Shown: piece by piece, positions 1 to 64,000 of the stretch
How the letters are laid out: the number at the start of each line of letters is the position of its first letter
Numbering within the stretch: position 1 is the stretch's first letter
From: Dehalococcoidia bacterium
Lineage (GTDB): Bacteria > Chloroflexota > Dehalococcoidia > DSTF01 > JACRBR01
Assembly: GCA_021462855.1 (NCBI GenBank)
Contig: JAJTXQ010000021.1
Coordinates: 1,430 to 65,429, forward strand
Length of the DNA stretch: 64,000 nt
Direction of reading: 5' to 3'
Notes under the pieces: model-generated
What the model saw: only the letters and a program-made list of their open reading frames with translations
Told to the model about the DNA's origin: nothing
Databases searched by the model: none
Made by a program: the position numbers and the translations under genes

Positions 1-1
1 C

Positions 2-1663
2 GGGAAACTCCAGGCCTCGGTGCTGCCATTCGCGAAGGGCTCGGGGCCCGAGCCGCCGGGCATCATCGCAACGTGGGACATCGAATGCGTCAACTGCGAG
101 TTCACCCTTGACCTCTCCGTGCTCGCGCCGAAGAAGGAGCCGAAGAAGGAATCATTCATCGAGAAGACGTGGGAGGTCGTGAAGAAGCCTGTCACGCTCA
201 CGGTCGACGCCGTGCAGTGGTTCGGTGGCCTCATCGGGATCGGTGGCGGCACCGACGACGACAAGGTCATCGAAGCGGTCAAGGACACGGGCGCGGCGAC
301 ACTGCCGGGCGAGTATGCGGTGTCGACGGCGCCGGTCATAGCAATGCCATCGACCTACTACTTCCGCCTGCTGCCCTTGAGCGCGACCGGGGGCGATGCG
401 AAGGGGCCGCCGTCGAACGCGGTGACGCTCGAACGCGTCGGCAAGCCGGAACCGTTCAAGATCGAGTCCACGCCAACCGCGGTACCGGTGGAGTCGCCCT
501 ACGAGGTGCAAATCATCTCGTACCACGGCATCGTCCCGCCGCTCAAGCCCAACGACTCGTGCTACATCGCCACCGAGGACGCATGGCCGGCGGACATATA
601 CGGATTCACCTACACGACGGACCCGTCGAAGGCCGTCGGTTCCGCAGGGTTGGCGGTGAAGAAGGGCCACCTGTTCTGCCCGCCGAAACCGAAGGAGCCA
701 TCGCTGTTCGAGACGCTCCTGTCGTGGGCCGAAGCAGCAGTTAACTGGGCCAGCGAGGCGTGGGACGACCTCAAGGACTTCGCCGTCGAGGTGATGCTGA
801 AATACACGCCGTTCGGGCTGCAATGCGGGCTCGTCGAGGACGCGGGCGCGATCCCGGACGGCGCGTGTGAAACGGCGTTCGCCATCGCACTCGATGGCGC
901 GCTCGTCGCGCTCGGCATTCCGCCCGATATACCGAACTTCGACGAGCTGATGGACCAGGGCATCGAGTACCTGGCGGCGGAGCTCGCCGCGCAGATCGCC
1001 ATCCCGCCGGACGTCGTGAAGGCGGCCGTCGAGCAGGGCGGCCCGTACGCGGGCATGGCGCTCAGCCTCGCCGAGGAGAAGCTGCGCGAGGAACTGCAAA
1101 AGGAGATGGAGGCGAAGCTCGGCGACGCGGCGAAGTCCATCGGCCTCGGCTACGCCGCGGCGGTCGCGTTCGTGCCCGACGGCATCCCCGTGCGCCCGGA
1201 CGACTACCAGCAGCCGGCGATGACCGCGCGCGTCACGCGCAAGCCCGGCGCGCCGGGCGGCGAGGCCGGCTGCACGCTGTTCGTGAACGAACACGTGACG
1301 CTCACGAGCGAGCAGGTCAACAACCCGGCCCCCGGGTGGGGCAGCATCAAGAACCTGCCACACCCGCTCAGCCAGTTGACCCAGTACAACTTCTTCGCCG
1401 ACGAGAAGCCCTTCAACACGAAGGCGCTCCATGTGCCGCCGCTCAACCCCGGCGAGTCGTACGATATCCCGATGACGTTCCGGCCGAACTACTACAAGAA
1501 CGGCTGGTCACCGCTCGGGCTCGTATCCACGAGCGACTTCATCTACGTGTGGCAATACCTGCACGAGTTCGGGAAGCTCACGCTCAACGCCTCGGGCTGC
1601 GGTTCGGACAAGCTTGAAGTGCCGGCAAAAGCGGCCGTCATCGGCGCGCAGGTCGTGCCGTAG
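2..1663 (+). CDS. Hypothetical protein, 5'-partial. The reading frame is open to the window edge; no conserved domain recognised.
   Basis: Long ORF in frame 2 with no upstream stop before position 1. Third codon positions are GC-rich as in other genes. Cys- and Pro-rich. No recognisable family motifs. Confidence 0.5.
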   Translation, partial: GKLQASVLPFAKGSGPEPPGIIATWDIECVNCEFTLDLSVLAPKKEPKKESFIEKTWEVVKKPVTLTVDAVQWFGGLIGIGGGTDDDKVIEAVKDTGAATLPGEYAVSTAPVIAMPSTYYFRLLPLSATGGDAKGPPSNAVTLERVGKPEPFKIESTPTAVPVESPYEVQIISYHGIVPPLKPNDSCYIATEDAWPADIYGFTYTTDPSKAVGSAGLAVKKGHLFCPPKPKEPSLFETLLSWAEAAVNWASEAWDDLKDFAVEVMLKYTPFGLQCGLVEDAGAIPDGACETAFAIALDGALVALGIPPDIPNFDELMDQGIEYLAAELAAQIAIPPDVVKAAVEQGGPYAGMALSLAEEKLREELQKEMEAKLGDAAKSIGLGYAAAVAFVPDGIPVRPDDYQQPAMTARVTRKPGAPGGEAGCTLFVNEHVTLTSEQVNNPAPGWGSIKNLPHPLSQLTQYNFFADEKPFNTKALHVPPLNPGESYDIPMTFRPNYYKNGWSPLGLVSTSDFIYVWQYLHEFGKLTLNASGCGSDKLEVPAKAAVIGAQVVP

Positions 1664-1671
1664 GAGCCGCG

Positions 1672-2223
1672 ATGATGACATGGGCGGCGGCGCACCGCAC
1701 CGCGGGCGAGACACGGCGCCAGAAAGCGGCGGGCCGCATGCGGCCCTGGCTCATCGTCGCGCTCATTGCGGCCGCGGGCGTCGCGGTCATGGCGGCGACG
1801 GAAGGCGTTCCGGAAGCCACGCCCGATCGCGCGGCGGCCCGGTCGATCCTCGCGCACTCAAACGGCATCCGCGCGGACGCTGGTCTCACGCCGCTTGCCT
1901 ATGACGCAGCGCTCGCGCGCGCGGCGGAGCGCCATGCGCGCGAGATCGCGGCGACGGATCGGCTCGACCACATCGGCGCCGGGGGCACGACGCCCGACGC
2001 GCGCGCCGAAGCGCAGGGCTACGCCGGCTGGCGCGTGGTCGCCGAGAACCTGTCATCGTCCGCTGGCCCGCCCGACGCGACGGCGATCGTCGCGGCGTGG
2101 ATGGCGAGCGAGACACATCGCGCCAACATCCTCGCTCCAGACCTCCGCGACGCCGGCGCTGCGTGCTACGTCGCCGGCGATCCGGCGCGCGCCTGGTGCG
2201 CGCTCGAGCTCGGCGCGCGCTGA
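1672..2223 (+). CDS. CAP domain protein (SCP/PR-1-like), probably membrane-anchored or secreted
   Basis: AGGAG sits 5 nt upstream of an ATGATG start. Basic N-terminus followed by a hydrophobic segment (MRPWLIVALIAAAGVAVMAA). C-terminal CAP-like motifs (HxxxxNxxR; AWMASETHRANIL; GCY..G). Confidence 0.6.
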   Translation: MMTWAAAHRTAGETRRQKAAGRMRPWLIVALIAAAGVAVMAATEGVPEATPDRAAARSILAHSNGIRADAGLTPLAYDAALARAAERHAREIAATDRLDHIGAGGTTPDARAEAQGYAGWRVVAENLSSSAGPPDATAIVAAWMASETHRANILAPDLRDAGAACYVAGDPARAWCALELGAR

Positions 2224-2226
2224 GCG

Positions 2227-3585
2227 TTACTTCGCGACGACGCCCGCCCGCATCGCGGCCGCTGACACGCCCGCCGTCGAGCCGATGATCCGCACGGCCG
2301 CGCGCGTCACCGGCGCCAGGCTTGGGCGATCGATCTTGTCGAGCGTGTCCATCGCGTCGAAGAGGTAGAACGGCGCCGTCAGGAAGTTCACCAGCGGCAC
2401 GCCGTGCAGGTGGAACTCGCCGCCATCGGTCGTCGGCCGCGGACCGAAAGCGTCCGGCGGCATGATCATCGAGCGGCGCAGGTCCTCCGCCTCGATGGCG
2501 CCGCGGACGTGCGATTCGAGCGCGGGGTTCCTGCTCGTGAACCACCAGCGCGTCTCCGGCTCGCCGGTCGGCGCGAGGACGCCGCCGCCATCGCCGAACT
2601 CCCGCGCGGTGTGTTCGAGATGCACTTCGAGCACCACCCGCGCCAGTTCCGCCTGGTGCCCGGCGCAGTACGCGCGCGCACCGGCGCCGCCCGCCATGTG
2701 ACCGGCGTTCAGCAGGAACACGAGCCGGTGCGGGCGCTCTTCGCGCGGCACGCGCGACCAGTACGACGCCTGCGCCAGCACGAGCGCGATGCCCGACGCG
2801 TCTTCCACGGCCGACGCCCACGGGCCGTCGTGATGCGACCCGATGATCACCGTCTCGTCATCGGCGCCGGGCAGCTCGGCGATGATGTTGTACGACGTGA
2901 TCGGCTCGCGGCGCGATGTCACGGAGAGGCGCGCCCGCGCGTCGCCGGCGCGCATCATCCCGGCGATGCGCGCGCCGTCGCTGCCGCGCACCCACGCTGC
3001 CGGCAGCGGCCGGTACTCGCCGTCGTACGGCACGTAGTAGTCGCGCGAGTCGCCCGGATACCCGCTCAGCACGCCGATGAACGCCGCCGCGCCCGCGTCG
3101 ACGGCCGGCCGCGTCACATCCTGGAACAGGTTGCTAAACGGCAGGATATGCGTCGTCCGGTCGAACGTCGCATCGGGATCGTAGACCGAGGTGGCGAGCG
3201 CGCGCATCAGCAGCTGCGGCGTGCGCATCAGCGGCGTGTCACACAGCGCGATGGCGCCGCGCACACGCTCGGGCGCGCTCGCGTCGTACACGGCAAGCGG
3301 CGCCTCGATGCCATCGGCATCGGCCGTGTGCGGCAGCGGGAAGCAGTCGAGGTCGAGCGCGGCGCCGCCGGCTTCGACGGTCAGCGCGCCGCGCTGGGGC
3401 TCCCAGTACGGCAGCTCGACCGGCTCCGTGCGCACCCGCTCCAGCCCGAACGCGCGGAACTGCCGGGCGATCCACGCCTCTGCCCAGCGGTCAGCGTCGT
3501 AGCCGGGCCTCCGCACGCCGTGCGAAAACACCTCTTCGATCCACGAGTAGATCTGCGGTTCCGCCGGGATCAGTTCGGTGTGCAT
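2227..3585 (-). CDS. M28 family peptidase (PA domain plus aminopeptidase fold)
   Basis: The real start is the internal ATG (MHTELIPAEP...). The longer upstream ORF is an Arg-rich artefact. Contains HHDGPW and metal-ligand-like motifs of M28 peptidases. Confidence 0.65.
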   Translation of the reverse strand: MHTELIPAEPQIYSWIEEVFSHGVRRPGYDADRWAEAWIARQFRAFGLERVRTEPVELPYWEPQRGALTVEAGGAALDLDCFPLPHTADADGIEAPLAVYDASAPERVRGAIALCDTPLMRTPQLLMRALATSVYDPDATFDRTTHILPFSNLFQDVTRPAVDAGAAAFIGVLSGYPGDSRDYYVPYDGEYRPLPAAWVRGSDGARIAGMMRAGDARARLSVTSRREPITSYNIIAELPGADDETVIIGSHHDGPWASAVEDASGIALVLAQASYWSRVPREERPHRLVFLLNAGHMAGGAGARAYCAGHQAELARVVLEVHLEHTAREFGDGGGVLAPTGEPETRWWFTSRNPALESHVRGAIEAEDLRRSMIMPPDAFGPRPTTDGGEFHLHGVPLVNFLTAPFYLFDAMDTLDKIDRPSLAPVTRAAVRIIGSTAGVSAAAMRAGVVAK

Positions 3586-3743
3586 GCGCGGCTTCTCTTT
3601 CTGCGCCTGGCCCTGCGGCCGTACTTCATCTCGTTTCGCCGGTGCGCGCCAGCGCGGGCTCGGCGCCGCATGACGAAGACCCGTTGCCGCGGCAAGGGAG
3701 CCAGGCTGTTGCACCGGCACCGGCCCGTGCGCCCGGCGCCGCC

Positions 3744-5192
3744 CTAGACCAGCGGGCGGGCGGTGGGTGCGATCGGGACGGGGAGCTGCGTCTCGCCGGC
3801 GAGGTAGCGGTCGACGCCGGCGGCGCAGGCGCGGCCTTCGGCGATCGCCCAGACGATCAGGCTCTGGCCACGGCCCATGTCGCCGCACGTGAACACGCCC
3901 GGCACGCTCGTCATGAACGCATCGTCGCGCGCGACGTTGCCGCGCGGGTCGAGCGCCACGCCGAGCTCCTCGATCATCCCCGCGCGCTCCGGCCCGACGA
4001 AGCCCATCGCCAGGAACACGAGCTCGCACGGCAACTCGAACTCGGTGCCCTCGACCTTCTCGAAGCGCCCGGCCTTCATCTCGACGCGGTGCGCGACGAG
4101 CGCGCGCACGTTGCCGTGCTCGTCGCCCGCGAAGCGCTCCGTGTTCACGCTGAACAGGCGCTCGCCGCCCTCCTCGTGCGCGGACGACACGCGGAAGATG
4201 TTCGGCCAAGTCGGCCACGGATTCGCATCGGCGCGCGCATCCGGCGGGCGCGGCAGGATCTCGAACTGGTGCACCGACCGGGCGCCTTGCCGGTGCGCCG
4301 TGCCGAGGCAGTCCGCGCCTGTATCGCCGCCGCCGATGATCACCACGCGCTTGCCAGCGGCCGTGATCGTCGGCTCGGCGAGGTCGCCCTGCTGCACGCG
4401 GTTACCGATCGGCAGGTACTCCATCGCCTGATGGATGCCGCCCAGCTCGCGACCGGGGATCGGCAGGTCGCGCGCCATCGTCGCGCCGCCTGCGAGCACC
4501 GTCGCATCGAACTCACGCAGCTCCGCGACGGGCACGTTCACGCCTACGTGCGCGTTGACGCGGAACTCGGTGCCTTCCGCGCGCATCTGATCCAGGCGCC
4601 GGTCCAGGAACCGCTTCTCCATCTTGAATTCCGGGATGCCGTAGCGGAGCAGCCCGCCAACGCGGTCATCGCGCTCGAAGACGACGACGTCGTGGCCGGC
4701 GCGCGTGAGTTGCTGCGCCGCCGCGAGACCTGCCGGGCCGGAGCCGACGACGGCCACGCGCTTGCCCGTCTTCACCGTCGGCGGGATCGGCGCGACCCAG
4801 CCCTCGGCCCACGCGCGCTCGATGATCTCGTACTCGACCTGCTTGATCGTCACGGGGTCGGCGTTGATCCCGAGCACGCATGCGCTCTCGCAGGGCGCGG
4901 GACAGAGCCTTCCCGTGAAGTCGGGGAAGTTGTTGGTCGCGTGCAGCCGCTCGATCGCCTCGCGCCAGTGGTTGCGGTACACCAGGTCGTTCCAGTCGGG
5001 GATGATGTTGCCGAGCGGGCAGCCGTTGTTGCAGAACGGAATGCCGCAGTCCATGCAGCGGCCCGCTTGCTCCGTCAGCGTCTGCCGGTCGAACGGCTCG
5101 TAGACCTCGTGCCAGTCGTTGAGCCGCACATCGACCGGCCGGCGGTTTGGCGTGATGCGCTTCCACCTGAGAAAGCCCGTCGCCTCACCCAT
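3744..5192 (-). CDS. gltD: Glutamate synthase (NADPH) small subunit
   Basis: Fe-S cysteine cluster ([14 protein letters not shown]). FAD/NAD Rossmann motifs ([24 protein letters not shown]). Overlaps gltB by 8 nt. Confidence 0.9.
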
Positions 5193-8100
5193 GAGCCGAC
5201 GCCATCACGCGCTTCAGCGTCTCGTCCTCCGGCAGGCCGGCCTTCGCCGCTTCCGCCATGACGTTGAGCACGCGCTTGTAGTCCTCGGGCATGACTTTGC
5301 GGAAGGACTGCACCTCGCTCTCCCACTGCGAAAGGAGCAGGTCGGCGACATCCGAGCCGGTGAGCTCGCGGTGCCGCTCGACGGTCGCGCGAAGCCATTC
5401 GCGGTCCGTGTCGTTCAGGGGCTCGAGCTCGACCATCTGGTAGTTCACGAGTTGCGGGAACCGGTTGTCCGGGTCGTACACGTAGGCGACGCCGCCCGAC
5501 ATGCCGGCCGCGAAGTTCCGTCCCGTCGGGCCAAGCACGACGACGCGCCCTCCCGTCATGTACTCGCACCCATGGTCGCCGACTCCCTCGGCGACGGCGA
5601 CGGCGCCGGAATTGCGGACGGCGAAGCGCTCGCCGACCGTGCCGCGCAGGTATGCCTCGCCGCCCGTCGCGCCGTACAGCGCAACGTTGCCGGCGATGAT
5701 GTTCTCCTCCGCCGGGAAGAGCGCATCGCGGTCCGGGTGGATCACGACGATGCCGCCCGACAGCCCCTTCGCCGTGTAGTCGTTCGCGTCGCCTTCGAGC
5801 CGCAGCGTGATGCCCCTGGGCAGGAACGCGCCGAAGCTCTGGCCGGCGGAGCCCCGCAGGTGGACCTTGATCGTGTTGTCCGGCAGGCCCGCGCCGCCCC
5901 ACCGCTTCGTCAACTCCGAGCCGAGCATCGTCCCGACGGTGCGGTTCGTGTTGCGCACGCACGTCTCGATCTCGACCGCGGTGCCGTCGCGAAGCGCCGG
6001 CGCCGCCTTCTCGATCAGGTGCACGTCGAGCGCGCGGTCAAGGCCGTGGTCCTGGCCGCGCGTGCAGTAGCGGGCCTGCCCCTCGTAGGGGTTCTGCGCC
6101 TCGGCGAGGATCGGCGTGAGGTCGAGGCCGTCCGCCTTCCAGTGGTCGATCGCCGCGCGCGTGTCGAGCACCTCGGTGTGGCCGATCGCCTCGGCGATCG
6201 AGCGGAAGCCGAGCGCCGCGAGGTACTCGCGCACCTCCTGCGCGACGAACTCGAAGAAGTTGACGACGTACTCAGGCTTGCCCGAGAAGCGCTTGCGCAG
6301 CTCCGGGTTCTGCGTTGCGACGCCGACCGGGCACGTATCGAGGTGGCACACGCGCATCATCACGCAGCCGCTGACGACGAGCGGCGCCGTCCCGAAGCCG
6401 AACTCCTCGGCCCCGAGCAGCGCGCCGATGATCACGTCGCGCCCGGTCTTGAGCTGGCCGTCGACCTGCACGACGATGCGGTCGCGCAGCCCATTGCGGA
6501 GCAGCGTCTGCTGCGTCTCCGCGAGCCCGAGCTCCCACGGCGCGCCGGCGTGCTTGATCGAGGTCAGCGGCGACGCCCCGGTGCCACCATCGTGACCGGA
6601 GATCAGCACGACGTCGCTGTGCGCTTTCGCCACGCCGGCCGCGACCGTCCCCACGCCCACCTGCGCGACGAGCTTGACATGCACCCGCGCCGCCGGGTTC
6701 GAGTTCTTCAGATCGTGGATCAGCTGCTTGATGTCCTCGATCGAATAGATGTCGTGATGCGGCGGCGGGCTGATCAGGCCGACGCCCGGCGTGCTGTAGC
6801 GTGTCCTGGCGATCCACGGGTAGACCTTGTGACCCGGCAGCTGCCCGCCCTCGCCCGGCTTCGCGCCCTGCGCCATCTTGATCTGCAGGTCGTCGGCGTT
6901 CACCAGGTACTCCGAAGTCACGCCGAAGCGGCCGGACGCCACCTGCTTCACCGCCGAGCGGCGCAGGTCGCCGTTGGGGTCGCGCTGGTAGCGGTCGGCG
7001 TCCTCGCCGCCCTCCCCGGTGTTCGACTTCGCGCCCAGACGGTTCATGGCGATGGCCAGCGTCTCGTGCACTTCCTTCGAGATGGAGCCGTAGGACATCG
7101 CGCCGGTGGCGAACCGCTTGACGATTGACGTCACCGGCTCGACCTCATCGATCGGCACCGGCGGGCGCGCGCCGTCGCGGAAGGTGAACATGCCGCGCAG
7201 GGTTGCCAGCTGCTTCGACTGGTCATCGACCAGCTGCGTGTACTCCTTGTAGATGTCGTACCGGCCGGCGCGCGTCGCGTGTTGCAGCTTGTACACCGTG
7301 TCGGGGTTGAACAGGTGGTACTCGCCCTCCCGGCGCCACTGGTACTCGCCGCCGAGCTCGAGGTCGCGGTGCGCGAGCTCCGCCGGGCGCGGCGCGTATG
7401 CCCGGCGGTGCCGGCGCGCGACTTCCTCGGCGATCTGGCCAAGCCCGACGCCGCCAATGCGCGACACCGTGCCCGTGAAGTACTCGTCGACGAGCTCCTG
7501 GTGCAGGCCGATCGCCTCGAACACCTGCGCCGCGCGGTACGACGCGACGGTCGAGATGCCCATCTTGGACATCACCTTCAGCACACCCTTGCCGGCCGCC
7601 TTCACGTAGTTCTTGATCGCGACATGCGGGTCCATGTCGCCGAGGCCATACAGCCGCTGCGTGACGAGGTCCTCGATCGATTCGAAGGCCAGGTACGGGT
7701 TGATCGCGCCGGCGCCGTAGCCGACGAGCAGCGCCATGTGGTGCACCTCGCGCGCATCGCCCGTCTCCAGCAGCAGCCCGACGTGCGTGCGCCGGCCTTC
7801 GCGGATCAGGTGATGATGCACCGCCGATACCAGCAGCAACGACGGGATCGGCGCCAGCTCCGGCCCCGACATCCGGTCCGACAGCACGATGATGCGCGCG
7901 CCCTCGTCGATTGCCTGCACCGCCTCGGCGCGCACGCGGTCGAGCGCCTCGCGCAGCGCCTCGCCGCCGCCCGCCACGCGGTAAAAGCCGGAGATCACGC
8001 GCGCGGCGAACTCCGGGTGCTCTCCGTCGTCGTTGATGTGGATGAGCTTCGCCAGCTCGTCGTTGTCGAGGATCGGGAACGGCAGCGCGACCTGGTGACA

Positions 8101-9873
8101 CGCCTCGGCTCGCGTGTCGAGCAGGTTATCCTCGGCGCCGATCGTGGCGGCGAGCGATGTCACGAGCTCCTCGCGGATCGCGTCGAGCGGCGGGGTCGTC
8201 ACCTGCGCGAACAATTCCTGGAAGTAGTCGAACAACAGCCGCGAGCGGTCGGAGAGCACGGCGATCGGTGTGTCCGTGCCCATCGACCCGATCGCCTCCG
8301 CGCCCTGCTTCGCCATCGGCGCGACGAGCAGCCGCAGCTCTTCGTGCGTGTAGCCGAACGTCATCTGGCGCCGCACGACCGACTGGTGCGACGGCACGCG
8401 GTGCTCGCGGTCGGGCAGGTCGGTGAGGTGCACCACCTGCTCCTCGCACCACCGCTCGTACGGGTGCTCAGCGGCCAGTTGCGCCTTGATCTCCTCGTCC
8501 TCGACGATCCGCCCCTGCGAGGTGTCGACGAGGAACATGCGGCCCGGCTGCAGGCGCCCCTTCTTCACCACGCGCGCCGGGTCGATGTCGACGACGCCCG
8601 ACTCGCTGGCCATGATCACGCGGTTGTCGTCGGTCACCCAGTAGCGGCTCGGGCGGAGGCCGTTGCGGTCGAGCACCGCGCCGATCACCGTCCCATCGGT
8701 GAAGGCGATCGATGCGGGGCCGTCCCACGGCTCCATGAGCGACGCGTGGTAGCGGTAGAACGCGCGCTTCGCCGGCGACATCGTCGCATGGTTCTCCCAC
8801 GCCTCCGGGATCATCATCAGCACGCCGTGCGCGAGCGAGCGGCCGGTCAGGTGCAGCAACTCCAGGCACTCGTCGAAGCTCATCGTGTCCGACGAGCCTT
8901 CCGTGATCACCGGGAACGTCTTCTCCAGGTCGGGGATCAGCGGCGTCGAGATCTGCGCCTGGCGCGCGCGCATCCAGTTGCGGTTGCCCTGCAGCGTATT
9001 GATCTCGCCGTTGTGCGCGATGTAGCGGTACGGGTGCGCGAGCGGCCACGACGGAAACGTGTTCGTAGAAAACCGGCTGTGCACCAGCGCGAGCGCCGAC
9101 TCGATCCGCGGGTCGTTGAGGTCGGGGAAGAACTGCGAGAGCTGCGGCGTCGTGAGCATGCCCTTGTACACGAGCGTGCGGCACGACAGCGAGGGGAAGT
9201 ACACCGGCAACTGCTCCGGCGCCTCGTGCTCGATGCGCTTGCGCAGCACGAACAGCCGCCGGTCGAGTTCGATGCCGGTGCGGCCGGCGGTGTCCGCCAC
9301 AAAGCAGTGCCAGAAGCCGGGCATCGCCGCGCGCGCGGTCGGCCCGATCATCGAGTCGTCGGCGGGCACGGCGCGCCAGCCGATGACGCGCAGCCCTTCC
9401 TCGCCGGCGATGCCCTCCACGATGCCGCGGGCGTCATCGGCGAGCGCGGCGTCGCGCGGCAGGAACGCCAGGCCGACGCCGTACGCGCCGGCTTCGGGAA
9501 GGGCGAACGCGGTGATCTCGCGCAGGAACGCGTCGGGCACCTGGATGAGGATGCCCGCGCCATCGCCCGTGTTCACCTCGGCGCCGGACGCGCCGCGATG
9601 GTCGAGGCTGCAGAGCGCGCCGAGCGCCGTGTCGACGATGTCGCGGCTCTTCGCGCCGGTGACGTCGACCACGAACCCGACGCCGCACGCATCGTGCTCG
9701 AAGCGGGGGTCGTAGAGCCCGCTGGCCCGCGGCACCGCGCTGAACGGCATGCCGTCGCCGCCGCGCGTCGCGGGTCGCTGGCTGGCGGGAAGGCCGCTGC
9801 CGTCGGCGTCCTGTGCGGGCCTGGTATGCGGTACGTACACGGTCATACCCACTGGGTGCTCGGAGGTGGCCAA
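5185..9873 (-). CDS. gltB: Glutamate synthase large subunit. The start is either a TTG at 9873 or an ATG at 9846.
   Basis: N-terminal amidotransferase motif ([10 protein letters not shown]) followed by FMN and GXGXG domains over about 1550 aa. Hallmark GltB sequence throughout. Confidence 0.9.
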
Positions 9874-9895
9874 TTGTAACGCAATTCACAATTGG
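9870..9895. promoter_or_regulatory. Inverted repeat CCAATTGT-N10-ACAATTGG in the gltB 5' region. Candidate operator.
   Basis: Perfect 8-bp arms read directly from the sequence. Lies at the gltB start/5'UTR in the divergent gltB/ABC intergenic region. The TGTAA...TCACA core resembles nitrogen-regulator (TnrA/GlnR-type) half-sites but the spacing is not canonical. Confidence 0.35.
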
Positions 9896-9982
9896 TGTCA
9901 CGCGTCCGGGCGGTCGCTGGATCTCCGGGAAATGCAACGAGCGCCACGGGCGCCCGTTCGGCCGCCGCCGGCATTCGCCGAC

Positions 9983-9996
9983 GGAAGCATGCTTCC
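9983..9996. promoter_or_regulatory. Perfect 14-bp palindrome GGAAGCATGCTTCC in the gltB/ABC divergent intergenic region
   Basis: Self-complementary 14-mer seen directly, about 110 nt upstream of gltB and about 190 nt upstream of the ABC ATPase start. Confidence 0.3.
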
Positions 9997-10182
9997 TTCC
10001 GGGAGTTACGGATCCTACACCAGCGGCGCACGCTGTGACAAGATCCTGCGCCGCCGCCATAGCGACCGCGTATGCGCGACGCCAGTGGCCTCGTACCAAA
10101 GTCTGACCGCCTATGTGTCGATCGGACGGTGCGCGGCTGGTTGCCGCGCGTACATGCTGGGGGCGCAACCGCAGCGGGCAGG

Positions 10183-10926
10183 AGGTGTCGCGTGGTCGCC
10201 GATCTCATCATCGAAACCCGGAACCTGCACAAGTCGTTCGACACGGGCGGCGCCGTCGCGCGCGTGCTGCGCGGCGTCGATCTCGGCGTCGAGCGCGGCG
10301 CGTTCGTCGCGATCATGGGCCCGAGCGGCTGCGGCAAGTCGACGCTGCTGCACCTGCTCGGTGGCCTCGACCGCCCGACGAGCGGCGAGATCCTGCTCAG
10401 CGGCCGGCGGGTCGATGGTCTTGGCGAGGGCGCGTGGGCCGTGATCCGGCGGCGCGAGGTCGGGTACATGTTCCAGTCGTTCAACCTCATCGCCAACATG
10501 ACAGCCGCCGAGAACATCGAGTTGCCCGCGCTCGTCGCCGGCGTGAGCGCGAAGGAGGCGCGACGCCGCCGCGACGAGTTGCTCGCGCAGCTCGGGATCA
10601 CGAGCACCGCGTCGCTCACGCCGGGCGAGGTCTCCGGCGGGCAGCAGCAACGCATCGCGCTGGCCCGCGCGCTCGTGAACGAGCCGGCGATCCTTCTGGC
10701 CGACGAGCCGACAGGAAACCTGGACTCCGCCAGCACGCGCGAGGTGCTGGCGATGCTTCGCGAGCGCCACGGGCGCGGCCAGACGCTCGTGCTCGTGACG
10801 CATGACCCGAACGTCGCCGCCGCCGCCGACCGTGTCGTGCACATGATCGACGGCCGGATCGAGTCTGCCGTACGCGACGGCCCCGCCCCGGCAGATGCGG
10901 CCGCCACGCCGGGGCCCGCGCCATGA
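10183..10926 (+). CDS. ABC transporter ATP-binding protein (MacB/LolD/FtsE-like)
   Basis: GTG start with AGGAGG 5 nt upstream. Walker A (GPSGCGKST), ABC signature (LSGGQQQRIALARA), Walker B (LLADEPTGNLD). Confidence 0.8.
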   Translation, partial: RCRVVADLIIETRNLHKSFDTGGAVARVLRGVDLGVERGAFVAIMGPSGCGKSTLLHLLGGLDRPTSGEILLSGRRVDGLGEGAWAVIRRREVGYMFQSFNLIANMTAAENIELPALVAGVSAKEARRRRDELLAQLGITSTASLTPGEVSGGQQQRIALARALVNEPAILLADEPTGNLDSASTREVLAMLRERHGRGQTLVLVTHDPNVAAAADRVVHMIDGRIESAVRDGPAPADAAATPGPAP

Positions 10927-13244
10927 TCCGCGCAGCGGTCCGCAAGGCCATGGCCGATGCACGCGCGCGGCGCCTTCAGGCGTTTCTGCTCTTCCTCGTC
11001 ATCTCCGCTGCCGCCGCCACGCTGATGCTCGCGCTCACCGTGCGTTCGAGCGCGAGCGAGCCATTCGAGCGCACGGTCCGCGAGATGAACTCCGCGCACC
11101 TGTGGATCACGTCTTCGAACCCGGACGTGGACCTCAACACCCTCGCGGCGCTGCCCGGCGTACGAGCGACATCCGGGCCGTACCCGCAACTGTGGGCAGG
11201 CTATTCGATCAGCAACAGCGAGAAGAAGCAGCAGCTGTACCTCGTCGGGATGGATGAGCAACTGCCCGAGGTCGACCACCCGGCGATCACCGACGGGCGC
11301 TGGCTCCGCGCGAGCGGCGAGCCGGAGATCGTGATCGACCGCGGCGCCGCGCTCCGCATGGGCGTCGAGGCCGGCGACCGCGTCGACTTGCTCGTGGACG
11401 AACGCACGGTGCCGCTCGTGGTCGCAGGGCTCGCCGTCCCGACAGGCCGCGCGCCCGTGCCAGTTGCCGAGGAGGGACTCGCATACGTGCTGCGCGACAC
11501 GTTGCAAGCGATCGTGCCGGGCGGGCGCGTCGGCTCGCCGCAGTTCTACCACGAGCGCATCGGCATCCAGCTCACGGACGACAGCGCCGCCCCCGCGTTC
11601 CTCGCGGCCGCCGAGCCGCTGCTCGCGCGGGATGGCGTCCGGTTGCTCGACACGCGCGCCGACATCGCCGCGGACGTCGAGGACGCGAACATGTTCGACG
11701 TGATCTTCCTCGGCGTGTTCAGCATCTTCGCGCTGTTCGCGGCCGGCATCATCATCGCCAACGTGATGGCCGGGCAGATCCTGTCGCAGCGGCGTGACAT
11801 CGGCCTGCTGAAGGCGCTCGGGTTCACGCCCCTGCAAGTGACGCTCGTCTTCCTCGCCGAGTCGCTCGCGCTCGCGCTCGCCGCGTCCATCGCCGGCGTC
11901 GGCGCCGGGCTCGCGATCGCCCCGTTCTTCCTCAACCGCACCGCGGAACTGCTCGGCGTCACGTCAGCGCCCGTGGTTGAACTCATGCCCATCGCGATCA
12001 CCTGCGTGGCGGTGCTCGGCGTTGTTGCGCTGTTCACGGCCGTCCCCGCGTGGAACGCGGGACGCGGAAGCGCCGTGCGCGCGCTGGCGCGGACGGGCAA
12101 GGGTGGCGCGCGCCGGTCGCTCATTGGCGCGCTCGCGGCGCGGCTGCGCCTGCCCGTCGTCGTGGTCCTCGGCGTCAAGGATCTGTCGTCGCACCCCGCC
12201 CGCGCGGTCGCAACCATGCTGGCGCTCACGCTCGGCGTCATCACGGCGACGTTCACGCTCGGCATCGAGGCCACGTTCGGCACGGCGATGCGCGACCCGG
12301 CGAGCATCGGCGGCGCACCGGCCGACCTCGTCGTCGACCGCGACCGCTACGATCCCGACGCCGCCGTCTCGCTGCTCCAATCGCGCCCGGAGATCGAAAG
12401 CTACATCGTCCGCACCGACGTCGATGCGGCCTACGGCGAGGAAGACATCGACCTGCACGGACTGGAGGGCGACCTCGAGCGCGGGGGCTGGGTATTCGTC
12501 GCCGGCCGCATGATCGCCGCGCCCGGCGAAGTCGCCATCGGCCAGAACATGGCCGCGGATCTCGGACTCGACATCGGCGACCGCGTGTCGATCACGCTGC
12601 CTGAATCGGACACGACGCTCGGCCTGCAGGTCGTCGGCCGCTACCTGGAGTTGGACGAGAACGTGATGCTCGTGTCGAGCGAGATGCTGCCAGCCCGGTA
12701 CCTGCCGACGGACTACTACATCAACACCGTGCAAGGGACCGACAACGGCGCGTTTCGCCGTGAGCTCTTGCGAGCGTCCGGCGGCAACTTCGACCCGGAG
12801 GTGATGTCCGAGACGACGGCGGCGTTCCGCCGCCAGTTGCGCGGCGTCATCCTCCCGCTGAACGGCGTGTTATTCGCGATCGCGGCGGTGAACCTGCTGT
12901 CCACGCTGCTCCTCGGTATCCGCGAGAGCCAGCGTGACTATGCCGTGATGAAGACGCTGGGCCTGACGCCCGGGCAGATCGCGGCGAGCGTGTTCGCAGG
13001 CGGCGCGCTGCTCGGCGTTGCGGCGGTGATCGTGGGGATCCCGCTCGGCCTCGCCGTCACAACCGTGATCTTCGATGGCATGTCGAAGGCGGTGGACGTC
13101 GGCGCGAGCGTCGGCACGATGCCGTCCGCGGCATCGCTGCTGCTGATCGTGCCGGGCGCGATCGCGCTGGCGGCCGTGGGCAGCATGTTGCCCGCGCGCG
13201 CCGCCGCGTCCATCCGCCCGACCGACGCGCTCCGCTACGAATAG
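10923..13244 (+). CDS. ABC transporter permease, MacB-like with two FtsX domains and large periplasmic domains
   Basis: 773 aa. Two blocks of 4-TM FtsX-like segments, each preceded by a long extracytoplasmic domain. ATGA overlap with the upstream ATPase. Confidence 0.75.
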   Translation: MIRAAVRKAMADARARRLQAFLLFLVISAAAATLMLALTVRSSASEPFERTVREMNSAHLWITSSNPDVDLNTLAALPGVRATSGPYPQLWAGYSISNSEKKQQLYLVGMDEQLPEVDHPAITDGRWLRASGEPEIVIDRGAALRMGVEAGDRVDLLVDERTVPLVVAGLAVPTGRAPVPVAEEGLAYVLRDTLQAIVPGGRVGSPQFYHERIGIQLTDDSAAPAFLAAAEPLLARDGVRLLDTRADIAADVEDANMFDVIFLGVFSIFALFAAGIIIANVMAGQILSQRRDIGLLKALGFTPLQVTLVFLAESLALALAASIAGVGAGLAIAPFFLNRTAELLGVTSAPVVELMPIAITCVAVLGVVALFTAVPAWNAGRGSAVRALARTGKGGARRSLIGALAARLRLPVVVVLGVKDLSSHPARAVATMLALTLGVITATFTLGIEATFGTAMRDPASIGGAPADLVVDRDRYDPDAAVSLLQSRPEIESYIVRTDVDAAYGEEDIDLHGLEGDLERGGWVFVAGRMIAAPGEVAIGQNMAADLGLDIGDRVSITLPESDTTLGLQVVGRYLELDENVMLVSSEMLPARYLPTDYYINTVQGTDNGAFRRELLRASGGNFDPEVMSETTAAFRRQLRGVILPLNGVLFAIAAVNLLSTLLLGIRESQRDYAVMKTLGLTPGQIAASVFAGGALLGVAAVIVGIPLGLAVTTVIFDGMSKAVDVGASVGTMPSAASLLLIVPGAIALAAVGSMLPARAAASIRPTDALRYE

Positions 13245-13364
13245 CGACAGCCCGCCCACCCGGTCGCCTCCGGGAGATGACCGCGGCACGGCGCCCGGCC
13301 GAACCTCATCCCCGCCTGTGCGCGTATCCTGTACGAGCGTTTCGTTTCGGGGAGGAGCGACACC

Positions 13365-14183
13365 ATGGAACATGACGATGTGATGCGCGGCCGCCTGCTC
13401 AGCCGCCGCGAACTGCTGGCAATCATGGGCGCGGCCGGACTGGCGTTGCTCGCCGGCTGCTCCGGCGACGGCGGCAACGATGGCGCCGCGCCGCCCACCC
13501 GCGCGGACAGCGCCGCGACGGCCGCGCTGAGCGCGGATCCCACGCGCCCGGCCGCCGCCGCGCAGGCGACCGTACCCGCGTGCATCGTCAGCCCCGAGAT
13601 GATGGAGGGGCCGTTCTTCGTCGATGAGAAGCTGCTCCGCTCCGACATCCGCTCCGACCCATCGGGCGGCGCCACGCGCGAGGGCGCGCCGCTCGGCCTG
13701 GTGCTCGTCGTGTCGGGCGTCGGCGGCGACGGCGCCTGCGCGCCGATCGAGCGCGCCGTCGTCGACATCTGGCAGTGCGACGCCGACGGCGTCTACTCCG
13801 ACGTCGACGATCCGGCGGGCGGCAGCACGAAGGGCCAGCGCTGGCTGCGCGGCCACCAGGTGACCGACGCATCGGGCACGGTGCGGTTCACGACGGTCTA
13901 CCCGGGGTGGTATCCCGGCCGGGCCACGCACATTCATTTCAAGGTGCGCACGGACCCGGACGCCGCGTCCGGCGCGGAGTTCACGTCCCAGCTGTTCTTC
14001 GATGACGCGCTGAGCGACGCCGTGCACAACAGCGGCGGCGCCTACGCGCCGCGCGGCGCCGCTGGCCGCGTCCGTAACGCCGATGACGGCATCTACCAGG
14101 GTGGCGGCGACCAGCTGCTGCTCGACGCGCGCCCGGCGGCCAGCGGCTACGCCGCCACATTCCACATCGGCATGCTGGTGTGA
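13365..14183 (+). CDS. Intradiol ring-cleavage dioxygenase family protein, Tat-signal lipoprotein
   Basis: GGGGAGGAG RBS. Twin-arginine plus lipobox (SRRELLAIMGAAGLALLAGCSG). Intradiol dioxygenase core motifs (VDIWQCDADGVYS, THIHFKV). Confidence 0.7.
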   Translation: MEHDDVMRGRLLSRRELLAIMGAAGLALLAGCSGDGGNDGAAPPTRADSAATAALSADPTRPAAAAQATVPACIVSPEMMEGPFFVDEKLLRSDIRSDPSGGATREGAPLGLVLVVSGVGGDGACAPIERAVVDIWQCDADGVYSDVDDPAGGSTKGQRWLRGHQVTDASGTVRFTTVYPGWYPGRATHIHFKVRTDPDAASGAEFTSQLFFDDALSDAVHNSGGAYAPRGAAGRVRNADDGIYQGGGDQLLLDARPAASGYAATFHIGMLV

Positions 14184-14229
14184 CACGCGGCGCCGATTCG
14201 TGCCGATCGGCCCCTTGTGCCTGAAGATC

Positions 14230-14254
14230 GATAGCGGACAATACGTCCGCTATC
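14230..14254. promoter_or_regulatory. Perfect inverted repeat GATAGCGGAC-N5-GTCCGCTATC. Candidate operator of the HTH-PBP regulator/modABC operon.
   Basis: Perfect 10-bp arms with a 5-nt spacer, 17 nt upstream of a GAGGG Shine-Dalgarno and the GTG start of the regulator. Confidence 0.5.
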
Positions 14255-14271
14255 AGATTGAGGGCGACCTG

Positions 14272-15399
14272 GTGGGCCGTCGCACGACTGCGCCGAAACT
14301 CGAAAACCACGTCAAGGAGGCGCGGCTCAACGCGGGCCTCTCGCAACAGGAGCTCGCCGACCGGACGGGCCTGACCCGCCAGGCCGTGAACTCGATCGAG
14401 GCGGGACGCTACCTGCCGAATACCGCGGTTTCACTCCAGCTCGCCCGCGCCCTCGACACGACGGTGGAACGCCTCTTCACGCTCGACGCGCCCACCGGCG
14501 TGACGCCGTCCGTCGCGTTGCCGGACGGCGTGCGACACGGCGACCGCGTCGTCGTGGGGCGCGTCGGCGCGCGGCTCGTCGCCCACCCCGTCGCCGCGCC
14601 GGCCACGTCGGACGGCTTCGCGAGCGCCGATGGCGTCGTCGTCGATGATGCCAACATCCGCCTGCTCGTGCCCGCCGCGCAGGTGGAAAAGACCGCGTTC
14701 CTCGTGGGGTGCGATCCGAGCCTCGAGATGCTGGCGACGCTCGTTACGCGGCGGGCGCGCGGAAGCGCCCGTCTCCTGTGGGTGCCCGGGTCGAGCAAAG
14801 ACGCCATCGATGCGCTCGCGAACGCGTCCGCGCACATCGGCGGAATCCACCTGCGCGAAGAGGCGAGCGGCGAGTTCAACGTCCCGCAGGCGACGCGGGC
14901 GCTCGAGCGGTCAGGCGGCATGCTGATCGCCTACGCGGACTGGGAACAGGGGTTCGTGCTGCGCAGCGGCAATCCCCGCAAGCTCAGCGGCGCGGACAGC
15001 CTCGCCGGGCGCGGCGTCCGCATCGTGAACCGCGAGCCGGGCGCCGGGAGCCGTCTGCTGCTGGACAGCATGCTGAGCGCCGCCTGCATCGACCCTGCGC
15101 GCATCGCCGGCTACGACCACGTCGTGCGCAGCCACATGGCGGTAGCGCGCGCCGTGGCCGGCGGGACCGCCGACACGGGCATCGCCATCCGCGCCGTCGC
15201 GTCGGCGCTCGAGCTCGACTTCCTGCCGCTCATGCATGCCAGGTTCGACCTGGTCATCCCGGCGACACATCTCGACCATCCGGCGATCGACCTGCTGCTC
15301 GAGGTCTTGCAGGCTGCCGCGCTGCGCGCCGAGCTCGGCGCTCTGCCCGGGTACGGCACGGCGGAGACGGGCGCGGTGCGCGCCACGGTTGCGGTATGA
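14272..15399 (+). CDS. XRE-family HTH fused to a PBP-like (ModA/TOBE-related, COG1910-type) domain. Putative molybdate/tungstate-responsive regulator.
   Basis: GTG start with GAGGG 6 nt upstream. HTH (LSQQELADRTGLTRQAVNSIEAGRYLPN) followed by a roughly 300-aa periplasmic-binding-protein-like domain. modA follows immediately. Confidence 0.65.
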   Translation: MGRRTTAPKLENHVKEARLNAGLSQQELADRTGLTRQAVNSIEAGRYLPNTAVSLQLARALDTTVERLFTLDAPTGVTPSVALPDGVRHGDRVVVGRVGARLVAHPVAAPATSDGFASADGVVVDDANIRLLVPAAQVEKTAFLVGCDPSLEMLATLVTRRARGSARLLWVPGSSKDAIDALANASAHIGGIHLREEASGEFNVPQATRALERSGGMLIAYADWEQGFVLRSGNPRKLSGADSLAGRGVRIVNREPGAGSRLLLDSMLSAACIDPARIAGYDHVVRSHMAVARAVAGGTADTGIAIRAVASALELDFLPLMHARFDLVIPATHLDHPAIDLLLEVLQAAALRAELGALPGYGTAETGAVRATVAV

Positions 15400-15432
15400 G
15401 ACGTCAATCATGTCACTGACAAGGAGCACGCA

Positions 15433-16305
15433 ATGAATCTATCGGTACGGTCGCTTCGCAACGCCGCGGCCGGCTTGCTCCTGGTGGCGGCCATGGCGCT
15501 GGCCGCGGCGTGCCGCGGCGACGGCGACTCGCCGTCGCCCACGTCGACGACCGCCGCCCCGACCGCCGCATCAGCCGCGGCCCGGCTCGACGGCGAGCTG
15601 ACGGTGTTCGCGGCCGCGTCGCTCACGGCGGCGTTCAAGGACGTTGGCGCGGCGTTCGAGGACGCGAACTCCGGCGTGGACGTGACATTCAACTTCGCCG
15701 GCAGCCCCGCGCTGCGCACGCAGGTGGAGGAAGGCGCGCCGGCCGATGTCCTGGCGCTGGCCGACAACAAGAACATGCAGGCGGCGCTCGACAAGAAACT
15801 CGTCGCCCAAGCCTGGCGCACGTTCGCGCGCAACCGGCTCGTGATCGCCGTCCCGTCGGCGAACCCCGGCGAGATTTCCGCGCCGGTCGACCTCGCCAAC
15901 GGCGGACTGAAGCTGGTGCTGGCGCAGGAGGACGTGCCGGTGGGCAACTACGCCCGCGAGTCGCTCGGCAACATGGAAGCCGATGCCACGTTCGGCGCCG
16001 GCTTCCGCGACCGCGTGCTGGCCAACGTCGTGTCGAACGAGCCAAACGTCAAGGCGGTCGTGACGAAGGTCCAGCTCGGCGAGGCCGACGCCGGCATCGT
16101 CTACGCCACGGACATCACCGGAGACCTCAAGGGCACGGTGACGGCGATCCCGATTCCGGATGAGTTCAACGTGGTCGCGACGTATCCTGTTTCCGTCGTG
16201 TCGGACGCGAAGGAGCCGGAAATCGCCGCCGCCTTCATCGACTTCCTGTTGTCTGCCGCGGGTCAGGCCATCCTTGAAGAGCATGGATTCACCGGAGCGG
16301 AGTAA
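15433..16305 (+). CDS. modA: Molybdate ABC transporter substrate-binding lipoprotein
   Basis: AAGGAG RBS and a lipoprotein signal (LAAACRG). ModA-family motifs (FAAASLT, NFAGS, GEADAGIVY). Confidence 0.85.
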   Translation: MNLSVRSLRNAAAGLLLVAAMALAAACRGDGDSPSPTSTTAAPTAASAAARLDGELTVFAAASLTAAFKDVGAAFEDANSGVDVTFNFAGSPALRTQVEEGAPADVLALADNKNMQAALDKKLVAQAWRTFARNRLVIAVPSANPGEISAPVDLANGGLKLVLAQEDVPVGNYARESLGNMEADATFGAGFRDRVLANVVSNEPNVKAVVTKVQLGEADAGIVYATDITGDLKGTVTAIPIPDEFNVVATYPVSVVSDAKEPEIAAAFIDFLLSAAGQAILEEHGFTGAE

Positions 16306-17145
16306 ATGAGCGCCGGCGCGGTGTCCCGGCGAGGACGCGCGCGCGTGGTCGGGCTGGGCTGGGCGCTCGGCCCGCCCGCGCTGCTCGGCGTACTGTTCCT
16401 CGGCCTGCCGATCGCCGCGCTCGCATGGCGCGCCGGGCGCACCGGCGCCCTCGCCGAACACGCAACGTCGGCGTTCGTGCTCGACGCGCTCCGCCTGAGC
16501 GCGATCACCAGCACGTTCACGCTGCTGATCGCGGTGATCGTCGGGACGCCGCTCGCGTACCTGCTCGCGCGCTACCGCTTTCCCGGCAAGTGGCTCATCG
16601 ACGTGCTCATCGACCTGCCGATCGTGCTCCCGCCGACGGTTGCCGGCGTCGCGCTGCTCGTGACGCTCGGGCGCCGCGGGATCGTCGGTGAGCAGCTCGA
16701 CGCCGCCGGCATCGATATCGCCTTTACGACGACGGCGGTGGTGCTGGCGCAGACGTTCGTCGCGGCGCCCTTCTATATCCGCACCGCGAAGGCCGGCTTC
16801 GAGAGCGTGGACCCGTCACACGAGCGGCTCGCATGGACGCTGGGCGCATCACCGCTGCGCGCGTTCCGCGAGGTGACGCTGCCGCTCGCGTGGCCTTCGT
16901 TGCTCGCCGGCGGCATCCTCTGCTGGGCGCGCGCGCTGAGCGAGCTCGGCGCAACGCTGATCTTCGCTGGCAGCTTCCAGGGTCGCACCCAGACGATGCC
17001 GCTGGCGATCGTCGGCGCGTTCGAGTCCGGCAAGTCGGTCGAAGTGCCGATCGCGCTGTCCGTGATCCTCGTGTGCGCCGCGGCGGCGATGCTGGTGTTG
17101 CTGCGGCTGGTGACGGGCGGCGTCTCCCGGGACGCGCATGTTTAG
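16306..17145 (+). CDS. modB: Molybdate ABC transporter permease
   Basis: Starts 1 nt after the modA stop. Six TM segments. CysTW/ModB EAA-like loop (ARALSELGATLIFAG). Confidence 0.85.
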   Translation: MSAGAVSRRGRARVVGLGWALGPPALLGVLFLGLPIAALAWRAGRTGALAEHATSAFVLDALRLSAITSTFTLLIAVIVGTPLAYLLARYRFPGKWLIDVLIDLPIVLPPTVAGVALLVTLGRRGIVGEQLDAAGIDIAFTTTAVVLAQTFVAAPFYIRTAKAGFESVDPSHERLAWTLGASPLRAFREVTLPLAWPSLLAGGILCWARALSELGATLIFAGSFQGRTQTMPLAIVGAFESGKSVEVPIALSVILVCAAAAMLVLLRLVTGGVSRDAHV

Positions 17146-18238
17146 CGTTGACTTCACGCTTCGCCTTGGCGACTTCACACTCGCGCCCACTTTCAGCGGC
17201 GGCGACGAGCTGATCGTCCTGTGCGGGCCCTCCGGCTCGGGCAAGTCGCTGACGCTGCAGTCGGTCGCGGGCATCATGCGCCCCGATGAGGGCCGGATCG
17301 AAGTCGCCGGGCGCGCGCTCCTCGATCGCGCCGCCGGCATCGATGTGCCGGTGCAGGCGCGTCGCGTCGGATACGTGCCGCAGGGACAGACGATGTTCCC
17401 GCACATGACCGCGGCGCAGAACGTGGCGTTCGCCGTGCGCCCGGAGGACCGCGACCGCCGCCGCGCCATCGTCGCCGACCTGCTCGAGAAGACCGGGCTC
17501 ACGGGACTCGAGGACCGGCGGCCGCGGCAGCTGTCCGGCGGTCAGCAGCAACGTGTCGCGCTCGCCCGCGCGCTGGCGGCCGACCCGCGCATCCTGCTGC
17601 TCGACGAGCCGTTCAGCGCGCTCGACACGGCGCTCCACGGCGAACTGCGCGAGCTCATCGTGTCGGTGCAGGGCGCACGCGGCATCCCCGTGCTGATCGT
17701 CACGCACGACCTGGGCGATGCGTTCAGCCTCGGCGACCGGCTGATCGTCTTCGAGGCCGGGCGCGTGCTGCAGCAGGGCTCGCGCGAGGACATCTTCTTC
17801 CGCCCGGCGACGCGGCGCGTGGCGGAGCTCGTCGGCGCGCGCAACATCCTGCCGATGACGGTGCGCGGCATCGGCGACGGCGTCGTCGCGCTCGACTGGG
17901 CCGGCCGCGAGATCGCCGCCGCCATCTACGCCACGCACGACGCGCCGCCCGTCGCGACAGGCCAGCACGTCGAAGCTTCGATCCGGCCGACGCAGATCAT
18001 GATCCGAAGGCAGGGCGACACCTACGAAGGCCGCCGCAACGTCTTCCTCGCCACGATCGCCAGCGAGATCATGGGCGCCGAGTTCTATCGCCTGTTCGTG
18101 CGCATCGATGGCTCGCCCGCCGCGCACGACCTGGAGATCGAGCTGCCGGCCTACACGTACTTCCGGCTGGGGCTCGACCGGCACAAGGAGATCGAGCTCT
18201 CGATCCGGCCCGAGGCCGTGCACATCATGCACGGCTGA
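17138..18238 (+). CDS. modC: Molybdate ABC transporter ATP-binding protein with C-terminal TOBE domain
   Basis: Walker A (GPSGSGKS), signature (LSGGQQQRVALARA), Walker B (LLLDEPFSALD). C-terminal molybdate-binding TOBE-like region. Confidence 0.85.
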   Translation: MFSVDFTLRLGDFTLAPTFSGGDELIVLCGPSGSGKSLTLQSVAGIMRPDEGRIEVAGRALLDRAAGIDVPVQARRVGYVPQGQTMFPHMTAAQNVAFAVRPEDRDRRRAIVADLLEKTGLTGLEDRRPRQLSGGQQQRVALARALAADPRILLLDEPFSALDTALHGELRELIVSVQGARGIPVLIVTHDLGDAFSLGDRLIVFEAGRVLQQGSREDIFFRPATRRVAELVGARNILPMTVRGIGDGVVALDWAGREIAAAIYATHDAPPVATGQHVEASIRPTQIMIRRQGDTYEGRRNVFLATIASEIMGAEFYRLFVRIDGSPAAHDLEIELPAYTYFRLGLDRHKEIELSIRPEAVHIMHG

Positions 18239-18240
18239 GG

Positions 18241-19653
18241 TCAGCGCGGGTCGATCGGCGCGACCGGCGGCAAGCGCTCCTCGATCGCGCGCGCCGCGGC
18301 GAGGCACGTGTCCTCCCGGTAGCGCCGGCCGATGATCTGCACGCCCTGCGGCAGGCCGCCGGCGAGCCCGGCCGGCATGGCGACGGACGGCAGCCCGAGC
18401 AGGTTCACCGTAACGGTCAGCCGCAGCAACTTCATCCCCGCGCCGAACTCGGCGCGCCCGGCGATGTCGAAGCCGGCGGGAAACGGCTGTTGCGTGCCGA
18501 CCGGCCCGAGCGCCAGCGGATAGCGCTCGGCGAACACGCTCCAGGCGCGCGCGATGCTGTTGCGCGTCTCCCACGCCTGCACGTAACCGGCAAGGTCGAG
18601 CGCGGGCACTGTCTCGAACGCAAGCTGCAGGAACGCCTTCGCGCCATCCGACGCGAGCGGTTCGAGCAGCGGGTAGGTCACCGCCCGCAGCTCGGTCACC
18701 ACCAGCGTCGAGTAGAGGTCGCGGGCCTCGGCGACCATCGGAAAGTCGACCTCCTCGACGGCGTAGCCCGCGTCGGCGAGCGCGCCGGCGGCCCGCCGCA
18801 CGCCGGCCGCCACGTCCGGGTCGACGCCTTCGCCCGCCGGATCGGCGCACACCGCGACACGCACGGGCGCATCGAGCGGCGGGCCTTCGAGCTGCGCCGG
18901 CGTCCACCACGGGTCACGCGCGTCGGCCGCGGTCATGATCGCGAACGCCGTTGCCAGGTCGTCCGCACGCCGCGCCATCGGGCCATGCACGGAAAAGAGC
19001 TGCGCCGTCATCGTGCCGTCCTCGGGCGGGATCGCGGCGAACCGCGGGACGCGTCCGAGCGTCGGCCGCAGCGACATGACGCCGCACGCCTGCGCCGGCC
19101 AGCGCAGCGAGCCGCCGTAGTCGTTGCCCATGCCGAGCGCGGACATGCCGCAGGCGAGCGCGGCGGCATCGCCGCCCGATGATCCTCCGGGCGTGCGCGC
19201 GGCGTCCCACGGGTTGAGCGTGGCGCCGCGCAGCGCGTTATCGGTGTGGAAACGCAGGCCCACGTCAGGCATGTTCGTACGGCCGATGACGATAGCGCCG
19301 GCACCCTTGAGCTTCGCGATGTGCGGCGCGTCGGTCGCCGGCACGGCGTCCTTCAGCACGACGAGCCCGTTCGTCGTCGCACTCCCGGCGACGTCGATGT
19401 TCTCCTTGACCGTCATCGGCACGCCCAGCAGCGGGCCGGCGTCGCCGCCCGCGGCGAGCGCGCGGTCCGCCGCGTCGGCCGCCGCGATGGCGTCGTCTGC
19501 CAGCGTGACCGTCACCGCGTTGACGCGCGGGTTCACCTCCGCGATCCGCGCAAGGTGCGCCTCGACCACCTCGCGCGCCGAGATCGCCCTCGCGCGAACC
19601 GCCGCGGCGAGCTGCCCCGCGCCCATGCGCCACGGCGCTCCGTCGTATGCCAT
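18241..19653 (-). CDS. Amidase (amidase-signature family, GatA-like)
   Basis: AAGGAG RBS 8 nt upstream of the ATG (MAYDGAPW). AS-family GGSSGG motif plus the catalytic Ser-cisSer-Lys context. The longer upstream ORF extension is spurious. Confidence 0.8.
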   Translation of the reverse strand: MAYDGAPWRMGAGQLAAAVRARAISAREVVEAHLARIAEVNPRVNAVTVTLADDAIAAADAADRALAAGGDAGPLLGVPMTVKENIDVAGSATTNGLVVLKDAVPATDAPHIAKLKGAGAIVIGRTNMPDVGLRFHTDNALRGATLNPWDAARTPGGSSGGDAAALACGMSALGMGNDYGGSLRWPAQACGVMSLRPTLGRVPRFAAIPPEDGTMTAQLFSVHGPMARRADDLATAFAIMTAADARDPWWTPAQLEGPPLDAPVRVAVCADPAGEGVDPDVAAGVRRAAGALADAGYAVEEVDFPMVAEARDLYSTLVVTELRAVTYPLLEPLASDGAKAFLQLAFETVPALDLAGYVQAWETRNSIARAWSVFAERYPLALGPVGTQQPFPAGFDIAGRAEFGAGMKLLRLTVTVNLLGLPSVAMPAGLAGGLPQGVQIIGRRYREDTCLAAARAIEERLPPVAPIDPR

Positions 19654-19658
19654 TGTCC

Positions 19659-20837
19659 CTACTCCTTCATGTGCGCGGCGCGATAGCGCGCGAACCGCGC
19701 ATCCACTTCCGCGTCCGTGAGCCCGAAGTCCGCCAGCTCGTACCGGTGCGCCGGGCGGCGCTCGCCCGACGCGCTCTCCTCGTGCATCGTGATCATCGCA
19801 GCGCGTGCATCGGGCGCAAGCCCGGCGCCGGCGCGCTCGTAGATCCGCGCGACCGTCGCCAGGGGGTCGGCGACAAAGTCCTCGTACCGCACATCGATGA
19901 ACTGCCCGGCATCGAACCGCGCGCGGTCTTCCATGAACAGGTCGGCGCCTCGCGCCCACAGCTCGAGCTGCCAGCGGCCGGCGGCGGCGCCCGTGAACAT
20001 CGCCGATTGCCCGGCGGTGGCCCGCGTCGTCAGGCTGCTGACCGAGGCGATGACGCTCCGCGGCTCGCGGTGCGTCTGCACGATGATGGCGTCCGGGTAG
20101 GCGGCCAGCAGCGCGGGTAGCGCGAACATGTGGCTCGGGTTCTTCAGCACCCAGCGGCGCCCGCCGTCGTGCAGCCCGATCACCTGGAGATTTCGCCGGT
20201 GCCGCCGGTACGCCTGCGTCCAGTCCTGCGCCGCGAGCCAGCGCGAGTACGCCGGGATGTGCGCCAGGCTCTCGAAGGACACCGACATCATCGATTGCTG
20301 CAGCAGCTGCCAGCACTCCTCGACCATGTCGGCCGACATGTAGTGCAACCCCATGAACTCGGGGTCCTCGACGTGGTGCCGCTCGTACCCCGCCTGGATG
20401 CGCCCGAAGATCGCGTTCTGCTCCCACGTCTCGCGCGGCGGCCGCGGCTGCGGCGCGACCGTCAGCCACATCTCGAGGCCCTGGTGCCGCGGGTCGGCGC
20501 ACAGAAGCCGGTGCAGCGCCGTCGTCCCCGTGCGCGGCAGCCCCGTCACGAAGATCGGCCGCTCGATCGCCACGCCCGCGTGCTCGGGGTGCGCGCGCCA
20601 TGCCGCCTCGCTCAGCTGCCGCGCGACGAGCGCGCCGCGCAGCATGCCGAACGTCACGCGGTTGCCGTGCGGCGTCAGCCCCGCCTCGTCGCGATACGAC
20701 GCGAGCAACACGGCAAGCGGCTCGCGGTATTCGCTGCCGCCGAAGCCGTCGAGGCCGGTGATCTTCCGCGCCGCCGCCTCCAGCTCCTCGACCGTGCCGG
20801 CGTCATCGCGTCCCGCCTTCGCCGGTTGGCCGGTCAC
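19659..20837 (-). CDS. Sulfotransferase family protein (Sulfotransfer_3-like, PAPS-dependent)
   Basis: GTG start overlapping the upstream stop (GTGA). 5'-PSB motif (GLPRTGTT) and 3'-PB-like region (RHRRNLQV...WVLKNPSH). Confidence 0.7.
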   Translation of the reverse strand: MTGQPAKAGRDDAGTVEELEAAARKITGLDGFGGSEYREPLAVLLASYRDEAGLTPHGNRVTFGMLRGALVARQLSEAAWRAHPEHAGVAIERPIFVTGLPRTGTTALHRLLCADPRHQGLEMWLTVAPQPRPPRETWEQNAIFGRIQAGYERHHVEDPEFMGLHYMSADMVEECWQLLQQSMMSVSFESLAHIPAYSRWLAAQDWTQAYRRHRRNLQVIGLHDGGRRWVLKNPSHMFALPALLAAYPDAIIVQTHREPRSVIASVSSLTTRATAGQSAMFTGAAAGRWQLELWARGADLFMEDRARFDAGQFIDVRYEDFVADPLATVARIYERAGAGLAPDARAAMITMHEESASGERRPAHRYELADFGLTDAEVDARFARYRAAHMKE

Positions 20838-22033
20838 CCGAGCATCCTCGCCGCAACCGCGGCCTGGCGTTCGGCGATGCGCTGTGCCCACTGCCCGGGC
20901 GTGACGCGGGCGGCATCGTGGTGCGGGAGCCTGGCCGGCAGTGCATCGAACGGCACGACTTCCGCTGTCGGGCCGTCGGCGGCGGTCAGCGCGCGCGACA
21001 GCCGCTGCCATCGCAGTTGCACGAAGCCGCGCTGATGCCCCGTGCACTCGAGCCAGTTCGCGATGCCGGGGTCGCGCTCGCTGATCACGAACCGCACCTT
21101 TCCATCACCGTCGATGCGCGCCTGCGCGCCGGTGAGGCTCGTCTGGTGGTTGATGAAGTCGGTCGAGATGTACCACATGCTCCCGAGCTGGATGCCCTGG
21201 TACGGCGCCCCGGACGCCGGCACCGTGACGATCATCGCCTCATCGTCGCGCAGGTCGTAGTGTCCGACGGACGAGTACTGCGTCGCGAGGCCGCCGGGCG
21301 TCAGGCGCGGCTCCGTCAGCGTGTTCACCGGCAGGTCAAGGTAGAACCACTTCGGGAACTGGAGGAAGGTCTTGATCTGGCTTACGAGGATCTTGCCGGC
21401 CACCGCGTATCGCCGCGCCGTCGATTCGGCGGTGGCGCGCGGCGGCGCCGCGCCCGCGCGGTCCGCGCGACGGATGCGGAGCATGCCGGGCAGCTCGTTC
21501 GCCCAGTCGCTGTACACCTCGCGCACCAGCAGCATCGCGGCGCCGGGTCCGAGCGCGAACTCGTTGCGCGCGGCGTCGCGCTTGCCGGGGCCGAAGCGCA
21601 GCTCGAATGCGCCGTCGCCGCCAACGGCGAAGTCGCGGTCGTCGAACGCGGTCAGGCTGTCCGGCGCCTGCGACGGCGTGTAGTCGCCATTCATCACCTG
21701 GAAGCTCAGGTCCGCGGTCGTGCCGCGGCGCCCCGTGACGATGTACTCCGCGTCGTCGCGGATGCGCGCGCTGAAATACAGCGTGTCCGGGTTGTCGAGC
21801 CCGACCTTCGTGTACGGCGTCGCCGAGCGGATGAAGTACGGGAAGTCGCGGTCGTGCGACCACGCCGCCTGCAGCGCCGCGCGGATGCACCCGGCGAGAT
21901 ACTCGTAGCCCTCCAGCAGATCCTGCTCGGACTGGATGTGCGGCGCTGCCGCGATGATCCGCTCAGCTTCGCCGATCGCCTCGGCGAGCGGGCCCGGGTA
22001 GCCGCGCGCGTCGAAGGCCGTGGATTCGCTCAA
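20834..22033 (-). CDS. DUF1214 (and probably DUF1254)-domain protein of unknown function. Start uncertain: TTG at 22033 or GTG about 30 nt upstream.
   Basis: A roughly 400-aa conserved-looking C-terminal part (…NGDYTP…FTGAQARIDGDGKVRFVISERDPGIANWL…). The N-terminal ORF extension is an Arg/Gly-rich artefact. TTGA overlap with the SDR stop. Confidence 0.5.
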   Translation of the reverse strand: MSESTAFDARGYPGPLAEAIGEAERIIAAAPHIQSEQDLLEGYEYLAGCIRAALQAAWSHDRDFPYFIRSATPYTKVGLDNPDTLYFSARIRDDAEYIVTGRRGTTADLSFQVMNGDYTPSQAPDSLTAFDDRDFAVGGDGAFELRFGPGKRDAARNEFALGPGAAMLLVREVYSDWANELPGMLRIRRADRAGAAPPRATAESTARRYAVAGKILVSQIKTFLQFPKWFYLDLPVNTLTEPRLTPGGLATQYSSVGHYDLRDDEAMIVTVPASGAPYQGIQLGSMWYISTDFINHQTSLTGAQARIDGDGKVRFVISERDPGIANWLECTGHQRGFVQLRWQRLSRALTAADGPTAEVVPFDALPARLPHHDAARVTPGQWAQRIAERQAAVAARMLG

Positions 22034-22818
22034 TGGTGGAACTCCCCCGCATTCACGTCGAGGCACTGGCCCGTGATCGCGTGCGCCATGTCCGATAGCA
22101 GGAAGACGGCCGCATCGGCGACCTCCTCGGGCAGCGGCAGGCGGCGCAGGTCGGTGGCCGCCGCCGTCTCGGCGTAGATGTCGTCGTGCGTCACGCCGCG
22201 CTCTTTCGCCAGGTGGTCGAAATACCACTTCACCGCGCCGGCGTAGATCCACCCCGGCGCGACGCTGTTGACGCGGATCCCGCGCGGCCCCAGCTCCGAA
22301 GCCAGGCTCTGCGCCATCGCCAGCAGGCTCGCCTTGCCCATCTTGTACGGCCCGTATTCCTTCCGGCTGTGGCGGAGCGCCGCCGAGTTGATCATCACGA
22401 CGGCGCCGCCGGCGCGTTCGAGCTCCGGCGCGCACAGCCGCGTCATCCGCAGCGCCGCGAGCACGTTCGTCTCGAACGCCGCGCGGATGTCGGCCGCGTC
22501 GACCTGCGTGAGCGGCGTCATCGGCGGCATGGCGAAGGCGTTGTTCACGAGCCCGTCGATGCGGCCGAACTGCGCCACCGCCCGCTCGACGAGCGTCTCG
22601 CATGCCGCGTCGTCCGTCAGGTCGGCCGGCGCGACGAGCGCGCGGCGCCCGCCTTCGCGGACGCGCTCGGCGACGTTCTCGAGCCGCCGCTCCGTGCGCG
22701 CCGACAGCACGATGTCAGCGCCGGCTGCGGCTGCGCGCGTGGCGATCGCCGCGCCCAGCCCCGGCCCGACGCCCGCGACCAGGATCACCTTCCCGTCAAG
22801 CAGCAGCGCCGCTGTCAT
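22030..22818 (-). CDS. SDR family oxidoreductase
   Basis: ATG (MTAALLLDGKVILVAGVGPGLGAAIA) with a TGxxxGxG-type NAD(P) motif and a catalytic YxxxK (YGPYKMGK). ATGA overlap with the upstream LLM gene. Confidence 0.85.
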   Translation of the reverse strand: MTAALLLDGKVILVAGVGPGLGAAIATRAAAAGADIVLSARTERRLENVAERVREGGRRALVAPADLTDDAACETLVERAVAQFGRIDGLVNNAFAMPPMTPLTQVDAADIRAAFETNVLAALRMTRLCAPELERAGGAVVMINSAALRHSRKEYGPYKMGKASLLAMAQSLASELGPRGIRVNSVAPGWIYAGAVKWYFDHLAKERGVTHDDIYAETAAATDLRRLPLPEEVADAAVFLLSDMAHAITGQCLDVNAGEFHH

Positions 22819-23687
22819 CGCGCCTTCGCCATCACGCGCTCGGCGTATCGCTCGAGGTTCGCGATCTTCGCGGCGAGCGGCTCGGCGTCTTGGCCGGCGA
22901 TGTACGGATTGCGGAAGCCGACGATCGCGTCGGTCACGCCGCGCTCCTCGAGCCGGCGGATGCCGTCCGGCGTGTACGCCTCGGCGGAGATGACGTGGAT
23001 TTCGAACGGGCGCGCGGCCGTGCCGGCGCCCTCGCGCAGCTGCGCGAGCCGCGTGAGGAGCGCGCCGAGGTCGTCCGTGCCGCCGGCGTGCATCCAGCCG
23101 TCGCCGCGTGTGGCGGCGCGCCGCAACGCCGCTTCGCTGTGCCCGCCGACGAGGATCGGGATCGGTTGCGACGGAACCGGCGCGATCTTGACCGCAGGCA
23201 CGTCGTACGCTTCGCCGTGGTGCTCGAAGTAGCCGCCGCGCGTCAGTCCCCGGACGATGTCGATGGCCTCGTCCATGCGCGCCCCGCGCCGCTCCCACGG
23301 CACGCCCATGGCGGCGAAGTCCTCCGGCCAGGGGCTGATGCCGACGCCGAGCGCCAGGCGGTTTCCCGTAAGCACGGCGATCGACGCCGCCTGCTTCGCG
23401 ACGAGCACGGGCGGCCGCACCGGCAGTTTCAGCACGAACGGCGTGAAACGTATGCGCGTCGTCACGGCGCCCATCGCCGCGATCAGCGTGAACGCCTCGA
23501 TGAACGGCTTGTCGTCGAGGAACTCGCGTGTGCCGTCAGCGGTGTACGGGTACGCCGTCGACGATTCGCGCGGATAGCACAGGCTGTCGCCGACGGCGAA
23601 CGAGTCGAAGCCCGCCGCTTCGGCCGCCCGCGCGAGCGGCAGGTAGAACGCCGGATCCGTCATCGCCTCCGCGTAGGTGAACCGCAT
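22815..23687 (-). CDS. LLM-class (luciferase-like) F420-dependent oxidoreductase family protein
   Basis: About 290 aa with a luciferase-like TIM-barrel signature (MRFTYAE...GFDSFAVGDSL...VGISPWPEDF). First gene of the minus-strand operon. Confidence 0.7.
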   Translation of the reverse strand: MRFTYAEAMTDPAFYLPLARAAEAAGFDSFAVGDSLCYPRESSTAYPYTADGTREFLDDKPFIEAFTLIAAMGAVTTRIRFTPFVLKLPVRPPVLVAKQAASIAVLTGNRLALGVGISPWPEDFAAMGVPWERRGARMDEAIDIVRGLTRGGYFEHHGEAYDVPAVKIAPVPSQPIPILVGGHSEAALRRAATRGDGWMHAGGTDDLGALLTRLAQLREGAGTAARPFEIHVISAEAYTPDGIRRLEERGVTDAIVGFRNPYIAGQDAEPLAAKIANLERYAERVMAKAR

Positions 23688-23809
23688 GCCGCCTCGCTGT
23701 TGCCTTGTGTCCGGAATGGCACGATAGTAGGCGTTGCGGCCGTCCGGCGAAAGAGCGGAACCTCCGTGCGATGTCCGGCGTCATCCCACATGTGAAAGGA
23801 GCGAAGCGC

Positions 23810-24280
23810 ATGGCTCGCGTGCTCATCCTCCTCCCTGTGGCCGCCTTCGCGCTGGCGGCGCTCGCGGCCGCCTGCGGCGGCGACGGTCCCTCGATCCCGC
23901 CCGATCGCACGCCGGATTCGCCCGGCGGGGCGTCGAGCCGGCTCGAAGGCACGGCGTGGCGCCTCGAGCGCATCGGCGCGCGGGGCGCGCTGACAAACGC
24001 GCCGCCGTGGCTCCGGTTCGAAGACGGCGGCAAGCTCGGCGGGACCACCGGCTGCAACTCGCTCGGCGGCGAGTGGAAGACCAGCGGCGACAAGCTGATG
24101 CTCAGCGGCATCGTCAGCACGCTGATCGGCTGCGAGGGAGCCGTCGCCGAGCAGGAAGCGTCGTTCCTGGCGGTGCTGCGCGCCGTCGAACGGTACCGCG
24201 TCCAGGGCACGACGCTCGTGCTGCTCGACGCGGACGGCGTCGTGAAGGCGACGTTCATGGACGAGGAGTCCGCGCCCTGA
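23810..24280 (+). CDS. META domain (HslJ-like, DUF306) lipoprotein
   Basis: GAAAGGAG RBS and a lipoprotein signal (LAALAAACGG). META/HslJ motifs (LEGTAWRLE, GGTTGCNSLGGEW). Confidence 0.6.
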   Translation: MARVLILLPVAAFALAALAAACGGDGPSIPPDRTPDSPGGASSRLEGTAWRLERIGARGALTNAPPWLRFEDGGKLGGTTGCNSLGGEWKTSGDKLMLSGIVSTLIGCEGAVAEQEASFLAVLRAVERYRVQGTTLVLLDADGVVKATFMDEESAP

Positions 24281-24287
24281 CCGTGCG

Positions 24288-24662
24288 CTACGACGCGGCG
24301 TCGCTCTGCTTCGTCCAGGTGGCCATGTCGAAGTAATCGCGCCAGGCGCTGATCTTGCCGTCGCGCACCTCGAACACGCCGGCCACCGGCAGCACGACCT
24401 TCTTTCCGCCGATCAGGAACGTATCGACGCGCTCCGTGAACACGACACCGTCGCCCTCGGAGATGTGCAGCATCGCGAAGTCCACGGATTCCGCCGGCTT
24501 CATGAACATCTCCAGCAGCCCGCGGATGCCGGCCGTGCCCTGGACCGGCGCGAGCGGCATGTTGTGGTAGACCGCATCCGCCGTGAAAAAGCCCATCAGC
24601 TCATCGACGTCCCTTCGGCTGAACGCCGCGCAGAACGCCCGTACGGTGTCGATGTCGCCCAT
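24288..24662 (-). CDS. SnoaL-like/NTF2-fold protein (limonene-1,2-epoxide hydrolase-like)
   Basis: 124-aa ORF from the internal ATG (MGDIDTVRAFCAAFSRRDVDEL...), typical of the LEH/SnoaL family. The upstream extension is spurious. Confidence 0.55.
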   Translation of the reverse strand: MGDIDTVRAFCAAFSRRDVDELMGFFTADAVYHNMPLAPVQGTAGIRGLLEMFMKPAESVDFAMLHISEGDGVVFTERVDTFLIGGKKVVLPVAGVFEVRDGKISAWRDYFDMATWTKQSDAAS

Positions 24663-24675
24663 ATCACGCCTCCCG

Positions 24676-25827
24676 CTATTCGAAGCAGCCGATCTCGCGC
24701 GCGATGATGTGCTTCTGGATCTCGCTCGTGCCCTCGGCGATCGTGGTCGCGCGAATGTCGCGATAGTAGCGGGAGACCGGCGTCTCGTCCATGTACCCGA
24801 GCCCGCCGAAGATCTGCACCGCGCCATCGGCGGCCCGCTTCGCCATCTCGGTCGCGAAGAGCTTGGCCATCGCGGCATGCTTGGCATAGGGCTGGCGCGC
24901 CTCGTGCAGGCGGCACGCCTCGTCGCGCAGCAGCCGCGCGGCCTCGCCCTCGAGCGCCATGTCGACGAGCATCGCCTGCACGTGCTGGAAGCGCGCCAGC
25001 GGCCGCTTGAACGCGACGCGCCGCTTCGCGTGCGCCAGCGCGACATCGAGGCACTCGCGCGCCAGCCCGATCGCCTGCGACGCGAGGTAGATGCGCGTGA
25101 TGTGGAAGCCGCCCCCGACGATCGCCTGCCGCCCGCTGCCCGACCCGCCGAGCAGGTGCCACGACGGCACGCGGCAGCCGTCAAAGAACAGCTCGCGCGT
25201 GTCCGATGACCGCAGGCCCATCTTTCGCAGCGGCGGTCCCATCGTGTACCCCGGCGTGCCGTTGGGCACGATGATGATGCCATAGCCGTCGTCGGTGCGG
25301 CACAGCACCATCGCGAAGCCGCAGATGTCGAGCCCGGCGTTGCTGATGAAGATCTTTCCGCCGTCGATCACCCACTCGTCGCCGTCGAGGCGCGCGCGCG
25401 TCTTGATCGCGGCGGTGTCAGAGCCCGCGTCCGGCTCGGTGATGCCGCCGGCGCCGACCATCTCGCCGCGCACCGTCGGCGCGATGTACGTGTCGCTCCA
25501 TGCCGCCAGCTGGTCGTCGCCGCCATGGATCATCGACTGCGCGCCCTGGATGCCGACCCAGAGCGTCAGCGCCAGCGACATGTCGACGGCGCTCAACTCC
25601 TCGAGAGCCAGGCAGAACGACAGCGCGTCGGCGCCGCTGCCGCCGAACTCCTCCGGGAAGAGCATCCCCGGCACACCCATGTCGCCGAGGCGCCGCAGCA
25701 GCGCCCCGTCGAACCGCGACGTGCGGTCGCGCTCCTCGGCGCCGTGCGCCACCTCGCGCCGCGCGAAGTCGCGCACCGCCTGCTGGATCTGCCGCTGCGT
25801 CTCGCTGTAGGTATTCGCTTCGCCCAC
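24676..25827 (-). CDS. Acyl-CoA dehydrogenase family protein
   Basis: GTG start with GGAGG 9 nt upstream. ACAD motifs (GITEPDAGSD, catalytic C-terminal ...IAEGTSEIQKHIIAREI). Confidence 0.85.
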   Translation of the reverse strand: MGEANTYSETQRQIQQAVRDFARREVAHGAEERDRTSRFDGALLRRLGDMGVPGMLFPEEFGGSGADALSFCLALEELSAVDMSLALTLWVGIQGAQSMIHGGDDQLAAWSDTYIAPTVRGEMVGAGGITEPDAGSDTAAIKTRARLDGDEWVIDGGKIFISNAGLDICGFAMVLCRTDDGYGIIIVPNGTPGYTMGPPLRKMGLRSSDTRELFFDGCRVPSWHLLGGSGSGRQAIVGGGFHITRIYLASQAIGLARECLDVALAHAKRRVAFKRPLARFQHVQAMLVDMALEGEAARLLRDEACRLHEARQPYAKHAAMAKLFATEMAKRAADGAVQIFGGLGYMDETPVSRYYRDIRATTIAEGTSEIQKHIIAREIGCFE

Positions 25828-26016
25828 GTTGTTCAGCCTCCGCCCTCGGTGGCCCGATCGTACGACCACGCCGGGGCTGGCTCAAATGTGCATACGGGCG
25901 CGTTCGCACGGGAGCGCGTGACACGCCGCCAGCGTTACGTGGCGGCCAGGCAAGCGGTTGACCGCGGCGCCGCGATCGTGGCGAAGTTCGGCGCGCGGCC
26001 TGCGCGGTGGCGCGGG

Positions 26017-26439
26017 TCAGGCGGCGGCAGCGAGCGGCGCGGGCTCCTCCGCGACGAGCGGCGTCGGCTCTGCCGCTGCCGCTTCTGCGGCCGCGAGGCC
26101 GAGCGCGGCGGCGACGGTGTGCAGGTCGTCGAGCAGGTCGGCGATGTCCACCTCGCCGGCGAGGTCGAGGATCACCGAGCGGTCATCCTCCATCGACTCG
26201 GTGTTGTTGAACATGCTGAGGAGCGCGTCGGCGCCACCGAGCGCGTCGGGCGCGGGAGCTTCCGCCACGGGCGCGGCCTCCCCTGCCGGCGCTTCGTCGG
26301 GCGTGCCCGGCCCGGCGCTGTCCTGCCCTGGCTCGGGCTCCCCGGCCGGCGCGAAGGCGCCCGTCAGGGCGTCATCGGCTTCATCGGCTTCGCCGGCTGG
26401 CGCCGCGGGCTCGTCGTCCTTCTTCTTTGTGAAGGCCAT
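26017..26439 (-). CDS. Small acidic, low-complexity (probably disordered) protein downstream of the ArlI-like gene
   Basis: GGGAGG 6 nt upstream of the ATG. 140 aa, Ala/Glu/Pro/Asp-rich. Third codon positions are GC-biased as in real genes. Confidence 0.5.
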   Translation of the reverse strand: MAFTKKKDDEPAAPAGEADEADDALTGAFAPAGEPEPGQDSAGPGTPDEAPAGEAAPVAEAPAPDALGGADALLSMFNNTESMEDDRSVILDLAGEVDIADLLDDLHTVAAALGLAAAEAAAAEPTPLVAEEPAPLAAAA

Positions 26440-26574
26440 GGTCCGCCTCCCGGGCGCGCGAAACGGCGCGCCGCCTCGGGGTAGTATCGGCGGCGATCGG
26501 GGGTTCCCTTAGGGGTGTGTGAGGGGTTTGCGGGCCGAATCGGGCGGCGCCACGAGGAAGCTTCAAGCAGGCGC

Positions 26575-28329
26575 CTAGAACAGGCCCTGCTTTTGCGCCT
26601 TCGAGAGCAGCTTGAACAGCTCGTAGAAGTTGGCGACGCCGGAGTCGCCGAGCTTCTGCAGCAACGCGCCGCGACGGTCGACTTCCTTGTAGATCTGCCG
26701 CCGCTTCTTCTCGGACAGGCCGCGCGCCGGCGCGATGCGCTGCTCCAGGATGTAGCTGTTGTTCAGCCCGACGAACTCGAACACGTCGTTCACCGGGTCC
26801 CAGCGGAAGATCTCGACGAACGAAAAGGAGTTCGTCGAGGGATCGTAGCCGATGATCTCCGAGATGCTGAGGATGCGGCGGCCGGGCTTGCCGTTCGGCA
26901 GCCGCACCGCGCTCGCAATGACGACGACGTTCAGGTTGTCCACGTACGTCTTCGGCACGTTGATCGGCGCGCCGGTGACACGCTGGATCAGCTTCTCGAC
27001 CGTCGCGGCGTGGAACGTCGCGCACACGGCGTGGCCGGTCATCATCGCCTGGAACGCGATGTTGCCCTCCTCGCCACGGATCTCACCGATGATGATCATG
27101 TTCGGGCGCTGGCGCAGCGCGGCCTTCAGCAGGCTGAACATGTCGACGCCGCCGCCCTGCGCCGACTGGCCGCGGATCACCTCGCGGGTCCAGTTCGGGT
27201 GCGGCACCTGCACTTCCGGCGTGTCCTCGATGCTCACGATCTTCGCCCACGGCGGGATGAACGTCATCAGCGCGTTCATCAGCGTCGTCTTGCCCGAGGC
27301 CGTCTCGCCTGACACGAAGAAGTTGAGCCCCTCCTCGACGACCAGCGACAGGTAGCCGGCCATCTGCCACGTCAGCGCGCCCGAGTTGCAGATGTCGACG
27401 ATGCTGAGCGGGACGCCCATGAACTTGCGGATGGTGAAGTTGGAGCCGTTCTTCGACACATCGCCGCCGTAGACGATGTTGATACGCGAGCCGTCGGGCA
27501 GCGTGGCGTCGACGATCGGGTTGCGGAAGGTCACCGGCTTCTTGATCTTCTCGGCGAGCTTCAGGACGAAGTCGTCGAGCTCCTCGTGCTGGTCGAAGGT
27601 GATGCTGCTCTTCAACCCCTTGAAGATCTTGTGCTCGATGTACACCGGGCCGAGCCCGCTGCACGAGATGTCCTCGATCCAGTTATCGGAGATCAGCGGC
27701 TCGAGCGGGCCCATGCCCACCTTGTCGCGGATGACGGCGTACTTCAGCGCCTCGAGCTCGGACTGCGTGAGCTTGATCTTGCCGCCCCTGGCGCCGGACT
27801 TGCTGCCGCCGAACGGCAGCTTCAGGAAGCCCGCCTCACCGTCCTTTACGTTCGGCTTCGGCGCAGCCGGCGCGTCGACGACGTCGCAGCTGTCGTCGAT
27901 GGCCTGGAGCAGCCCCAGCGTCTTCTCCTCCGGCGTCGTCGCCTCGGCGAGGATCTCGACGAAGTCCAGCAGGAGGAACTCCATCTGCTCCAGCAAGTCG
28001 CCCATCGCGTCGGACCCGGGCTCGATGGCGATGTAGAAGTTCCGCGCCTCGGCGTTGTCCGGGAAGATGTGGATGAACGTGTTGTTGCCGACCGGGTAGA
28101 TCAGGTTCGGGTCCTTGAGGTCGCCCAGCTTGCGGTTGGCCTCCGGGTAATAGTCCGGCACGCCGTACTCCTGCATCGGCACCTTGTGCAGGTACGTCAT
28201 CAGGTGCGGCGCCGCCTCGGCCTGCTCCCGCAGCTCGGGCGAGAGGATGTTGTGCAGCGGGCACTGCGCGGCGCCACGCGAGTGGTCGTCGATCTCGGCA
28301 GGCGCATCGAACGGCAGGCGCTGCGGCAT
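26575..28329 (-). CDS. Archaeal-type secretion ATPase, ArlI/FlaI-like (type II/IV secretion NTPase superfamily)
   Basis: Walker A (VSGETASGKTT) and the TadA/FlaI N-terminal motif (ATLPDGSRINIV...FTIRKF). Archaeal-type signature (LLKAALRQRPNMIIIGEIRGEEG) and a FlaI-like C-terminal extension (…FRWDPVNDVFEFVG…). Confidence 0.75.
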   Translation of the reverse strand: MPQRLPFDAPAEIDDHSRGAAQCPLHNILSPELREQAEAAPHLMTYLHKVPMQEYGVPDYYPEANRKLGDLKDPNLIYPVGNNTFIHIFPDNAEARNFYIAIEPGSDAMGDLLEQMEFLLLDFVEILAEATTPEEKTLGLLQAIDDSCDVVDAPAAPKPNVKDGEAGFLKLPFGGSKSGARGGKIKLTQSELEALKYAVIRDKVGMGPLEPLISDNWIEDISCSGLGPVYIEHKIFKGLKSSITFDQHEELDDFVLKLAEKIKKPVTFRNPIVDATLPDGSRINIVYGGDVSKNGSNFTIRKFMGVPLSIVDICNSGALTWQMAGYLSLVVEEGLNFFVSGETASGKTTLMNALMTFIPPWAKIVSIEDTPEVQVPHPNWTREVIRGQSAQGGGVDMFSLLKAALRQRPNMIIIGEIRGEEGNIAFQAMMTGHAVCATFHAATVEKLIQRVTGAPINVPKTYVDNLNVVVIASAVRLPNGKPGRRILSISEIIGYDPSTNSFSFVEIFRWDPVNDVFEFVGLNNSYILEQRIAPARGLSEKKRRQIYKEVDRRGALLQKLGDSGVANFYELFKLLSKAQKQGLF

Positions 28330-28335
28330 CGGCGG

Positions 28336-29049
28336 TCAGGCCTTTGCGCTCGACACGGGGATGATGCGCATGCCGAGTCCCGGCTCGACATCGAAGTTCA
28401 CGATGTTGCCGGTCGTCTTTTCCGCGCCGCGGACCTTCGCCACTTCCAGCACCTTCATCAGCACGTCGCGCACTTCCTCGGTGCGGAGGCGCAGGTGCGC
28501 GTCGCACAGCGAGCGGATGCGCATGAACATCGCTTCCTCGAACGCGTGCGAGTGCATGGTGAAGAAGACGGTCATGTTGTTGTCCACGTACTCCTTCACC
28601 GACGTGAGGAACGACAGCGTCTGTGACTCGGGCACCTGCGACACGAACGACGTCAGCGAGTCGAGGAACACGCAGTCGAAGCGCCCCTCCAGCGTGCCGA
28701 TGTGGTCGAGCAGCTTGTGGAACGCCGTGTCGGCCGCCTCCGGCGTCATCGCGGCGGGCACCGGGTACACGTTGAACGTGCCGAGCAGGAAGAAGTCCGT
28801 CACGTCGAGGCTCAGGCTCGCCATCTGGCGGAACAGGCTGCGAGACGTGTTCTCGGTCGTGTAGAGCACGCAGCGGAACCCGCCGTTCAGCGCGCCGTGG
28901 ATGAGCTGTTGCGTGATCACGCTCTTGCCCGCGTTCGACGAGCCTTCGATGAGGATCAGCGACCCCTCGGGGATGCCGCCGCCCATCTTCTTGTCGATCT
29001 CCGTGCTGCCGGTCGACACGACGCGTCGCTCGGCGAGATCAATGCTCAT
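28336..29049 (-). CDS. KaiC/RecA-fold ATPase, ArlH/FlaH-like
   Basis: ATG with GGAGG 8 nt upstream (MSIDLAERRVVSTGSTEIDKKMGGGIPEGSLILIEGSSNAGKS). FlaH-like downstream block (YTTENTSRSLFRQMASLSLDV…YPV). 237 aa. The longer ORF N-terminus is an artefact. Confidence 0.65.
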   Translation of the reverse strand: MSIDLAERRVVSTGSTEIDKKMGGGIPEGSLILIEGSSNAGKSVITQQLIHGALNGGFRCVLYTTENTSRSLFRQMASLSLDVTDFFLLGTFNVYPVPAAMTPEAADTAFHKLLDHIGTLEGRFDCVFLDSLTSFVSQVPESQTLSFLTSVKEYVDNNMTVFFTMHSHAFEEAMFMRIRSLCDAHLRLRTEEVRDVLMKVLEVAKVRGAEKTTGNIVNFDVEPGLGMRIIPVSSAKA

Positions 29050-29279
29050 GGTCGCGGCCTCCAGCCCGATCGCGCGCATACGACAGCGCGCCGCCCGGCG
29101 CAGGGGCGCGGGCTCACTGACATTGTCGGCGCGGCGCCCGGCAAAAGGCAGGTGCGCGCACCCGCGAGATGCGCCCGCCGAATCGAACATCGGGGCGCCG
29201 CCACGCGGGCGTGCGGGGCCCGCGCGGCGCGTGCCGGGCGGTTCCCCTACGGGAGGCGCTTCCGTAGACTCATCGCCAT

Positions 29280-30701
29280 ATGCCATCGAATCTGCCGGAC
29301 AGCGTGTTCTCGCCTCGCAGCGTGGCGGTTGTCGGCGCATCGTCGAACCCGGATAGCCCGGGCCACGACTACGTCAAGGCGATCATCGAAGCCGGCTTCA
29401 CCGGCCCGCTCTACCCGATCAACCCGCGCGCGCCCGAGATCATGGGGCTGCCAGCCTACCCCGCGTTGTCCGCGGCGCCGGGCGACGTCGACCTCGTGAT
29501 CTCGTGCATCCCCGCCGACGGCGTGCTGGCGCTGATCGAGGAAGCGCGCGCGAAACGCGCGACGACGCTGCACCTGTTCACCGGCCGGTTCAGCGAGACC
29601 GGCGACCGCGACGCCGCCGCGCTCGAACAGCGCGTGAAGCAGGCCGCGCGCGATGCGGGCATCCGGATCATAGGGCCGAACTGCATGGGCGTGTTCGATG
29701 CGCGAAGCGGGCTCTCGTTCCGGCCCGACCTGCCCCGGGCCGATGGCGGCGACGTCGCGTTCATCTCACAGAGCGGCAACAACTCGGTCGAATTGATGCT
29801 GCACGGCGCGGCGCGCGGCCTGCGGTTCAGCAAGGTCGTCAGTTACGGCAACGCACTCGACCTCAGCGAGGCGGACTTCCTCGACTTCCTCGCGGCCGAC
29901 GACGCCACCCGCGTGGTCGGCGCGTACATCGAGGGTGCGACGGACGGGCGGCGCCTCCTCGACGCATTGCGCTCGTGCGCGGCGGCGAAGCCGGTCGTCG
30001 TGCTGAAGGGCGGGCGCACCGGCGCCGGTTCGCGCACCGCCGCCTCGCACACGGCGGCGCTCGCCGGGCAGCGGCAAGTATGGAGCGCCGTGCTGAAGCA
30101 GGCCGGCGCCGTCGAAGTCGAGACGTTCGACGACCTCATCGACATGCTCGTCGCGTTCGCGTTCCTGCGCCCGGGCGCCGGGACGAACGTCGGCGTCGTC
30201 GGCGGCGGCGGCGGGCGCGCCGTGCAGTCCGCGGATGTCTGCGAAGAGGCGGGGTTGCGCGTGCCGCGCCTTCCCGGCGCCATCCGCGCCATGTTGCGCG
30301 AGAAGGCGCCGCACCTCGCGGACTGGGTCGACAACCCGGTCGACCAGTCGATCCTCGCGGGCAGCGGCGTCTCCGGCGCCCGCGTGCTGGAGATGATGCT
30401 CGATGCGCCGGAGTTCGATGCGCTCATCGCCAACGTCGGCGAAGACTGGGTGCTCGGGCGCCCCGACGCGATCGAGCGGATGGCGCACCTCGTCGACCGG
30501 TTCGCCGCGATCGGCGTGAAGGCGGACAAGCCGATGGCATTCGTGCTCGGCCCCGCCGATTCGCCCGACGAGACGAAGTGGCGCGCGGTCGAGGGCGGAA
30601 AGCAACGGCTCACCGACGCCCGGCTCGCCGTGTACCCGAGCGTCGACCGCGCCGCGTCGGCGGTGGCGCGGTTCGTCCGCTTCCATGCCGGGCGCGCGTA
30701 G
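29280..30701 (+). CDS. CoA-binding acetate--CoA ligase (ADP-forming) alpha-like protein, with no beta/ATP-grasp partner in the window
   Basis: CoA-binding Rossmann motifs (SVAVVGAS, IIGPNCMG) plus succinyl-CoA-synthetase-like flavodoxin domains (VVVLKGGRTGAG). Confidence 0.7.
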   Translation: MPSNLPDSVFSPRSVAVVGASSNPDSPGHDYVKAIIEAGFTGPLYPINPRAPEIMGLPAYPALSAAPGDVDLVISCIPADGVLALIEEARAKRATTLHLFTGRFSETGDRDAAALEQRVKQAARDAGIRIIGPNCMGVFDARSGLSFRPDLPRADGGDVAFISQSGNNSVELMLHGAARGLRFSKVVSYGNALDLSEADFLDFLAADDATRVVGAYIEGATDGRRLLDALRSCAAAKPVVVLKGGRTGAGSRTAASHTAALAGQRQVWSAVLKQAGAVEVETFDDLIDMLVAFAFLRPGAGTNVGVVGGGGGRAVQSADVCEEAGLRVPRLPGAIRAMLREKAPHLADWVDNPVDQSILAGSGVSGARVLEMMLDAPEFDALIANVGEDWVLGRPDAIERMAHLVDRFAAIGVKADKPMAFVLGPADSPDETKWRAVEGGKQRLTDARLAVYPSVDRAASAVARFVRFHAGRA

Positions 30702-30706
30702 CCGCG

Positions 30707-31819
30707 TCAGGCGGCGCCGAGCGCCGATTCGATCGCGTCGCGCGCCTCCGGGCGCTTCTCTGCGTAGGCGACGAGCAGGCCAAAGCAGCCGCTGATCATC
30801 ATGTCGCCGTGCGGCGTCGCGAAGTACGGATGCAGCGCCGTGCCGCGCACCTTGCCGCGCTGCGGGCCCGTGACGGCGATGATCTCCGGCGCGGCCGCCG
30901 CACCGCGCGAGGCGTAGAAGACGCCGTGGCCCTTCGTCTCGAACACCTCCTCGTGCGGGAGCACGCCCGCCATGAGCCGCGCCGTGTAGTCGACGATGCG
31001 CTCCGGCGCCATCTCCCCCGTATGGTGCTCGTACAGGCTGATGATGCGCGTGCCCTCCAGGTGAAACGCCAGCGCGTGCATGTTCCCCAGGTTCAGCACA
31101 CCCTGCACGCCCGCCTCGCCGACGCGCGGATCTTGCAGCGCGCCGAGCGCCGCCGCCGGCCCGGTGTCGAGGAATACGACGTCGGCTTCGCCGTCCTGCC
31201 GGCGCGCACTCTCGACCATCGCGCGGGCGCGCGTCAGGTACGCCGGCAGCTCGTCCGGCAGCATCGCGAACGCGCGCAGGTCGTTGCGTTCGCCAACGAC
31301 TCGGCGCAGGTGGTCGAAGCGGAACAGGCGGTCGGAGTACCCCGGCGGCGATGCGCCGTGGTCGAGGCAGGCGACGGCGATGCCGTCGAATCGCGCCGGC
31401 ACATCAAATGCGCGCAGCGCCGCCCGGATCGCGTCGAGATCGAGGTCCTGCAGCGTGACGCGGGCGGCGCCGTTCGCGCGCGCCGCCTCGTCCTCGGATA
31501 CGATCCGCACGCCCATCCGCTCGACTGCCTCGAGGTCGTCGTCGAATGTTGCGGCCGCGTCAGGCGTCGCGTACGCCGCGAGCCCGGCGCCCAGGTGGTC
31601 CTCCAGCGCCCACGAGCACGGCCCGCCGCCCTGGTTCCCCCCCGTGAGCACCCCCGCCCGCCGCTCCGCCGTCGCCGCGCGGATCCGCCCGGCGGCGATC
31701 TGCGTCGCGCTCGGCATGACCAGCTTCACGTTGTTCTCCACGGGGAGCGCCGGGTCGAAGAGCAGGATGTCCTGCGTGCCCGTGCCCATGTCGATGGCGA
31801 GGATCTTCATCGTCGCCAT
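30707..31819 (-). CDS. DUF1786 family protein (ASKHA-fold, archaeal-type; putative PFL-activating-enzyme-like)
   Basis: N-terminal MKILAIDMGTGTQDILLFD is characteristic of DUF1786/ASKHA proteins. 370 aa. Confidence 0.55.
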   Translation of the reverse strand: MATMKILAIDMGTGTQDILLFDPALPVENNVKLVMPSATQIAAGRIRAATAERRAGVLTGGNQGGGPCSWALEDHLGAGLAAYATPDAAATFDDDLEAVERMGVRIVSEDEAARANGAARVTLQDLDLDAIRAALRAFDVPARFDGIAVACLDHGASPPGYSDRLFRFDHLRRVVGERNDLRAFAMLPDELPAYLTRARAMVESARRQDGEADVVFLDTGPAAALGALQDPRVGEAGVQGVLNLGNMHALAFHLEGTRIISLYEHHTGEMAPERIVDYTARLMAGVLPHEEVFETKGHGVFYASRGAAAAPEIIAVTGPQRGKVRGTALHPYFATPHGDMMISGCFGLLVAYAEKRPEARDAIESALGAA

Positions 31820-31850
31820 TGTATCGAGGGGGTGCGGGCCGAGATGGCGA

Positions 31851-31885
31851 ACGGCCGTCCCCGGCAGGACAGTGGGGACGGCCGT
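31851..31885. promoter_or_regulatory. 12-bp perfect inverted repeat ACGGCCGTCCCC-N11-GGGGACGGCCGT between the small ORF and the DUF1786 gene
   Basis: Stem-loop seen directly. No U-tract follows it on the mRNA strand, so it is a regulatory or processing hairpin rather than an intrinsic terminator. Confidence 0.3.
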
Positions 31886-31907
31886 CCACGGCTAAGGGGA
31901 GCCGAGA

Positions 31908-32097
31908 TCAGGCGGCGTGGTCGATGCGCCGGTAGTGAGCGTGCGCCCGCGCCTGGCCGCCGTGGGGACGGGCCGGGTCGGGCGCGCCGGACAGGCCTTC
32001 GGCCCCGTCGCCGGCGAGCTCACCCGTCCAGTACTGGTACAGCAGCACCGCGGCCGAGATAAGGACGACGAGCGCGAGGACGACTGCGAATGGCACG
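31908..32097 (-). CDS. Small single-TM membrane protein (62 aa)
   Basis: AGGAGG 6 nt upstream of a GTG start. Hydrophobic helix (FAVVLALVVLISAAVLLY). Sits upstream of and co-oriented with the DUF1786 gene. Confidence 0.4.
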
Positions 32098-32111
32098 GCG
32101 GGCCTCCTGAT

Positions 32112-32145
32112 TCGAACATGCGTACTATAGAACGCATGTCCGAAC
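32112..32145. promoter_or_regulatory. Imperfect 13-bp inverted repeat TTCGAACATGCGT-N8-ACGCATGTCCGAA in a locally AT-rich spacer
   Basis: 12 of 13 arm matches. The spacer (ACTATAGA) is -10-like. Lies upstream of the small ORF/DUF1786 unit on the minus strand. Confidence 0.3.
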
Positions 32146-32198
32146 TTGTCAAGGGCCCGGCGGCGGTTTCCGGGATACGTTCGGCCAATTCCTGGCCG

Positions 32199-32753
32199 TT
32201 AGCCGTTGCGCCGGTATCTACGGGTGCGATCTGGCGAAGGCGGGACGTCGTCGTCGTCGCCGCCGTCGTCCACCGGAGTGCCGTGGTCGAGCGCGCGCCG
32301 TGGAGGCGGCGCCGCCTCCGGTTCATCGGCGACGCCGAGCGTGCTGCTGCTGAGCCACACGTACAGCAGCAGCACCAGGAACACGATCGAGACAATGAGC
32401 ATCAGCGCGCTGTCCGCGAACTCACGGCCGCGCAACAGCTCCCACGATACCGGGATGATCACGGCGAGCTGCGCGGCATACGGCACCCACGCCAGCAGCC
32501 GGTACTCTTCGCGCCGCCAGGCGATCAGCCCGTACACCGGCACCAGGATCAGCATCTGCGCGCCGGCGATGCGCTCGGCCGCGCCTCCGCCTCCGAGCGT
32601 CAGCGCGCCGATGCCCTGCGTCGCAAGCGCGAACCCGGCGAAGAACGACCACAACGCGAGCAGCAGCAGGAGCACGCGGAAGGCGCCCTGCGCGCTGACG
32701 ACCGACATCGCGCTATCGCGTGCATGCGGTTGCGCCGTTGCGCGGTCGTCCAT
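32199..32753 (-). CDS. Membrane protein, 4 predicted TM segments, unknown function
   Basis: Hydrophobic helices (VLLLLLALWSFFAGFALA; MLILVPVYGLIAW; AAQLAVIIPVSW; LMLIVSIVFLVLLLYVWL). 2-nt gap after the upstream membrane-protein gene. Confidence 0.45.
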   Translation of the reverse strand: MDDRATAQPHARDSAMSVVSAQGAFRVLLLLLALWSFFAGFALATQGIGALTLGGGGAAERIAGAQMLILVPVYGLIAWRREEYRLLAWVPYAAQLAVIIPVSWELLRGREFADSALMLIVSIVFLVLLLYVWLSSSTLGVADEPEAAPPPRRALDHGTPVDDGGDDDDVPPSPDRTRRYRRNG

Positions 32754-32755
32754 GG

Positions 32756-33160
32756 TCAGAGTGTATCGGTCTGGCGCGGCAGGTTGGCGGCGAGCAGCGC
32801 GAGGATGCCGCAGGCAACGACGATCGGCACGATCGCTTCACCCGCGCTGAGGTCGTCGCGCGTCCAGTGGACCCCCGCCGTGAAGACCGCCATCACCTGC
32901 TCGACGGCGGCCATCCAGATCACGAAGCGATAGCGCAGCGGGTTGCGCGCCGCCCACAGGTACGCGAACGCGAGCACGGCGCTCGCGCCGTTCACCGCAC
33001 GCGCGCCGAGCAGTCCATCGATGTCGCCGATCGAGACGAGCGGCGCGTTGGTCAGCGCGAGCAGGAAGGTGATGATGTTCCACGCGGCGAGCGCCACGAG
33101 GAGAAGCTGGAGCCGCGCCTGCGAGGTGGGGTTCGGGCGGCCGATCGGGCGGGACTGCAT
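32756..33160 (-). CDS. Membrane protein, 4 predicted TM segments, unknown function
   Basis: 134 aa. Helices (LQLLLVALAAWNIITFLLAL; SAVLAFAYLWAA; FVIWMAAVEQVMAVF; IVPIVVACGILALLAA). Confidence 0.45.
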   Translation of the reverse strand: MQSRPIGRPNPTSQARLQLLLVALAAWNIITFLLALTNAPLVSIGDIDGLLGARAVNGASAVLAFAYLWAARNPLRYRFVIWMAAVEQVMAVFTAGVHWTRDDLSAGEAIVPIVVACGILALLAANLPRQTDTL

Positions 33161-33263
33161 GCTGCCGCGATTCTAGCAGGTTCGGAGGCGTCTGCGGCGC
33201 GGGGGACGGCGAAAGCGGCCCGCTGGGCCGCCTCCACAGGTTCGTCGCGGGGACGACGACAGG

Positions 33264-33761
33264 CTACGGCTCGTCGTCATCGTACAGGTCGTCGTCTTCG
33301 TCCTCGTCCTCGTAGTCGTCGTCATCGTCGTCGCTGACGACGGCCTCGACCTCGGCGATGCCGCGCTTGCCCCAGATCGTCTCGTAGTTCTCGCCGGTGA
33401 TCGCCCGGTGCCCCTCTTCCCGCTCGAGCTGCTCGAGCTCGGTCAGGCAGCGGCCGGCCTGCCGGACCGACGCCGCCGAGCCGGTGTCGCTGAAGCGCCG
33501 GATGATGCGCTCCCAGATGCCCAGGTCAACCAGGCTCTGCACGTACTTCGGCCATGGGATGATCGTGATGCTGTCCGGGCGGCCGAAGCGCGGCCGCATC
33601 TTGCGAAGCGACTGGAAGCGCTCCTCCGGCGTGTTCGCCATCGGCACGACGCGGATCATCGGGCCATCGACGTCGCTCGTGCGGAGGTCCATCAGCAGCG
33701 TCTTGCGCAGCAACGGGAAGTACAGCGCCACCACGTCGGCGACTTCGATATTCTTGTTCAC
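33264..33761 (-). CDS. Hypothetical protein with an extreme poly-Asp/Glu C-terminal tail
   Basis: 165-aa ORF with coding-like codon bias. The last roughly 30 residues are almost entirely D/E/Y (SDDDDDDYEDEDEDDDLYDDDEP). Confidence 0.5.
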   Translation of the reverse strand: MNKNIEVADVVALYFPLLRKTLLMDLRTSDVDGPMIRVVPMANTPEERFQSLRKMRPRFGRPDSITIIPWPKYVQSLVDLGIWERIIRRFSDTGSAASVRQAGRCLTELEQLEREEGHRAITGENYETIWGKRGIAEVEAVVSDDDDDDYEDEDEDDDLYDDDEP

Positions 33762-33873
33762 TTCAGAAACATCGATGCGGAAGTCAGAGTCCAGCGTTCC
33801 TCCTCGGGGCGCCCGCGCCCTTCAATCCATCCTAACACAGCGTCGCGTTGCGCCGGAGATCGGTTATGCCGAA

Positions 33874-33897
33874 TTGACGGCGTGAGTTGACGGCGTG
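33874..33897. repeat. Tandem direct repeat, 2 copies of TTGACGGCGTG, with a third TTGAC motif 27 nt downstream. Lies in the promoter region of the acidic-tail gene.
   Basis: Read directly: TTGACGGCGTGAG TTGACGGCGTGCT, then TTGACACGGACGG. Confidence 0.3.
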
Positions 33898-33976
33898 CTT
33901 CCGCGCAGCGGTACATGATGTAACGAGCGCGCGCTTGACACGGACGGCGAGCGTCGTGCCGGTCACGACGGCGCGC

Positions 33977-35179
33977 CTACGGGATCGCGCCCGCTTCCTT
34001 CAGCGCGATGATGCGGTCCCAGTCGAGCCCCATCTCCAGCAACACCTCCTCGGTGTGCTGGCCGAGCTCCGGCGCAATCGCGCCGATGGCGTTCGGCGTG
34101 CCGTAGAAGTCGACCGGCGTGTTTACCATCGGGATCGCGCCCTCCGGGCCGGCGGACTCGCCGAACGCGCCGGACGCCTGGCAGATCGGATCCTTGAGCG
34201 CGTCGCTGATCGAGTTGACGGGCGCCCACCACACGTTGTGCTGGTCGAGGATCGTGCCCCACTCGTCGAGCGGGCGCTTCGCGAACTCCCCGTCCAGCAC
34301 GTCCACGATGCCCCGGGCGTTGTCGCGGCGCTTCGTGATGTTGTTCCAGCGCTCGTCCTGCGCCAGGTCCTCGCGGCCGAGCGCGCGGAGCAGATCAGGC
34401 CAGTGGCGGTCGCCCTGCAGCAGCAGCAGCCAGATCCAGCGGTCGTCGGCGGTGCGAAAGCAGTTGATGATCGGGTTCGGGGCGTGGAAGCGGTCGTACG
34501 GGCGCGTCCGGACGCCCATGCGCATCTCCAGCGCGTAGTCCCAGGCCATCATGTAGATGCCGGTGCGGACGAGCGACACCGCGACGCGCTGGCCCTCGCC
34601 GGTGCGCTCGCGCGCGAACAGCGCAGCGCTGACGGCCGCCGCGCCGGAGATGCCCGTCATGTGGTCGCCCATGCCGCCGCGCTGCTGGGGGAATGGCGTA
34701 CCCTCGGGCGTCAGCGATGCGCCGACGCCGGCGCGCGCCCAGAACGCTCCGATGTCGTAGGCCGCGCGGTCGCGTTCCGGGTTCTCGGGGCCGTGGCCGG
34801 TGACCTGGCAGTAGACGATCTTCGGGTTCGTCGCCCGCACCTCGTCGTAGCCGAGGCCGAACTGCTCCAGGACGCGCGGGCGCATGTTGCTCACGAAGAC
34901 GTCGGCTTCGTCCACGAGCCGGCGGCCGAGCGCCCGGCCGTCGGGATGGTCGAGGTTCAGCGAGACGCTGCGCTTGCCGCGGTTGTCGACCTCGAACGGG
35001 GGGTTCATCGGCGCCGCGGCGCCGAGCGCGCTCGCGAACAGCCCGCGGAACGGGTCGCCGGTCGGCGGTTCGAGCTTGATGACGTCGGCTCCCCAGTCGG
35101 CGAGCATGGCAGCGCAGGAGGGGCCGGCGACCCAGACACCCATTTCGACAACCTTGATCCCATCCATCGGGCCGGGCAT
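33977..35179 (-). CDS. CoA-transferase family III protein (CaiB/BaiF-like)
   Basis: N-terminal GIKVVEMGVWVAGPSCAAMLADWGADVIKLEPP hallmark and the catalytic Asp region. Confidence 0.85.
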   Translation of the reverse strand: MPGPMDGIKVVEMGVWVAGPSCAAMLADWGADVIKLEPPTGDPFRGLFASALGAAAPMNPPFEVDNRGKRSVSLNLDHPDGRALGRRLVDEADVFVSNMRPRVLEQFGLGYDEVRATNPKIVYCQVTGHGPENPERDRAAYDIGAFWARAGVGASLTPEGTPFPQQRGGMGDHMTGISGAAAVSAALFARERTGEGQRVAVSLVRTGIYMMAWDYALEMRMGVRTRPYDRFHAPNPIINCFRTADDRWIWLLLLQGDRHWPDLLRALGREDLAQDERWNNITKRRDNARGIVDVLDGEFAKRPLDEWGTILDQHNVWWAPVNSISDALKDPICQASGAFGESAGPEGAIPMVNTPVDFYGTPNAIGAIAPELGQHTEEVLLEMGLDWDRIIALKEAGAIP

Positions 35180-35246
35180 GCGTATCTCCTTCTGTGCGAG
35201 TGCGGCCGGTGTATGTGGCGGGGATTATAGGGCGGCGCGGGCGCGC

Positions 35247-35285
35247 TTGACAGCGGGCCGAGGCTGAAATAAAGTGCGTACGCAC
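35247..35285 (+). promoter_or_regulatory. Sigma-70-like promoter (TTGACA-N17-TAAAGT) overlapped by a perfect 12-bp palindrome GTGCGTACGCAC. Putative TetR operator.
   Basis: Hexamers and spacing read directly. The palindrome overlaps the -10/+1 region, about 30 nt upstream of the TetR ATG. Confidence 0.5.
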
Positions 35286-35313
35286 GCACTTTTTCTTCAC
35301 TCAGGCAGGCCTC

Positions 35314-35958
35314 ATGCTCACCTCGCCGGTGACACCGGGTAAGCAGGACAAGGACGCGCGCCAGCGCGCGCTGATCGACGCGGCCACGCTGACCTTTGCC
35401 GAAAAAGGGTACGACGTTGCGACGACGCGCGAGATCGCCGAACGTGCGCGCTGCTCCGAGGGCCTGATCCACCGGTACTTCGGCTCCAAGCACGGCCTGC
35501 TCATGGCGATCCTTCGCGAGAAGGCGGCGAACGTCCGCGATGTCGTGCAGGTCAGCGTGGACGAGAGCGACGACCTCGGCGCCGAGATCGAGGCGCTCGT
35601 GATGTGGGCGCTCGACTTCATGTGGGAGCAGCGCGACTTCATGCGCGTCGTCACGGGCCGCGCGCTCGTCGACCCGGAGGTCGGGCGGTTCGTCGGCAAC
35701 ACGCTCAACGCGCGCCGCGTGCAGGTCTTCGCCGAGCGGATCGAACGCCACCGCGCCGCCGGCCGCGTGCGCGACGACGTCGACATCGAAACGGCGGCGC
35801 AGGCCCTGGCCGGCATCTCGTACCAGGCCGGCTTCTTCCTGCAGGTGGTGTTCGAAATGGACCGGCGCAACGCCGCGCGCATCGCGCGGGAGGCCGCGCG
35901 CGCGATCACGATCATGATCGCCGCGCCGCAGGTGAAGCGGACGGAGAGGTTGCGGTGA
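35314..35958 (+). CDS. TetR/AcrR family transcriptional regulator
   Basis: N-terminal HTH (TFAEKGYDVATTREIAERARCSEGLIHRYF). GTGA overlap with the downstream MFS gene. Confidence 0.85.
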   Translation: MLTSPVTPGKQDKDARQRALIDAATLTFAEKGYDVATTREIAERARCSEGLIHRYFGSKHGLLMAILREKAANVRDVVQVSVDESDDLGAEIEALVMWALDFMWEQRDFMRVVTGRALVDPEVGRFVGNTLNARRVQVFAERIERHRAAGRVRDDVDIETAAQALAGISYQAGFFLQVVFEMDRRNAARIAREAARAITIMIAAPQVKRTERLR

Positions 35959-37415
35959 GGAAGCTCGAATACAAGTACATCGTCGGGATCGTGTTCGTGT
36001 TCGGCCTGTTCATGGACCTGCTCGACATTACGATCGTGAACGTCGCGCTGCCAACGCTGGCGCGCGACTTCAACGCGACGACGACGACGATCGAATGGGT
36101 GGTGACCGGCTACCTGGTGAGCCTCGCGGTGTTCATCCCCGTGAGCGGATGGGCCGGCGACCGCTTCGGCACGAAGCGCGTGTTCATGTTCGCGCTCGCC
36201 GTGTTCACGTCCGGCTCGCTGGCGTGCGGGCTCGCGTGGAACATCGAATCACTGATCGGGTTCCGCGTGCTGCAGGGCATCGGCGGCGGCATGCTGACGC
36301 CGGTGGGCACGACGATGCTCTTCCGCGCGTTCCCGCCGGCCGAGCGCGCGAAGGCGTCGGCGCTGCTCGCCATCCCGGCCGTCGTCGCGCCCGCATCCGG
36401 GCCGGTGCTCGGCGGCTACCTCGTCGAGTTCCACGACTGGCGCTGGATCTTCCTCATCAACATTCCGATCGGACTGGCCGGACTTGTCGTATGCGCGCTG
36501 TTCCTGCGGGAGGATGTGCAGGAGGCGCCCGGGCGCTTCGACCTGCCCGGTCTGTTCCTCTCGGCGGGCGGGCTCGCGTTCGTCGTGTACGCGCTGGCCG
36601 AGGCGGGGTCGAACGGATTCGACGATCCGCGCGTGCTGGCATTCGGGTTCGCCGGGCTCGCGCTCACGCTGCTGCTCGTCGTCGTCGAACTGCGGACGCC
36701 GGAGCCCATGCTCGACATGCGGCTGTTGGGCAACAAGCTGTTCGCCGCGGCCAACGCCGCCAACATGATCGGGCAAGGCGGCATGCAGGGCGCGCTCTTC
36801 CTGCTGCCCATCTTCCTGCAGGCGGAGCGCGGGCTGAGCCCGTTTCAGACCGGCCTGACGACGTTCCCGCAGGCGATCGGCGTCGTCATGATGGTGCAGC
36901 CCGCCGGCCGCATCTACGCGCGCGTCGGCCCAAAGAAGATGATGATGGCCGGCATGGCCGGCATCTCCGCATCGACGTTCGCGCTGCTCGCCGTGGACCT
37001 GGAGACGAGCCAGTGGTGGATCCGGCTGATCATGCTGACCCGTGGCTGGTCGTTCGCGCTGACGCTCATCCCGCTGCAGACGGCGACGTTCGCGACGATC
37101 TCGTCCGAGGACACGGGGCGCGCAAGCGCGATCGCGAACTCGCTGCGGCAGGTGTCGGCGAGCCTGGGCGTCGCGCTGCTGGCGACGGTGCTGACCAATC
37201 GCCTCGGCGTGCACGACGCGCAGCTCTACGACCCTGCGACGCGCGCTGGCGCGCTGCTCGCGTTCCCCGAGGCGTTCTTCGTCGCCGGCCTGCTCGGCGT
37301 CGTCGGCGTCTTCGCATCGATGCTGATCAGCGACCGGGAAGCCGCCGGCACCATGGTGCGCCGGACCGGCGGCGGCGGCGTCCCCGAGCACGCCGCCGCC
37401 GCCGCGCCGCACTGA
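35955..37415 (+). CDS. MFS transporter, DHA2 (EmrB/QacA) family, 14 TM
   Basis: GTG start with GGAGAGG 5 nt upstream. DHA2 motifs (LDITIVNVALPTLARDF; GRIYARVGPKK). Confidence 0.85.
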   Translation: MRKLEYKYIVGIVFVFGLFMDLLDITIVNVALPTLARDFNATTTTIEWVVTGYLVSLAVFIPVSGWAGDRFGTKRVFMFALAVFTSGSLACGLAWNIESLIGFRVLQGIGGGMLTPVGTTMLFRAFPPAERAKASALLAIPAVVAPASGPVLGGYLVEFHDWRWIFLINIPIGLAGLVVCALFLREDVQEAPGRFDLPGLFLSAGGLAFVVYALAEAGSNGFDDPRVLAFGFAGLALTLLLVVVELRTPEPMLDMRLLGNKLFAAANAANMIGQGGMQGALFLLPIFLQAERGLSPFQTGLTTFPQAIGVVMMVQPAGRIYARVGPKKMMMAGMAGISASTFALLAVDLETSQWWIRLIMLTRGWSFALTLIPLQTATFATISSEDTGRASAIANSLRQVSASLGVALLATVLTNRLGVHDAQLYDPATRAGALLAFPEAFFVAGLLGVVGVFASMLISDREAAGTMVRRTGGGGVPEHAAAAAPH

Positions 37416-37493
37416 CATCGCCGCTACGCGCGCGATCCGATAGCGTACGGACAGCACGCGCCGCGCGTGCAGCCCGCGACGGAGACAGCCCGC

Positions 37494-38306
37494 ATGGACA
37501 TCCAGTCGCCTTCCCACGACGACGACCCGCCCCGCATCGACCCCGCGGCGGACCGCGCGCCGCCGGATCCTGCCTCGAAAGACCCCCTTGCGCACCCGCA
37601 GGAGGCGCGCTTCCTCGCCGGCCCGCAGCCGCGGCTGCACGAGCTGCTGCGGGCGATCCGCATCTTCTTCGAGTTGTTGCGCGGGTTCCGGGCGCTGCAC
37701 TTCGTCGGGCCATGCGTCACGGTGTTCGGCTCCGCACGGTTCGCCGAGTCGCACCGCTACTACGGGCTCGCGCGGGAGACGGGGAGCGCGTTATCGCGCG
37801 CGGGCTTCACCGTGATGACCGGCGGCGGGCCGGGCATCATGGAGGCGGCGAACCGCGGCGCGCGCGAGGCCGGTGGCCATACGGTCGGCTGCAACGTTGT
37901 CCTGCCGGTCGAGCAGACGCCGAACCCCTACCTCGACACGATGGTCACGTTTCGCCACTTCTTCGTGCGGAAGGTCATGCTGGTCAAGTACTCGTACGCC
38001 TTCGTCGCCATGCCCGGTGGCTATGGCACGTTCGACGAGGTGTTCGAGGCGGCGACGCTCATCGAGACCGGCAAGATCCGCGACTTCCCGATCATCCTCA
38101 TGGGCAGCGAGTTCTGGGGCCCGCTCGTGGGCGTCCTGCGTGAGACGTTGCTGCGCAACGGCACGATCGACGAGCGCGACCTCGAACTGATCACCGTCAC
38201 CGACTCCCCGGCCGAGGCGGCGGCGCTGATCTCGGATGCAGCGGTCAAGAAGTTCGGCCTGCGACTCGGCCCGAAGCCGAAGCGCCGCCGCATCCTGTTC
38301 GAATAG
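37494..38306 (+). CDS. LOG family protein (TIGR00730 Rossmann-fold nucleotide-binding; cytokinin riboside 5'-monophosphate phosphoribohydrolase-like)
   Basis: GGAGA RBS. Motifs (VFGSARF, MTGGGPGIMEAANRGA, PGGYGTFDE). Confidence 0.8.
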   Translation: MDIQSPSHDDDPPRIDPAADRAPPDPASKDPLAHPQEARFLAGPQPRLHELLRAIRIFFELLRGFRALHFVGPCVTVFGSARFAESHRYYGLARETGSALSRAGFTVMTGGGPGIMEAANRGAREAGGHTVGCNVVLPVEQTPNPYLDTMVTFRHFFVRKVMLVKYSYAFVAMPGGYGTFDEVFEAATLIETGKIRDFPIILMGSEFWGPLVGVLRETLLRNGTIDERDLELITVTDSPAEAAALISDAAVKKFGLRLGPKPKRRRILFE

Positions 38307-38348
38307 CGGCATCGACAGAGCGAGCGCGCGGCCGGTAGACTCGCGGCG

Positions 38349-40064
38349 ATGACGGCGTTGACGCAGGGAGCGCGCGACGAAGCCGAGCCACAGGCACGGA
38401 GACGGCGCTGGCGTGGCCGTGCCCGTCCGGCATCGATCCCCGAAGGACCGTGGCCGGAGCTCGCCGGCCGGCTGATGGCGCTGCGCGGCATCGACGGCGC
38501 GGAGCGCGCCGCCGCGTTCATCGCCCCGGCCGGGGAACGGCCAGACCCGTACGCGCTGCCGGACCTCGGCGCCGCCATCGATCGGATGCTGCGGGCGGTG
38601 TCGTGCGGCGAGGCCGTCGCCGTGTTCGGCGACTTCGACGTCGACGGCGTGACATCGGCCGCGCAGCTGTCACAGGCGATCGCCGCGCTCGGCGGCGTGC
38701 CGCGGCCCTACGTCCCCGACCGTTTCACCGAGGGCTACGGCCTGAACATCGGCGCCATCGAGCGGCTGCACGCGGCGGGAGCGACGTTGCTGATCACCGC
38801 GGACTGCGGGACGAGCAGCATCGACGAGGTGGCGCGGGCGCGCTCGCTCGGCATGGACGTCATCATCTTCGACCACCACACCGTGCCGCCGGCGCTGCCC
38901 GATGCCACCGCGCTCGTCAACCCGAAGCTGCCCGGCGCCACGCCAGGCGGCATGCTCGAGCTGGCGACAGCCGGCCTCGCGTTCCACGTCGCGGCGGCGC
39001 TGCACGAAGCGGCGGACCGCCGCTTCGACCCCGATGCGTACATCGACATCGCCGCGCTCGGCACGGTCTGCGACATGGCGCCGCTGGTCGACGAGAACCG
39101 CCGGCTGATGCGCGCCGGGCTGCCCGCGCTCGCGCGCACCCGCCGCCCCGGGTTGCGTGCGCTCATGGACGTGTCGCGCGTCGACGCGGCGGCGGTGTCA
39201 GCGGAGGACATCGGCTACCGCCTGGGGCCGCGGCTCAACGCTGCCGGGCGGATCGCCCACGCGCGGCTCGCGCTCGAGCTGCTGATGACCGACGACGAGG
39301 AGCGCGGCCGCGCGCTTGCCACGCAGCTCGACGAGCTGAACCGCGAGCGCCAGCAGCGCACCGCCGAGGCCGTACGCCTTGCCGAGCACATGATCGGCGA
39401 TGCCGAACCGCCGCCGCTGATCATGATCGGCCACGCCGACTTCTCGTCCGGGATCGTCGGGCTGATCGCGTCGCGGCTGGTGAACACATACGCGCGTCCG
39501 GCGGTGGTGTACGAGCAGGGCGCCAGCGAAAGCCGCGCGAGCTGCCGCAGCATCGAGGAATTCCACATCACCGACGCGCTGCGCGAGCGAGCCGACCTGT
39601 TCGTGCGGTTCGGCGGGCACCGCGCCGCCGCAGGGTTCACCGCGCGCACGGCTGACATCGGCGCCGTACGCGCGCATCTCATCGATGCGGCAGCGCGCGC
39701 GCTGGCGGGGCGCGAGCTGGCGCCGGTGCTGGAGATCGACTGCAACCTGCCGCTGCGCGGCCTGCGCGGCGAGGAAGTGCGCTGGCTGGCGCGGCTCGGG
39801 CCGTTCGGCATCGGCAACCCGCAGCCGTCGTTCCTGGCACGCGGCGTCACCGTATCCGACGTGCGCTGGGTCGGCGACGGCGAGAAGCACCGGCGGCTGA
39901 AGCTGCGCGACGGCGCCGCGACCTGGACCGCGCTCGCCTTCGACATGCCGGAGGTGGCGATCGCCGGCGGCGACCGCATCGACGTCGTGTACTCCGTCGA
40001 CGCCCCCGCCCGCGCCGACGCCCCGCTCGAACTGAGGATCGAGGACCTGCGCCCGGCGGAGTGA
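38349..40064 (+). CDS. recJ: Single-stranded-DNA-specific exonuclease RecJ
   Basis: DHH motifs (VFGDFDVDGVTS; ITADCGTSS; DHH in IIFDHHTVP) and a DHHA1 C-terminal domain (GGHRAAAGF). Confidence 0.85.
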   Translation: MTALTQGARDEAEPQARRRRWRGRARPASIPEGPWPELAGRLMALRGIDGAERAAAFIAPAGERPDPYALPDLGAAIDRMLRAVSCGEAVAVFGDFDVDGVTSAAQLSQAIAALGGVPRPYVPDRFTEGYGLNIGAIERLHAAGATLLITADCGTSSIDEVARARSLGMDVIIFDHHTVPPALPDATALVNPKLPGATPGGMLELATAGLAFHVAAALHEAADRRFDPDAYIDIAALGTVCDMAPLVDENRRLMRAGLPALARTRRPGLRALMDVSRVDAAAVSAEDIGYRLGPRLNAAGRIAHARLALELLMTDDEERGRALATQLDELNRERQQRTAEAVRLAEHMIGDAEPPPLIMIGHADFSSGIVGLIASRLVNTYARPAVVYEQGASESRASCRSIEEFHITDALRERADLFVRFGGHRAAAGFTARTADIGAVRAHLIDAAARALAGRELAPVLEIDCNLPLRGLRGEEVRWLARLGPFGIGNPQPSFLARGVTVSDVRWVGDGEKHRRLKLRDGAATWTALAFDMPEVAIAGGDRIDVVYSVDAPARADAPLELRIEDLRPAE

Positions 40065-40185
40065 CGTCCGGCCTCGCGCCACGAGGAAACGCGTAGCCGG
40101 GCCATCACGAGCGCGCGCTCGAGCGTGCGCTGGCCGCATCACGGTTCCGCGGCTAGTCTCGTCCGTACAGGCCAGCCTGCGGGCG

Positions 40186-41895
40186 TTACCCGCCTTCGGT
40201 GATGCGCGCTCGCGCCATCTGCACGATGCGCAGGGACTGCTGCGACGCGATGCCGAAGCGCTCGAGCGAATGGCGCGCGAGCTCGAACGCGGCTTCGCGC
40301 TCGGCGATGACGGGCCGGTCAACCCCGGCCTGCATGAGCTTCCGCGCTTCATCCGTGTTCGCGGCGCGGCACACGATGTCGACGTGCGGGTTGCGCGCGT
40401 GCGCTCGCTCGGCGAGCAGCCGCGCCGCGAACGCGTCATCAACGGCGATCACGAGCAGGCGCGCGTTCTCCAGCTCCATGCGGTCGATGGTCGCCGGACT
40501 CGCCAGGCTGCCCTCGATCACCGTGAAGCCGCGCTCGCGCGCCGTCCGGGCCGCCCGCGCATCGTCCTCGACGATGACCGTCGAGAAGCGCGGCGCGACG
40601 ACCGCGGCGACGATCTGGCCGACCTCGCCGTACCCGCACACCACGGCGTTGTGCCCCAGGTACGCCGGACGCGGGTGCGGCTCCGCCGCGTGCTCGCCGC
40701 GGGACCGCAGCAGCGCGTAGCGCACCCCGGCGATCGCCAGCGTGCTGACGACGATCGAGATCGCCGCGGCGGCGATGATCGCGCTGAACGCATCCTCCGA
40801 GATGCGGCCAGCGTCGAGTCCTGCCGCGGCGATCAGGAAGGCGTACTCCGCCACGGGCACGAGCGCGGCCGCCGCCAGCACCGCCGTGTGGGGGCGCGTG
40901 TACAGCGCGAGCAACGCGCCCGAGATCGCCGTCTTCACGCCCACGATCATGACCACGCCGAGCAAGACGAGCGCCCACTCGTCGATCAGCACGGCGGGGT
41001 CGATCAGCGTGCCGGCGGCGACGAAGAACAGCACGGCAAACACGTCGCGCGTCGGCAGCAGTTCGCCGAGGACGCGGTGCGAAAGGTCGGATTCGGAGAC
41101 GACGAGCCCCGCGACAAACGCGCCGAGGGCGATCGACAGCCCCGCCCAGTCCGACACGAGCGCCGTTCCGATCGCCAGCGCGGCGATGGCGATGACGAAC
41201 AACTCCCGCGAGCGCTCCTCGGCGACGCGCGCCATCAGGAACGGCACCACGCGCACCCCGAACGCCAGCGCGCCGACGACGAACGCCACCGTCGCAGCGG
41301 CGGCGATCAGCAGGTCGAGCGCCAGTGTCTCGCCCTCGCCCTGGCTGCTGAGCATGACGATGAGCAGGATGCCCCACAGGTCCTGCACGATCGCCCAGGC
41401 GACGGCGGTGCGCCCATGCGCCGACGCCAGGTCGCCGTCGCGTTCCAGCAGCTTCACGATGACGACGCTGCTCGAGATCGACGCCGCCGCGCCGACGTAC
41501 AGCGATGTCTCCGCCGAGAACCCCGCGACGACGCCCACACCCACCGCGACGCCGATCACCGCCCCGACCTGCGCGCTGGCCGCGGCCGCCACCTTCCACC
41601 CGGCGCGCAGCAGGTCGGACACCGAGAACTGCACGCCGACCGCGAACAGCAGCAGCACCACGCCGACATCGGCCAGGCGGCGCAGGCGGTCGAGGTCGCC
41701 GCTGTAGCCCGGCGTGAACGGTGAAATCACCAGTCCGGCGGCGATGTACCCGATGATCGAGGAGAAGCCGAGACGCGTCGCCAGCCACCCGCCGGCGAGT
41801 GCCACCGCGAGCGCGATGCTGATGTCGACGAGCAGCGAACTGTCGCCTTCCAACGCCCTGATTGTAGCCGGAACCGGATCAAACCCCGGAATCAC
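40186..41895 (-). CDS. Kef-type cation:proton antiporter with C-terminal RCK/TrkA-N domain. Start uncertain.
   Basis: Na+/H+ exchanger membrane domain of about 380 aa, then a Rossmann GxGxxG (VVCGYGEVGQ). No clean SD-plus-start pair; candidates are GTG at 41895 or TTG at 41853. Confidence 0.75.
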   Translation of the reverse strand: MIPGFDPVPATIRALEGDSSLLVDISIALAVALAGGWLATRLGFSSIIGYIAAGLVISPFTPGYSGDLDRLRRLADVGVVLLLFAVGVQFSVSDLLRAGWKVAAAASAQVGAVIGVAVGVGVVAGFSAETSLYVGAAASISSSVVIVKLLERDGDLASAHGRTAVAWAIVQDLWGILLIVMLSSQGEGETLALDLLIAAAATVAFVVGALAFGVRVVPFLMARVAEERSRELFVIAIAALAIGTALVSDWAGLSIALGAFVAGLVVSESDLSHRVLGELLPTRDVFAVLFFVAAGTLIDPAVLIDEWALVLLGVVMIVGVKTAISGALLALYTRPHTAVLAAAALVPVAEYAFLIAAAGLDAGRISEDAFSAIIAAAAISIVVSTLAIAGVRYALLRSRGEHAAEPHPRPAYLGHNAVVCGYGEVGQIVAAVVAPRFSTVIVEDDARAARTARERGFTVIEGSLASPATIDRMELENARLLVIAVDDAFAARLLAERAHARNPHVDIVCRAANTDEARKLMQAGVDRPVIAEREAAFELARHSLERFGIASQQSLRIVQMARARITEGG

Positions 41896-41967
41896 CCTCC
41901 AGGCTCCAACAGGTCCGCGCCCGCGTGCCGAGATCGAAGGTGGGAGCAGAAGGGGCCAGGGGTATCC

Positions 41968-42774
41968 ATGCGCTCGTACATGGCCGAAGTGCGCGACACG
42001 CGCACGTTCGCGCAACTCTTCGATGATGCGATGGCGACGCTGCGCCAGGACAATGCCGAGTACGGACTGATCGGCATCACCGGCGGCGTGATCGCGGCGA
42101 TGATGGCGCTCGTCATGCGCACCGCCGGCGGGCCGCTCGTGGTCGCGGCGATCGTGCCGTTCGTGGCGCTCGTCGCCCTGCTGACGCTGGCGACGACGAC
42201 CGCCGCCCTGCGCCGCGTCGACGAGAACCTGCCGCCGGATGCCTCTCGCGCGCTGCTCGGCGCCGTCGTGCGGCTGCCGTTCATGCTCGTGCCGCTCGGC
42301 CCGCCCATGCTGATCGCCTTCGCGTCGGTCGTCGCCGCATCCTACGCCGGCCGCTACGTGCCCGACGCACTAGCGTTCGCAGGGGGTACCGCGCTCGTGC
42401 TGGTCTCTGCCGCCGCCGCGTTCCGCTACGCGTTGTTCGTCCCGGCGCTATTCGCCCGCGGGTCGAGCGCGCGCGCCGCCGCGCCGTTAAGCGAGCAGAT
42501 GATCGCCGGCGCCCGCCTGCGCGTGGCGATGGCGTGGCTGCTGCCGCTCGCGCCCGCGCACCTCATCGCCCTCGTATCCGCGCTGCTCGGGTTCGGCGTC
42601 ATGTCGAGCGGGCTCACCGCGTTCGCGTACGCCGCCTCCATGCCGCTCGTGGCCGCCGTCTCGTGGATGCAGTACCAGCAGCTGGAGCGTTACGCCGACG
42701 TCGCGACGCCCGCGCCCGCGCCCGTCCGCGGCCCCCCCGCCGTCTCCGAGCGACTCACGAGGCACGTACGGTAG
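41968..42774 (+). CDS. Hypothetical membrane protein, at least 6 TM segments
   Basis: Hydrophobic helices throughout. No family motifs recognised. Confidence 0.45.
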   Translation: MRSYMAEVRDTRTFAQLFDDAMATLRQDNAEYGLIGITGGVIAAMMALVMRTAGGPLVVAAIVPFVALVALLTLATTTAALRRVDENLPPDASRALLGAVVRLPFMLVPLGPPMLIAFASVVAASYAGRYVPDALAFAGGTALVLVSAAAAFRYALFVPALFARGSSARAAAPLSEQMIAGARLRVAMAWLLPLAPAHLIALVSALLGFGVMSSGLTAFAYAASMPLVAAVSWMQYQQLERYADVATPAPAPVRGPPAVSERLTRHVR

Positions 42775-42805
42775 GGCGCCGGGAAGTGCGCGCAATCCGG
42801 ACGAA

Positions 42806-42841
42806 GAAGAAGGACGGCTCCTCAGGCGGCCGTCCTTCTTC
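42806..42841. terminator. Bidirectional stem-loop between convergent genes: 13-bp perfect stem GAAGAAGGACGGC/GCCGTCCTTCTTC with a 10-nt loop
   Basis: Seen directly in the 88-nt gap between the membrane-protein stop (plus strand) and the atpC stop (minus strand). Confidence 0.5.
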
Positions 42842-42862
42842 GGTCATGCCACGGTGACCGCG

Positions 42863-43291
42863 TTAGCGGCGGATGCTGCTGACGCGGCGGCGGCGGTTCT
42901 CGGCGATGCGCAGGCGGATGAGCGCGCGCTGCAGCGCCGCGGCGGCCAGCGCCAGGTCCTCGGTGCCCTCGCGCCGCTCGAGCGCGACGCGCGCGCGCTC
43001 CCGCGCCGCTTCCGCCCGGGCGACGTCGATCTCGTCGGCCCGCTCGGCGGCGTCAGCAAGCACGATCACACGGTCGTTCAGCACCTCGAAGTAGCCGCCG
43101 GTGATGGCGAACGGGAGCTCCTCGGCGCCCTTCTTGAGGATCAGTTCGCCGGGCTCCAGCAGCGTCATGAACGCCGCGTGCCTGGGCAACACGGCGAACT
43201 GGCCCTCGGCGCCGGGCGCGATCACCTCGTCGATGCCACTCTCGGTAAGCATCGTCTTCTCGATGGTCACGATCTCGACGGTCAGCGGCAT
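42863..43291 (-). CDS. atpC: F0F1 ATP synthase subunit epsilon
   Basis: Typical epsilon beta-sandwich plus helical hairpin; last gene of the atp operon. Confidence 0.85.
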   Translation of the reverse strand: MPLTVEIVTIEKTMLTESGIDEVIAPGAEGQFAVLPRHAAFMTLLEPGELILKKGAEELPFAITGGYFEVLNDRVIVLADAAERADEIDVARAEAARERARVALERREGTEDLALAAAALQRALIRLRIAENRRRRVSSIRR

Positions 43292-43311
43292 GTGCGCGCC
43301 TCGATCCTCGC

Positions 43312-45584
<2,273 letters not shown>

Positions 45585-45608
45585 GCCTTACTCGCTTCTC
45601 GCCGCCGC

Positions 45609-47156
<1,548 letters not shown>

Positions 47157-47696
47157 CTATGCGGTGCGGATGCGGCGCTTGAGCGCCAGCAGCCGTGAGC
47201 GCGTGCTGCCATCGATCAGGTGGTCGCCGATGCGGGCGACCAGGCCGCCCATGATCGCCGGGTCGACGACCGCGGTGACGTCGACCCGCTTGCCGGTGAC
47301 CTGCGACAGACGCTGCTCGACCGCGAGCCGTTCGTCATCGCTGAGCGCGACGGCCGTCGTCACGACGGCGTGCGCAAGGCCGCGGCGATCGTCGGCCATC
47401 TCCAGGAACGCCTGCTGGATCTGCGGCGCGAGCGCGAGCTTGCCCCGGTCCTCCAGCAACCGCACGAGGTTCATCGCCAGCGGGCTGACGTTGCCCTCGA
47501 GCGCCGCCGTGAGCAGGCGCATCTTCTCGGCGCGCGGGACGCGGTTGCTCCCGAGCAACGCCCCCGCCTCGCGGTCGCCCACCAGGTCGGTGAGCGCGCG
47601 CAGGTCGTGCGACCACGCGTCGAGCGTGTTCGACTCGTCGGCGATGCTGAAGACCGCCTCCGCGTAGCGCCGCGCCGAAGCCGAGCGTGCCGGCAT
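47157..47696 (-). CDS. atpH: F0F1 ATP synthase subunit delta
   Basis: OSCP-like 179-aa protein in the operon position between atpF and atpA. Confidence 0.8.
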   Translation of the reverse strand: MPARSASARRYAEAVFSIADESNTLDAWSHDLRALTDLVGDREAGALLGSNRVPRAEKMRLLTAALEGNVSPLAMNLVRLLEDRGKLALAPQIQQAFLEMADDRRGLAHAVVTTAVALSDDERLAVEQRLSQVTGKRVDVTAVVDPAIMGGLVARIGDHLIDGSTRSRLLALKRRIRTA

Positions 47697-48212
47697 CTAG
47701 TTCTTCTCCCTGAAGCTGGACTCCGCCAGCGCTTCCTGGATGAGCCGCGCGTGCGACTGCCGGTCGAGCGAGCTGTTGATCACCTTCTCGGCGGCGGCGA
47801 TCGTCAGGTCGCCGAACTCCCGCCGCAGGTCGGCGATCGCCGCGTCGCGCTCGAGCTGGATCTCGTTGCGCGCCCGGGCGAGTGTCGCCTCGGCGTCGGT
47901 CTGCGCCTGCGTGCGCGCATCGGCCGTGATGCGGTTGGCGATCTCCTGCGCCTGCGCGACGAGCGTCTGCCCCTCGCGCCGGGCCGCTTCGATCTGCTCC
48001 TGCACCACGCGTTCGCTCTCGGCCGCCTGCGCCTTCATGCGGTCCGCGCTCGAAATGCCTTCGGCGATGCGCTCGCGGCGCTCGTCGAGCATCTTCATCA
48101 GCGGCCCCCAGGCGACCAGGCGCAGCACGACGAGCAGGATCGTGAAGTTCACCAGCTGCGCGACGAGCACGGGCAGGTTGATTCCCAGGTCAGCTATGCC
48201 GAGGATGATCAT
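47697..48212 (-). CDS. atpF: F0F1 ATP synthase subunit b
   Basis: N-terminal TM helix followed by a long charged coiled coil. Confidence 0.8.
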   Translation of the reverse strand: MIILGIADLGINLPVLVAQLVNFTILLVVLRLVAWGPLMKMLDERRERIAEGISSADRMKAQAAESERVVQEQIEAARREGQTLVAQAQEIANRITADARTQAQTDAEATLARARNEIQLERDAAIADLRREFGDLTIAAAEKVINSSLDRQSHARLIQEALAESSFREKN

Positions 48213-48266
48213 CGTTCACTCCAGACGGCGCACCCGCGGGTGCGGATGCACGACGGCTCCGCGCTG

Positions 48267-48530
48267 CTAGAACACGAAGCCGATCATCACCGCCACGACC
48301 AGCGCGTAAATCGCGATGGCCTCGGCGAACGCGATGCCCAGGATCATGTTGGTCTGGATGACCGGCTGCGCTTCCGGGTTGCGGCCGAGCGCTTCCATCG
48401 CCTTGCCGGTGAGCATGCCGATCGCCAGCGCGGGCGCGAGTCCGCCGACGCCGATCGCCAGGCCGGCGCCGATGTACTTGAGTCCCGCGTCGGTGAACGC
48501 GAGCAGTGGCAGAATGAATCCGAGCTCCAA
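48267..48530 (-). CDS. atpE: F0F1 ATP synthase subunit c
   Basis: TTG start with AAGGAGG 6 nt upstream. Helical hairpin carrying the conserved carboxylate motif (AFAEAIAIYALVVA). The longer ORF N-terminus is spurious. Confidence 0.75.
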   Translation of the reverse strand: MELGFILPLLAFTDAGLKYIGAGLAIGVGGLAPALAIGMLTGKAMEALGRNPEAQPVIQTNMILGIAFAEAIAIYALVVAVMIGFVF

Positions 48531-48605
48531 CTTCGTCCTCCTTCGTCGCCCGATCGTCGGGCGCTTGTCTCCCTGTGTCACCCCCGCCGGGCGGAGGCGT
48601 AACCC

Positions 48606-49859
48606 CTAGTGTGTCGCCGGAATGTGCGCTCCCTCGAGCGGCAGGTCCGGGATGTTGTCGTGCCCCTGCTCGTCGTCGTGGCCCTCGTGCGAGCTCACCG
48701 CGAGCACCGCGAACACCAGCGTGAGCATGGCAAACACGAACGCCTGGATCGCGCCGACGAACACCTCGAGCCCGTAGAACGGCAGCGCGACCAGGAATGG
48801 CGCCAGGAACGTCATCACCAGCAGCAGGATCTCGCCCGCCAGCATGTTGCCGAAGAGCCGGAACGTGAAGCTGATGATGCGCGCGATCTCGGCGATGAAC
48901 TCCAGGATGCCGACGAAGAAGTAGATCGGGCTGCTGAAGTTCAGGAACTTGCCGGCGTACTTGAAGAACCCCAGCGCCGTGATCCCCCAGAACTCGATGA
49001 AGATCAGCGCCATGATCGCGATCGACAGCGGGGAGTTGATGTCGGTGTTCATGCTCCGCAGGTACGGGATGACGATGCCGATCTTCTTCCCGTCCGCGTC
49101 GAGCTTCGCGCGCGCCTCTTCGGCGTGCTCAAGCTTGATGTCCGTCTCGCACACTTCCTTCTCGTGGTCGTGCAGGTCCTCGCACGCCGACGTGTCGACC
49201 TTGATGCCGGCGGCCTTCGCGAGCTGCGCGTCGATCGCGCGCTCGCGCTCATGCTCGATGCAGTCCTTCTTCGCTTCCTTGAGCTCCGCGGTGTCGTGCC
49301 CGGCGGCCTTCGCCTCGTCGATCTCATCGTCGATCGGCGCGCAGGCGGCCTCGTCGACATGGAACTCGATCTCGCCCTGGCCTGGCATGATGAAGCCGAT
49401 GCCCGCCGTCTCGCGCAGCACTGTCGCCTCGTGGTGGAAGTGGTGCGCCGAAACTTCCTGCACCTTGCCGATCGAGAGGAAGCCCGGCAGCAGCGCCATC
49501 CAGTTCGCGATCCAGATGTAGACGAAGATCGTCGCGATGACGGGGAAGAAGCGGCGAGCGTTCTTCTCGCCCGCCGTCGTGATGCAGATGTTGTACAGCG
49601 CCTCGGCCACGCCTTCGATGACGTTCTGGAGGCCGCCCGGCACCATGTTCAGCTTGCGCAGCCCGAAGTACGTCACCGCGCACAGCATGATCACGACGAG
49701 CACCGACGTCACGTAGGTGTTGAGCAGCGGGAAGAAGCCGATGTCCGCGAGCTTCTCGCCCTTGATCTCGATGATCGGCTTGGGGCTCTGGAAGAACAGG
49801 AAGCCGACGGCGAGAAGCACCAGTGCGCCGGCTGCGATCGCGATCGTCTTGAAGTTCAA
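48606..49859 (-). CDS. atpB: F0F1 ATP synthase subunit a, carrying a roughly 125-aa Cys/His-rich charged insertion and a His-rich C-terminal extension
   Basis: Conserved blocks (FVYIWIANWMALLPGF…[insertion]…IPYLRSMNTDINSPLSIAIMALIFI; LFGNMLAGE with the essential Arg region). 417 aa, against about 230-280 for typical a-subunits. Confidence 0.8.
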   Translation of the reverse strand: MNFKTIAIAAGALVLLAVGFLFFQSPKPIIEIKGEKLADIGFFPLLNTYVTSVLVVIMLCAVTYFGLRKLNMVPGGLQNVIEGVAEALYNICITTAGEKNARRFFPVIATIFVYIWIANWMALLPGFLSIGKVQEVSAHHFHHEATVLRETAGIGFIMPGQGEIEFHVDEAACAPIDDEIDEAKAAGHDTAELKEAKKDCIEHERERAIDAQLAKAAGIKVDTSACEDLHDHEKEVCETDIKLEHAEEARAKLDADGKKIGIVIPYLRSMNTDINSPLSIAIMALIFIEFWGITALGFFKYAGKFLNFSSPIYFFVGILEFIAEIARIISFTFRLFGNMLAGEILLLVMTFLAPFLVALPFYGLEVFVGAIQAFVFAMLTLVFAVLAVSSHEGHDDEQGHDNIPDLPLEGAHIPATH

Positions 49860-49863
49860 CCCG

Positions 49864-50103
49864 TCACTTCTTCCCGGCCCGCTCGCGGTTCCATCGGTTG
49901 ATATCCGCGATGGTCTCCATCAGCATGCGATAGCCGCCGTAGAACGCGGCCACCAGTCCGAGAGCGAGCCCGCTGAGCGTGAGAATCCTGCCCGTGCCGA
50001 GGGCGTCATCCAGGACGTACCCGCCGATAGCCCCACCGGCGATGCACGTCGCCACGTACGACCCGAGGCCCAGGAGCCGGACTGCGGGGGTCAGGCGGTA
50101 CAT
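49864..50103 (-). CDS. AtpZ/AtpI-like small membrane protein
   Basis: 79 aa with two hydrophobic helices, GGAGG RBS, immediately upstream of atpB. Confidence 0.5.
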   Translation of the reverse strand: MYRLTPAVRLLGLGSYVATCIAGGAIGGYVLDDALGTGRILTLSGLALGLVAAFYGGYRMLMETIADINRWNRERAGKK

Positions 50104-50299
50104 CCCTGCCTCCGATCCCCTGCCCTGACTTTGCGAAGCCTATCACAAGCCTGCGGGCGGATCAACGTGAAAATTTGCACGAGCGCCGCCAGCGCACCCC
50201 GCCTGGGCCGGTGCAGTATGGGCGCTCGCCGCGCGTCAAACAAGCGACGGGTTGGACATCCGCCCCGGCTGTGGACGAGGCGTCTTGCCGGCGGCGGGA

Positions 50300-50818
50300 T
50301 CAGCTCTTGCGCTTGTCGAAGTCGTCGAGGTCGAGGCTTTCGATGAAGTCCTTGAACGCGGACATCCTCTCGATCTCCTCGGGTGCGACACCGGCGCGTT
50401 CGGCGCGATCCACCGCCTCGCCGTCCTTGTCGAGCATCACGCCGGCGCGGTCGAGCACGCCCTCGTCGGCGAAGATCGGCACCTTTACGCGCACGGCGAG
50501 CGCGATCGCATCGCTCGGACGCGAGTCTATTTCGAGCGCCGACCCGTTCACATCGAGCACGATGCGGGCGTAGAACGTGTCGTTCGCGAGCTCATTGACG
50601 ACGATATGGCTCACCTGCGCGCCCAGCGAGTCGATGATCGACCGCAGCAGGTCGTGCGTCAGCGGGCGCGGGACGGCGACTTCCTGCAACTGCACGGCGA
50701 TGGCGTCGGCCTCGGCCGGGCCGATCCAGATGCAGAGGTAGCGGTCGGACTCCTTCTCTTTAAGGATCACTACCCGCTGGTAGTTCATCAGGCTCACCCT
50801 GATGCTCTCGATCGACAT
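50300..50818 (-). CDS. Bifunctional nuclease (BFN) family protein with UVR-like C-terminal segment
   Basis: BFN-domain hallmark (RVVILKEKESDRYLCIWIGPAEADAIA…IDSRPSDAIALAV). The start is probably the internal ATG/TTG (LIEMSIESIR). Confidence 0.65.
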   Translation of the reverse strand: MSIESIRVSLMNYQRVVILKEKESDRYLCIWIGPAEADAIAVQLQEVAVPRPLTHDLLRSIIDSLGAQVSHIVVNELANDTFYARIVLDVNGSALEIDSRPSDAIALAVRVKVPIFADEGVLDRAGVMLDKDGEAVDRAERAGVAPEEIERMSAFKDFIESLDLDDFDKRKS

Positions 50819-50909
50819 CTCAATCAACGCGTCCAACCTCCGGCCCCCCAGCCGATGCAGTCTAGCCACGGCTCCAGAAGGGTGTCAACGAATCTGGACT
50901 GCACCGCCG

Positions 50910-52292
50910 TCACAGCGCGCCGCCGCGCGGCGCCATGGCCGGTGGCGGCCTTGTCCCCGTCGACCATTTCGCCTCCAGGTAGATGCTGACGCCCGCGATC
51001 CCCGCCATGATCGCGGCGATGGCGAACAGCACCGGGCTCACACCGAAGATATCGGCCACCGACCCCGCAACGATAAGAGGCAAGATCCCGACCGCGTTCG
51101 CCAGCACGACCTGTGCCGCGAACACGCGCCCGCGCATCTCGGCCGGCGCCCGCTCGTGCAGGACGGTCTGCGCCGGCGCATTGACGAGCGCGTAGGTGAA
51201 TCCCAGCGGCCCGGCGAACGCCATCGTCAGCAGCACCAGGATCGACAGGCCCCCCGCCCGTTGCTCGCCGGACGGGTCAAGCATCTCGGTCCGCTCGAGC
51301 AGCAGCGAGATCGGCTCGATCAGCCCGAGCAGCAGCACGCAGAACGCCAGCCCGCACATGCCGATGATCACCGCCCGGTTGTTGCCCACGCGCCCGGCGA
51401 TCCACGGCAGCGCCCGCAGCCCGACGACCGCGCCCACGCCCACGGGCGCGAAGATCGTCACCGCCTTGTCCGGCGCGACGCCGAGGATCGTCTGCATGTA
51501 GCGCGGCACGAGCACCGCGAACAGCAGCACGAGCGAGCTCCCCGTCGCGTAGTGCACGAGCGCGAGCGTCGACACCGGGTCGCGCACCAGCGTGCGCAGC
51601 GTCGATGCGTAGTCGCCGGCGGCATCGCGGAACTCGCTGACCTGCGGCAGCGATCGGTCCGGCGTCTCGTCGTGTTCCGTCATGTGCGGCATCAGGTACG
51701 CGCAGGCGACGGCGATCCCAAACATCGCCGCGGCGATGACGAACAGCCACACGGCGCCCGCCGTCGGCAGCATGATCGGCGCCAGGAAGATCATGCCGAT
51801 CAGCTGCGAGCCGGTGACCGACAGGCTGAACATCGAATTCGCCTGGATGAGCTGGTCGCGCTGCACCACCGACGGCACGGTGACCGCCGACGTCGTCCCG
51901 AAGATCTGGCTCGATGTCGCGAAGAAGATGCTGATCGCGATCAACAGCGCAAAGTGCTCGCGCGCGAACAGGAAGCAGATCGCCAGGACCGCGCGCGTGA
52001 GGTTCGTGTAGATGAGCAGCTGGCGCTTGCTCCACAGGTCGACCAGCACGCCGGAGAACACGCCGAACACCACCGACGGCACGACGAACGACAGCACGAG
52101 CAGCGACGTGAACGTCGACCCGTCGGTCAGGTCGGTGACGAGCACCAGCAGCGTGAACAGGATCGCGTTCTGCGCCGACTGGGAGATGAGGTGCGCCGGC
52201 CACAGGAACAGGAACCCGCGGTTCGCGAAGACCGAGCGCGGCCTCGGCCTCGGCGGGTGGCGCAGCGGGCGGATGTTCTGTGCGCGCGCCAT
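50910..52292 (-). CDS. MFS transporter, paralog 2 of a tandem pair
   Basis: 12 TM segments. Its ATG overlaps the stop of the upstream MFS gene by 1 nt (TGATG). The long N-terminal ORF extension is spurious. Confidence 0.7.
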   Translation of the reverse strand: MARAQNIRPLRHPPRPRPRSVFANRGFLFLWPAHLISQSAQNAILFTLLVLVTDLTDGSTFTSLLVLSFVVPSVVFGVFSGVLVDLWSKRQLLIYTNLTRAVLAICFLFAREHFALLIAISIFFATSSQIFGTTSAVTVPSVVQRDQLIQANSMFSLSVTGSQLIGMIFLAPIMLPTAGAVWLFVIAAAMFGIAVACAYLMPHMTEHDETPDRSLPQVSEFRDAAGDYASTLRTLVRDPVSTLALVHYATGSSLVLLFAVLVPRYMQTILGVAPDKAVTIFAPVGVGAVVGLRALPWIAGRVGNNRAVIIGMCGLAFCVLLLGLIEPISLLLERTEMLDPSGEQRAGGLSILVLLTMAFAGPLGFTYALVNAPAQTVLHERAPAEMRGRVFAAQVVLANAVGILPLIVAGSVADIFGVSPVLFAIAAIMAGIAGVSIYLEAKWSTGTRPPPAMAPRGGAL

Positions 52293-53620
52293 CAGTACGC
52301 CTTCCTTGCCGGGCTCGCCAGGTTGCGCGCGGCGTAGAACACCGCCAGCAGCGCGCAGATCGCGCCGACGATGAAGAACACCGGCGTCACGCCGATCCCG
52401 TCGGCGAGCAGCCCCGTCAGCAGGATGGGCGGGATCGACGCCAGGTTCGTCAGCACCGACTGCGCCGCGAACACGCGCCCCTGCATCTCCCGCGGGATGC
52501 GCTCGTTGACGGTCGTGCGCCCGACGACGTTCACGAACGTGAACGCGAACGCCAGCGCGGCCGCGATCGCCATCGTCATGACGATGCGGGCGGTGCCTTC
52601 GCCGAACGGTCCCGGGTCGAACGCGCCCGCCGGGTTCCACCGCGCCAGCGCGTCGCCGAACCGGTGGATGAACGCCAGCAGCATGACGCCGGCGACAAGC
52701 GCGCCGAACGACCCGCCGACGCTCCACCACGGCGACACGCGGCCCGACAACCCCCGCACAAACCGCAGCGCCAGCCAGATGCCAAGCGCCGCCGGCGTGA
52801 CGACGAAGATCGCGTTCTCCGCGGTGATGCCGAGCACCTGCGTCGCGTAGCGCGGCAGCAGCGTCACGACGACGAGCCCCGTCGTGTTCGCCAGCACGAC
52901 GATCACCACGCTGATGTACGACACGGAGTCCGCCGTCAGCCGCTGCCACGCCTGCGCGAACCGCTCGCGCGTGTCGCCGATCGTGATCTGCACGTCGCTC
53001 ACCGGCCCGCCGAGACCCTCGACGAGCAGGAACTGGAACGCCGCGGCAAGGAACAGCGCGGCGCAGACGAACGCCAGCGGCGGCGCGCCGACCGTCTTCA
53101 GAAAGATCGCCGGCAGCAGCATCAGCCCGGCGACCTGCGCGATCAGCCCGCCGAGGTTGTTCAGTGAGTTCGCCGCCGTGTAGTCCGCCGGCTCGACGAT
53201 CGCCGGCAACGCGGCCGACTCCGCCGGGCCCGACACCTGCGACGCGACCGCGAAGCCCACGGCGATCAGGTAGATCATCACGACGTTGTCGGTCGAGATC
53301 GCCAGCAGCAGGCAGAGCGCCGCGCGCAACGCGTTCGTGCCGCCGAGCACCAGCCCCTTCGGCGCGCGGTCAACGATCGCGCCCGACAGCGTGCCGAGCA
53401 GCGCGCTCGGCGCGATGTACGCCACCACGAACAGGCTGCTCGAAAAGCTGCGCCCCGTCGCGTTCACCACGAGGATCAACATGGTGTAGATGACGGCGTT
53501 CACCGGGACGTGCGAGAGCAGGCGCGCGAGCCACAGGCGGCGGTACGCCTCGTTCTCGAACAGCGCGCGCTCGCCGACAAGAGCGGACAGCCGCAGCATG
53601 GCCGTCCGCGTATCGGCCAT
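52292..53620 (-). CDS. MFS transporter, paralog 1 of a tandem pair
   Basis: 12 TM segments, ATG (MADTRTAML). The C-terminal block (…IPREMQGRVFAAQSVL…) is shared with paralog 2. Confidence 0.7.
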   Translation of the reverse strand: MADTRTAMLRLSALVGERALFENEAYRRLWLARLLSHVPVNAVIYTMLILVVNATGRSFSSSLFVVAYIAPSALLGTLSGAIVDRAPKGLVLGGTNALRAALCLLLAISTDNVVMIYLIAVGFAVASQVSGPAESAALPAIVEPADYTAANSLNNLGGLIAQVAGLMLLPAIFLKTVGAPPLAFVCAALFLAAAFQFLLVEGLGGPVSDVQITIGDTRERFAQAWQRLTADSVSYISVVIVVLANTTGLVVVTLLPRYATQVLGITAENAIFVVTPAALGIWLALRFVRGLSGRVSPWWSVGGSFGALVAGVMLLAFIHRFGDALARWNPAGAFDPGPFGEGTARIVMTMAIAAALAFAFTFVNVVGRTTVNERIPREMQGRVFAAQSVLTNLASIPPILLTGLLADGIGVTPVFFIVGAICALLAVFYAARNLASPARKAY

Positions 53621-53856
53621 CAATCCCGCTCCAGCGCGATACGCACCTGCTCCGGGTCGGGCTCCGGCCCGCGCTCGAGGATCGCCTTCAGCCGCTTCTC
53701 CAGCGTCCGCCGGTCCAGCAGCACGCGGTGTCCGCACGTGCCGCAGCGGATGCCGATGTCCGCGCCGAGGCGCACGACCTCCCACTCGTAGCCGCCGCAC
53801 GGGTGCGGCTTGCGCAGCCGGAGCCGGTCGCCCATGCGGAAGTCGACGATCTCGCT
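53620..53856 (-). CDS. DUF951 family small protein
   Basis: 78 aa carrying the DUF951 hallmark (LRKPHPCGGYEWEVVRLGADIGIRCGTCGHRVLL). Confidence 0.6.
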   Translation of the reverse strand, partial: SEIVDFRMGDRLRLRKPHPCGGYEWEVVRLGADIGIRCGTCGHRVLLDRRTLEKRLKAILERGPEPDPEQVRIALERD

Positions 53857-54686
53857 CATGGCGCCCCGCGCGCGGCCACCGTGTCGCGCACGGCGTTGAT
53901 CTCGTCGCGCAGCGCCTGCGCCGCCGCGCGCGCCGCCTGCGCGAAGTCCGCGCCCTTCGACGCATACGTCCCCCCGCGCGATGCGTTGACCAGCAGCCCC
54001 GCGCCGCGGGCGTCGAGCCCCGCCGAGACCGTGGCGGCCAGCGAGCCCTGCTGCGCGCCCACGCCCGGCGCCAGGAACGGCATCCCCGGACACAGCGCGC
54101 GCACCCGGCGCATCTCCTCCGGGTACGTCGCGCCGACGACGAGGCCGGCGTTGCCGTGCCGGTCCCACGCTCGCACGCGCCCGGCGACGACTTCGTACAG
54201 CGGCCGCGCGCCGCCCTCGGTCTGCACGGCCAGGTCCTGCAGGTCGCCCGCTCCCGGGTTCGACGTGCGGCAGAGGACGAACGCGCCCTTCTCCGGCCGC
54301 TCGAGCCACGGCGCCACCGAGTCGTGCCCGAGGTACGGGCTCACGGTGACCGCGTCGAACCCCAGGTCGTCGTAGAACGCGCGGACGTACGCGCGCGCCG
54401 TGTGCTCGACATCGCCGCGCTTGGCATCGGCGAGCTTGATGACGTGCGGCGGCATCGCGGCGAGGATGCGGCGCAGCGCCTCGTAGCCGCGCTCGGGGCC
54501 GAGCGCCTCGTAGAACGCGACGTTCGGCTTGAAGGCGCAGACGAGGTCCGCGGTGGCCTCGACAATCGCGATGTTGAACGCGGCGACATCGGCGATCGCC
54601 ATCTGCGCCGGGTCCGGGTCAAGGCCGACGCAAAGGAGGCTGCCGCTGCGCTCCCATGCCGCTTCGAGCTTCGTCCTGAAGTTCAC
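53856..54686 (-). CDS. pyrF: Orotidine 5'-phosphate decarboxylase (type 2)
   Basis: Long-form PyrF motifs (LCVGLDP; KLADAKRGD; conserved C-terminal block). Confidence 0.85.
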   Translation of the reverse strand: MNFRTKLEAAWERSGSLLCVGLDPDPAQMAIADVAAFNIAIVEATADLVCAFKPNVAFYEALGPERGYEALRRILAAMPPHVIKLADAKRGDVEHTARAYVRAFYDDLGFDAVTVSPYLGHDSVAPWLERPEKGAFVLCRTSNPGAGDLQDLAVQTEGGARPLYEVVAGRVRAWDRHGNAGLVVGATYPEEMRRVRALCPGMPFLAPGVGAQQGSLAATVSAGLDARGAGLLVNASRGGTYASKGADFAQAARAAAQALRDEINAVRDTVAARGAP

Positions 54687-55501
54687 GTCGCCGTCCCCTG
54701 CGGCATCGATGCGCCTTCGGGCACGCGCGCGCCGGCATCGCGCAGGCGGTCGCGGATCGCGGCGAAGGCGCCGCTGTCGCCGCTGGTAAGGTACCGCACG
54801 GCGCCGCCGGCCGTGCGCGGGTTGCGCAGCCCGCGCTCATCGAGCACGCGCGCCGCCTGCCGCGCCACCGCCGCCGACGGCTCGAGCACGTCGATCCCCG
54901 CGCCCGCTTCCTCCTCGATCACGCCGCGAAGAAAGGCGTAGTGCGTGCACCCCAGCGCGATCGCATCGACGCCTGCGGCGACCGCCGGCCCGACGTAGCC
55001 GCGGACCAGCGCGCGCGTCGTCTCGCCGCGCAGGTCGCCGCCCTCGACGCGCTCGGCCAGCCCGGGCGCGGCGACGACCCGCACTGACACCTCGGCGCCG
55101 TGCCGGTCGATGAGCGCGGCGAGCTTCTCGCCCTTCGCCGTCGCCCTGGTGACGAGCAGCGCCACCTTGCCGGTGGCCGTGCGCTCCGCGGCCGGCTTCA
55201 GCGCCGGCTCCATGCCGACGAACGGGAGGTCGAGCGTCGCGCGCAGGTGCGCGATCGCCGCGCTCGTCGCTGTGTTGCAGGCGACGATGATGATCTTCGC
55301 GCCCAGCGCCATCAGCGCCCGCGAGACCGCCTCGGCGCGCGCGCGTACTTCTTCGACAGGCCGGTCGCCGTACGGGAACCACGCGGAGTCGGCGTAGTAG
55401 AGGATGTCCTCGCCGGGGAGCAGGCTCGCGACCTCGGCCAGCACGGCGAGGCCGCCGACGCCGGAGTCGAAGACGCCAATCGGTGAGTCAGGTCCCGGCA
55501 T
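54683..55501 (-). CDS. murI: Glutamate racemase
   Basis: Internal ATG (MPGPDSPIGVFDSGVGGL). Motifs (YYADSAWFPYG; VACNTAT; GCTHYAFL). The upstream ORF extension is spurious. Confidence 0.85.
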   Translation of the reverse strand: MPGPDSPIGVFDSGVGGLAVLAEVASLLPGEDILYYADSAWFPYGDRPVEEVRARAEAVSRALMALGAKIIIVACNTATSAAIAHLRATLDLPFVGMEPALKPAAERTATGKVALLVTRATAKGEKLAALIDRHGAEVSVRVVAAPGLAERVEGGDLRGETTRALVRGYVGPAVAAGVDAIALGCTHYAFLRGVIEEEAGAGIDVLEPSAAVARQAARVLDERGLRNPRTAGGAVRYLTSGDSGAFAAIRDRLRDAGARVPEGASMPQGTAT

Positions 55502-55547
55502 GCACGCAGATCGTACGTTCCCCGGATCGATCCGTCTACCCCGGCCG

Positions 55548-56015
55548 TCAGGCCAGATGCGGGAAGAGGAACTGCAGGTAATCGAGGTCGCCGGGCGAGT
55601 GCCCACGCTCCGTCAGGATCACGGCGATCTCCGCGCGGTGCTGGATGCCGTGGTAGACGACCTGGAAGATCATCTGCCCGACGCGGCCGGTGTCGGCGTA
55701 GCCCCACTGCGCCCACCACGGCTCGGCGTGGTCCCAGCCCCCGTCGGTCAGCGCGTGCGCGAATGCAAGAAGATCGGCGTCGGAGCGCGCAAACTGCGCG
55801 CGCATCTCCGCGAGTGGCCACGCAGCGGGCTCGGCGAATGCGCCGTGCGTCCAGTTGGCGAGCCACCAGCGCTGCGTCGCCAGCGTATGGCGCAGCGTAT
55901 CGGCGATCTGCGCGTACGCGTCGGGCGTGAGTCCCCCGGCGGCGGCGAGGATGCGTTCGTTCGCCCAGGCGTTGTACCCGATCATCGACCGCGCATGGTC
56001 GGCAAGCGTGGTCAT
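55548..56015 (-). CDS. DinB-family (DinB_2) metal-dependent protein
   Basis: AGGAGG 8 nt upstream of the ATG (MTTLADHARSMIGYNAWANERIL). His-triad positions typical of the DinB fold. Confidence 0.65.
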   Translation of the reverse strand: MTTLADHARSMIGYNAWANERILAAAGGLTPDAYAQIADTLRHTLATQRWWLANWTHGAFAEPAAWPLAEMRAQFARSDADLLAFAHALTDGGWDHAEPWWAQWGYADTGRVGQMIFQVVYHGIQHRAEIAVILTERGHSPGDLDYLQFLFPHLA

Positions 56016-56046
56016 GTCGTGAGCCTCCTGCTCCGCCGACCGTGCG

Positions 56047-56513
56047 TCAATCGCACTCGACGCGGAACACCGGGTACCTGCCGGCGATCGCCTCGATCTC
56101 GCCCATCGCCGCGTCGGGCGCGAGACCGAAATAGAGGCGCGCGGATTGCTCTGGCGAGCGGCTGAACGCGCGCTTCGACATGTACGCCTTGAGCACTGGC
56201 GCGCGGCCGGACTGCGGCACATCGGTCAGCGTCACCGCGCGCCCGCCCGCGCCGGCGGATGTGCGCGTCCGCCCGCCGCGCGTACGTTGCGCACCCAGTC
56301 CGATTCACCCGCCAGCGAGACGATGTACCGCGCGCCGCCGTGCTCGACCCATGTCACAACGCTCGATCGCGGCTTGCCGCTGCGCCGCCCACGCGCTTCG
56401 ACCGTCACGGTGTCCGATGGCGTGAGCCCCATCGTCGCGAGCCACGAGACCACGCGGTTGATCTGCCGCGATACGAATGAGGGCCCCCGCCGCCCGCCTC
56501 CGCCCTGCGTCAT
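56047..56513 (-). pseudogene. Deazaflavin (F420)-dependent nitroreductase family (DUF385/Ddn-like) gene, split by a +/-1 frameshift near 56230-56260
   Basis: The N-terminal part (MTQGGGG…WVRNVRAAGGRAH) and C-terminal part (VTLTDVPQSGRAPVLKAYM…YFGLAPDAAMGEIEAIAGRYPVFRVECD) lie in adjacent frames. The junction sits in a GC-repetitive tract (gcgggcgggcgcgcgg). GGAAGGAG RBS precedes the ATG at 56513. Confidence 0.5.
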
Positions 56514-56914
56514 GCGCCGACTCCTTCCTGCACCCACCGTTCGATGCGGAGCGCCATCGTCAGGCGCGGCGCCCAGTTGACGCTGCCGTACTGCGGGTAC
56601 TTCGCGCGGATGCGCTCCCACGCGGCGTCCTGCTCCGCGCCCGCGATCGGCGTCGCGATGCAGTGCAGCACCACCTTGCGCAGTTTCGACCAGTCGTCGT
56701 CGTAGTCATCGATCAGCACGGCGGCGCGCGGGTTGGCGCGGAGCGCGCGCGCCGTCACCGACTCCGGCCCGAGGTCGACGGCCAGCGTGCGGTCGCCGTC
56801 GAACACCGGGCACACCGGGATCACGTGCGGCGCGCCGCCCGCGCCGGCGGTCGCGATGCGGCACACGCGCGCCTCCCCGATGTACCTGCGGATGTGGTCG
56901 GGGATGGGGTTCAT
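56510..56914 (-). CDS. Pyridoxamine 5'-phosphate oxidase-like (PPOX class, probably F420-dependent) family protein
   Basis: 134-aa split-barrel motif set (CRIATAGAGGAPHVIPVCPVFDG…AAVLIDDYDDDWSKLRKVVLHC). The start follows the upstream stop after 2 nt. Confidence 0.65.
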   Translation of the reverse strand: MNPIPDHIRRYIGEARVCRIATAGAGGAPHVIPVCPVFDGDRTLAVDLGPESVTARALRANPRAAVLIDDYDDDWSKLRKVVLHCIATPIAGAEQDAAWERIRAKYPQYGSVNWAPRLTMALRIERWVQEGVGA

Positions 56915-56916
56915 CC

Positions 56917-58191
56917 TCACCCCGCGGCGCGGTCGAGGGCGCGGCCGAAGCGCATCACCGCCTCGGCGATGTCGGCTTCCGCCACATTGCTGTAGCACAT
57001 GCGGATGAAGTTCGCGCCGGCGCCGTTGTCGAAGAACGCGCGCCCGCCGACGACGAGCACACCCTCCTCGTGCGCCGCATCGGCCAGCGCCTTCGGGTCG
57101 ATGCCATCCCCGAGTTCGAGCCATATGAAGAAGCCGCCCTGCGGCACGCTCCAGCGCGCGCGCGACGCGCAACGTTCCTCGAGCGCGGCGAGCATGGCGT
57201 CGCGCTTCCGGCGGTAGATCTCGATCACCCGCGGGATGTGCGCGTCGTAGCGGCCCGACGCGCAGTACTCGGCCAGCACACGCGAGGTCCACGGCGACAC
57301 GCCCATGTCGAACCGCATGCGGGTCACGGCGTCGATGACCGGCTTCGCTCCCATGATCCAGCCGACGCGCAGGCCCGTCGCCAGCGTCTTGCTGAACGTG
57401 CCGACCAGCACGGCGCCATCCCCTCCGGCGAGCGTGAACAGCGACGGCAGCGGCGACGAGCCGAAGCTGATCGCGCCATACGCGTCGTCCTGCACGATCA
57501 GCACGCCCTCGCGGCGGCAGATGTTGACTACGCGCTTGCGCCGCTCGAGCGTCAGCGTCGCCGCCGCCGGGTTATGGAAGTTGGCGATCGTGTACAAGAG
57601 CTTCACGCGCTTGCCGGCGGCCTTCGCCGCGGCGATCGCGCGTTCCAGGTCATCGGGCAGCAGGCCGTCGTCGTCCATCGCCACACCTTCGATGTCGGCC
57701 AGGCACGACTTGATCGTGCGCGTGCTGCCGGCGAATGTCGGCCGCTCAACGATCGCGACATCGCCGGGATCGAGCAGCGCCTCGCAGAGGTTTTCGATCC
57801 CGCCCGCGGAGCCGCACGTCAGCACGAAGTGCTGCGCGCCGAGGTCCGTGCCCTCGCGCCGGTTGATGTCGCTCGCCAGCCACTCGCGCAGGCCGCCGTA
57901 GCCTTGCGGTCCGCCGTACATCAGCGCCAGCTCGCCTTCGCGGCGCAGTACGCGCTCGTTACAGGCGATCAGGTCGTCGACCGGCAGCGAGGCGGGATCG
58001 GGGACGCCGCCGGTGAGCATGATCGGCGCGACCTTGCTCGGCGGCATCTGGCGCGTCGCCCACGGGCTCCACTCCATCGCCCTCCCGCGGAGCGACTGCG
58101 CCTGGTCGATGTCGTACGCGTGCTGAGCCGCGTCGCCGGCGGTGGCGGCGGCGATCCACGGCGGCACCTCCTGCTGGTCGCGCGAGGTCAC
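56917..58191 (-). CDS. PLP-dependent aminotransferase (class I/II fold)
   Basis: PLP-lysine block (FSKTLATGLRVGW) and about 420 aa of aminotransferase fold. ATGA overlap with the upstream hydratase gene. Confidence 0.75.
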   Translation of the reverse strand: MTSRDQQEVPPWIAAATAGDAAQHAYDIDQAQSLRGRAMEWSPWATRQMPPSKVAPIMLTGGVPDPASLPVDDLIACNERVLRREGELALMYGGPQGYGGLREWLASDINRREGTDLGAQHFVLTCGSAGGIENLCEALLDPGDVAIVERPTFAGSTRTIKSCLADIEGVAMDDDGLLPDDLERAIAAAKAAGKRVKLLYTIANFHNPAAATLTLERRKRVVNICRREGVLIVQDDAYGAISFGSSPLPSLFTLAGGDGAVLVGTFSKTLATGLRVGWIMGAKPVIDAVTRMRFDMGVSPWTSRVLAEYCASGRYDAHIPRVIEIYRRKRDAMLAALEERCASRARWSVPQGGFFIWLELGDGIDPKALADAAHEEGVLVVGGRAFFDNGAGANFIRMCYSNVAEADIAEAVMRFGRALDRAAG

Positions 58192-58949
58192 GGCTTGCCC
58201 CCGGCGCCGCCCTTCGCGACGCGCGCCGCCGCCGCTTTGAACCGCTCGTGGTGCTCCGTCGACTGGCGCAGGCCGGCGTTGTGCGTGGCCTCCGTGCGGT
58301 GGCCTTCGTCGGCTTCCGTCGCACGGTCGACCGTCTCCTTCGTCGCGATGAGCGCGGGCAGCGAGTTCGCCCCGATCAGCCGCGCCATCGCCATCGCCTC
58401 ATCGAACACGCTCGCCGAAGGCGCGACGGCGTTGACCAGGCCGATACGCAGCGCCTCCTCGGCGCGGACGACGCGCGCGGTGAACAGCAGCTCCTTCGCC
58501 ACGGCCGGCCCGACGATGCGCGGCAGTTGCGCGCCGCCCACGACGAGCCCGTACGCCGCGCCCGGAAACCGGAACGCCGCCGTCTCGGACGCCACGCGGA
58601 TGTCACAGGTGATCGCCAGCAGCGCGCCGCCGCCGTAGGCGATGCCGTTGATGCAGGCGATCAGCGGCTTGCGAAACCGCGCGATGCGGGCGAGCGCGGC
58701 GCCCATCCCCTCGCTGCGGCCGGCCGCGTCCATCGTCTCGACGGCCTCTGCCATGTCGGCGCCGGCGCTGAACGCGACGTCGGTGCCCGTCAGCACGACG
58801 ACGTGGACTGCGTCATCGGCGTCGAACGCGTCGATGGCGTCGAGGACGCCGCGGGTCAACTCGCGGTTGAACGCGTTGTGCTTGTCGGCGCGGTTCATGC
58901 GGACGACACCGACGGCGCCGTCCCGCTCCGTGGTCACGATGTCGGGCAT
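58188..58949 (-). CDS. Enoyl-CoA hydratase/isomerase (crotonase) family protein
   Basis: Crotonase motifs (VVVLTGTDVAFSAGADM; CINGIAYGGGALLA). Confidence 0.85.
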   Translation of the reverse strand: MPDIVTTERDGAVGVVRMNRADKHNAFNRELTRGVLDAIDAFDADDAVHVVVLTGTDVAFSAGADMAEAVETMDAAGRSEGMGAALARIARFRKPLIACINGIAYGGGALLAITCDIRVASETAAFRFPGAAYGLVVGGAQLPRIVGPAVAKELLFTARVVRAEEALRIGLVNAVAPSASVFDEAMAMARLIGANSLPALIATKETVDRATEADEGHRTEATHNAGLRQSTEHHERFKAAAARVAKGGAGGKP

Positions 58950-59022
58950 GCCCCGATTCTACTGCACGGTTCGCCGCGGGCCATGTATGCTGGGCCCCAC
59001 GCATCAGCAGGGAGGATCAGCT

Positions 59023-59364
59023 ATGGCCAAGTACGTCGTCCTCTACAAGTTCACCGCCGAGGGTGCGCGGAATATCCGCGACACGATCAAGCGGACGGGG
59101 CGGATCCGGCAGGACAACGCCCGCGCGGGGTTCAAGGTGATCGAGGTGCTGTGGACGCAGGGCGCCTACGACATGGTCGCCCTCGTCGACGCGCCGTCCG
59201 AGGAGGCGATGATGGGCGCCATGCTCAACGTCGTCAGCGCCGGCAACGTGACGAGCACCCCCCTCCGCGCCTTCGACGCGATGGAGATGGGGCGGATCCT
59301 GGCCAACACGCTGCCGCTCTCGCAGGCGCCGCCGCCGGCGAAGAAGCGCGCCGCGAAGAAGTAG
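59023..59364 (+). CDS. GYD domain-containing protein
   Basis: GGGAGGA RBS and the characteristic N-terminus (MAKYVVLYKFTAEG…GNVTSTPLRAF). Confidence 0.65.
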   Translation: MAKYVVLYKFTAEGARNIRDTIKRTGRIRQDNARAGFKVIEVLWTQGAYDMVALVDAPSEEAMMGAMLNVVSAGNVTSTPLRAFDAMEMGRILANTLPLSQAPPPAKKRAAKK

Positions 59365-59415
59365 CTCCGCCGCGCCGGGTACACGGCTTCGGGAGTGGTC
59401 TGCGGCCCGCGATCC

Positions 59416-59444
59416 TTTACGTGCACGTAAACGTCTGATACAAT
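59416..59444 (+). promoter_or_regulatory. Perfect 16-bp palindrome TTTACGTGCACGTAAA abutting an extended -10 (TGaTACAAT), 10 nt upstream of the ABC exporter ATG. Near-leaderless promoter with operator.
   Basis: Palindrome and TGnTACAAT read directly. The ATG at 59455 lies about 4 nt past the predicted transcription start, and no SD is present. Confidence 0.5.
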
Positions 59445-59454
59445 CGCCGAAGCC

Positions 59455-61302
59455 ATGAAGTCCCGTATGCCAATCCCCATCAGGCTGCTCAAGTACGCGC
59501 TGCCGTACCGCGGCCGCGTCCTCGCCGTCGCGCTGTCGCTGACCGGGCTCGTGACATTCCAGCTGCTCGGCCCGCAGCTCGTGTCATACGCCATCGACAC
59601 CGGCCTGAAGGTGCGTGTCGACGACGGCGTGCAGGTGGCCGGCGGCAGCACCCGCACACTGCTCATCGCCGCCGCGCTGATCGTCGCCGCCGCGCTGGCC
59701 CGCGGCATGTTCCAGTACTGGCAGACGTTCAACGGCGAATGGCTCGCGCAGCACACCGCCTACGACATCCGCAACGACATCTACAACCACCTGCAGCGGC
59801 TGAGCTTCGCCTACCACGACCGCGCGCAGACCGGCCAGATCATGCAGCGGGCGACGCAGGACGTCGAGGGCGTGCGCATGTTCGTGAGCATGGGCGCCAT
59901 CCGCCTCGTGTACGTCGCGGTGCTGCTCGTCACCACGCTGACGCTGATGGTGCGCACCGACCTCTGGCTGGCGCTGCTGTCGTGGGCGTTCATCCCGCCG
60001 ACGGCGATCCTGGCCGTGCGGTTCACGACGCAGCTGCGCCCGATCATGATCCGCGGGCAGGAACTGCAGGGCGAGCTCGGTGTCGTGCTGCAGGAAAATC
60101 TCACCGGCATGCGCGTCGTGAAGGCGTTCGGGCGCGAGCTGTTCGAGCGCGACAAGTTCGACCGCGAGGCGACGAAGCTGTTCGAGACATCGTACGCCGG
60201 CAACCGGCTGATGGCGCGCTACACGCCGCTGATGACCGGCATCTGGTCGTTCGCCATGGTCGCGACGGCGTGGTACGGCGCGCACCGCATCACGTCGGGC
60301 GCGCTCACACCCGGCGAGCTCGCGAAGTTCATGCTCTACCTGACGATGCTGCAGCTGCCCGTCCGCAGCATCGGCTTCATCAACATGTTCTGGGCGCGCG
60401 CGCAGTCGTCGGGCCAGCGCATCTACGACATCCTCGACGCCGAGTCGGCGGTGAAGGAGAAGCCCGGCGCCGCCGAGCTCGCGCGCGTCGCCGGCCACGT
60501 TCGGTTCGAGGATGTGTCGTTCGGCTACGATGCGATCAGCCCCGTGCTCCGCCACGTCGACATCGAAGCGCACCCCGGCGAGGTCGTCGCGCTGCTCGGG
60601 CAGACGGGCTCCGGCAAGACCACCGTCGTCAACCTCATGCCACGGTTCTACGACGTCACCGGCGGCGCGATCACCATCGACGGCATCGACATCCGCGACG
60701 CGACGCTGGCGTCGCTGCGGCGCGCCTTCGGCATCGTGCAGCAGGACGTGTTCCTCTTCTCGGCCACCATCGGCGAGAACATCGCCTACGGCGCCCACGA
60801 GGCCTCGCGCGACGACGTGGTGCGGGTCGCGAGGCTCGCGCGCATCCACGACTTCATCGAAACGCTGCCCGACGGCTACGACACGTGGGTCGGCGAGCGC
60901 GGCATCACGCTCTCCGGCGGGCAGAAACAGCGCATCTCGATCGCCCGCACGCTGCTGCTCGACCCGAAGATCCTCGTGTTCGACGACTCGACCTCGAGCG
61001 TCGACACGCAGACCGAGTACGACATCCAGCGCGCGATGGCGGAGCTGATGAAGGGCCGCACGACGTTCGTCATCGCCCAGCGGCTGCGCACGGTGCGTTC
61101 CGCCGACCAGATCCTCGTGCTCAAGGATGGCCAGATCGTCCAGCGCGGCCGCCACGAGGAGCTGATCGAGCAGGCCGGCCCCTACCGGCAGATCTACGAC
61201 CTCGAGCTGCGCGACCAGGAAGAGGCCTACGAGCGCGAGCGCCGGCGCGTGGACGCGCTCGTCCCGGGTGAGGGCGTCGCGGTCGCCGGGGGCGGAGGCT
61301 AG
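59455..61302 (+). CDS. ABC exporter (type I, MsbA-like), fused permease and ATPase. First of a heterodimeric pair.
   Basis: Six-TM domain then an NBD with Walker A (GQTGSGKTT), signature (LSGGQKQRISIAR), Walker B (LVFDDSTSSVD). Confidence 0.85.
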   Translation: MKSRMPIPIRLLKYALPYRGRVLAVALSLTGLVTFQLLGPQLVSYAIDTGLKVRVDDGVQVAGGSTRTLLIAAALIVAAALARGMFQYWQTFNGEWLAQHTAYDIRNDIYNHLQRLSFAYHDRAQTGQIMQRATQDVEGVRMFVSMGAIRLVYVAVLLVTTLTLMVRTDLWLALLSWAFIPPTAILAVRFTTQLRPIMIRGQELQGELGVVLQENLTGMRVVKAFGRELFERDKFDREATKLFETSYAGNRLMARYTPLMTGIWSFAMVATAWYGAHRITSGALTPGELAKFMLYLTMLQLPVRSIGFINMFWARAQSSGQRIYDILDAESAVKEKPGAAELARVAGHVRFEDVSFGYDAISPVLRHVDIEAHPGEVVALLGQTGSGKTTVVNLMPRFYDVTGGAITIDGIDIRDATLASLRRAFGIVQQDVFLFSATIGENIAYGAHEASRDDVVRVARLARIHDFIETLPDGYDTWVGERGITLSGGQKQRISIARTLLLDPKILVFDDSTSSVDTQTEYDIQRAMAELMKGRTTFVIAQRLRTVRSADQILVLKDGQIVQRGRHEELIEQAGPYRQIYDLELRDQEEAYERERRRVDALVPGEGVAVAGGGG

Positions 61303-61304
61303 TC

Positions 61305-63215
61305 GTGGCGTACTGGGGCGCCGGTCAGGCGGGCGGATGGAGCGGCGGGCAGTGGAACCAGCAACTGCGGCCGAACTCGCTCACGCGCTCGACCGACGGC
61401 TGGAACGACGACGAGCTCGGCTCGGTCTACAACCACCGCGTCGTCGTGCGCCTGTCGAAGTACGTGATGCCGTACCGCGGGCGGCTGTTGCTCGCGCTCG
61501 CCGGCACGCTCGGCACGGCGATCATGACGCGCTCGATGCCGCTTGCCGTGCGCGGGCTCGTCGCCGCGGCGATCGTGAACAACTTCAGCGACATCACGAA
61601 ATGGGGCTGGGTGTACATCGTCCTCGCCGCGCTGGCGGCGGGGTTCTCGTACCTGCAACTGACCATGTCCGGCTGGGTCGGCCACCGGCTGCTGCTCAAG
61701 CTGCGCCGCGAGATGTTCGCGCACCTGCAGCGCCTGTCGCTGCGCTTCTACGACAACAACGAGGTCGGCCGCGTCATGTCGCGCGTCACCAGCGACGTCA
61801 CATCCCTTCAGGACCTGATGACGAGCGGCTTTCTCACGATCTTCGGCGACATCGCCGGCATCGCCCTGTCCGTCGCCTTCCTCCTGTACTTCGACGTCCA
61901 CCTCTCGCTCGTCACCTTCACCGTCGTGCCGGTGCTCGTCATCACCATGGCCGTCTGGCAGAGCTACTCGCGCAAGGCGTTCATCCGCGTCCGCCAGGCG
62001 ATCGCCGTCGTCAACGCGAACCTGCAGGAAAACGTCTCCGGCGTGCGCGTCATCCAGTCGCTCTCGCGCGAGGATGAGAACGCGCGGCGCTTCGACCAGA
62101 TCAACCGCCAGAACCTCAACGCCAACGTCGATGCTGGCAGGCTCACCGCCGCCGTCATGCCGCTGGTCGAGGTGATCGTCGCGATGGCGATGGCGCTGGT
62201 CGTCGCCTACGGCGGCTACCGCGTGCTCAATGACCAGATGCAGGTAGCGTCGCTCATCGCCTTCACGCTCCAGATCCAGCTGTTCTTCGACCCCGTGCGC
62301 GACCTGGTGCTCCAGTACACGCAACTCCAGCGGGCGATGGCCGGCGGCGAGCGCGTGCTCGAGGTGCTCGATACGAAACCGGAGTTCGAGGACAAGCCCG
62401 ACGCCACCGTGCTCGAGGATGTGACCGGCCGCGTCGACTTCAATCACGTCACGTTCCGCTACGTCGAGGATGTGCCCGTGCTCGAGGACATCGACCTGCA
62501 CATCCGGCCGGGCGAGACGGTCGCGCTCGTCGGCGAGACAGGCGCCGGCAAGACGACGCTGACCGCGCTCGTCCTGCGCTTCTACGATGTGACCGACGGC
62601 GCGATCGCCGTCGACGGCCACGACGTCCGCGACGTCACGCACGAGAGCCTCGCCTCGCACATGGGCGTGGTGCTGCAGGACCCGTTTCTCTTCTCCGGCA
62701 CCGTCGCCGACAACATCCGCTACGGCCGGCCGGGGGCGACCGGCGACGAGGTGGAGCACGCAGCGCGCACCGTCGGCGCGCACGACTTCATCATGCGGCT
62801 CGAGGGCGGGTACGACACCTTCCTGCACGAACGCGGCATGAACCTGTCCGTCGGCCAGCGCCAGCTGCTGTCGTTCGCGCGCGCGATCATCGCCCGCCCG
62901 CGCATCCTCATCCTCGATGAAGCGACGGCGAACGTCGACACGCAGACCGAGGTGATCATCCAGCGCGCGCTCAAGACGCTGCTCGAAGGGCGCACATCGT
63001 TCGTGATCGCCCACCGGCTGTCCACCGTGCGCAACGCCGACCGCATCATCGTGCTCGAGCACGGGCGCATCGCCGAGCAAGGCACGCACGACGAGCTGCT
63101 GGCGTCCGGCGGCCGTTATGCGAACCTGTACCGCATGACGTACGCGCAGCACGGCAACGGCGCCAGCGCCGCGCCGCAGGCCACGCACGAGCCGGCGCCC
63201 GCAACCGGCGTCTGA
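61305..63215 (+). CDS. ABC exporter, fused permease and ATPase. Second of the heterodimeric pair.
   Basis: GTG start with GGAGG 6 nt upstream (inside the end of the previous gene). Walker A (GETGAGKTT), signature (LSVGQRQLLSFARA), Walker B (LILDEATANVD). Confidence 0.85.
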   Translation: MAYWGAGQAGGWSGGQWNQQLRPNSLTRSTDGWNDDELGSVYNHRVVVRLSKYVMPYRGRLLLALAGTLGTAIMTRSMPLAVRGLVAAAIVNNFSDITKWGWVYIVLAALAAGFSYLQLTMSGWVGHRLLLKLRREMFAHLQRLSLRFYDNNEVGRVMSRVTSDVTSLQDLMTSGFLTIFGDIAGIALSVAFLLYFDVHLSLVTFTVVPVLVITMAVWQSYSRKAFIRVRQAIAVVNANLQENVSGVRVIQSLSREDENARRFDQINRQNLNANVDAGRLTAAVMPLVEVIVAMAMALVVAYGGYRVLNDQMQVASLIAFTLQIQLFFDPVRDLVLQYTQLQRAMAGGERVLEVLDTKPEFEDKPDATVLEDVTGRVDFNHVTFRYVEDVPVLEDIDLHIRPGETVALVGETGAGKTTLTALVLRFYDVTDGAIAVDGHDVRDVTHESLASHMGVVLQDPFLFSGTVADNIRYGRPGATGDEVEHAARTVGAHDFIMRLEGGYDTFLHERGMNLSVGQRQLLSFARAIIARPRILILDEATANVDTQTEVIIQRALKTLLEGRTSFVIAHRLSTVRNADRIIVLEHGRIAEQGTHDELLASGGRYANLYRMTYAQHGNGASAAPQATHEPAPATGV

Positions 63216-63243
63216 CCCGCACGATCGCAAGGAGACACGCACC

Positions 63244-63873
63244 ATGCCCGCAACCGTGATCAAGGTCGGCCCGCTCGGGCCGTACGAGAACAACGCCTAC
63301 ATCATCGCCGACGATGCCACGAAGCAGGCGATCTTCGTCGACGCGCCGCTCGACAGCGCGAAGGCGATCGACGCCGCGCGGGGGTACGACGTGCGGCTCG
63401 TCGTCGTCACGCACCGGCATGGCGACCACTGGGCGAACATCGACGACGTCAAGAAGGCGACCGGCGCACCCGTGCATTGCCACGAGGACGACCGCGCGCC
63501 CTACGCCGCGAAGGTCGACGGCGCCGCCGCCGACGGCGACGAGATCGCCATCGGCGACACGCGCGTGCGCGTCATCCACACGCCCGGCCACACGCCCGGC
63601 AGCATCTGCCTGTTCGTCGAGTCAAACGGTGGCCCGGTGCTGATCTCGGGCGACACGCTGTTCCCGGGCGGGCCGGGCCGCAGCGACTCGCCCGAGGCCC
63701 TGCGCCAGATGGTCGACTCGATCGCCACCCGCCTGCTCACCCTGCCCGATGACACAGCGGTCTTCCCGGGCCACGGCGCCAACACCACGATCGCCGCCGC
63801 CCGCGCCGAGCACGCCATCTTCGCCGCACGCGAGCACCCCGCCGGCCTCTGCGGCGACGTCACCTGGGCGTAG
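63244..63873 (+). CDS. MBL-fold metallo-hydrolase (glyoxalase II-like)
   Basis: AAGGAGA RBS. Metallo-beta-lactamase motif (THRHGDHW) and downstream metal-ligand positions (HTPGHTPGS; GDTLF). Confidence 0.8.
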   Translation: MPATVIKVGPLGPYENNAYIIADDATKQAIFVDAPLDSAKAIDAARGYDVRLVVVTHRHGDHWANIDDVKKATGAPVHCHEDDRAPYAAKVDGAAADGDEIAIGDTRVRVIHTPGHTPGSICLFVESNGGPVLISGDTLFPGGPGRSDSPEALRQMVDSIATRLLTLPDDTAVFPGHGANTTIAAARAEHAIFAAREHPAGLCGDVTWA

Positions 63874-63875
63874 CG

Positions 63876-64000
63876 CGGGCCGCTACTCGTACAGGCCGGG
63901 GAGCCCCAGGTCGTTGAACTGGTCGACGCGCGAGTCGAACTCCGCCGGCAGTATCTTCAACACCGGCTCCGCCGCATCGAGCATCATGCCCGCGAAGTCC
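63876..64000 (-). CDS. 3'-terminal fragment of a minus-strand gene that runs beyond the window. Product unknown.
   Basis: Open minus-strand frame to the window edge ending …FNDLGLPGLYE* with GC-biased third positions. Confidence 0.3.

Follow-up and report, generated by a model that had tools for sequence, protein, structure and literature searches.

The locus described here lies within a 64-kb window, i.e., the whole stretch of DNA that was analyzed, and consists of a regulator gene followed on the same strand by three genes of a molybdate transporter (Table 1). The transporter assignment was based on family models. ModA scored well above the equivalog cutoff of TIGR01256 (160 bits against 62.5; E 6.7e-47) and also matched SBP_bac_11 (E 5.5e-53), and ModB exceeded the cutoffs of both TIGR01581 (240.6 bits; cutoff 210.3) and TIGR02141 modB (199.3 bits; cutoff 182.6). 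The third protein carried an ABC_tran domain (E 8.3e-32), and its matches to the modC and WtpC models were below the respective cutoffs; it is referred to here as the ModC-like ATPase. The genes are closely packed, with 33 nt between the regulator and modA, no intervening nucleotide between modA and modB, and an overlap of 8 nt between modB and the ATPase gene; moreover, no terminator-like site was found in 14000-18600, and the regulator-modA spacer of the orthologues contains just a Shine-Dalgarno (SD) sequence. Because of these features, the four genes, with the regulator first and modA-modB-modC thereafter, look like a single operon, and the claim of the first-pass annotation that the regulator directly heads modABC was borne out. 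The spacer before modA also contains TGTCA-c-TGACA at 15411-15421, which was considered as a further promoter or operator and discarded, as it is not conserved in the orthologues. A dioxygenase-like gene of the same orientation precedes the regulator and stops at 14183. The same annotation had stated that there is no ModE-type regulator, which held for the 64-kb window and is limited to it: the window gave no tblastn match to E. coli ModE or to either of two Mop proteins, and neither Mop/TOBE nor a paralogue of the regulator was detectable there.

Table 1 Features of the regulator-modABC locus, in window coordinates
Feature	Position	Strand	Basis and remarks
Conserved block GTGCCGATCGGCCCC	14200..14214	+	Ortholog alignment; just 5' of the -35-like hexamer
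-35-like hexamer TTGTGC (putative)	14215..14220	+	Ortholog alignment
Operator (predicted), perfect inverted repeat GATAGCGGAC-aatac-GTCCGCTATC, N5 spacer	14230..14254		Sequence, ortholog conservation
-10-like hexamer GACAAT (putative), inside the operator	14237..14242	+	Ortholog alignment
Shine-Dalgarno-like GAGGG	14260..14264	+	Read directly in the sequence; 7 nt before the GTG start
Regulator gene	14272..15399	+	GTG start, 375 aa; XRE HTH, beta linker, PBP_like fold
XRE HTH of the regulator	aa 14-66 = 14311-14469	+	Pfam HTH_3
Small beta-rich linker domain of the regulator	aa ~77-131	+	AlphaFold2 model
PBP_like type II binding fold of the regulator	aa ~141-375; Pfam match 14752-15312	+	Pfam, Foldseek
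modA, molybdate ABC substrate-binding lipoprotein, lipobox LAAAC	15433..16305	+	TIGR01256, SBP_bac_11
modB, permease	16306..17145	+	TIGR01581, TIGR02141
ModC-like ABC ATPase	17138..18238	+	ABC_tran E 8.3e-32; overlaps modB by 8 nt

The regulator is indeed the 375-residue fusion of an XRE helix-turn-helix (HTH) and a periplasmic-binding-protein-like domain that had been read from the sequence. Residues 14-66 matched Pfam HTH_3 (E 5.9e-14), with additional matches to HTH_31 (E 8.7e-11) and HTH_19, and residues 161-347 matched PBP_like, PF12727 (E 9.2e-58); HTH_17 was absent among the Pfam matches. No Pfam family was found for the beta linker (aa 70-143), NCBIfam offered no model for the whole length of the protein, and neither Pfam nor NCBIfam revealed a TOBE or ModE-type domain in it. 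The closest PDB relatives of the HTH are XRE repressors of the PbsX and CylR2 types, which bind inverted repeats as dimers. Since the protein lacks a signal peptide and its PBP_like domain is fused to an HTH, it should be cytoplasmic. The position of the start codon deserves mention, as a public gene call places it at GTG 14200 and predicts a protein of 399 aa. This call was judged too long, because 30 homologues begin at a conserved N-terminal MGRR that corresponds to GTG 14272. The orthologues have GGAGG at the position of the SD-like GAGGG that precedes this GTG. The longer call would put the palindrome described below inside the coding sequence; with the start at 14272, the palindrome falls within an intergenic region of 88 nt.

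The AlphaFold2 model of the regulator had a mean pLDDT of 92.5 and comprised the HTH, the beta-rich linker, and a two-lobed type II fold. When queried with Foldseek, it matched just generic type II binding proteins, with the best target-normalized TM scores between 0.73 and 0.75; the top targets were the YvgL/ModA-like protein 7tav and the effector domain of NtcB, and the others included TupA, ModA, and binders of sulfate, phosphate, taurine, and phosphonate. A PDB search detected no solved structure of the PF12727 sensor domain by sequence, and the weak matches to FHA domains that it did return were set aside as spurious. In a weak profile alignment of the sensor to ModA (hhalign probability 68%), family-invariant residues were aligned with anion-binding positions of the E. 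coli protein, namely S175 with S39, the G257 loop with A125, and H288 with V152, whereas ModA Y170 was aligned with a non-conserved Ile (I306); S150 was additionally matched by eye to ModA S12. This mapping would allow for an oxyanion pocket in the canonical location, and it may be proposed from it that the PBP_like domain binds an oxyanion. The modeling that had been suggested at the outset, to look for a pocket, gave a confident type II fold; the weak (68%) alignment places S175, the G257 loop, and H288 at ModA sites, and the Ile at Y170 counts against the mechanism proposed below.

An exhaustive HMMER search with the regulator retrieved 6770, 2479, and 627 clusters (50% identity) at E<=1e-3, 1e-10, and 1e-30, respectively, and about 139 of the best 150 matches covered both domains. 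Members of the family occur in Chloroflexota, Deinococcus, Acidobacteriota, Nitrospirota, Planctomycetota, Myxococcota, and cyanobacteria; many of them have been annotated by JGI as "molybdate-binding protein/XRE regulator", while RefSeq labels them "substrate-binding domain-containing protein". Gene neighborhoods were compared in 80 loci from GTDB species genomes, to which 10 metagenomic contigs with the closest homologues were added. Among the 80, modA was immediately downstream of the regulator in 34 and divergent or upstream in 8 more, and modA or modB was located within 4 kb of the regulator in 53. Small Mop/TOBE genes adjoined the regulator in at least nine loci, and genes for XdhC, CoxS/M-like, and MobA-like proteins were also found as neighbors. 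This neighborhood of mod, Mop, and Mo-enzyme accessory genes recurred consistently in different phyla, and together with a full-length homologue in the vnfR2 position of Nostoc, described later, it supports the predicted link of the regulator to molybdenum. A PBP_like protein on R. capsulatus pRCB133 sits beside ars genes. As this protein illustrates, ligand specificity may vary across the family; 27 of the 80 family loci do not adjoin mod genes.

The intergenic region contains the perfect inverted repeat that had drawn attention to the locus, with arms of 10 bp, a spacer of 5 nt, and a total length of 25 bp, exactly at 14230-14254. Its distance had been misstated as 17 nt upstream of the SD; the 17 nt in fact extend from the end of the palindrome to the start codon of the regulator, and the SD-like GAGGG is 5 nt away. 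The palindrome is unique in the window, even when 3 mismatches are allowed, and a search for extra operator copies with a degenerate pattern and 2-3 mismatches found none in the 64 kb. Taken alone, it could not be regarded as significant, since 13 inverted repeats with perfect 10-bp arms and a 0-10 nt spacer (about 9 distinct sites) are present in this window of 70% GC, compared with about 6 expected in Markov-1 random sequence. What gives the palindrome weight is that it is intergenic and that orthologous loci have conserved it.

This conservation is specific to the site and its position. In the closest orthologue, with 69% protein identity, the sequence is GATAGCGGAC-actat-GTCCGCTATC, with identical arms but no relation in the spacer and flanks. 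When 11 upstream regions, belonging to regulators of 51-100% protein identity, were aligned, the columns GATA, GAC, G.C, and ATC proved invariant; in other words, all 11 orthologous loci have kept GATA-N3-GAC-N5-GnC-N4-ATC, at a distance of 14-21 nt from the start codon throughout and between flanks that diverge, and the consensus of the family operator can be written as GATA-N3-GAC-N5-GTC-N3-(T/A)ATC. All 698 kb of the fetched loci were then scanned on both strands. Matches to the strict pattern were all located 14-29 nt upstream of a regulator start, whereas a looser pattern had 28 matches in all, each 15-55 nt upstream of a regulator start, which took in 10 loci outside the set from which the pattern was derived; beyond the upstream regions of regulators, there were zero matches in the 698 kb. 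The first-pass annotation had advised searching the genome and its relatives for copies of the palindrome; in the window and the fetched loci, every copy led back to the regulator. In 39 of 88 loci, the core GAC-N4/5-GTC was present in the 100 nt before the gene, where 0.06 would be expected per stretch of this size, and the site accompanied the regulator gene regardless of the identity of the gene upstream. A second conserved element, the block at 14200-14214, contains the short palindrome GCCG-AT-CGGC at 14202-14211; G(T)GCC(A/G)TC(C/T)GGCC was found in 6-8 of the 11 orthologous upstream regions, the adjoining sequence of which diverges.

The same alignment allowed putative promoter elements to be placed. 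In the 11-locus alignment, G66, A67, and C68 of the GACnnT hexamer are invariant and T71 is nearly so, and at the -35-like columns the orthologues have TTGCAC, TTGCGC, or TTGACC, located 16-17 nt upstream of GACnnT; in the window, GACAAT and TTGTGC are likewise separated by 16 nt. Both hexamers are weak, with 4/6 matches each, and a stringent scan for the sigma-70 consensus called no promoter at the regulator upstream region. Since the SD follows GACnnT at the usual distance, the transcript would have to start within the right arm of the operator, and with a start at this place the operator at 14230-14254 would cover the -10 box. A different arrangement was encountered in the Thermomicrobiales-type loci, including that of the cultured Thermomicrobium roseum DSM 5159 (TRD_RS10255-modA), where the left operator arm coincides with a -35 element, TTGAC, and the right arm is in the spacer before a -10 box of sequence TACACT or TACTAT. 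There would thus be two geometries of promoter overlap, one over the -10 element in loci of the window type and the other over the -35 element in the Thermomicrobiales type, and both layouts fit those typical of repression by occlusion; in the window, an operator that overlaps the -10 element would fit autorepression of the four-gene operon. Overall, the same position in 11 loci, the diverging flanks, the overlap with the putative -10 element, and the lack of hairpin covariation support the view that the palindrome behaves like an operator.

Considering these results together, we regard it as likely that the regulator represses the regulator-modABC operon, and with it its own gene, in response to Mo/W, acting through 14230-14254 with the oxyanion as co-repressor. 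In this mechanism, the protein would be a one-component repressor of the VnfR type, built of the XRE HTH, the beta linker, and a cytoplasmic PBP_like 'Venus flytrap' sensor, and a dimer or higher oligomer of it would bind the 25-bp operator, which lies across the putative -10 element of the operon's one promoter. With ample oxyanion, the liganded regulator would occupy the operator and shut off its own gene along with the transporter; scarcity of molybdate would derepress the operon. The autoregulated repressor of the mod operon that had been envisaged in the first reading of the sequence is thus supported as an interpretation by the domain architecture, by the place of the gene in front of modABC, and by an operator conserved at a fixed position, whereas the promoter elements, the repressor mode, the identity of the ligand, and the direction of its effect are inferred.

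It should be noted that direct control of DNA affinity by the ligand is unproven in this family, because DNA binding in vitro by TaoR, a sensor-sharing regulator of Desulfovibrio, and by VnfR1 was unchanged by tungstate or molybdate, according to papers citing the original work (PMC12327845); no ligand-binding measurement for the PF12727 domain was found in the accessible literature. It is in this light that the sensor could be thought to answer some other signal, such as a different oxyanion (sulfate, phosphate, arsenate, vanadate), an intermediate of the molybdenum cofactor, or a partner, e.g., Mop, with the operon then controlled by this signal, and the diverse ligands of the Foldseek neighbors besides ModA and TupA, the ars-adjacent protein on pRCB133, the Mop genes adjoining many orthologues, and the fusion of the same domain to MoeA, a protein that handles molybdate for its insertion into the cofactor (PMC10102598), all lend themselves to this thought. 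We nonetheless consider it unlikely, as the transporter genes at this locus are above the modA and modB equivalog cutoffs, mod, Mop, and Mo-enzyme accessory genes are consistently seen as neighbors in different phyla, and the action of VnfR in vivo depends on Mo (PMC4284476).

The metal-independent binding of TaoR and VnfR1 to DNA in vitro also makes it conceivable that the regulator is permanently on its operator and represses by another route, such that the sensor may not be a simple molybdate-triggered switch of DNA affinity; we would assign only a small chance to this possibility. Ligand-driven oligomerization via the beta linker, contact with RNA polymerase, and partnership with Mop are possible alternative routes, and a pocket containing Asp, His, and Arg, unlike that of ModA or Mop, might allow the protein to distinguish Mo from W.

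The mode of action that we favor is repression, and the proposal that the regulator is instead an activator or dual regulator of modABC, perhaps activating when unliganded, appears quite improbable. The weakness of the promoter hexamers would suit an activator, and the ligand-independent DNA binding of TaoR, which regulates aor and tup genes, is compatible with activation (PMC12327845); however, the operator over the -10 element here, and over the -35 element and spacer in the distant orthologues, has the classical geometry of occlusion, and the VnfR relatives are repressors (PMC4284476). Lastly, it is highly implausible that the palindrome works as a hairpin in RNA or DNA, e.g., as a terminator or attenuator of the upstream dioxygenase-like gene, or that it is a chance palindrome in GC-rich DNA. 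In favor of these readings, the predicted RNA fold is strong (-28.8 kcal/mol, z -5.7), the upstream gene runs in the same direction and stops at 14183, and perfect 10-bp inverted repeats are common in the window. However, no U-tract follows the palindrome, the orthologues retain only 5-8 of 10 pairs with the central arm positions unpaired in most loci, and covariation is not above that of shuffles, on which grounds the hairpin or terminator reading was rejected. In addition, specific bases rather than pairing are conserved, as expected of a protein-binding site, and the site follows the regulator gene whatever gene lies upstream.

If the autorepressor reading is correct, the uptake of molybdate is probably controlled without ModE in many Chloroflexota, as well as in Deinococcus, Acidobacteriota, Nitrospirota, and others, through a one-component regulator built on a transporter-type binding fold. 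A concrete operator consensus, GATA-N3-GAC-N5-GTC-N3-TATC, may aid the prediction of regulons in uncultured lineages, and the locus could serve studies of PF12727 structure and ligand binding. Should the regulator prove to occupy its operator permanently, this clade, with its self-contained operon and sharp operator, would offer a good model of an unsolved sensing mechanism. To the specialist, these results confirm rather than overturn expectations, as the family is widespread and has been studied in cyanobacteria.

Several known systems share one or another feature with this regulator. Periplasmic proteins of the ModA type (SBP_bac_11) are secreted or are lipoproteins, whereas the regulator is cytoplasmic and fused to an HTH. 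In the MoeA-PBP_like fusions (PRK14498, e.g., DVU0951), positions 358-644 of the model match aa 92-370 of the regulator (E 1e-53), although the regulator is without the MoeA catalytic domain and its score against the whole PRK14498 protein is 182 bits, versus a cutoff of 534 bits. The match over aa 92-370 suggests that the linker and sensor form a shared module tied to Mo/W cofactor metabolism (PMC10102598). E. coli ModE resembles the role proposed here, in that it is a molybdate-responsive repressor with a palindromic operator overlapping the modABC promoter (PMC4284476). The two proteins, however, have no relationship in sequence or domains, as ModE consists of a winged-HTH N-terminus and two Mop/TOBE domains, and the sensor of the regulator has a PBP fold; in addition, E. 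coli modE lies outside the modABC operon, whereas the regulator gene appears to head it.

A closer parallel is provided by TaoR of Desulfovibrio (Rajeev et al. 2019), which has a PBP_like sensor and an HTH_17 DNA-binding domain (PMC11980592, PMC10102598), and which is described as regulating aor and tup genes and as binding DNA independently of ligand (PMC12327845). TaoR and the regulator share the PBP_like (PF12727/COG1910) sensor and the theme of W/Mo transport genes (PMC11980592, PMC12327845, PMC10102598), and the W/Mo gene link of TaoR is matched here by synteny, the regulator heading modABC and mod genes being near the regulator in 53/80 loci. The DNA-binding domains differ, being HTH_17 (MerR/excisionase-like) in TaoR (PMC11980592) and XRE-type HTH_3 in the regulator, and unrelated operators are therefore to be expected. 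A protein of TaoR-like architecture (HTH_17 + PBP_like) on a C. butyricum megaplasmid, with about 30% identity across the sensor domain, is located between modABC and nifH/anf genes.

The most extensive likeness is to VnfR1 and VnfR2 of Anabaena (Nostoc) variabilis ATCC 29413, which are described as Mo-dependent repressors of V-nitrogenase genes (Pratte et al. 2013; PMC4284476, PMC8461463, PMC12327845). As described in PMC4284476 and PMC12327845, VnfR has an N-terminal HTH, the expression of vnfR is itself repressed by Mo, and the DNA- and molybdate-binding domains of VnfR1/2 are distinct from those of ModE; vnfR2 is positioned directly upstream of vnfH-vnfEN (PMC4284476, PMC8461463). Nostoc sp. 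C057 carries vnf genes on a plasmid (PMC6645180), and we found on this plasmid a homologue of 377 aa that has the same Pfam domains as the regulator (HTH_3 + PBP_like), is 34% identical to it over 97% of the query (E 2e-66), and immediately precedes a nifH-type gene and nifEN (vnfH-vnfEN). By synteny with the published layout of vnfR2, this homologue is taken to be VnfR2-like. No operator of the same type was evident upstream of the Nostoc vnfR-like gene, and the N-lobe motif GCDPS of the regulator is GCAPV in the Nostoc sp. C057 protein. The regulator and this Nostoc sp. C057 protein share the N-terminal HTH_3, the C-terminal PBP_like domain, and a similar length, and the published properties of VnfR fit the mechanism proposed here; the targets differ, being the vnf nitrogenase genes and probably vup for VnfR, and the modABC transporter operon, headed by the regulator gene, in the present case. 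With VnfR1/2 and the sensor-sharing TaoR studied and the JGI annotation in existence, the description of the family as poorly characterized was overstated; judged by its sequence, the regulator is best seen as a protein of the VnfR type, with a sensor shared with TaoR, and as a new, uncharacterized member that has a defined predicted operator.

The public JGI gene call for the regulator, P0001, begins at GTG 14200 and runs to 399 amino acids; this start was rejected, since alignment of homologues placed the true start at GTG 14272. With the P0001 start, the operator, the -10 box and the Shine-Dalgarno (SD) sequence would all fall within the coding sequence. Directly 5' of the -35-like hexamer, the block GTGCCGATCGGCCCC contains a palindrome of its own, GCCG-AT-CGGC (14202-14211). 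The form G(T)GCC(A/G)TC(C/T)GGCC is kept in most close orthologues, with divergent flanking sequence, and the dyad is preserved in the orthologous locus L084 as GCCA-TC-TGGC. Possibly another protein binds here, or the block is what remains of the divergently oriented Mop promoter that is present in relatives.

Other inverted repeats were also seen. Two are perfect 10-bp repeats within coding sequence, namely ACGCCGTCCG-N9-CGGACGGCGT at 14503-14531 in the regulator gene and GGCGACGGCG-act-CGCCGTCGCC at 15517-15539 in modA; both are GC-rich and probably arose by chance in a genome of 70% GC. Another, a mini-palindrome (see table), resembles the GAC/GTC core of the operator; a check of six orthologous spacers showed that it is not conserved.

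Within the regulator protein, a small β-rich domain has conserved positions at R92 and F116 and in an A119-D motif. No Pfam family was found for it; the match to MoeA-PBP fusion proteins (PRK14498, beginning at residue 92) extends over it as well. This domain may serve as a dimerisation or signal-relay module.

The gene upstream of the regulator encodes an intradiol dioxygenase-like protein with a twin-arginine-like motif (RRELL) at its N-terminus. It has no relation to molybdenum uptake and is not kept beside orthologous regulators. A gene for a single-domain Mop/TOBE protein of 67-68 aa adjoins the regulator in at least nine related loci, often with divergent transcription out of a shared intergenic region; no such gene occurs in the window. 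A functional partnership between the Mop protein and the regulator is conceivable.

Features of the window and of related loci (L-numbers are fetched loci carrying related regulators, with locus-internal coordinates)
Feature	Location	Position	Strand	Remarks
Intradiol dioxygenase-like gene	window	13365-14183	same as regulator	272 aa; Dioxygenase_C, E 1.9e-12
Block GTGCCGATCGGCCCC	window	14200-14214		directly 5' of -35-like hexamer
β-rich domain	window	14500-14664		regulator aa ~77-131, between HTH and binding fold; confidently predicted
TGTCA-c-TGACA	window	15411-15421		regulator-modA spacer; abuts modA SD
Mop/TOBE gene	L085	3630-3833	minus	divergent
Mop/TOBE gene	L087	3700-3906	minus	divergent
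Mop/TOBE gene	L001, L002, L090		minus	divergent
Mop/TOBE gene	L088	3031-3264
Mop/TOBE gene	L080, L053, L058
HTH_17 (61 aa) + PBP_like (229 aa), split gene pair	L095	3761-4687		Rhodobacter capsulatus SB1003 plasmid pRCB133
TaoR-architecture regulator (HTH_17 + PBP_like)	L094	3782-4762		Clostridium butyricum megaplasmid

In Nitrospirales loci, the regulator gene is followed by one for an Alginate_exp-type outer-membrane channel, with modB- and modC-like genes coming next, a layout found in L064 (5183-6721, a Nitrospirales MAG), L074 and L079. Only 4 nt separate the operator arms in these loci, ATACATGAC-atat-GTCATTTAT. The regulated uptake system may thus exist here in a form adapted to diderm cells.

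The split pair of R. capsulatus lies directly upstream of arsR, the gene for the ArsJ-associated GAPDH, and arsJ, which hints that the ligand of some PF12727 sensors is arsenate or another oxyanion rather than molybdenum or tungsten. The C. butyricum regulator is flanked by a divergent modABC and by a cluster of anfO, nifH, P-II and nitrogenase genes; this placement parallels the vnfR-vnfH arrangement of Nostoc.

Follow-up and report, generated by a model that had tools for sequence, protein, structure and literature searches.

Stf1 (Rv3529c) is one of four Mycobacterium tuberculosis sulfotransferases, and Stf3 of the same species is the sulfomenaquinone sulfotransferase. The stf1 gene belongs to the row Rv3531c-Rv3530c-Rv3529c, whose three members lie on one strand with overlaps of 4 nt and 1 nt. 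This operon is KstR-controlled and stands beside kshA in the cholesterol catabolic cluster, and KstR binds the promoter region of Rv3531c (Kendall 2007, PMC1995591). For the Rv3529c protein, one cited paper reports an immunomodulatory effect, and we found no enzymatic characterisation of DUF1214, Rv3531c or Rv3529c in the literature. Although Stf1 has a crystal structure and a location in the KstR cholesterol regulon, a paper of July 2026 still calls its substrate unknown, in agreement with an earlier note on the DNA described below, which had named no characterised pathway for its genes. Among other sulfotransferases, ErSULT of E. ramulus sulfates hydroxy fatty acids, and Stf1 is the closest to its predicted structure among PDB entries (PMC13449962). 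The likeness of ErSULT and M. tuberculosis Stf3 to the sulfotransferase of the present locus is that of membership in the sulfotransferase superfamily, and no DUF1214-like or SDR partner has been reported for either.

The window, that is, the whole stretch of 64,000 nucleotides that was analysed, contains a predicted five-gene operon on the minus strand. Three of its genes, adjacent on one strand, are the orthologues of Rv3531c, Rv3530c and Rv3529c (55, 51 and 57% full-length identity, respectively), with shared PAPS-binding residues in the sulfotransferase. The earlier note had missed this relationship, by which the core is no orphan gene set. The operon and its immediate upstream surroundings are composed as follows (L083, L084 and L087 are loci of the closest relatives of the window, with X proteins 86–87% identical).

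18241..19653, minus strand: amidase-signature hydrolase, 470 aa, ATG start, last gene of the operon
19659..20837, minus strand: ST, PAPS-type sulfotransferase, 392 aa, GTG start
20834..22033, minus strand: X, remote DUF1214-superfamily protein, 399 aa, TTG start
22030..22818, minus strand: SDR, classical oxidoreductase, 262 aa, ATG start
22815..23687, minus strand: LLM, F420-type luciferase-like oxidoreductase, 290 aa, ATG start, first gene of the operon
23688..23770, minus strand: leader and promoter region, which the META lipoprotein gene running the other way also uses, near-invariant in the window, L083 and L087
23771..24280, plus strand: META-domain lipoprotein, divergent from the operon (PF03724 META, E 4.9e-24), in the same place in L083, L084 and L087
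24288..24662, minus strand: LEH/SnoaL_2 NTF2-fold protein, upstream (PF07858 LEH, E 1.1e-25), in the same place in L083, L084 and L087

The order LLM, SDR, X, ST, amidase and the overlaps between these genes are as the earlier note had described them. The first three junctions consist of ATGA (LLM/SDR), TTGA (SDR/X) and GTGA (X/ST), and ST is separated from the amidase gene by a gap of 5 nt, with AAGGAG immediately 5' of the ST stop codon TAG. A Shine-Dalgarno-like sequence, GGGGGAG, is located upstream of the TTG start of X. All five genes have GC3 values of 0.92–0.94, and a consensus scan of the five-gene block found neither a sigma-70-like promoter nor an intrinsic terminator inside it. Overlaps of 4 nt occur in 10 of the 42 same-strand neighbouring pairs of the window, with further runs at 52292–55501 and 56510–58949. 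The coupling of the five genes is thus genuine but ordinary for the window, and since such overlaps are frequent in the genome, coupling by itself is weak evidence.

The sulfotransferase matches Pfam Sulfotransfer_3 (PF13469) with 196.7 bits (threshold 27), and its identity of 57% to Stf1 extends over the full length. By profile it aligns with the STF1 structure 2ZQ5 at E 8.6e-144, residues 8–383 of the query lying on residues 5–382 of the chain. The 5'-PSB loop (xRxGTT) is present as R102-T-G104-T105-T106, followed by K232-N-P-S-H236 and by the 3'-PB pair R257-x7-S265; we take the xRxGTT loop and the Arg...Ser pair to be PAPS-binding, as in sulfotransferases generally. Of 75 family members, among them Stf1, at least 97% retain these motifs. 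The protein is the Stf1 orthologue, a sulfotransferase of the PAPS type and a member of the conserved core described below; the earlier note had called it a PAPS-type sulfotransferase, a label that would have failed with a defective PAPS site, and the site is intact.

Protein X gives no match above threshold in Pfam or NCBIfam; PF06742 is not detected even at E<=1, where only DUF1254 appears (E = 0.11). Among the 120 homologues closest to X, about 8 have a precomputed PF06742 match. By profile, X is related to PDB 6ANS (E 2e-40), and a Burkholderia protein of the 6ANS type matches PF06742 with 38.3 bits (threshold 25). The structure modelling that the earlier note had proposed for this protein was carried out: the AF2 model of X (pLDDT 78.6) matches 6ANS in Foldseek with E 1e-29 and TM 0.76–0.82, 3U07 and 2P3Y match its fold less well, and the only proteins it resembles are uncharacterised ones from structural genomics. 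Based on homology and on a predicted fold shared with proteins that pass PF06742, X is classified as a remote DUF1214 relative. The family names given in the earlier note accordingly hold directly, by Pfam and NCBIfam scores, for LLM, SDR, ST and the amidase, and only indirectly, through proteins that pass PF06742, for DUF1214. X aligns with Rv3531c at 55% identity (E 6e-163) and is its orthologue in the window. It is conserved over its entire length. The model is confident elsewhere, but the loops that contain the invariant motifs TKxGLDNPD and SxDxxNHQTS have low confidence, as would be expected of loops that act as a lid or form an active site.

The SDR scores 379 bits against PRK07890 (cutoff 258) and 182 bits against PF13561, and shares 51% identity with the whole of Rv3530c. 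It has the motifs G16-V-G-P-G-L-G (GxGxxLG), N92-N-A, S145 and Y158-K-M-G-K162 (YxxxK), and among solved structures it is closest to 3UCX (E 1.5e-78), followed by the 7-alpha-hydroxysteroid dehydrogenase 1AHH (E 5e-36). These matches identify it as a classical SDR, the Rv3530c orthologue and a core member.

A relative of X is encoded in 596 candidate genome stretches. X, SDR and ST are neighbours at about 76 of 80 genome loci, across which X is the best-conserved core member (median identity 68.5%); its closest genome match is a Chloroflexota MAG (77%). The order of the genes varies: SDR-X-ST in the window, X-SDR-ST in most Actinomycetota as in M. tuberculosis, and X-ST-SDR in both Burkholderia and Sinimarinibacterium. 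A few loci have X-ST without the SDR, and Pseudomonas retains X-ST. Between phyla the three proteins diverge in parallel, with identities of 30, 33 and 38%. The trio is thus co-inherited and translationally coupled in Actinomycetota, a Chloroflexota MAG and Beta- and Gammaproteobacteria, and a functional link of ST with the SDR and the DUF1214-like protein, which outlasts changes of order in three phyla, is supported.

Loci of the layout cysNC-cysD / SnoaL_4-X-SDR-ST are found in actinomycetes such as Amycolatopsis, Prauserella, Nocardia and Kibdelosporangium, with orthologues 57–70% identical in one operon. Of the 69 relatives' loci in which 5 kb or more is available upstream, 38 have both cysD and cysNC. 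In other lineages an NTF2-fold gene, SnoaL_4, stands directly upstream of X; gene calls recognize this neighbour at 51 of 74 loci and tblastn at 61 of 80. In contrast to the window, these actinomycete loci have PAPS-synthesis genes, SnoaL_4 and often an IclR-type regulator, none of which lies within its 64 kb; the window has LLM, the amidase and the LEH-fold protein instead. A tblastn search with CysD and CysNC representatives (E<=1e-5) detected no cysD, cysN or cysC there, and the window likewise contains no homologue of SnoaL_4, Rv3527 or Rv3528c, of the 282-aa protein of LLM-bearing loci or of the DHH-like protein mentioned next.

In the cassette of Burkholderia, Pseudomonas and Sinimarinibacterium, X precedes ST and overlaps it by 4 nt, which is also the arrangement of the window, and the SDR is in the operon of Burkholderia and Sinimarinibacterium, but identity to the window proteins is only about 30–38%. 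The proteobacterial X passes Pfam DUF1214 (38 bits), whereas that of the window does not. The gene cysNC adjoins the Burkholderia cassette, and cysNC or SnoaL_4 is found near some proteobacterial cassettes. Burkholderia and Pseudomonas have an extra gene of 320–328 aa, whose Pseudomonas copy shows a weak DHH/DHHA1 match (E 4.6e-5) and could encode a pAp phosphatase. The Sinimarinibacterium cassette is flanked by a Steroid_dh gene and a TonB-dependent receptor.

The two genes that the window, compared with M. tuberculosis, adds upstream (LLM) and downstream (amidase) have a different distribution. LLM matches PF00296 with 152 bits and TIGR03619 F420_Rv2161c with 187.4 bits (cutoff 166.9), and is a predicted F420-type oxidoreductase of the Rv2161c family; at only 28% identity, we rejected orthology with Rv3520c of the M. 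tuberculosis cholesterol cluster. LLM has homologues no more than 10 kb from the core in 12 of 80 loci (eleven at 64–67% identity and one weaker, at 44%), mostly in a divergent operon and in several cases in MAGs. The amidase scores 300 bits against PF01425 and 522 against PRK07487 (cutoff 428), with GGSSGG at residue 156 and the catalytic Lys K83 within KEN; its nearest solved structures, 8XAC and 5H6S, are uninformative on substrate. The gene is missing from all 80 genome loci and, beyond the window, was found only in L083, L084 and L087. LLM is therefore accessory and outside the conserved core, and the amidase is a lineage-specific add-on. The single five-gene set of the earlier note thus survives as the trio, extends in part to LLM and does not include the amidase; similarly, its reading as a pathway for a sulfated small molecule or lipid is supported in part, for the trio rather than for all five genes as one unit.

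Upstream of the operon, the 23688..23770 leader has a TACTAT box about 40 nt 5' of the ATG; it matches no Rfam family and contains no tRNA, and a riboswitch or other RNA reading was rejected. Inverted repeats in the flanks are only chance-like GC-rich palindromes. The META protein has, as read from its sequence, a lipoprotein-like signal peptide with Cys. The LEH protein and the SnoaL_2 gene product beside LLM in MAG loci are weakly similar (29% identity, E 1e-6). An acyl-CoA dehydrogenase gene lies upstream of the LEH gene in the window, and an enoyl-CoA hydratase gene in L083. Three related genomes have all five genes in exactly this order with the LEH and META neighbours, and differ in their outer flanks. 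The adjacent ABC transporter was considered as a sulfate importer and rejected, being ModABC-like (modA TIGR01256, modB-type permease) and absent from the operon surroundings in L083. Unlike the M. tuberculosis operon, that of the window has no kshA or steroid genes nearby, and no KstR operator resembling TAGAACnnGTTCTA (motif from Kendall 2007, PMC1995591) is present in the 64 kb with up to two mismatches allowed; regulation of the M. tuberculosis cholesterol type is thus not transferable to this locus.

We consider it probable that the genes form one operon built around an ancient three-gene cassette (X, SDR and ST) for PAPS-dependent sulfation of a small molecule, to which lineage-specific accessory enzymes have been added. 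ST would O-sulfate a hydroxyl of a lipophilic small molecule with PAPS, candidate acceptors being a hydroxy-acyl chain or an alcohol of alicyclic or steroid/terpenoid-like type, while the SDR would set the alcohol/ketone state at the sulfated position. X may be an obligatory cytoplasmic partner that binds and presents the substrate, or that catalyses a reaction of the intermediate before or after its sulfation. In the lineage of the window, accessory tailoring or substrate preparation would fall to LLM and the amidase, and possibly to the LEH-fold protein encoded upstream. The use of PAPS is suggested by the conserved PAPS motifs and by the frequent position of cysD and cysNC beside relatives' cassettes, and a lipophilic substrate by KstR at the Rv3531c promoter, the NTF2-fold neighbours, the 1AHH relative of the SDR and the hydroxy fatty acids of ErSULT. 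A specific steroid or terpenoid link would derive from the M. tuberculosis regulation and from generic SDR and NTF2 similarities. Weighing against this reading are the lack of cysD, cysN and cysC homologues and of a KstR operator in the 64 kb, and the confinement of the amidase to one narrow clade. More tentatively, and with less than even confidence, we propose that the DUF1214-like protein, the Stf1-type sulfotransferase and the SDR are one cross-phylum co-evolving cassette, which we have not found described as a unit in the literature, that X is a new kind of obligatory sulfotransferase partner, either catalytic or substrate-presenting, and that the cassette makes or processes a sulfated lipophilic metabolite.

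Sulfation might instead serve catabolism and yield no stable sulfated product, by creating a leaving group that X or the NTF2-fold neighbour then eliminates or substitutes during the breakdown of a steroid- or terpenoid-like compound; in that case LLM, the amidase, the LEH protein and the acyl-CoA dehydrogenase close by would contribute additional catabolic steps. The KstR-bound M. tuberculosis operon beside kshA is what such a role would lead one to expect, as are the recurring SnoaL_4 and LEH-fold neighbours, the Sinimarinibacterium flanks and the acyl-CoA dehydrogenase or enoyl-CoA hydratase gene upstream of the LEH gene, and genera well known for degrading hydrocarbons and terpenoids are among the hosts. 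Most actinomycete loci, however, have no steroid-catabolism genes within 10 kb, PAPS is costly for catabolism, and X shows no lyase-like or sulfatase-like signature in Pfam down to E<=1; a dedicated cysD-cysNC is compatible with either reading. On balance we regard the catabolic role as unlikely.

A mosaic origin, in which the amidase and perhaps LLM are unrelated genes that share the transcript of the trio and not its pathway, would account for the absence of the amidase from all 80 loci and of LLM from 68 of them, for the generic family matches of the amidase and, given how frequent 4-nt overlaps are in the genome, for the junctions. It is quite improbable in our judgement, because the operon and its LEH and META neighbours have stayed together in three genomes with differing outer flanks, and LLM is tied to the trio in two architectures, sharing its operon here and standing in a divergent one in several MAGs. 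Still harder to reconcile with the data is the idea that ST sulfates Tyr, Ser or Thr residues of X, in the style of a protein sulfotransferase. In its favour, X and ST stand side by side with translational coupling in nearly every case, and the flexible loops of X contain many invariant Tyr, Ser and Thr residues; but it is hard to see what the co-conserved SDR would contribute to the sulfation of a protein, the acceptors of ErSULT, which among characterised enzymes has the structure nearest to that of Stf1, are small molecules, and X is conserved over its full length like an enzyme or binding protein, so that we give this idea very little credence.

Small-molecule sulfation by a three-gene core thus remains our preferred reading. 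From soil actinomycetes to a Chloroflexota MAG and Proteobacteria, Stf1-type enzymes are almost always accompanied by a DUF1214-like protein and an SDR, and in consequence X, SDR and ST should be studied jointly, rather than Stf1 alone. Many non-pathogenic, genetically tractable hosts carry the cassette, and LLM and the amidase of the window could hint at the substrate class, if they are functionally linked to it. If our interpretation is correct, solving the cassette in a tractable non-pathogen would reveal the substrate of M. tuberculosis Stf1, and a first function for the DUF1214 superfamily would follow from its resolution.

Codon-position GC analysis picked out five consecutive genes in the window, all with GC3 values of 0.92–0.94 (the G+C content of the window is approximately 70%):

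18241–19653, minus strand, amidase
19659–20837, minus strand, sulfotransferase (ST)
20834–22033, minus strand, DUF1214-like protein (X)
22030–22818, minus strand, short-chain-type oxidoreductase (SDR)
22815–23687, minus strand, F420-type oxidoreductase (LLM)

These coordinates and junctions confirm the five coupled minus-strand genes described in the earlier note, which had given exactly the ATGA, TTGA and GTGA overlaps and the single 5-nt gap, between ST and the amidase, where AAGGAG lies immediately 5' of the ST stop codon. Every internal start codon has a purine-rich Shine–Dalgarno-like sequence within the preceding gene (GGGGGAG for the TTG start of X), and neither a sigma-70-like promoter nor an intrinsic terminator was found inside the block. 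The coupling is genuine yet unremarkable for the window, in which 10 of 42 same-strand neighbouring pairs overlap by 4 nt. Two further minus-strand runs with 4-nt or 1-nt overlaps (52292–55501 and 56510–58949) contain two MFS transporters, several small ORFs and an aminotransferase.

Family models bore out four of the labels: LLM belongs to TIGR03619 (F420_Rv2161c) and SDR to PRK07890, both scoring over the cutoff, ST to Sulfotransfer_3, and the amidase to the amidase signature family (PRK07487). An orthology of LLM to Rv3520c is ruled out (28% identity). Against Pfam and NCBIfam, X gave only DUF1254, at E 0.11. However, a profile built from X together with its relatives matches the uncharacterised Burkholderia protein 6ANS (E 2e-40). 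When X is modelled with AlphaFold (pLDDT 78.6), the model fits 6ANS with a TM of 0.76–0.82, better than it fits two structural-genomics proteins of the DUF1254/DUF1214 type, 3U07 and 2P3Y. Since 6ANS-type proteins pass the DUF1214 model, the label given to X is correct only at the superfamily level. With clustering at 50% identity, the library contains 617 representatives of the X family at E<=1e-30.

Scanning one genome per species yielded at least 596 stretches with a gene for an X relative, the best 80 of which were analysed with 10-kb flanks, recurrent partners being derived by clustering all neighbouring ORFs. About 76 of these 80 loci carry X, SDR and ST grouped on a single strand, with median identities of 68, 63 and 65%, respectively. 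Gene calls place a SnoaL_4 NTF2-fold gene directly upstream in 51 of 74 loci, and tblastn in 61 of 80. Of the 69 loci with enough upstream sequence, 38 have divergent genes for PAPS synthesis, cysD and a bifunctional cysN/cysC. An IclR-type regulator occurs in 28 loci. Conservation as one unit holds for X, SDR and ST and in part for LLM, with homologues in just 12 of the 80 loci (11 at 64–67% identity, one weaker at 44%), but not for the amidase, which was found in none of them. The LLM homologues mostly belong to a divergent operon that also encodes a 282-aa protein and SnoaL_2; because LLM recurs in two different architectures, it is probably linked functionally to the trio. In seven uncultured Actinomycetota MAGs (L027, L049, L053, L054, L058, L062 and L078) the divergent operon, upstream of X and beside SnoaL_4-X-SDR-ST, encodes the 282-aa protein (no Pfam match), an LLM 64–67% identical to that of the window, and SnoaL_2. 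The amidase may be a lineage-specific additional step or an unrelated passenger. The closest relatives (X 86–87% identical) retain the order LEH (NTF2-fold) gene, META lipoprotein gene, LLM-SDR-X-ST-amidase, with different outer flanks; a relative with X 81% identical has X-ST only.

ST matches PDB 2ZQ5, which is Stf1 of Mycobacterium tuberculosis H37Rv, at E 8.6e-144. An M. tuberculosis-complex contig has the order PPE gene, 375-aa protein, 260-aa SDR, 384-aa sulfotransferase, Rv3527 and kshA, the middle three being consecutive with 4-nt and 1-nt overlaps. The 375-aa protein (Rv3531c), which has no Pfam match, is 55% identical to X over its full length, and Rv3530c is 51% identical to the window SDR. 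These genes are listed within the mycobacterial cholesterol catabolic cluster (PMC6429209), and gel shifts showed KstR binding between Rv3531c and Rv3532 (PMC1995591). No KstR operator was found in the window. By these orthologies the core is the widely conserved stf1 cassette and not an orphan gene set.

In proteobacteria, a 6ANS-type DUF1214 gene is followed, with a 4-nt overlap, by a Sulfotransfer_3 gene, and then by an SDR gene in Burkholderia and Sinimarinibacterium, or by a gene for a 320-aa protein in Pseudomonas (L089, 8284–9246). This protein matches DHH/DHHA1 weakly (E 4.6e-5, just under the Pfam threshold); its 328-aa Burkholderia homologue, after the SDR (L088, 9150–10136), has no Pfam match. 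The Pseudomonas protein could be a pAp phosphatase clearing the sulfotransferase by-product. The Burkholderia cassette adjoins cysNC, and SnoaL_4 and Steroid_dh genes lie close to that of Sinimarinibacterium. Identities to the window proteins are ~30% for X, ~33% for ST and ~38% for SDR, so that the three genes have diverged in parallel. Linkage is maintained although the order varies by lineage (X-SDR-ST, SDR-X-ST, X-ST-SDR or X-ST), which is strong evidence that X, SDR and ST form a functional unit.

The PAPS-binding site of ST is intact. Its 5'-phosphosulfate loop (R102-x-G-T-T106), KNPSH motif and 3'-phosphate pair (R257/S265) are all retained, and each is conserved in 97% or more of the 75 family members compared, including Stf1. 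Together with the adjoining PAPS-synthesis genes in relatives, these motifs support PAPS-dependent sulfotransfer by ST. The acceptor would be a hydroxylated lipophilic small molecule, with SDR interconverting the alcohol and ketone forms of the position to be sulfated or of one close to it; the best characterised solved relative of SDR is 7-alpha-hydroxysteroid dehydrogenase, a generic similarity. X, the most conserved of the trio, would be an obligatory partner. Inside its AlphaFold model, low confidence is limited to two loops (residues 71–80 and 289–298; DNA ~21794–21823 and ~21140–21169), and the family's two most invariant motifs, TKxGLDNPD and SxDxxNHQTS, fall there, as would suit a lid or active site that moves. 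In the chief alternative, sulfation activates a leaving group inside a catabolic route, a reading consistent with the KstR link of the M. tuberculosis operon and with the NTF2-fold and acyl-CoA-type genes nearby. The earlier reading, a sulfation pathway without a characterised counterpart, remains a fair description, but of a unit of three genes rather than five.

The 83 nt between LLM and the divergent META gene (23688–23770), which carry a TACTAT box ~40 nt ahead of the ATG and match no Rfam family, are near-invariant in three relatives, unlike their X proteins (just 86–87% identical), and may be an operator or leader. On the other side, a molybdate-type ABC transporter operon (14200–18238, plus strand; modA, modB-like permease and ATPase, preceded by an HTH_3 and PBP_like regulator) converges on the block, its stop (18238) and that of the amidase (18241) being 2 nt apart, which leaves no space for a terminator; in the close relative L083 this transporter is not beside the operon. 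Genes for a T2SSE-family secretion ATPase (584 aa) and, directly after, a KaiC-like ATPase (247 aa) at 26575–29079 (minus strand) may belong to a pilus or a secretion system. Two well-supported coding regions with high GC3, both on the plus strand, have no Pfam family: 20–1663 (547 aa; E<=1e-5) and 41968–42774 (268 aa; E<=1e-6). G+C content is uniform along the window, which has no tRNA or Rfam matches. Housekeeping genes at 3744–9750 (minus), 38475–40064 (plus) and 42863–50103 (minus), namely glutamate synthase large and small subunits, recJ and the F1Fo ATP synthase operon, place the block in the core chromosome and not on a mobile element.

The substrate of Stf1 was still called unknown in July 2026 (PMC13449962). 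The present finding recasts the Stf1 question and supplies tractable systems for answering it.

Follow-up and report, generated by a model that had tools for sequence, protein, structure and literature searches.

Archaella have been described in bacteria only recently (Sivabalasarma et al. 2025, PMC12488501), in the Chloroflexota, a phylum whose functional archaella were acquired horizontally from Euryarchaeota, the donor having been close to Methanosarcina-type members of that group. According to the same work, an archaellum is present in 243 of 3,780 genomes from the Chloroflexota, and the sole experimental case is Litorilinea aerophila, for which a cryo-EM structure was obtained and swimming was demonstrated. 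Loci were defined in that study by co-localisation, and all archaellum genes are stated to remain in one locus, with the prepilin peptidase PibD/PilD encoded outside it. Knowledge established in archaea identifies ArlI as the hexameric ATPase that drives both assembly and rotation of the filament and docks onto the membrane platform ArlJ, and ArlH as a KaiC-like regulator of ArlI (PMC12488501).

The locus described here lies in a 64-kb stretch of DNA (the window, in which positions are counted from the first letter). It represents a system of a kind already known, with its genes in an unlinked arrangement, and its novelties are modest and lie at the level of organisation. Sequence comparisons identify two of its genes as the archaellum motor genes arlH and arlI of a soil Dehalococcoidia bacterium; together with a small acidic gene they are probably the motor and regulator half, detached from the rest, of an archaellum gene set that has been split. 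The ArlH and ArlI proteins are orthologues of those in the Chloroflexota archaella of L. aerophila and SAR202 and fall in the same clade, and the window's relatives, like those organisms, carry archaellins, ArlG, ArlF and ArlJ. Unlike the Chloroflexota archaellum as described, however, arlH, arlI and the acidic gene form an operon of their own, unlinked from arlB...arlJ in relatives by up to 1.57 Mb, arlJ has moved to a position behind arlF, and the small acidic gene is present in duplicate. This split layout is not described in PMC12488501, and a 2026 bioRxiv preprint on chemosensory-archaellum coupling does not mention split or partial loci; neither source describes the duplicated small acidic protein or the shared palindrome reported below. 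Since published surveys require all genes to be in one locus, they may miss this split clade or score it as incomplete, and those based on co-localisation may undercount archaellated Chloroflexota.

The Chloroflexota archaellum clade adjoins the Methanosarcina-type archaella (arl2, with the arlG-arlF gene order), the inferred donor lineage (PMC12488501), in which the cluster runs arlB-x-arlG-arlF-arlH-arlI-arlJ. Compared with the proteins of this cluster, the ArlI of the window is 47–51% and its ArlH 38–42% identical. The bacterial system differs from that of Methanosarcina in its peptidoglycan-bearing host and split cluster, and also in the protein that follows arlJ, an acidic coiled-coil protein of ∼300 residues in Methanosarcina whereas that in the window's group has 115–150 residues. 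When aligned with FlaI of S. acidocaldarius (PDB entry 4II7), the N-terminal ∼190 residues of the window ArlI remain unaligned and are of the longer, euryarchaeal type. With the CpaF/TadA ATPases of the Tad pilus the protein shares membership of the secretion-ATPase superfamily (PF00437).

The ArlH and ArlI proteins

The gene arlH (flaH; 28336..29049, minus strand) encodes a protein of 237 residues, assigned as the KaiC/RecA-fold regulator of the archaellum motor, that starts MSIDLAERRVVSTGSTEIDKKMGGGIPEGSLILIEG and has the Walker A motif GSSNAGKS; a GGAGG ribosome-binding site is located 5' of its ATG. The ORF coordinates place it on the same strand as arlI (flaI; 26575..28329, minus strand) and 6 nt upstream of that gene. 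The gene arlI encodes a predicted hexameric secretion-type ATPase of 584 residues that contains the sequences NFTIRKF and LLKAALRQRPNMIIIGEIRGEEG. Its intact motifs are GETASGKT (Walker A), IIIGEIRGEEG (Walker B/catalytic Glu) and TGHAVCATFHA (His box).

Comparison with NCBIfam profiles gives ArlI a score of 631 bits, over residues 45–583, against NF058587, 'archaellum ATPase FlaI', an equivalog model with a cut-off of 550 bits. Against the TadA model TIGR03819 it scores 160 bits, not reaching the cut-off of 373, and it falls far short of the models for VirB11, GspE and PilB. For ArlH the FlaH subfamily model PRK06067 gives 259 bits, above its cut-off of 194, and the narrower ArlH equivalog NF052589 gives 180 bits, below its cut-off of 215. 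The match to the Pfam KaiC family (PF06745) has an E-value of 1e-21, the scores for KaiC (PRK09302; 90 bits, cut-off 408) and RadA (TIGR00416; 33 bits, cut-off 403) are low, and ArlH is far under the RecA cut-off. It is also a single domain of 237 residues, compared with the double domain of KaiC. Pfam by itself returns generic families for the pair, T2SSE (PF00437) and KaiC.

The best solved structure for ArlI is that of S. acidocaldarius FlaI (4II7, E=1.2e-124; the value for CpaF is 3e-43), and in the alignment with 4II7 the Walker A motif, the catalytic-Glu/Walker B block and the His box match residue for residue. For ArlH it is FlaH (4YDS, E=6.7e-31), matched over the full length. The model cut-offs that are passed, together with the best PDB matches to FlaI and FlaH, confirm the assignment of the two proteins to the ArlI and ArlH families. 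The original prediction, made from the sequence of the window, had pointed to two adjacent, co-oriented genes, one for a FlaH-like KaiC-fold protein and the other for an ATPase of FlaI rather than CpaF/TadA type, and had proposed HMM searches and a phylogeny as checks. Both ORFs were found where it placed them, on the minus strand and with all of the peptide blocks that it quoted, and both assignments are borne out by the profile and structure comparisons.

The codon usage of the pair had been said to match that of the host, and this too holds, GC3 being 0.86 and 0.96 in the two genes compared with ∼0.9 in neighbouring genes; the window as a whole has ∼70% GC. Estimates of dN/dS against eight relatives are 0.09–0.27 for arlH and 0.15–0.29 for arlI, and since extreme GC3 bias tends to push dS estimates low, the true values are probably lower still. 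Both genes are under purifying selection and have intact catalytic motifs.

The host is a bacterium of high GC content, from the phylum Chloroflexota and its class Dehalococcoidia. That it is a bacterium follows from the complete F1Fo ATP synthase operon and the genes for MurI (glutamate racemase) and RecJ in the window, and from the names of its relatives, the close ArlI homologues being found in MAGs named Dehalococcoidia or Chloroflexota. GltBD, TetR/MFS and ABC genes are also encoded in the window. Beside arlH are DUF1786 and CoA-binding/ligase genes, as is likewise the case in loci L077 and L078.

Distribution of the archaellum genes

Nothing archaellar is found within 26–35 kb on either side of arlHI in the window. 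Searches of the 64 kb by tblastn, with queries from a distant locus (L002) and from two close ones (L071 and L075), gave no ArlJ, archaellin, ArlG or ArlF, and signal motifs of class-III, Flp or type IV pilins were absent from all six frames when these were scanned; there are also no TadB/C, Flp or TadZ genes in the window. The absence of ArlJ and archaellin partners from the 64 kb, as originally claimed, therefore stands.

A search with ArlI returned ∼90 homologue clusters at 75–96% identity, followed by a jump down to ∼62%. Scanning a single genome for each species yielded 68 loci, in which gene contexts were typed by tblastn. In the ∼62% group, exemplified by L002 on a 2.28-Mb contig, the genes form a single cluster in the order archaellin-unnamed gene-arlG-arlF-arlH-arlI-arlJ-acidic gene-amidase. 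At 75–96% ArlI identity the arlH-arlI-acidic operon is kept across 25 species-representative genomes; in 25 related loci ArlH is 72–88% identical and its gene is always directly upstream of arlI. Two arrangements are seen among these. In a sister group (L019, L021, L022 and L024) the genes arlB-x-arlG-arlF-arlJ-small protein-amidase are divergent from arlH-arlI-acidic and lie 3–7 kb upstream of it, and in the 20 other species representatives and the window no archaellum genes are present within 10 kb of the arlH-arlI-acidic operon; L023 was left untyped because its upstream flank is too short. The unlinked clade is made up of at least 21 species-representative genomes, with ∼70 ArlI clusters at 90% identity, many of them from soil.

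When ArlJ from L019 was used as the query, ∼10 clusters were found at 79–92% identity and ∼65 at 69–76%, before a drop to ∼52%. The ∼65 clusters of the 69–76% band mirror the ∼70 clusters formed by ArlI in the unlinked clade. Operons in this band have a gene for a GerE/LuxR-family regulator, encoded divergently upstream of arlB, two to five copies of arlB, an unnamed gene, arlG and arlF preceding arlJ, and then genes for a small protein and an amidase; they have no arlH or arlI. The archaellin copies carry the N-terminus ...RGITGLETAIVLIAF....

Three relatives, with ArlI 77–82% identical to that of the window, have both loci in the same assembly or chromosome. In JBBDXE01 contig 28 (L020) carries the arlH-arlI-acidic trio and contig 32 (L071) an arlB...arlJ operon with two arlB copies, and in JBGQBE01, whose ArlI is 82% identical to that of the window, the trio is on contig 19 (L006/L078) and arlB...arlJ on contig 51 (L075). 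The third, OY969567.1, is a complete chromosome of 3.62 Mb, with the trio at ∼57 kb (L001/L005) and five arlB copies...arlJ at 1.62–1.64 Mb (L080), so that 1.57 Mb separates the two loci.

In an NJ tree without support values, ArlI is placed within the Chloroflexota archaellum clade, adjacent to Methanosarcina. The same tree places the window within the unlinked clade, with L020 (JBBDXE01) basal and with JBGQBE01 and OY969567 in a neighbouring subclade. Genomes in which both halves are present thus bracket the window, and the neighbours of arlH that it shares with L077 and L078 are in agreement; from this bracketing we infer that arlJ and arlB are likely to be present in the genome to which the window belongs. 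Between the same two genomes ArlJ is 79% and ArlI 78% identical, and this similar divergence, with the dN/dS values and the intact motifs, fits one co-evolving machine rather than a decaying remnant. The original prediction had offered two explanations for the isolated pair. Location of the partner genes elsewhere is strongly supported by the unlinked arlB...arlG-arlF-arlJ of the three relatives, from which it would extend to the window genome. The other, membership of a filament, secretion or signalling machine not yet described, is very probably incorrect, as the pair belongs to the described Chloroflexota archaellum (PMC12488501).

A shared upstream palindrome

The intergenic region 29050–29279, upstream of arlH, contains a palindrome, GGGTGCGCGCACC (29151..29163, no strand assigned), located 101 nt before the arlH start codon, that is a candidate operator. 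Its pattern, GGGTG-N4-CACC (GGGTGNNNNCACC), has one match in the 64 kb, compared with ∼0.42 expected by chance. Among 27 orthologous arlH upstream regions the palindrome is exact in 16 and has at most one mismatch in 23, with its position conserved, and alignment of these 27 regions reveals a conserved block GGGTGCGCGCACC-TAAATT-N14-GCCGACAAAGAT. A −10-like block is conserved in the relatives and degenerate in the window, and a scan of 25.7–29.4 kb for sigma-70 promoter and terminator consensus sequences gave nothing useful.

The same palindrome is strongly enriched in the unlinked operons upstream of the arlB paralogues and of a dCache sensor gene, with 8 matches in L073 (0.28 expected) and 3 in L080 (0.17 expected); the region upstream of arlB in L075 gave none. 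Its occurrence upstream of both arlH and arlB suggests that it is an operator through which the two loci are co-regulated, and the GerE/LuxR-family regulator would be the obvious candidate to bind it. The shared, operator-like palindrome and the neighbouring regulator offer a lead, as a candidate bacterial archaellum switch.

Proposed origin of the split and alternative explanations

The observed arrangements are best explained if an ancestral single archaellum cluster broke into two transcription units in this Dehalococcoidia clade. One would be arlH-arlI-acidic; the other would be arlB(n)-unnamed gene-arlG-arlF-arlJ-small protein-amidase, headed by the GerE/LuxR regulator and the dCache sensor. 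The units would have stayed as divergent neighbours in the sister group and become unlinked, by as much as 1.57 Mb, in the group to which the window belongs, a layout that is seen in three relatives and presumed for the window genome. One regulator probably switches both loci through the shared GGGTG-N4-CACC palindrome.

The absence of any partner gene from the 64 kb could also reflect loss of the arlB-arlJ operon from the window's genome, the trio being then a relic, or taken over for a non-filament, ATP-driven or signalling task. With the units physically separate in this clade, either can be lost while the other stays, and ArlI clusters (∼70) slightly outnumber ArlJ clusters (∼65). Both loci are nevertheless kept in all three of the relatives checked, no trio-only genome was found, and the dN/dS values of 0.1–0.3, Walker, Asp and His motifs that are intact, and retention of the palindrome upstream of arlH speak against decay; we therefore regard loss of the operon as unlikely. 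It is likewise improbable that the filament/platform operon is gone and the trio is kept under selection for a non-filament function, such as a KaiC-like phospho-switch coupled to an ATPase, although if true this would be the first example of repurposed archaellum motor parts in a bacterium. In a weaker form of the idea, detachment of arlHI may uncouple regulation or use of the motor proteins from filament synthesis.

The remaining alternatives concern the identity of the pair. The ATPases of Tad pili are descended from those of archaeal pili (earlier work cited in PMC12488501), and genes for TadE, a TadG-like protein and RcpC lie 5–10 kb downstream of the trio in OY969567.1, as would suit an ArlI-like ATPase that uses a bacterial TadB/C platform to drive another type IV filament, such as a Tad pilus. 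This is, however, highly improbable: ArlI is far under the TadA cut-off and scores far better against FlaI, ArlH is specific to archaella, and the relatives, OY969567.1 included, have a cognate ArlJ. The window has no Tad/Flp genes or Flp motif and most other loci also have none beside the trio, and the Tad connection hinted at by L001 was dropped for this reason. Finally, the pair could be read as a CpaF/TadA ATPase of ordinary bacterial type beside a generic paralogue of KaiC/RadA, the outcome that the original prediction had named as refuting it; each fold occurs widely among bacteria, and the families assigned by Pfam are only the generic ones, T2SSE and KaiC. The profile scores (FlaI 631 compared with TadA 160 bits; FlaH 259 compared with KaiC 90 and RadA 33 bits) and the PDB matches (FlaI 1e-124 compared with CpaF 3e-43) refute this reading, and in unsplit relatives the same genes are found inside complete archaellum clusters, leaving it with next to no probability. 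The split archaellum gene set is accordingly the explanation that we prefer.

The small acidic protein

The arlH-arlI-acidic operon is completed by a third gene (26017..26439, minus strand), which encodes an acidic, low-complexity protein of 140 residues with the C-terminal module ALLSMF...VILDLAGEVDIADLLDDLHTVAAALG. The ORF starts 135 nt past arlI, is co-oriented with it and has a GC3 of 0.85 in its frame, and tblastn locates the gene directly 3' of arlI in 22 related loci. The protein has no match among Pfam or NCBIfam profiles. Its C-terminal module is conserved and can be written as ..LLxMF..(about 15 aa)..LAGxVxxxDLLxELxTxAAALG. This unannotated small acidic protein family, which travels with the motor genes, provides a further lead. 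Comparison by hhalign with the small proteins encoded after arlJ gives a probability of 93.5% (E 2e-7), and with those encoded after arlJ in unsplit loci 91.4% (E 9e-7). On these profile comparisons the acidic protein is homologous to the small protein encoded behind arlJ in other Chloroflexota archaellum loci, and the gene is duplicated, with one copy in the arlHI unit and one in the arlB-arlJ unit.

Candidate operator and archaellin genes

A palindrome, GGGTG-N4-CACC, lies at 29151-29163 of the window, within the intergenic region 29050-29279, and most relatives keep it ∼100–150 nt ahead of arlH. The same element is enriched (at 1693-7461 in L073, 3658-7422 in L080 and 3726-7351 in L071) upstream of archaellin genes and of a dCache sensor gene in the relatives' unlinked arlB–arlJ operons, where a GerE/LuxR regulator adjoins the palindrome-bearing genes. 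GGGTG-N4-CACC is a candidate archaellum operator. Tandem archaellin (arlB) genes number from 2 to 5 in close relatives, and every copy has its own upstream region (L080, 3827-8200; L073, 5754-8213; L071, 6713-8208).

Small acidic proteins

Small acidic proteins of an unannotated family accompany the motor genes of Chloroflexota archaellum loci; they are encoded at 26017-26439 (minus strand) in the window, 11602-11973 in L071, 11609-12028 in L080 and 13266-13619 in L002, the single unsplit cluster of a more distant relative. Their C-terminal module of ∼50 residues is conserved. The split clade, with arlH–arlI and arlB–arlJ in separate units, has two paralogues, one following arlI and the other arlJ, whereas in Methanosarcina loci the position after arlJ is occupied instead by a ∼300-residue acidic coiled-coil protein.

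Genomic surroundings

On the complete chromosome OY969567.1 (46.9-68.7 kb, L001/L005), a type I-C CRISPR-Cas module (Cas3, Cas5d, Csd1, Cas7, Cas4, Cas1) immediately precedes the arlH–arlI–acidic trio, and Tad-like genes (TadE, TadG-like, RcpC) follow 5 kb downstream of the trio; from these surroundings we conclude that the flanks of the trio vary among relatives. DUF1786 and CoA-binding/ligase genes adjoin arlH both in the window (29280-31819) and in the relatives' trio loci L077/L078 (4259-6892). The orientation of the CoA-binding gene relative to arlH is, however, reversed in the window, which suggests a local inversion.

Elsewhere in the window, the ORF for the F-type ATP synthase a subunit (48606-49919, minus strand) is of unusual length, 438 residues, with an acidic insertion of ∼130 residues, containing Cys and His, between transmembrane segments. 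None of three co-oriented ORFs at 32199-33761 (minus strand) has a Pfam match; two encode small polytopic membrane proteins of 134 and 184 residues, and the third a 165-residue protein with a terminal poly-Asp/Glu tail.

What the first reader, a model, noticed from the sequence alone, without database searches (positions are those of the whole stretch)
49074..49451. ATP synthase a-subunit carries a roughly 125-residue Cys/His-rich charged insertion in the loop after its second conserved helix
The a-subunit is 417 aa. Between the conserved blocks …LLPGFLSIGKVQEV and IPYLRSMNTD… lies an insertion with four Cys (AACAP, KKDCIEH, TSACEDLHDHEKEVCETD), His clusters (SAHHFHHE) and many Glu/Lys. The C-terminus is also His-rich. 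This could form a metal-binding or redox-sensitive regulatory domain on the Fo stator.
Basis: seen in the sequence. Interest (0 to 1): 0.55.

Follow-up and report, generated by a model that had tools for sequence, protein, structure and literature searches.

The report
Folded outer domain on ATP-synthase a-subunit
The membrane a-subunit of this uncultured Chloroflexota bacterium's ATP synthase carries a real, conserved extra domain of about 130 residues on the outer face of the membrane, held by two optional disulfide bridges; it is a much larger version of a short loop insertion already seen in Chloroflexus and is probably not a metal or redox switch.

Summary
atpB (48606-49859, minus strand, 417 aa) has about 133 extra residues (132-264) between helices aH3 and aH4, with four Cys, ten His and net charge -17. 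It is not an artefact, because all 120 closest homologues (55-84% identity, Dehalococcoidia/Chloroflexota MAGs) carry a 99-168 aa loop there.

The Chloroflexus aurantiacus cryo-EM structure (PDB 9itj, PMC12002316) has a shorter insertion at the same site. That insertion lies on the periplasmic surface, is partly disordered and is closed by a disulfide.

AlphaFold models the window's insert as a confident fold (pLDDT 89-98): a beta base plus two helical hairpins. It has no PDB or Pfam analogue and occurs only in a-subunits.

- **Cysteines:** they occur in two pairs (4, 2 or 0 per protein, never odd). Each pair changed at least 12 times on a tree, and 23/120 proteins have none. This indicates two dispensable structural disulfides (C173-C200, C226-C237).
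- **Histidines:** the His cluster alternates with Glu-Glu.

A conserved metal or redox switch is therefore not supported. My best reading is a disulfide-stapled ectodomain near the proton-inlet mouth, perhaps a proton-collecting cap; the function is inferred. It is a new variant of a known kind, of moderate interest.

The parts
48606..49859 (-). atpB, F-type ATP synthase subunit a, 417 aa (TTG start, stop at 48606-48608)
   Evidence: ORF. Pfam PF00119 scores 136.6 bits against a cutoff of 33.9, in two stretches. The best PDB match is Chloroflexus aurantiacus subunit a, 9itj_T, E=1.9e-56. R334 (FRLFGN), E343 and E320 are invariant in 120 homologues.
49068..49466 (-). Inserted extracytoplasmic domain, residues 132-264, in the aH3-aH4 linker (the finding's 49074-49451 is residues 137-262)
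   Evidence: It lies between the two Pfam stretches. It aligns to the Chloroflexus linker Pro127-Pro187, which is on the periplasmic surface. AF2 pLDDT is 89-98 over residues 131-260. It is present in all 120 homologues. The insert-only profile finds only a-subunits among 1.84e9 representative proteins.
49356..49466 (-). Beta 'base' of the domain, residues 132-168 (modelled strands 131-135, 144-151, 154-156); it includes the HH/EE motif
   Evidence: AF2 secondary structure. This is the best-conserved part of the insert, with median 43% identity and a conserved hydrophobic core: V133 V136 A138 F141 A145 V147 F148 I157 F166. Confidence drops when the insert is modelled alone (pLDDT 59-76), which suggests it packs on the rest of subunit a.
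49431..49445 (-). His cluster H139 H140 F141 H142 H143
   Evidence: Read directly from the sequence. The cluster is not conserved: positions 139/140 are HH in 53 and EE in 56 of 120, and position 142 is H in 72 and K in 36.
49212..49355 (-). Helical hairpin 1, residues 169-216 (helices 170-185 and 191-216), clamped by the inferred disulfide C173-C200 (codons 49341-49343 and 49260-49262)
   Evidence: AF2. C173 and C200 are present together or absent together, with spacing mostly 22-27; in a few sequences the first Cys sits at another position and the count stays even. There are at least 12 independent 0<->2 changes. R205, A208, I209 and L213 are conserved.
49092..49211 (-). Helical hairpin 2, residues 217-256 (helices 231-244 and 246-255), with the inferred disulfide C226-C237 (codons 49182-49184 and 49149-49151)
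   Evidence: AF2. The pair is present or absent together, with spacing 11-13. This module is missing in about a quarter of clade members and in the shorter intermediate forms P0127, P0139 and P0140.
49068..49091 (-). Return strand G257-I264 (DGKKIGIVI) leading into aH4
   Evidence: G257, K258, L260 and G261 are nearly invariant. The GKK motif is shared with Chloroflexus (G177 K178 K179). AF2 models a strand at 258-265.
49722..49784 (-). N-terminal extracytoplasmic beta-hairpin, residues 26-46 (PKPIIEIKGEKLADIGFFPLL), the probable partner of the insert's beta base
   Evidence: P26 K27 P28 E31 I32 E35 G41 are invariant in 120 homologues. AF2 models strands at 36-40 and 43-46, between TM helices 3-22 and 47-68. 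The pairing with the insert is inferred, because the model coordinates could not be inspected.
48609..48695 (-). His-rich acidic C-terminal tail, residues 389-417 (SSHEGHDDEQGHDNIPDLPLEGAHIPATH), inferred to be on the cytoplasmic side
   Evidence: H391 and H394 are conserved in at least 90% of homologues. The tails have a median of 5 His and a median length of 28 aa. AF2 pLDDT is below 50. Chloroflexus ends in GHDEEHAH.
42863..50103 (-). Complete canonical atp operon, in this order: atpZ/I-like (49864-50103), atpB, atpE (within 48267-48581), atpF (47697-48212), atpH (47157-47696), atpA (45609-47120), atpG (44721-45584), atpD (within 43312-44880), atpC (42863-43291)
   Evidence: ORFs. Pfam hits: PF09527, PF00137, PF00430, PF00213, PF00231, PF00006/PF02874 and PF02823/PF00401.

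Best explanation
The segment is a lineage-specific, autonomously folding extracytoplasmic domain inserted into the aH3-aH4 linker of F-type ATP synthase subunit a. It is an enlarged, ordered version of the short, partly disordered, disulfide-closed insertion described in Chloroflexus aurantiacus.

Anatomy (shown, or modelled with high confidence):
- a beta-strand base (residues 132-168 plus the return strand 257-264), which probably packs against the conserved N-terminal outer hairpin (residues 26-46);
- two helical hairpins on top of it (169-216 and 217-256).

Each hairpin is stapled by one disulfide, C173-C200 and C226-C237. This is inferred from strictly paired gain and loss of the cysteines. 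The disulfides stabilise the fold outside the cell and are dispensable, because a fifth of relatives have none.

Function (inferred, about 35% on its own): the periplasmic ends of aH3-aH6 surround the entrance of the proton-inlet half-channel, so the domain sits as a cap beside or over that entrance. In this organism its strongly acidic, His-rich surface (net -17, 10 His) would act as a proton-collecting and buffering antenna. It could also shield and stiffen the stator on the outer face.

It is not a conserved metal centre or a thiol redox switch.
For: - **Real and conserved.** All 120 homologues carry it. Codon usage matches the host.
- **Same site as a known insertion.** The Chloroflexus insertion lies at this site, on the periplasmic surface.
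- **Folded.** AF2 pLDDT is 89-98 in the full-length model and 84 (pTM 0.73) for the insert modelled alone. A hydrophobic core is conserved.
- **Under purifying selection, but looser than the membrane core.** Median identity is 28-43% in the insert against 88% in the core.
- **Disulfides.** Cys counts are 4, 2 or 0 and never odd. All four pair-presence combinations occur. When one Cys moves to another position its partner is kept. Each pair shows at least 12 independent 0<->2 changes.
- **Graded size series.** The linker runs from about 32 aa (L014), to 61 aa Pro127-Pro187 (Chloroflexus), to intermediate fragments whose inserts I read by eye at roughly 65-80 aa (P0139, P0140, P0127), to 99-168 aa in this clade. 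Apart from L014, which aligns only over its last few loop residues, the forms share the beta base and/or the GK..G..P.FR return.
- **Position of the inlet channel.** The inlet half-channel is centred on the Glu equivalent to E343 and is entered from the periplasmic ends of the aH3-aH6 bundle.
Against: - The functional step is not tested.
- Surface charge and His content vary widely across the family: net charge 0 to -36, His 0 to 10. The four-Cys subfamily has a median net charge of only -4.5. A proton-antenna role cannot be a family-wide property.
- The model coordinates could not be inspected. Cys-Cys distances and the domain's position relative to the channel mouth are therefore unverified.
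- AF2 packed the membrane part poorly: TM-score to 9itr is about 0.2-0.3, and aH5-aH6 is drawn as one long helix.
- In Chloroflexus, reducing the loop disulfide had no effect on activity, so the loop may matter little for catalysis.
Confidence: 0.6

Rival explanations
1. One reading: the Cys and His residues form a metal-binding or thiol-redox regulatory module that tunes Fo activity.
For: This protein has 4 Cys and 10 His in 133 residues, including a SAHHFHHE cluster. His and Glu, which alternate at positions 139/140, are both metal ligands. Cys-free relatives are the most acidic and His-rich (median net charge -25, 6 His), which could mean that cation binding replaces the disulfides. Metal sites on subunit a are known elsewhere: the Pseudomonas aeruginosa C-terminal cap and a proposed Zn site in Polytomella.
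Against: No Cys or His of the insert is conserved across the clade, and 23/120 homologues lack all the Cys. The Cys behave as two independent pairs, not as a four-ligand site. The location is extracytoplasmic, away from thioredoxin-type control. DTT had no effect on the Chloroflexus enzyme. No Pfam, NCBIfam or PDB metal-domain match was found.
Confidence: 0.12
2. The domain is a tolerated expansion of a permissive surface loop. It has no role in catalysis or regulation and is constrained only to fold well enough not to disturb assembly.
For: Loop length varies continuously from about 30 to about 170 aa across Chloroflexota. Whole modules and both disulfides are repeatedly lost. The helical part is only 28% identical across the clade. 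The Chloroflexus version is disordered.
Against: Every one of 120 clade members, down to 55% identity, retains it. The hydrophobic core and several polar positions are conserved: E165 is E/D in 117/120, K258 is K in 117/120, and R205 is R in 101/120. AF2 confidence is very high. Cys partners are maintained through at least 12 changes per pair.
Confidence: 0.2
3. The domain is a docking surface. It would contact another ATP synthase, a second a-subunit across the c-ring as in the two-stator Chloroflexus enzyme, or the cell envelope of these bacteria.
For: It is a surface-exposed folded domain with a fast-evolving surface. The nearest solved relative has the unusual two-a-subunit, two-stalk architecture.
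Against: The delta subunit here is full length: 179 aa, aligned over residues 7-175 to Bacillus PS3 delta. It is not the shortened delta-N that the Chloroflexus authors link to two stalks; Chloroflexus delta is 157 aa and matches only residues 68-177. No partner gene is evident in the operon. The domain is found in no other protein.
Confidence: 0.08

Closest known systems
Chloroflexus aurantiacus F1Fo subunit a, insertion His142-Thr172 in the aH3-aH4 linker with the Cys135-Cys173 disulfide (PDB 9itj and related entries; PMC12002316)
   Same: It is the closest solved homologue (E=1.9e-56). Both proteins have extra sequence at the same site in the aH3-aH4 linker, which is periplasmic in Chloroflexus. 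Both linkers are acidic and His-containing and carry disulfide-forming cysteines. They share the GKK...P.FR return segment, the conserved N-terminal outer hairpin, and a His-rich C-terminus.
   Different: The window's linker is about 85 residues longer (P125-M270 against P127-P187). It is predicted to be an ordered beta-plus-helical domain, not a largely disordered loop. It has two internal disulfides rather than one at the loop base, and Ca-Cys135 aligns with Val133 here. The window's delta subunit lacks the shortened N-domain that the authors associate with the two-stalk, two-a architecture.
Lineage-specific loop extensions of bacterial a-subunits, for example the Acinetobacter baumannii N-terminal insertion and aH4-aH5 loop (PMC8849298)
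   Same: These are clade-restricted additions to a conserved a-subunit core. They lie near the proton channel entrances and, in A. baumannii, relocate the periplasmic entry site.
   Different: The Acinetobacter aH4-aH5 loop extension is a 12-residue motif and the other addition is an N-terminal insertion; both sit at different positions. Neither is a folded domain of about 130 residues with disulfides.
Chloroplast gamma-subunit redox loop (disulfide-regulated ATP synthase)
   Same: It is a Cys pair inside a lineage-specific insertion of an ATP synthase subunit (described).
   Different: The gamma loop is on the stromal/cytoplasmic F1 side and is thioredoxin-accessible. The insert studied here is on the outer face of Fo, and its Cys pairs are dispensable in relatives.
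Pseudomonas aeruginosa subunit a C-terminal metal cap of the cytoplasmic half-channel (PMC12796488)
   Same: It is a His/Asp-containing C-terminal tail of subunit a on the cytoplasmic side. The window's tail has conserved H391 and H394 plus further His, Asp and Glu.
   Different: This comparison concerns the C-terminal tail, not the insert. The ligand set (E182, H186, D287, H289 with the N288 insertion) was reported as specific to Pseudomonas. No equivalence was tested here.

Membership tests
F-type ATP synthase subunit a (Pfam PF00119 / TIGR01131) | Profile match above the curated threshold | tested here: met
   PF00119 scores 136.6 bits against a cutoff of 33.9. TIGR01131 scores 102.2 against 102.6, marginally below, because the insert splits the match.
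F-type ATP synthase subunit a (Pfam PF00119 / TIGR01131) | Essential stator Arg on aH5 and the channel carboxylates | tested here: met
   R334 in FRLFGN, E343 (equivalent to Ca-E258, the inlet) and E320/E324 (equivalent to the Ca-E235 region) are invariant or nearly invariant in 120 homologues.
F-type ATP synthase subunit a (Pfam PF00119 / TIGR01131) | Encoded in an atp operon next to the c and b subunits | tested here: met
   The order atpZ-a-c-b-delta-alpha-gamma-beta-epsilon on the minus strand, 42863-50103, is confirmed by Pfam.
Chloroflexus-type a-subunit with aH3-aH4 linker insertion | Extra sequence in the periplasmic aH3-aH4 linker | tested here: met
   Residues 132-264 lie between the segments that align to Ca P127 and Ca P182/P187. 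The periplasmic location is taken from the cryo-EM paper.
Chloroflexus-type a-subunit with aH3-aH4 linker insertion | Cys135-Cys173 disulfide closing the base of the loop | tested here: not met
   Ca-C135 aligns with V133. The window's Cys are internal (173, 200, 226, 237). Ca-C173 falls in the C200 column in one MAFFT alignment only, and that region aligns uncertainly.
Chloroflexus-type a-subunit with aH3-aH4 linker insertion | Insertion largely disordered | tested here: not met
   AF2 pLDDT is 89-98 with defined strands and helices. This is a prediction only.
Two-stalk / two-a-subunit F1Fo architecture (CaF1Fo) | Shortened delta N-terminal domain (about 20 residues missing) | tested here: not met
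   The window's delta is 179 aa and aligns over residues 7-175 with Bacillus PS3 delta residues 6-175. Chloroflexus delta (157 aa) matches only residues 68-177.
Two-stalk / two-a-subunit F1Fo architecture (CaF1Fo) | Stoichiometry a2 b4 delta2 in the assembled enzyme | not testable with these tools
   This needs a purified complex or a cryo-EM structure.
Thiol-redox-regulated ATP synthase element (chloroplast gamma type) | Conserved regulatory Cys pair on the thioredoxin-accessible (N) side | tested here: not met
   The Cys pairs are absent in 23/120 homologues and individually lost in others. The site is on the P side.
Cys/His metal-binding domain | Conserved set of liganding Cys/His, or a match to a known metal-binding family or fold | tested here: not met
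   No Cys or His of the insert is conserved. There is no significant Pfam, NCBIfam, PDB-sequence or Foldseek match.
Intein or mobile insertion | Hint/intein motifs, foreign composition, or absence from close relatives | tested here: not met
   There is no intein family hit. GC3 is 0.92 against 0.96 in the flanks. The insert is present in all 120 relatives.

The most novel reading that the evidence does not exclude
The ectodomain is a functional outer-face accessory of the Fo proton inlet. It would be a disulfide-stapled, acidic and His-rich proton-collecting lid that raises local proton availability, or gates entry to the inlet half-channel, and so adapts these Chloroflexota to low or fluctuating proton-motive force. 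That would be the first dedicated extracytoplasmic domain of a bacterial Fo stator with a role in proton delivery. Its fold has no analogue in the PDB.
Probability: 0.2. Interest if true: 0.7.

Novelty: new variant of a known kind. Interest (0 to 1): 0.42.

Why it matters
Bacterial a-subunits are usually minimal membrane proteins. The only described insertion at this site, in Chloroflexus (2025), was called unique and is mostly disordered. A whole clade of uncultured Chloroflexota has turned that loop into an ordered domain of about 130 residues, stabilised by disulfides and lying next to the proton inlet.

This gives a concrete target for structural work on non-model ATP synthases. It also offers a natural size series (about 30, 60, 65-80 and 100-170 residues) for asking whether the outer face of Fo can tune proton access. 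Finally, the strict even-number rule for the cysteines is a clean sequence-only marker of extracytoplasmic topology.

The finding does not change the understanding of rotary catalysis, and no function has been demonstrated.

Tried and rejected
- **Artefact, frameshift or intein: rejected.** An identical protein exists in public data, all 120 homologues carry the loop, codon usage is host-like, and there are no intein motifs.
- **Known domain: none found.**
  - Pfam and NCBIfam on the insert gave only noise, for example PUMA_CC at E=0.14 and a ferritin-like hit at E=0.07.
  - Scanning 28 insert sequences against Pfam found no recurrent family; a single SapB_1 hit at E=0.12 was disregarded.
  - phmmer against PDB sequences gave zero hits at E<=10.
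  - Foldseek of the insert-only model against the PDB gave a best E of 0.54.
- **Domain elsewhere: no.** The insert profile, searched against 1.84 billion representative proteins, found only a-subunits and fragments. Two long repetitive proteins (P0124, P0125) were treated as compositional noise.
- **Whole-protein Foldseek.** It recovered the Chloroflexus a-subunit, but with poor TM-scores of 0.2-0.3. AF2 draws aH5-aH6 as one helix, so the membrane part of the model was not used for geometry.
- **Two-a-subunit architecture as context.** The delta-N criterion is not met.
- **Organism identity.** The window has no rRNA, tRNA or Rfam feature.
- **Intermediate form.** A search seeded with P0127 found only five further fragments.
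- **Literature.** Searches found no description of the large insert.
Full report
**1. What is in the sequence**

The window is about 70% G+C. On the minus strand, 42863-50103, it carries a complete atp operon in the order atpZ/I-like, a, c, b, delta, alpha, gamma, beta, epsilon.

The a-subunit gene is 48606-49859 (TTG start, 417 aa). Pfam ATP-synt_A matches at 136.6 bits, but in two stretches separated by a long unmatched segment.

The finding's coordinates, 49074-49451, are residues 137-262.

The full extra segment is residues 132-264. It has 4 Cys, 10 His, 33 acidic and 16 basic residues.

**2. Not an artefact**

- The segment is in frame.
- Its GC3 is 0.92, against 0.96 in the flanks and 0.94 in neighbouring atp genes.
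- The identical protein is in public data, and more than 120 homologues at 55-84% identity are 390-450 aa long. Those that carry a name are labelled Dehalococcoidia or Chloroflexota MAGs.
- In an alignment of 120 sequences, the G131-P265 loop is 99-168 aa in every one.
- No intein or other family matches the insert.

**3. Where it sits**

The nearest solved structure is Chloroflexus aurantiacus subunit a (9itj chain T, E=1.9e-56). The paper describing it (PMC12002316) reports a "unique insertion" (His142-Thr172) in the aH3-aH4 linker (Pro127-Pro187). That insertion lies on the periplasmic surface, is partly disordered, and is closed by a Cys135-Cys173 disulfide. DTT did not affect integrity or ATP synthesis.

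The window's insert aligns to the same linker: P125 matches Ca P127, and P265 matches Ca P182. It is therefore extracytoplasmic by homology, and about 85 residues longer than the Chloroflexus version.

The periplasmic ends of aH3-aH6 surround the proton-inlet half-channel, which is centred on the Glu equivalent to E343 here. The domain should therefore lie at or beside the inlet mouth. This is an inference.

**4. It is a folded domain**

With the 120-sequence alignment, AlphaFold2 gives pLDDT 89-98 across residues 131-260, higher than for the membrane core. The modelled elements are:
- strands 131-135, 144-151, 154-156 and 258-265;
- helices 170-185, 191-216, 231-244 and 246-255;
- strands 36-40 and 43-46 in the conserved N-terminal outer segment.

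Modelled alone, the helical part stays confident (pLDDT 88-95) while the beta part drops to 59-76. This suggests that the beta base packs against the rest of subunit a.

Conserved positions form a hydrophobic core (V133, V136, A138, F141, A145, V147, F148, I157, F166, A208, I209, L213, A249, L253, L260). A few polar residues are also conserved (E165, R205, K258).

Median identity to the window is 88% in the C-terminal membrane core, 43% in the beta part and 28% in the helical part. That pattern fits an exposed soluble domain under real but looser constraint.

**5. Cysteines**

Across 120 homologues the insert has 4 Cys (68 sequences), 2 Cys (29) or 0 Cys (23), and never an odd number.

C173 and C200 appear or vanish together, as do C226 and C237. 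All four presence/absence combinations occur. Where one Cys has moved to another position, its partner is retained.

On a neighbour-joining tree built from the core region, each pair needs at least 12 independent 0<->2 changes.

This is strong sequence evidence for two separate disulfides, consistent with an extracytoplasmic location. It also shows that they are dispensable staples, not a conserved catalytic, metal or switch site.

**6. Histidines and charge**

Positions 139/140 are HH in 53 sequences and EE in 56. Position 142 is H in 72 and K in 36.

Insert net charge ranges from 0 to -36 (median -10) and His from 0 to 10 (median 4). Cys-free forms are the most acidic and His-rich (median -25, 6 His). 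Four-Cys forms are nearly neutral (median -4.5, 2 His).

The window protein is an uncommon hybrid: four Cys, HH, net -17. Only 7 of 120 combine HH with four Cys. The inverse relation between disulfides and acidity is unexplained.

**7. Distribution and origin**

A profile of the insert alone, searched against 1.84 billion representative proteins, found 11 hits. All the credible ones are a-subunits or fragments of them. The domain exists nowhere else, and the clade collapses to a handful of 50%-identity clusters.

| Form | Linker or insert size | Features |
|---|---|---|
| Related Dehalococcoidia MAG (L014) | about 32 aa linker | acidic, no Cys |
| Chloroflexus aurantiacus | 61 aa linker | partly disordered, one disulfide |
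| Fragments P0139, P0140, P0127 | roughly 65-80 aa insert (my reading of the sequences) | beta base, one Cys pair, one helix |
| Window clade | 99-168 aa | a second helical hairpin with a second Cys pair is added |

The insert therefore looks like a stepwise elaboration of a permissive Chloroflexota loop.

**8. Comparison with known folds and families**

Foldseek of the insert model against the PDB gave nothing better than E=0.54. There were no PDB sequence hits and no Pfam family.

The delta subunit here is full length and aligns end to end with Bacillus PS3 delta. Chloroflexus delta is the shortened form that its authors link to two stalks and two a-subunits. There is thus no sequence sign of that unusual architecture here.

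**9. Interpretation**

*Shown:* a genuine, clade-conserved insertion at the same linker site as the Chloroflexus insertion, which is periplasmic in that structure. Paired cysteines that indicate two dispensable disulfides. A non-conserved His cluster.

*Modelled:* a beta base with two helical hairpins, in a fold without a known analogue.

*Inferred:* the domain caps or flanks the proton-inlet mouth. In this lineage its acidic, His-rich surface may collect or buffer protons. Because the surface chemistry varies so much between relatives, a purely structural or near-neutral role remains a serious rival.

**10. Verdict**

This is a new variant of a known kind: the Chloroflexota aH3-aH4 linker insertion, here grown into an ordered disulfide-stapled domain. 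Literature searches found no description of it. Interest is moderate. It is a good target for structural biology, but no function has been demonstrated.

Noticed in passing
window 48609-48695 (-), subunit a residues 389-417: The tail is acidic, His-rich and predicted to be disordered (SSHEGHDDEQGHDNIPDLPLEGAHIPATH). H391 and H394 are conserved in at least 90% of 120 homologues, the median is 5 His per tail, and Chloroflexus ends in GHDEEHAH. In Pseudomonas aeruginosa the a-subunit C-terminal tail caps the cytoplasmic half-channel through a His/Asp/Glu metal site (PMC12796488), so a comparable cytoplasmic cap is a lead.
   Followed up: partly
alignment A2 of 120 a-subunit homologues (insert columns): Disulfide content and acidity are inversely related. 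Cys-free inserts have median net charge -25 and 6 His, two-Cys inserts -22 and 6 His, and four-Cys inserts -4.5 and 2 His. HH at positions 139/140 goes mostly with 0 or 2 Cys, and EE with 4 Cys. This may reflect habitat (oxic or anoxic) or alternative stabilisation by cations. It is unexplained.
   Followed up: partly
window 26575-29340 (-): A KaiC-like ATPase (334 aa, PF06745) lies directly upstream of a T2SSE-family secretion ATPase (584 aa, PF00437). This is the arrangement of the archaellum ArlH/ArlI pair. A paper title and abstract seen in the search results (PMC12488501, not read) reports archaellum clusters in Chloroflexota. No ArlJ-sized gene follows; only a 140-aa Ala/Glu/Pro-rich ORF lies downstream.
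   Followed up: partly
window 40186-42015 (-): A Kef-type cation/proton antiporter (Na_H_Exchanger plus TrkA_N, 609 aa) lies downstream of atpC on the same strand, after a gap of about 850 bases that holds an uncharacterised plus-strand ORF (41968-42774). It may be relevant to pH or ion homeostasis around the ATP synthase.
   Followed up: no
window 48267-48581 (-), atpE: The mechanical ORF for subunit c is 104 aa, but the Pfam c-subunit match starts at residue 37. The true start is probably an internal GTG or TTG, giving a protein of about 70-76 aa.
   Followed up: no
window 47157-47696 (-), atpH: The delta subunit is full length (179 aa) and most similar to Bacillus PS3 delta. The shortened delta-N domain reported as common to Chloroflexi (Chloroflexus, Roseiflexus, Oscillochloris) is therefore not universal in the phylum.
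   Followed up: yes
loci L012 and L013 (MFD long-read MAGs): The a-subunit genes in these two MAG loci appear frameshifted. L012 loses frame near the C-terminus, and L013 has no ORF of 250 aa or more across the match. Assembly errors are the likely cause, and these loci should not be used for loop-length statistics.
   Followed up: no
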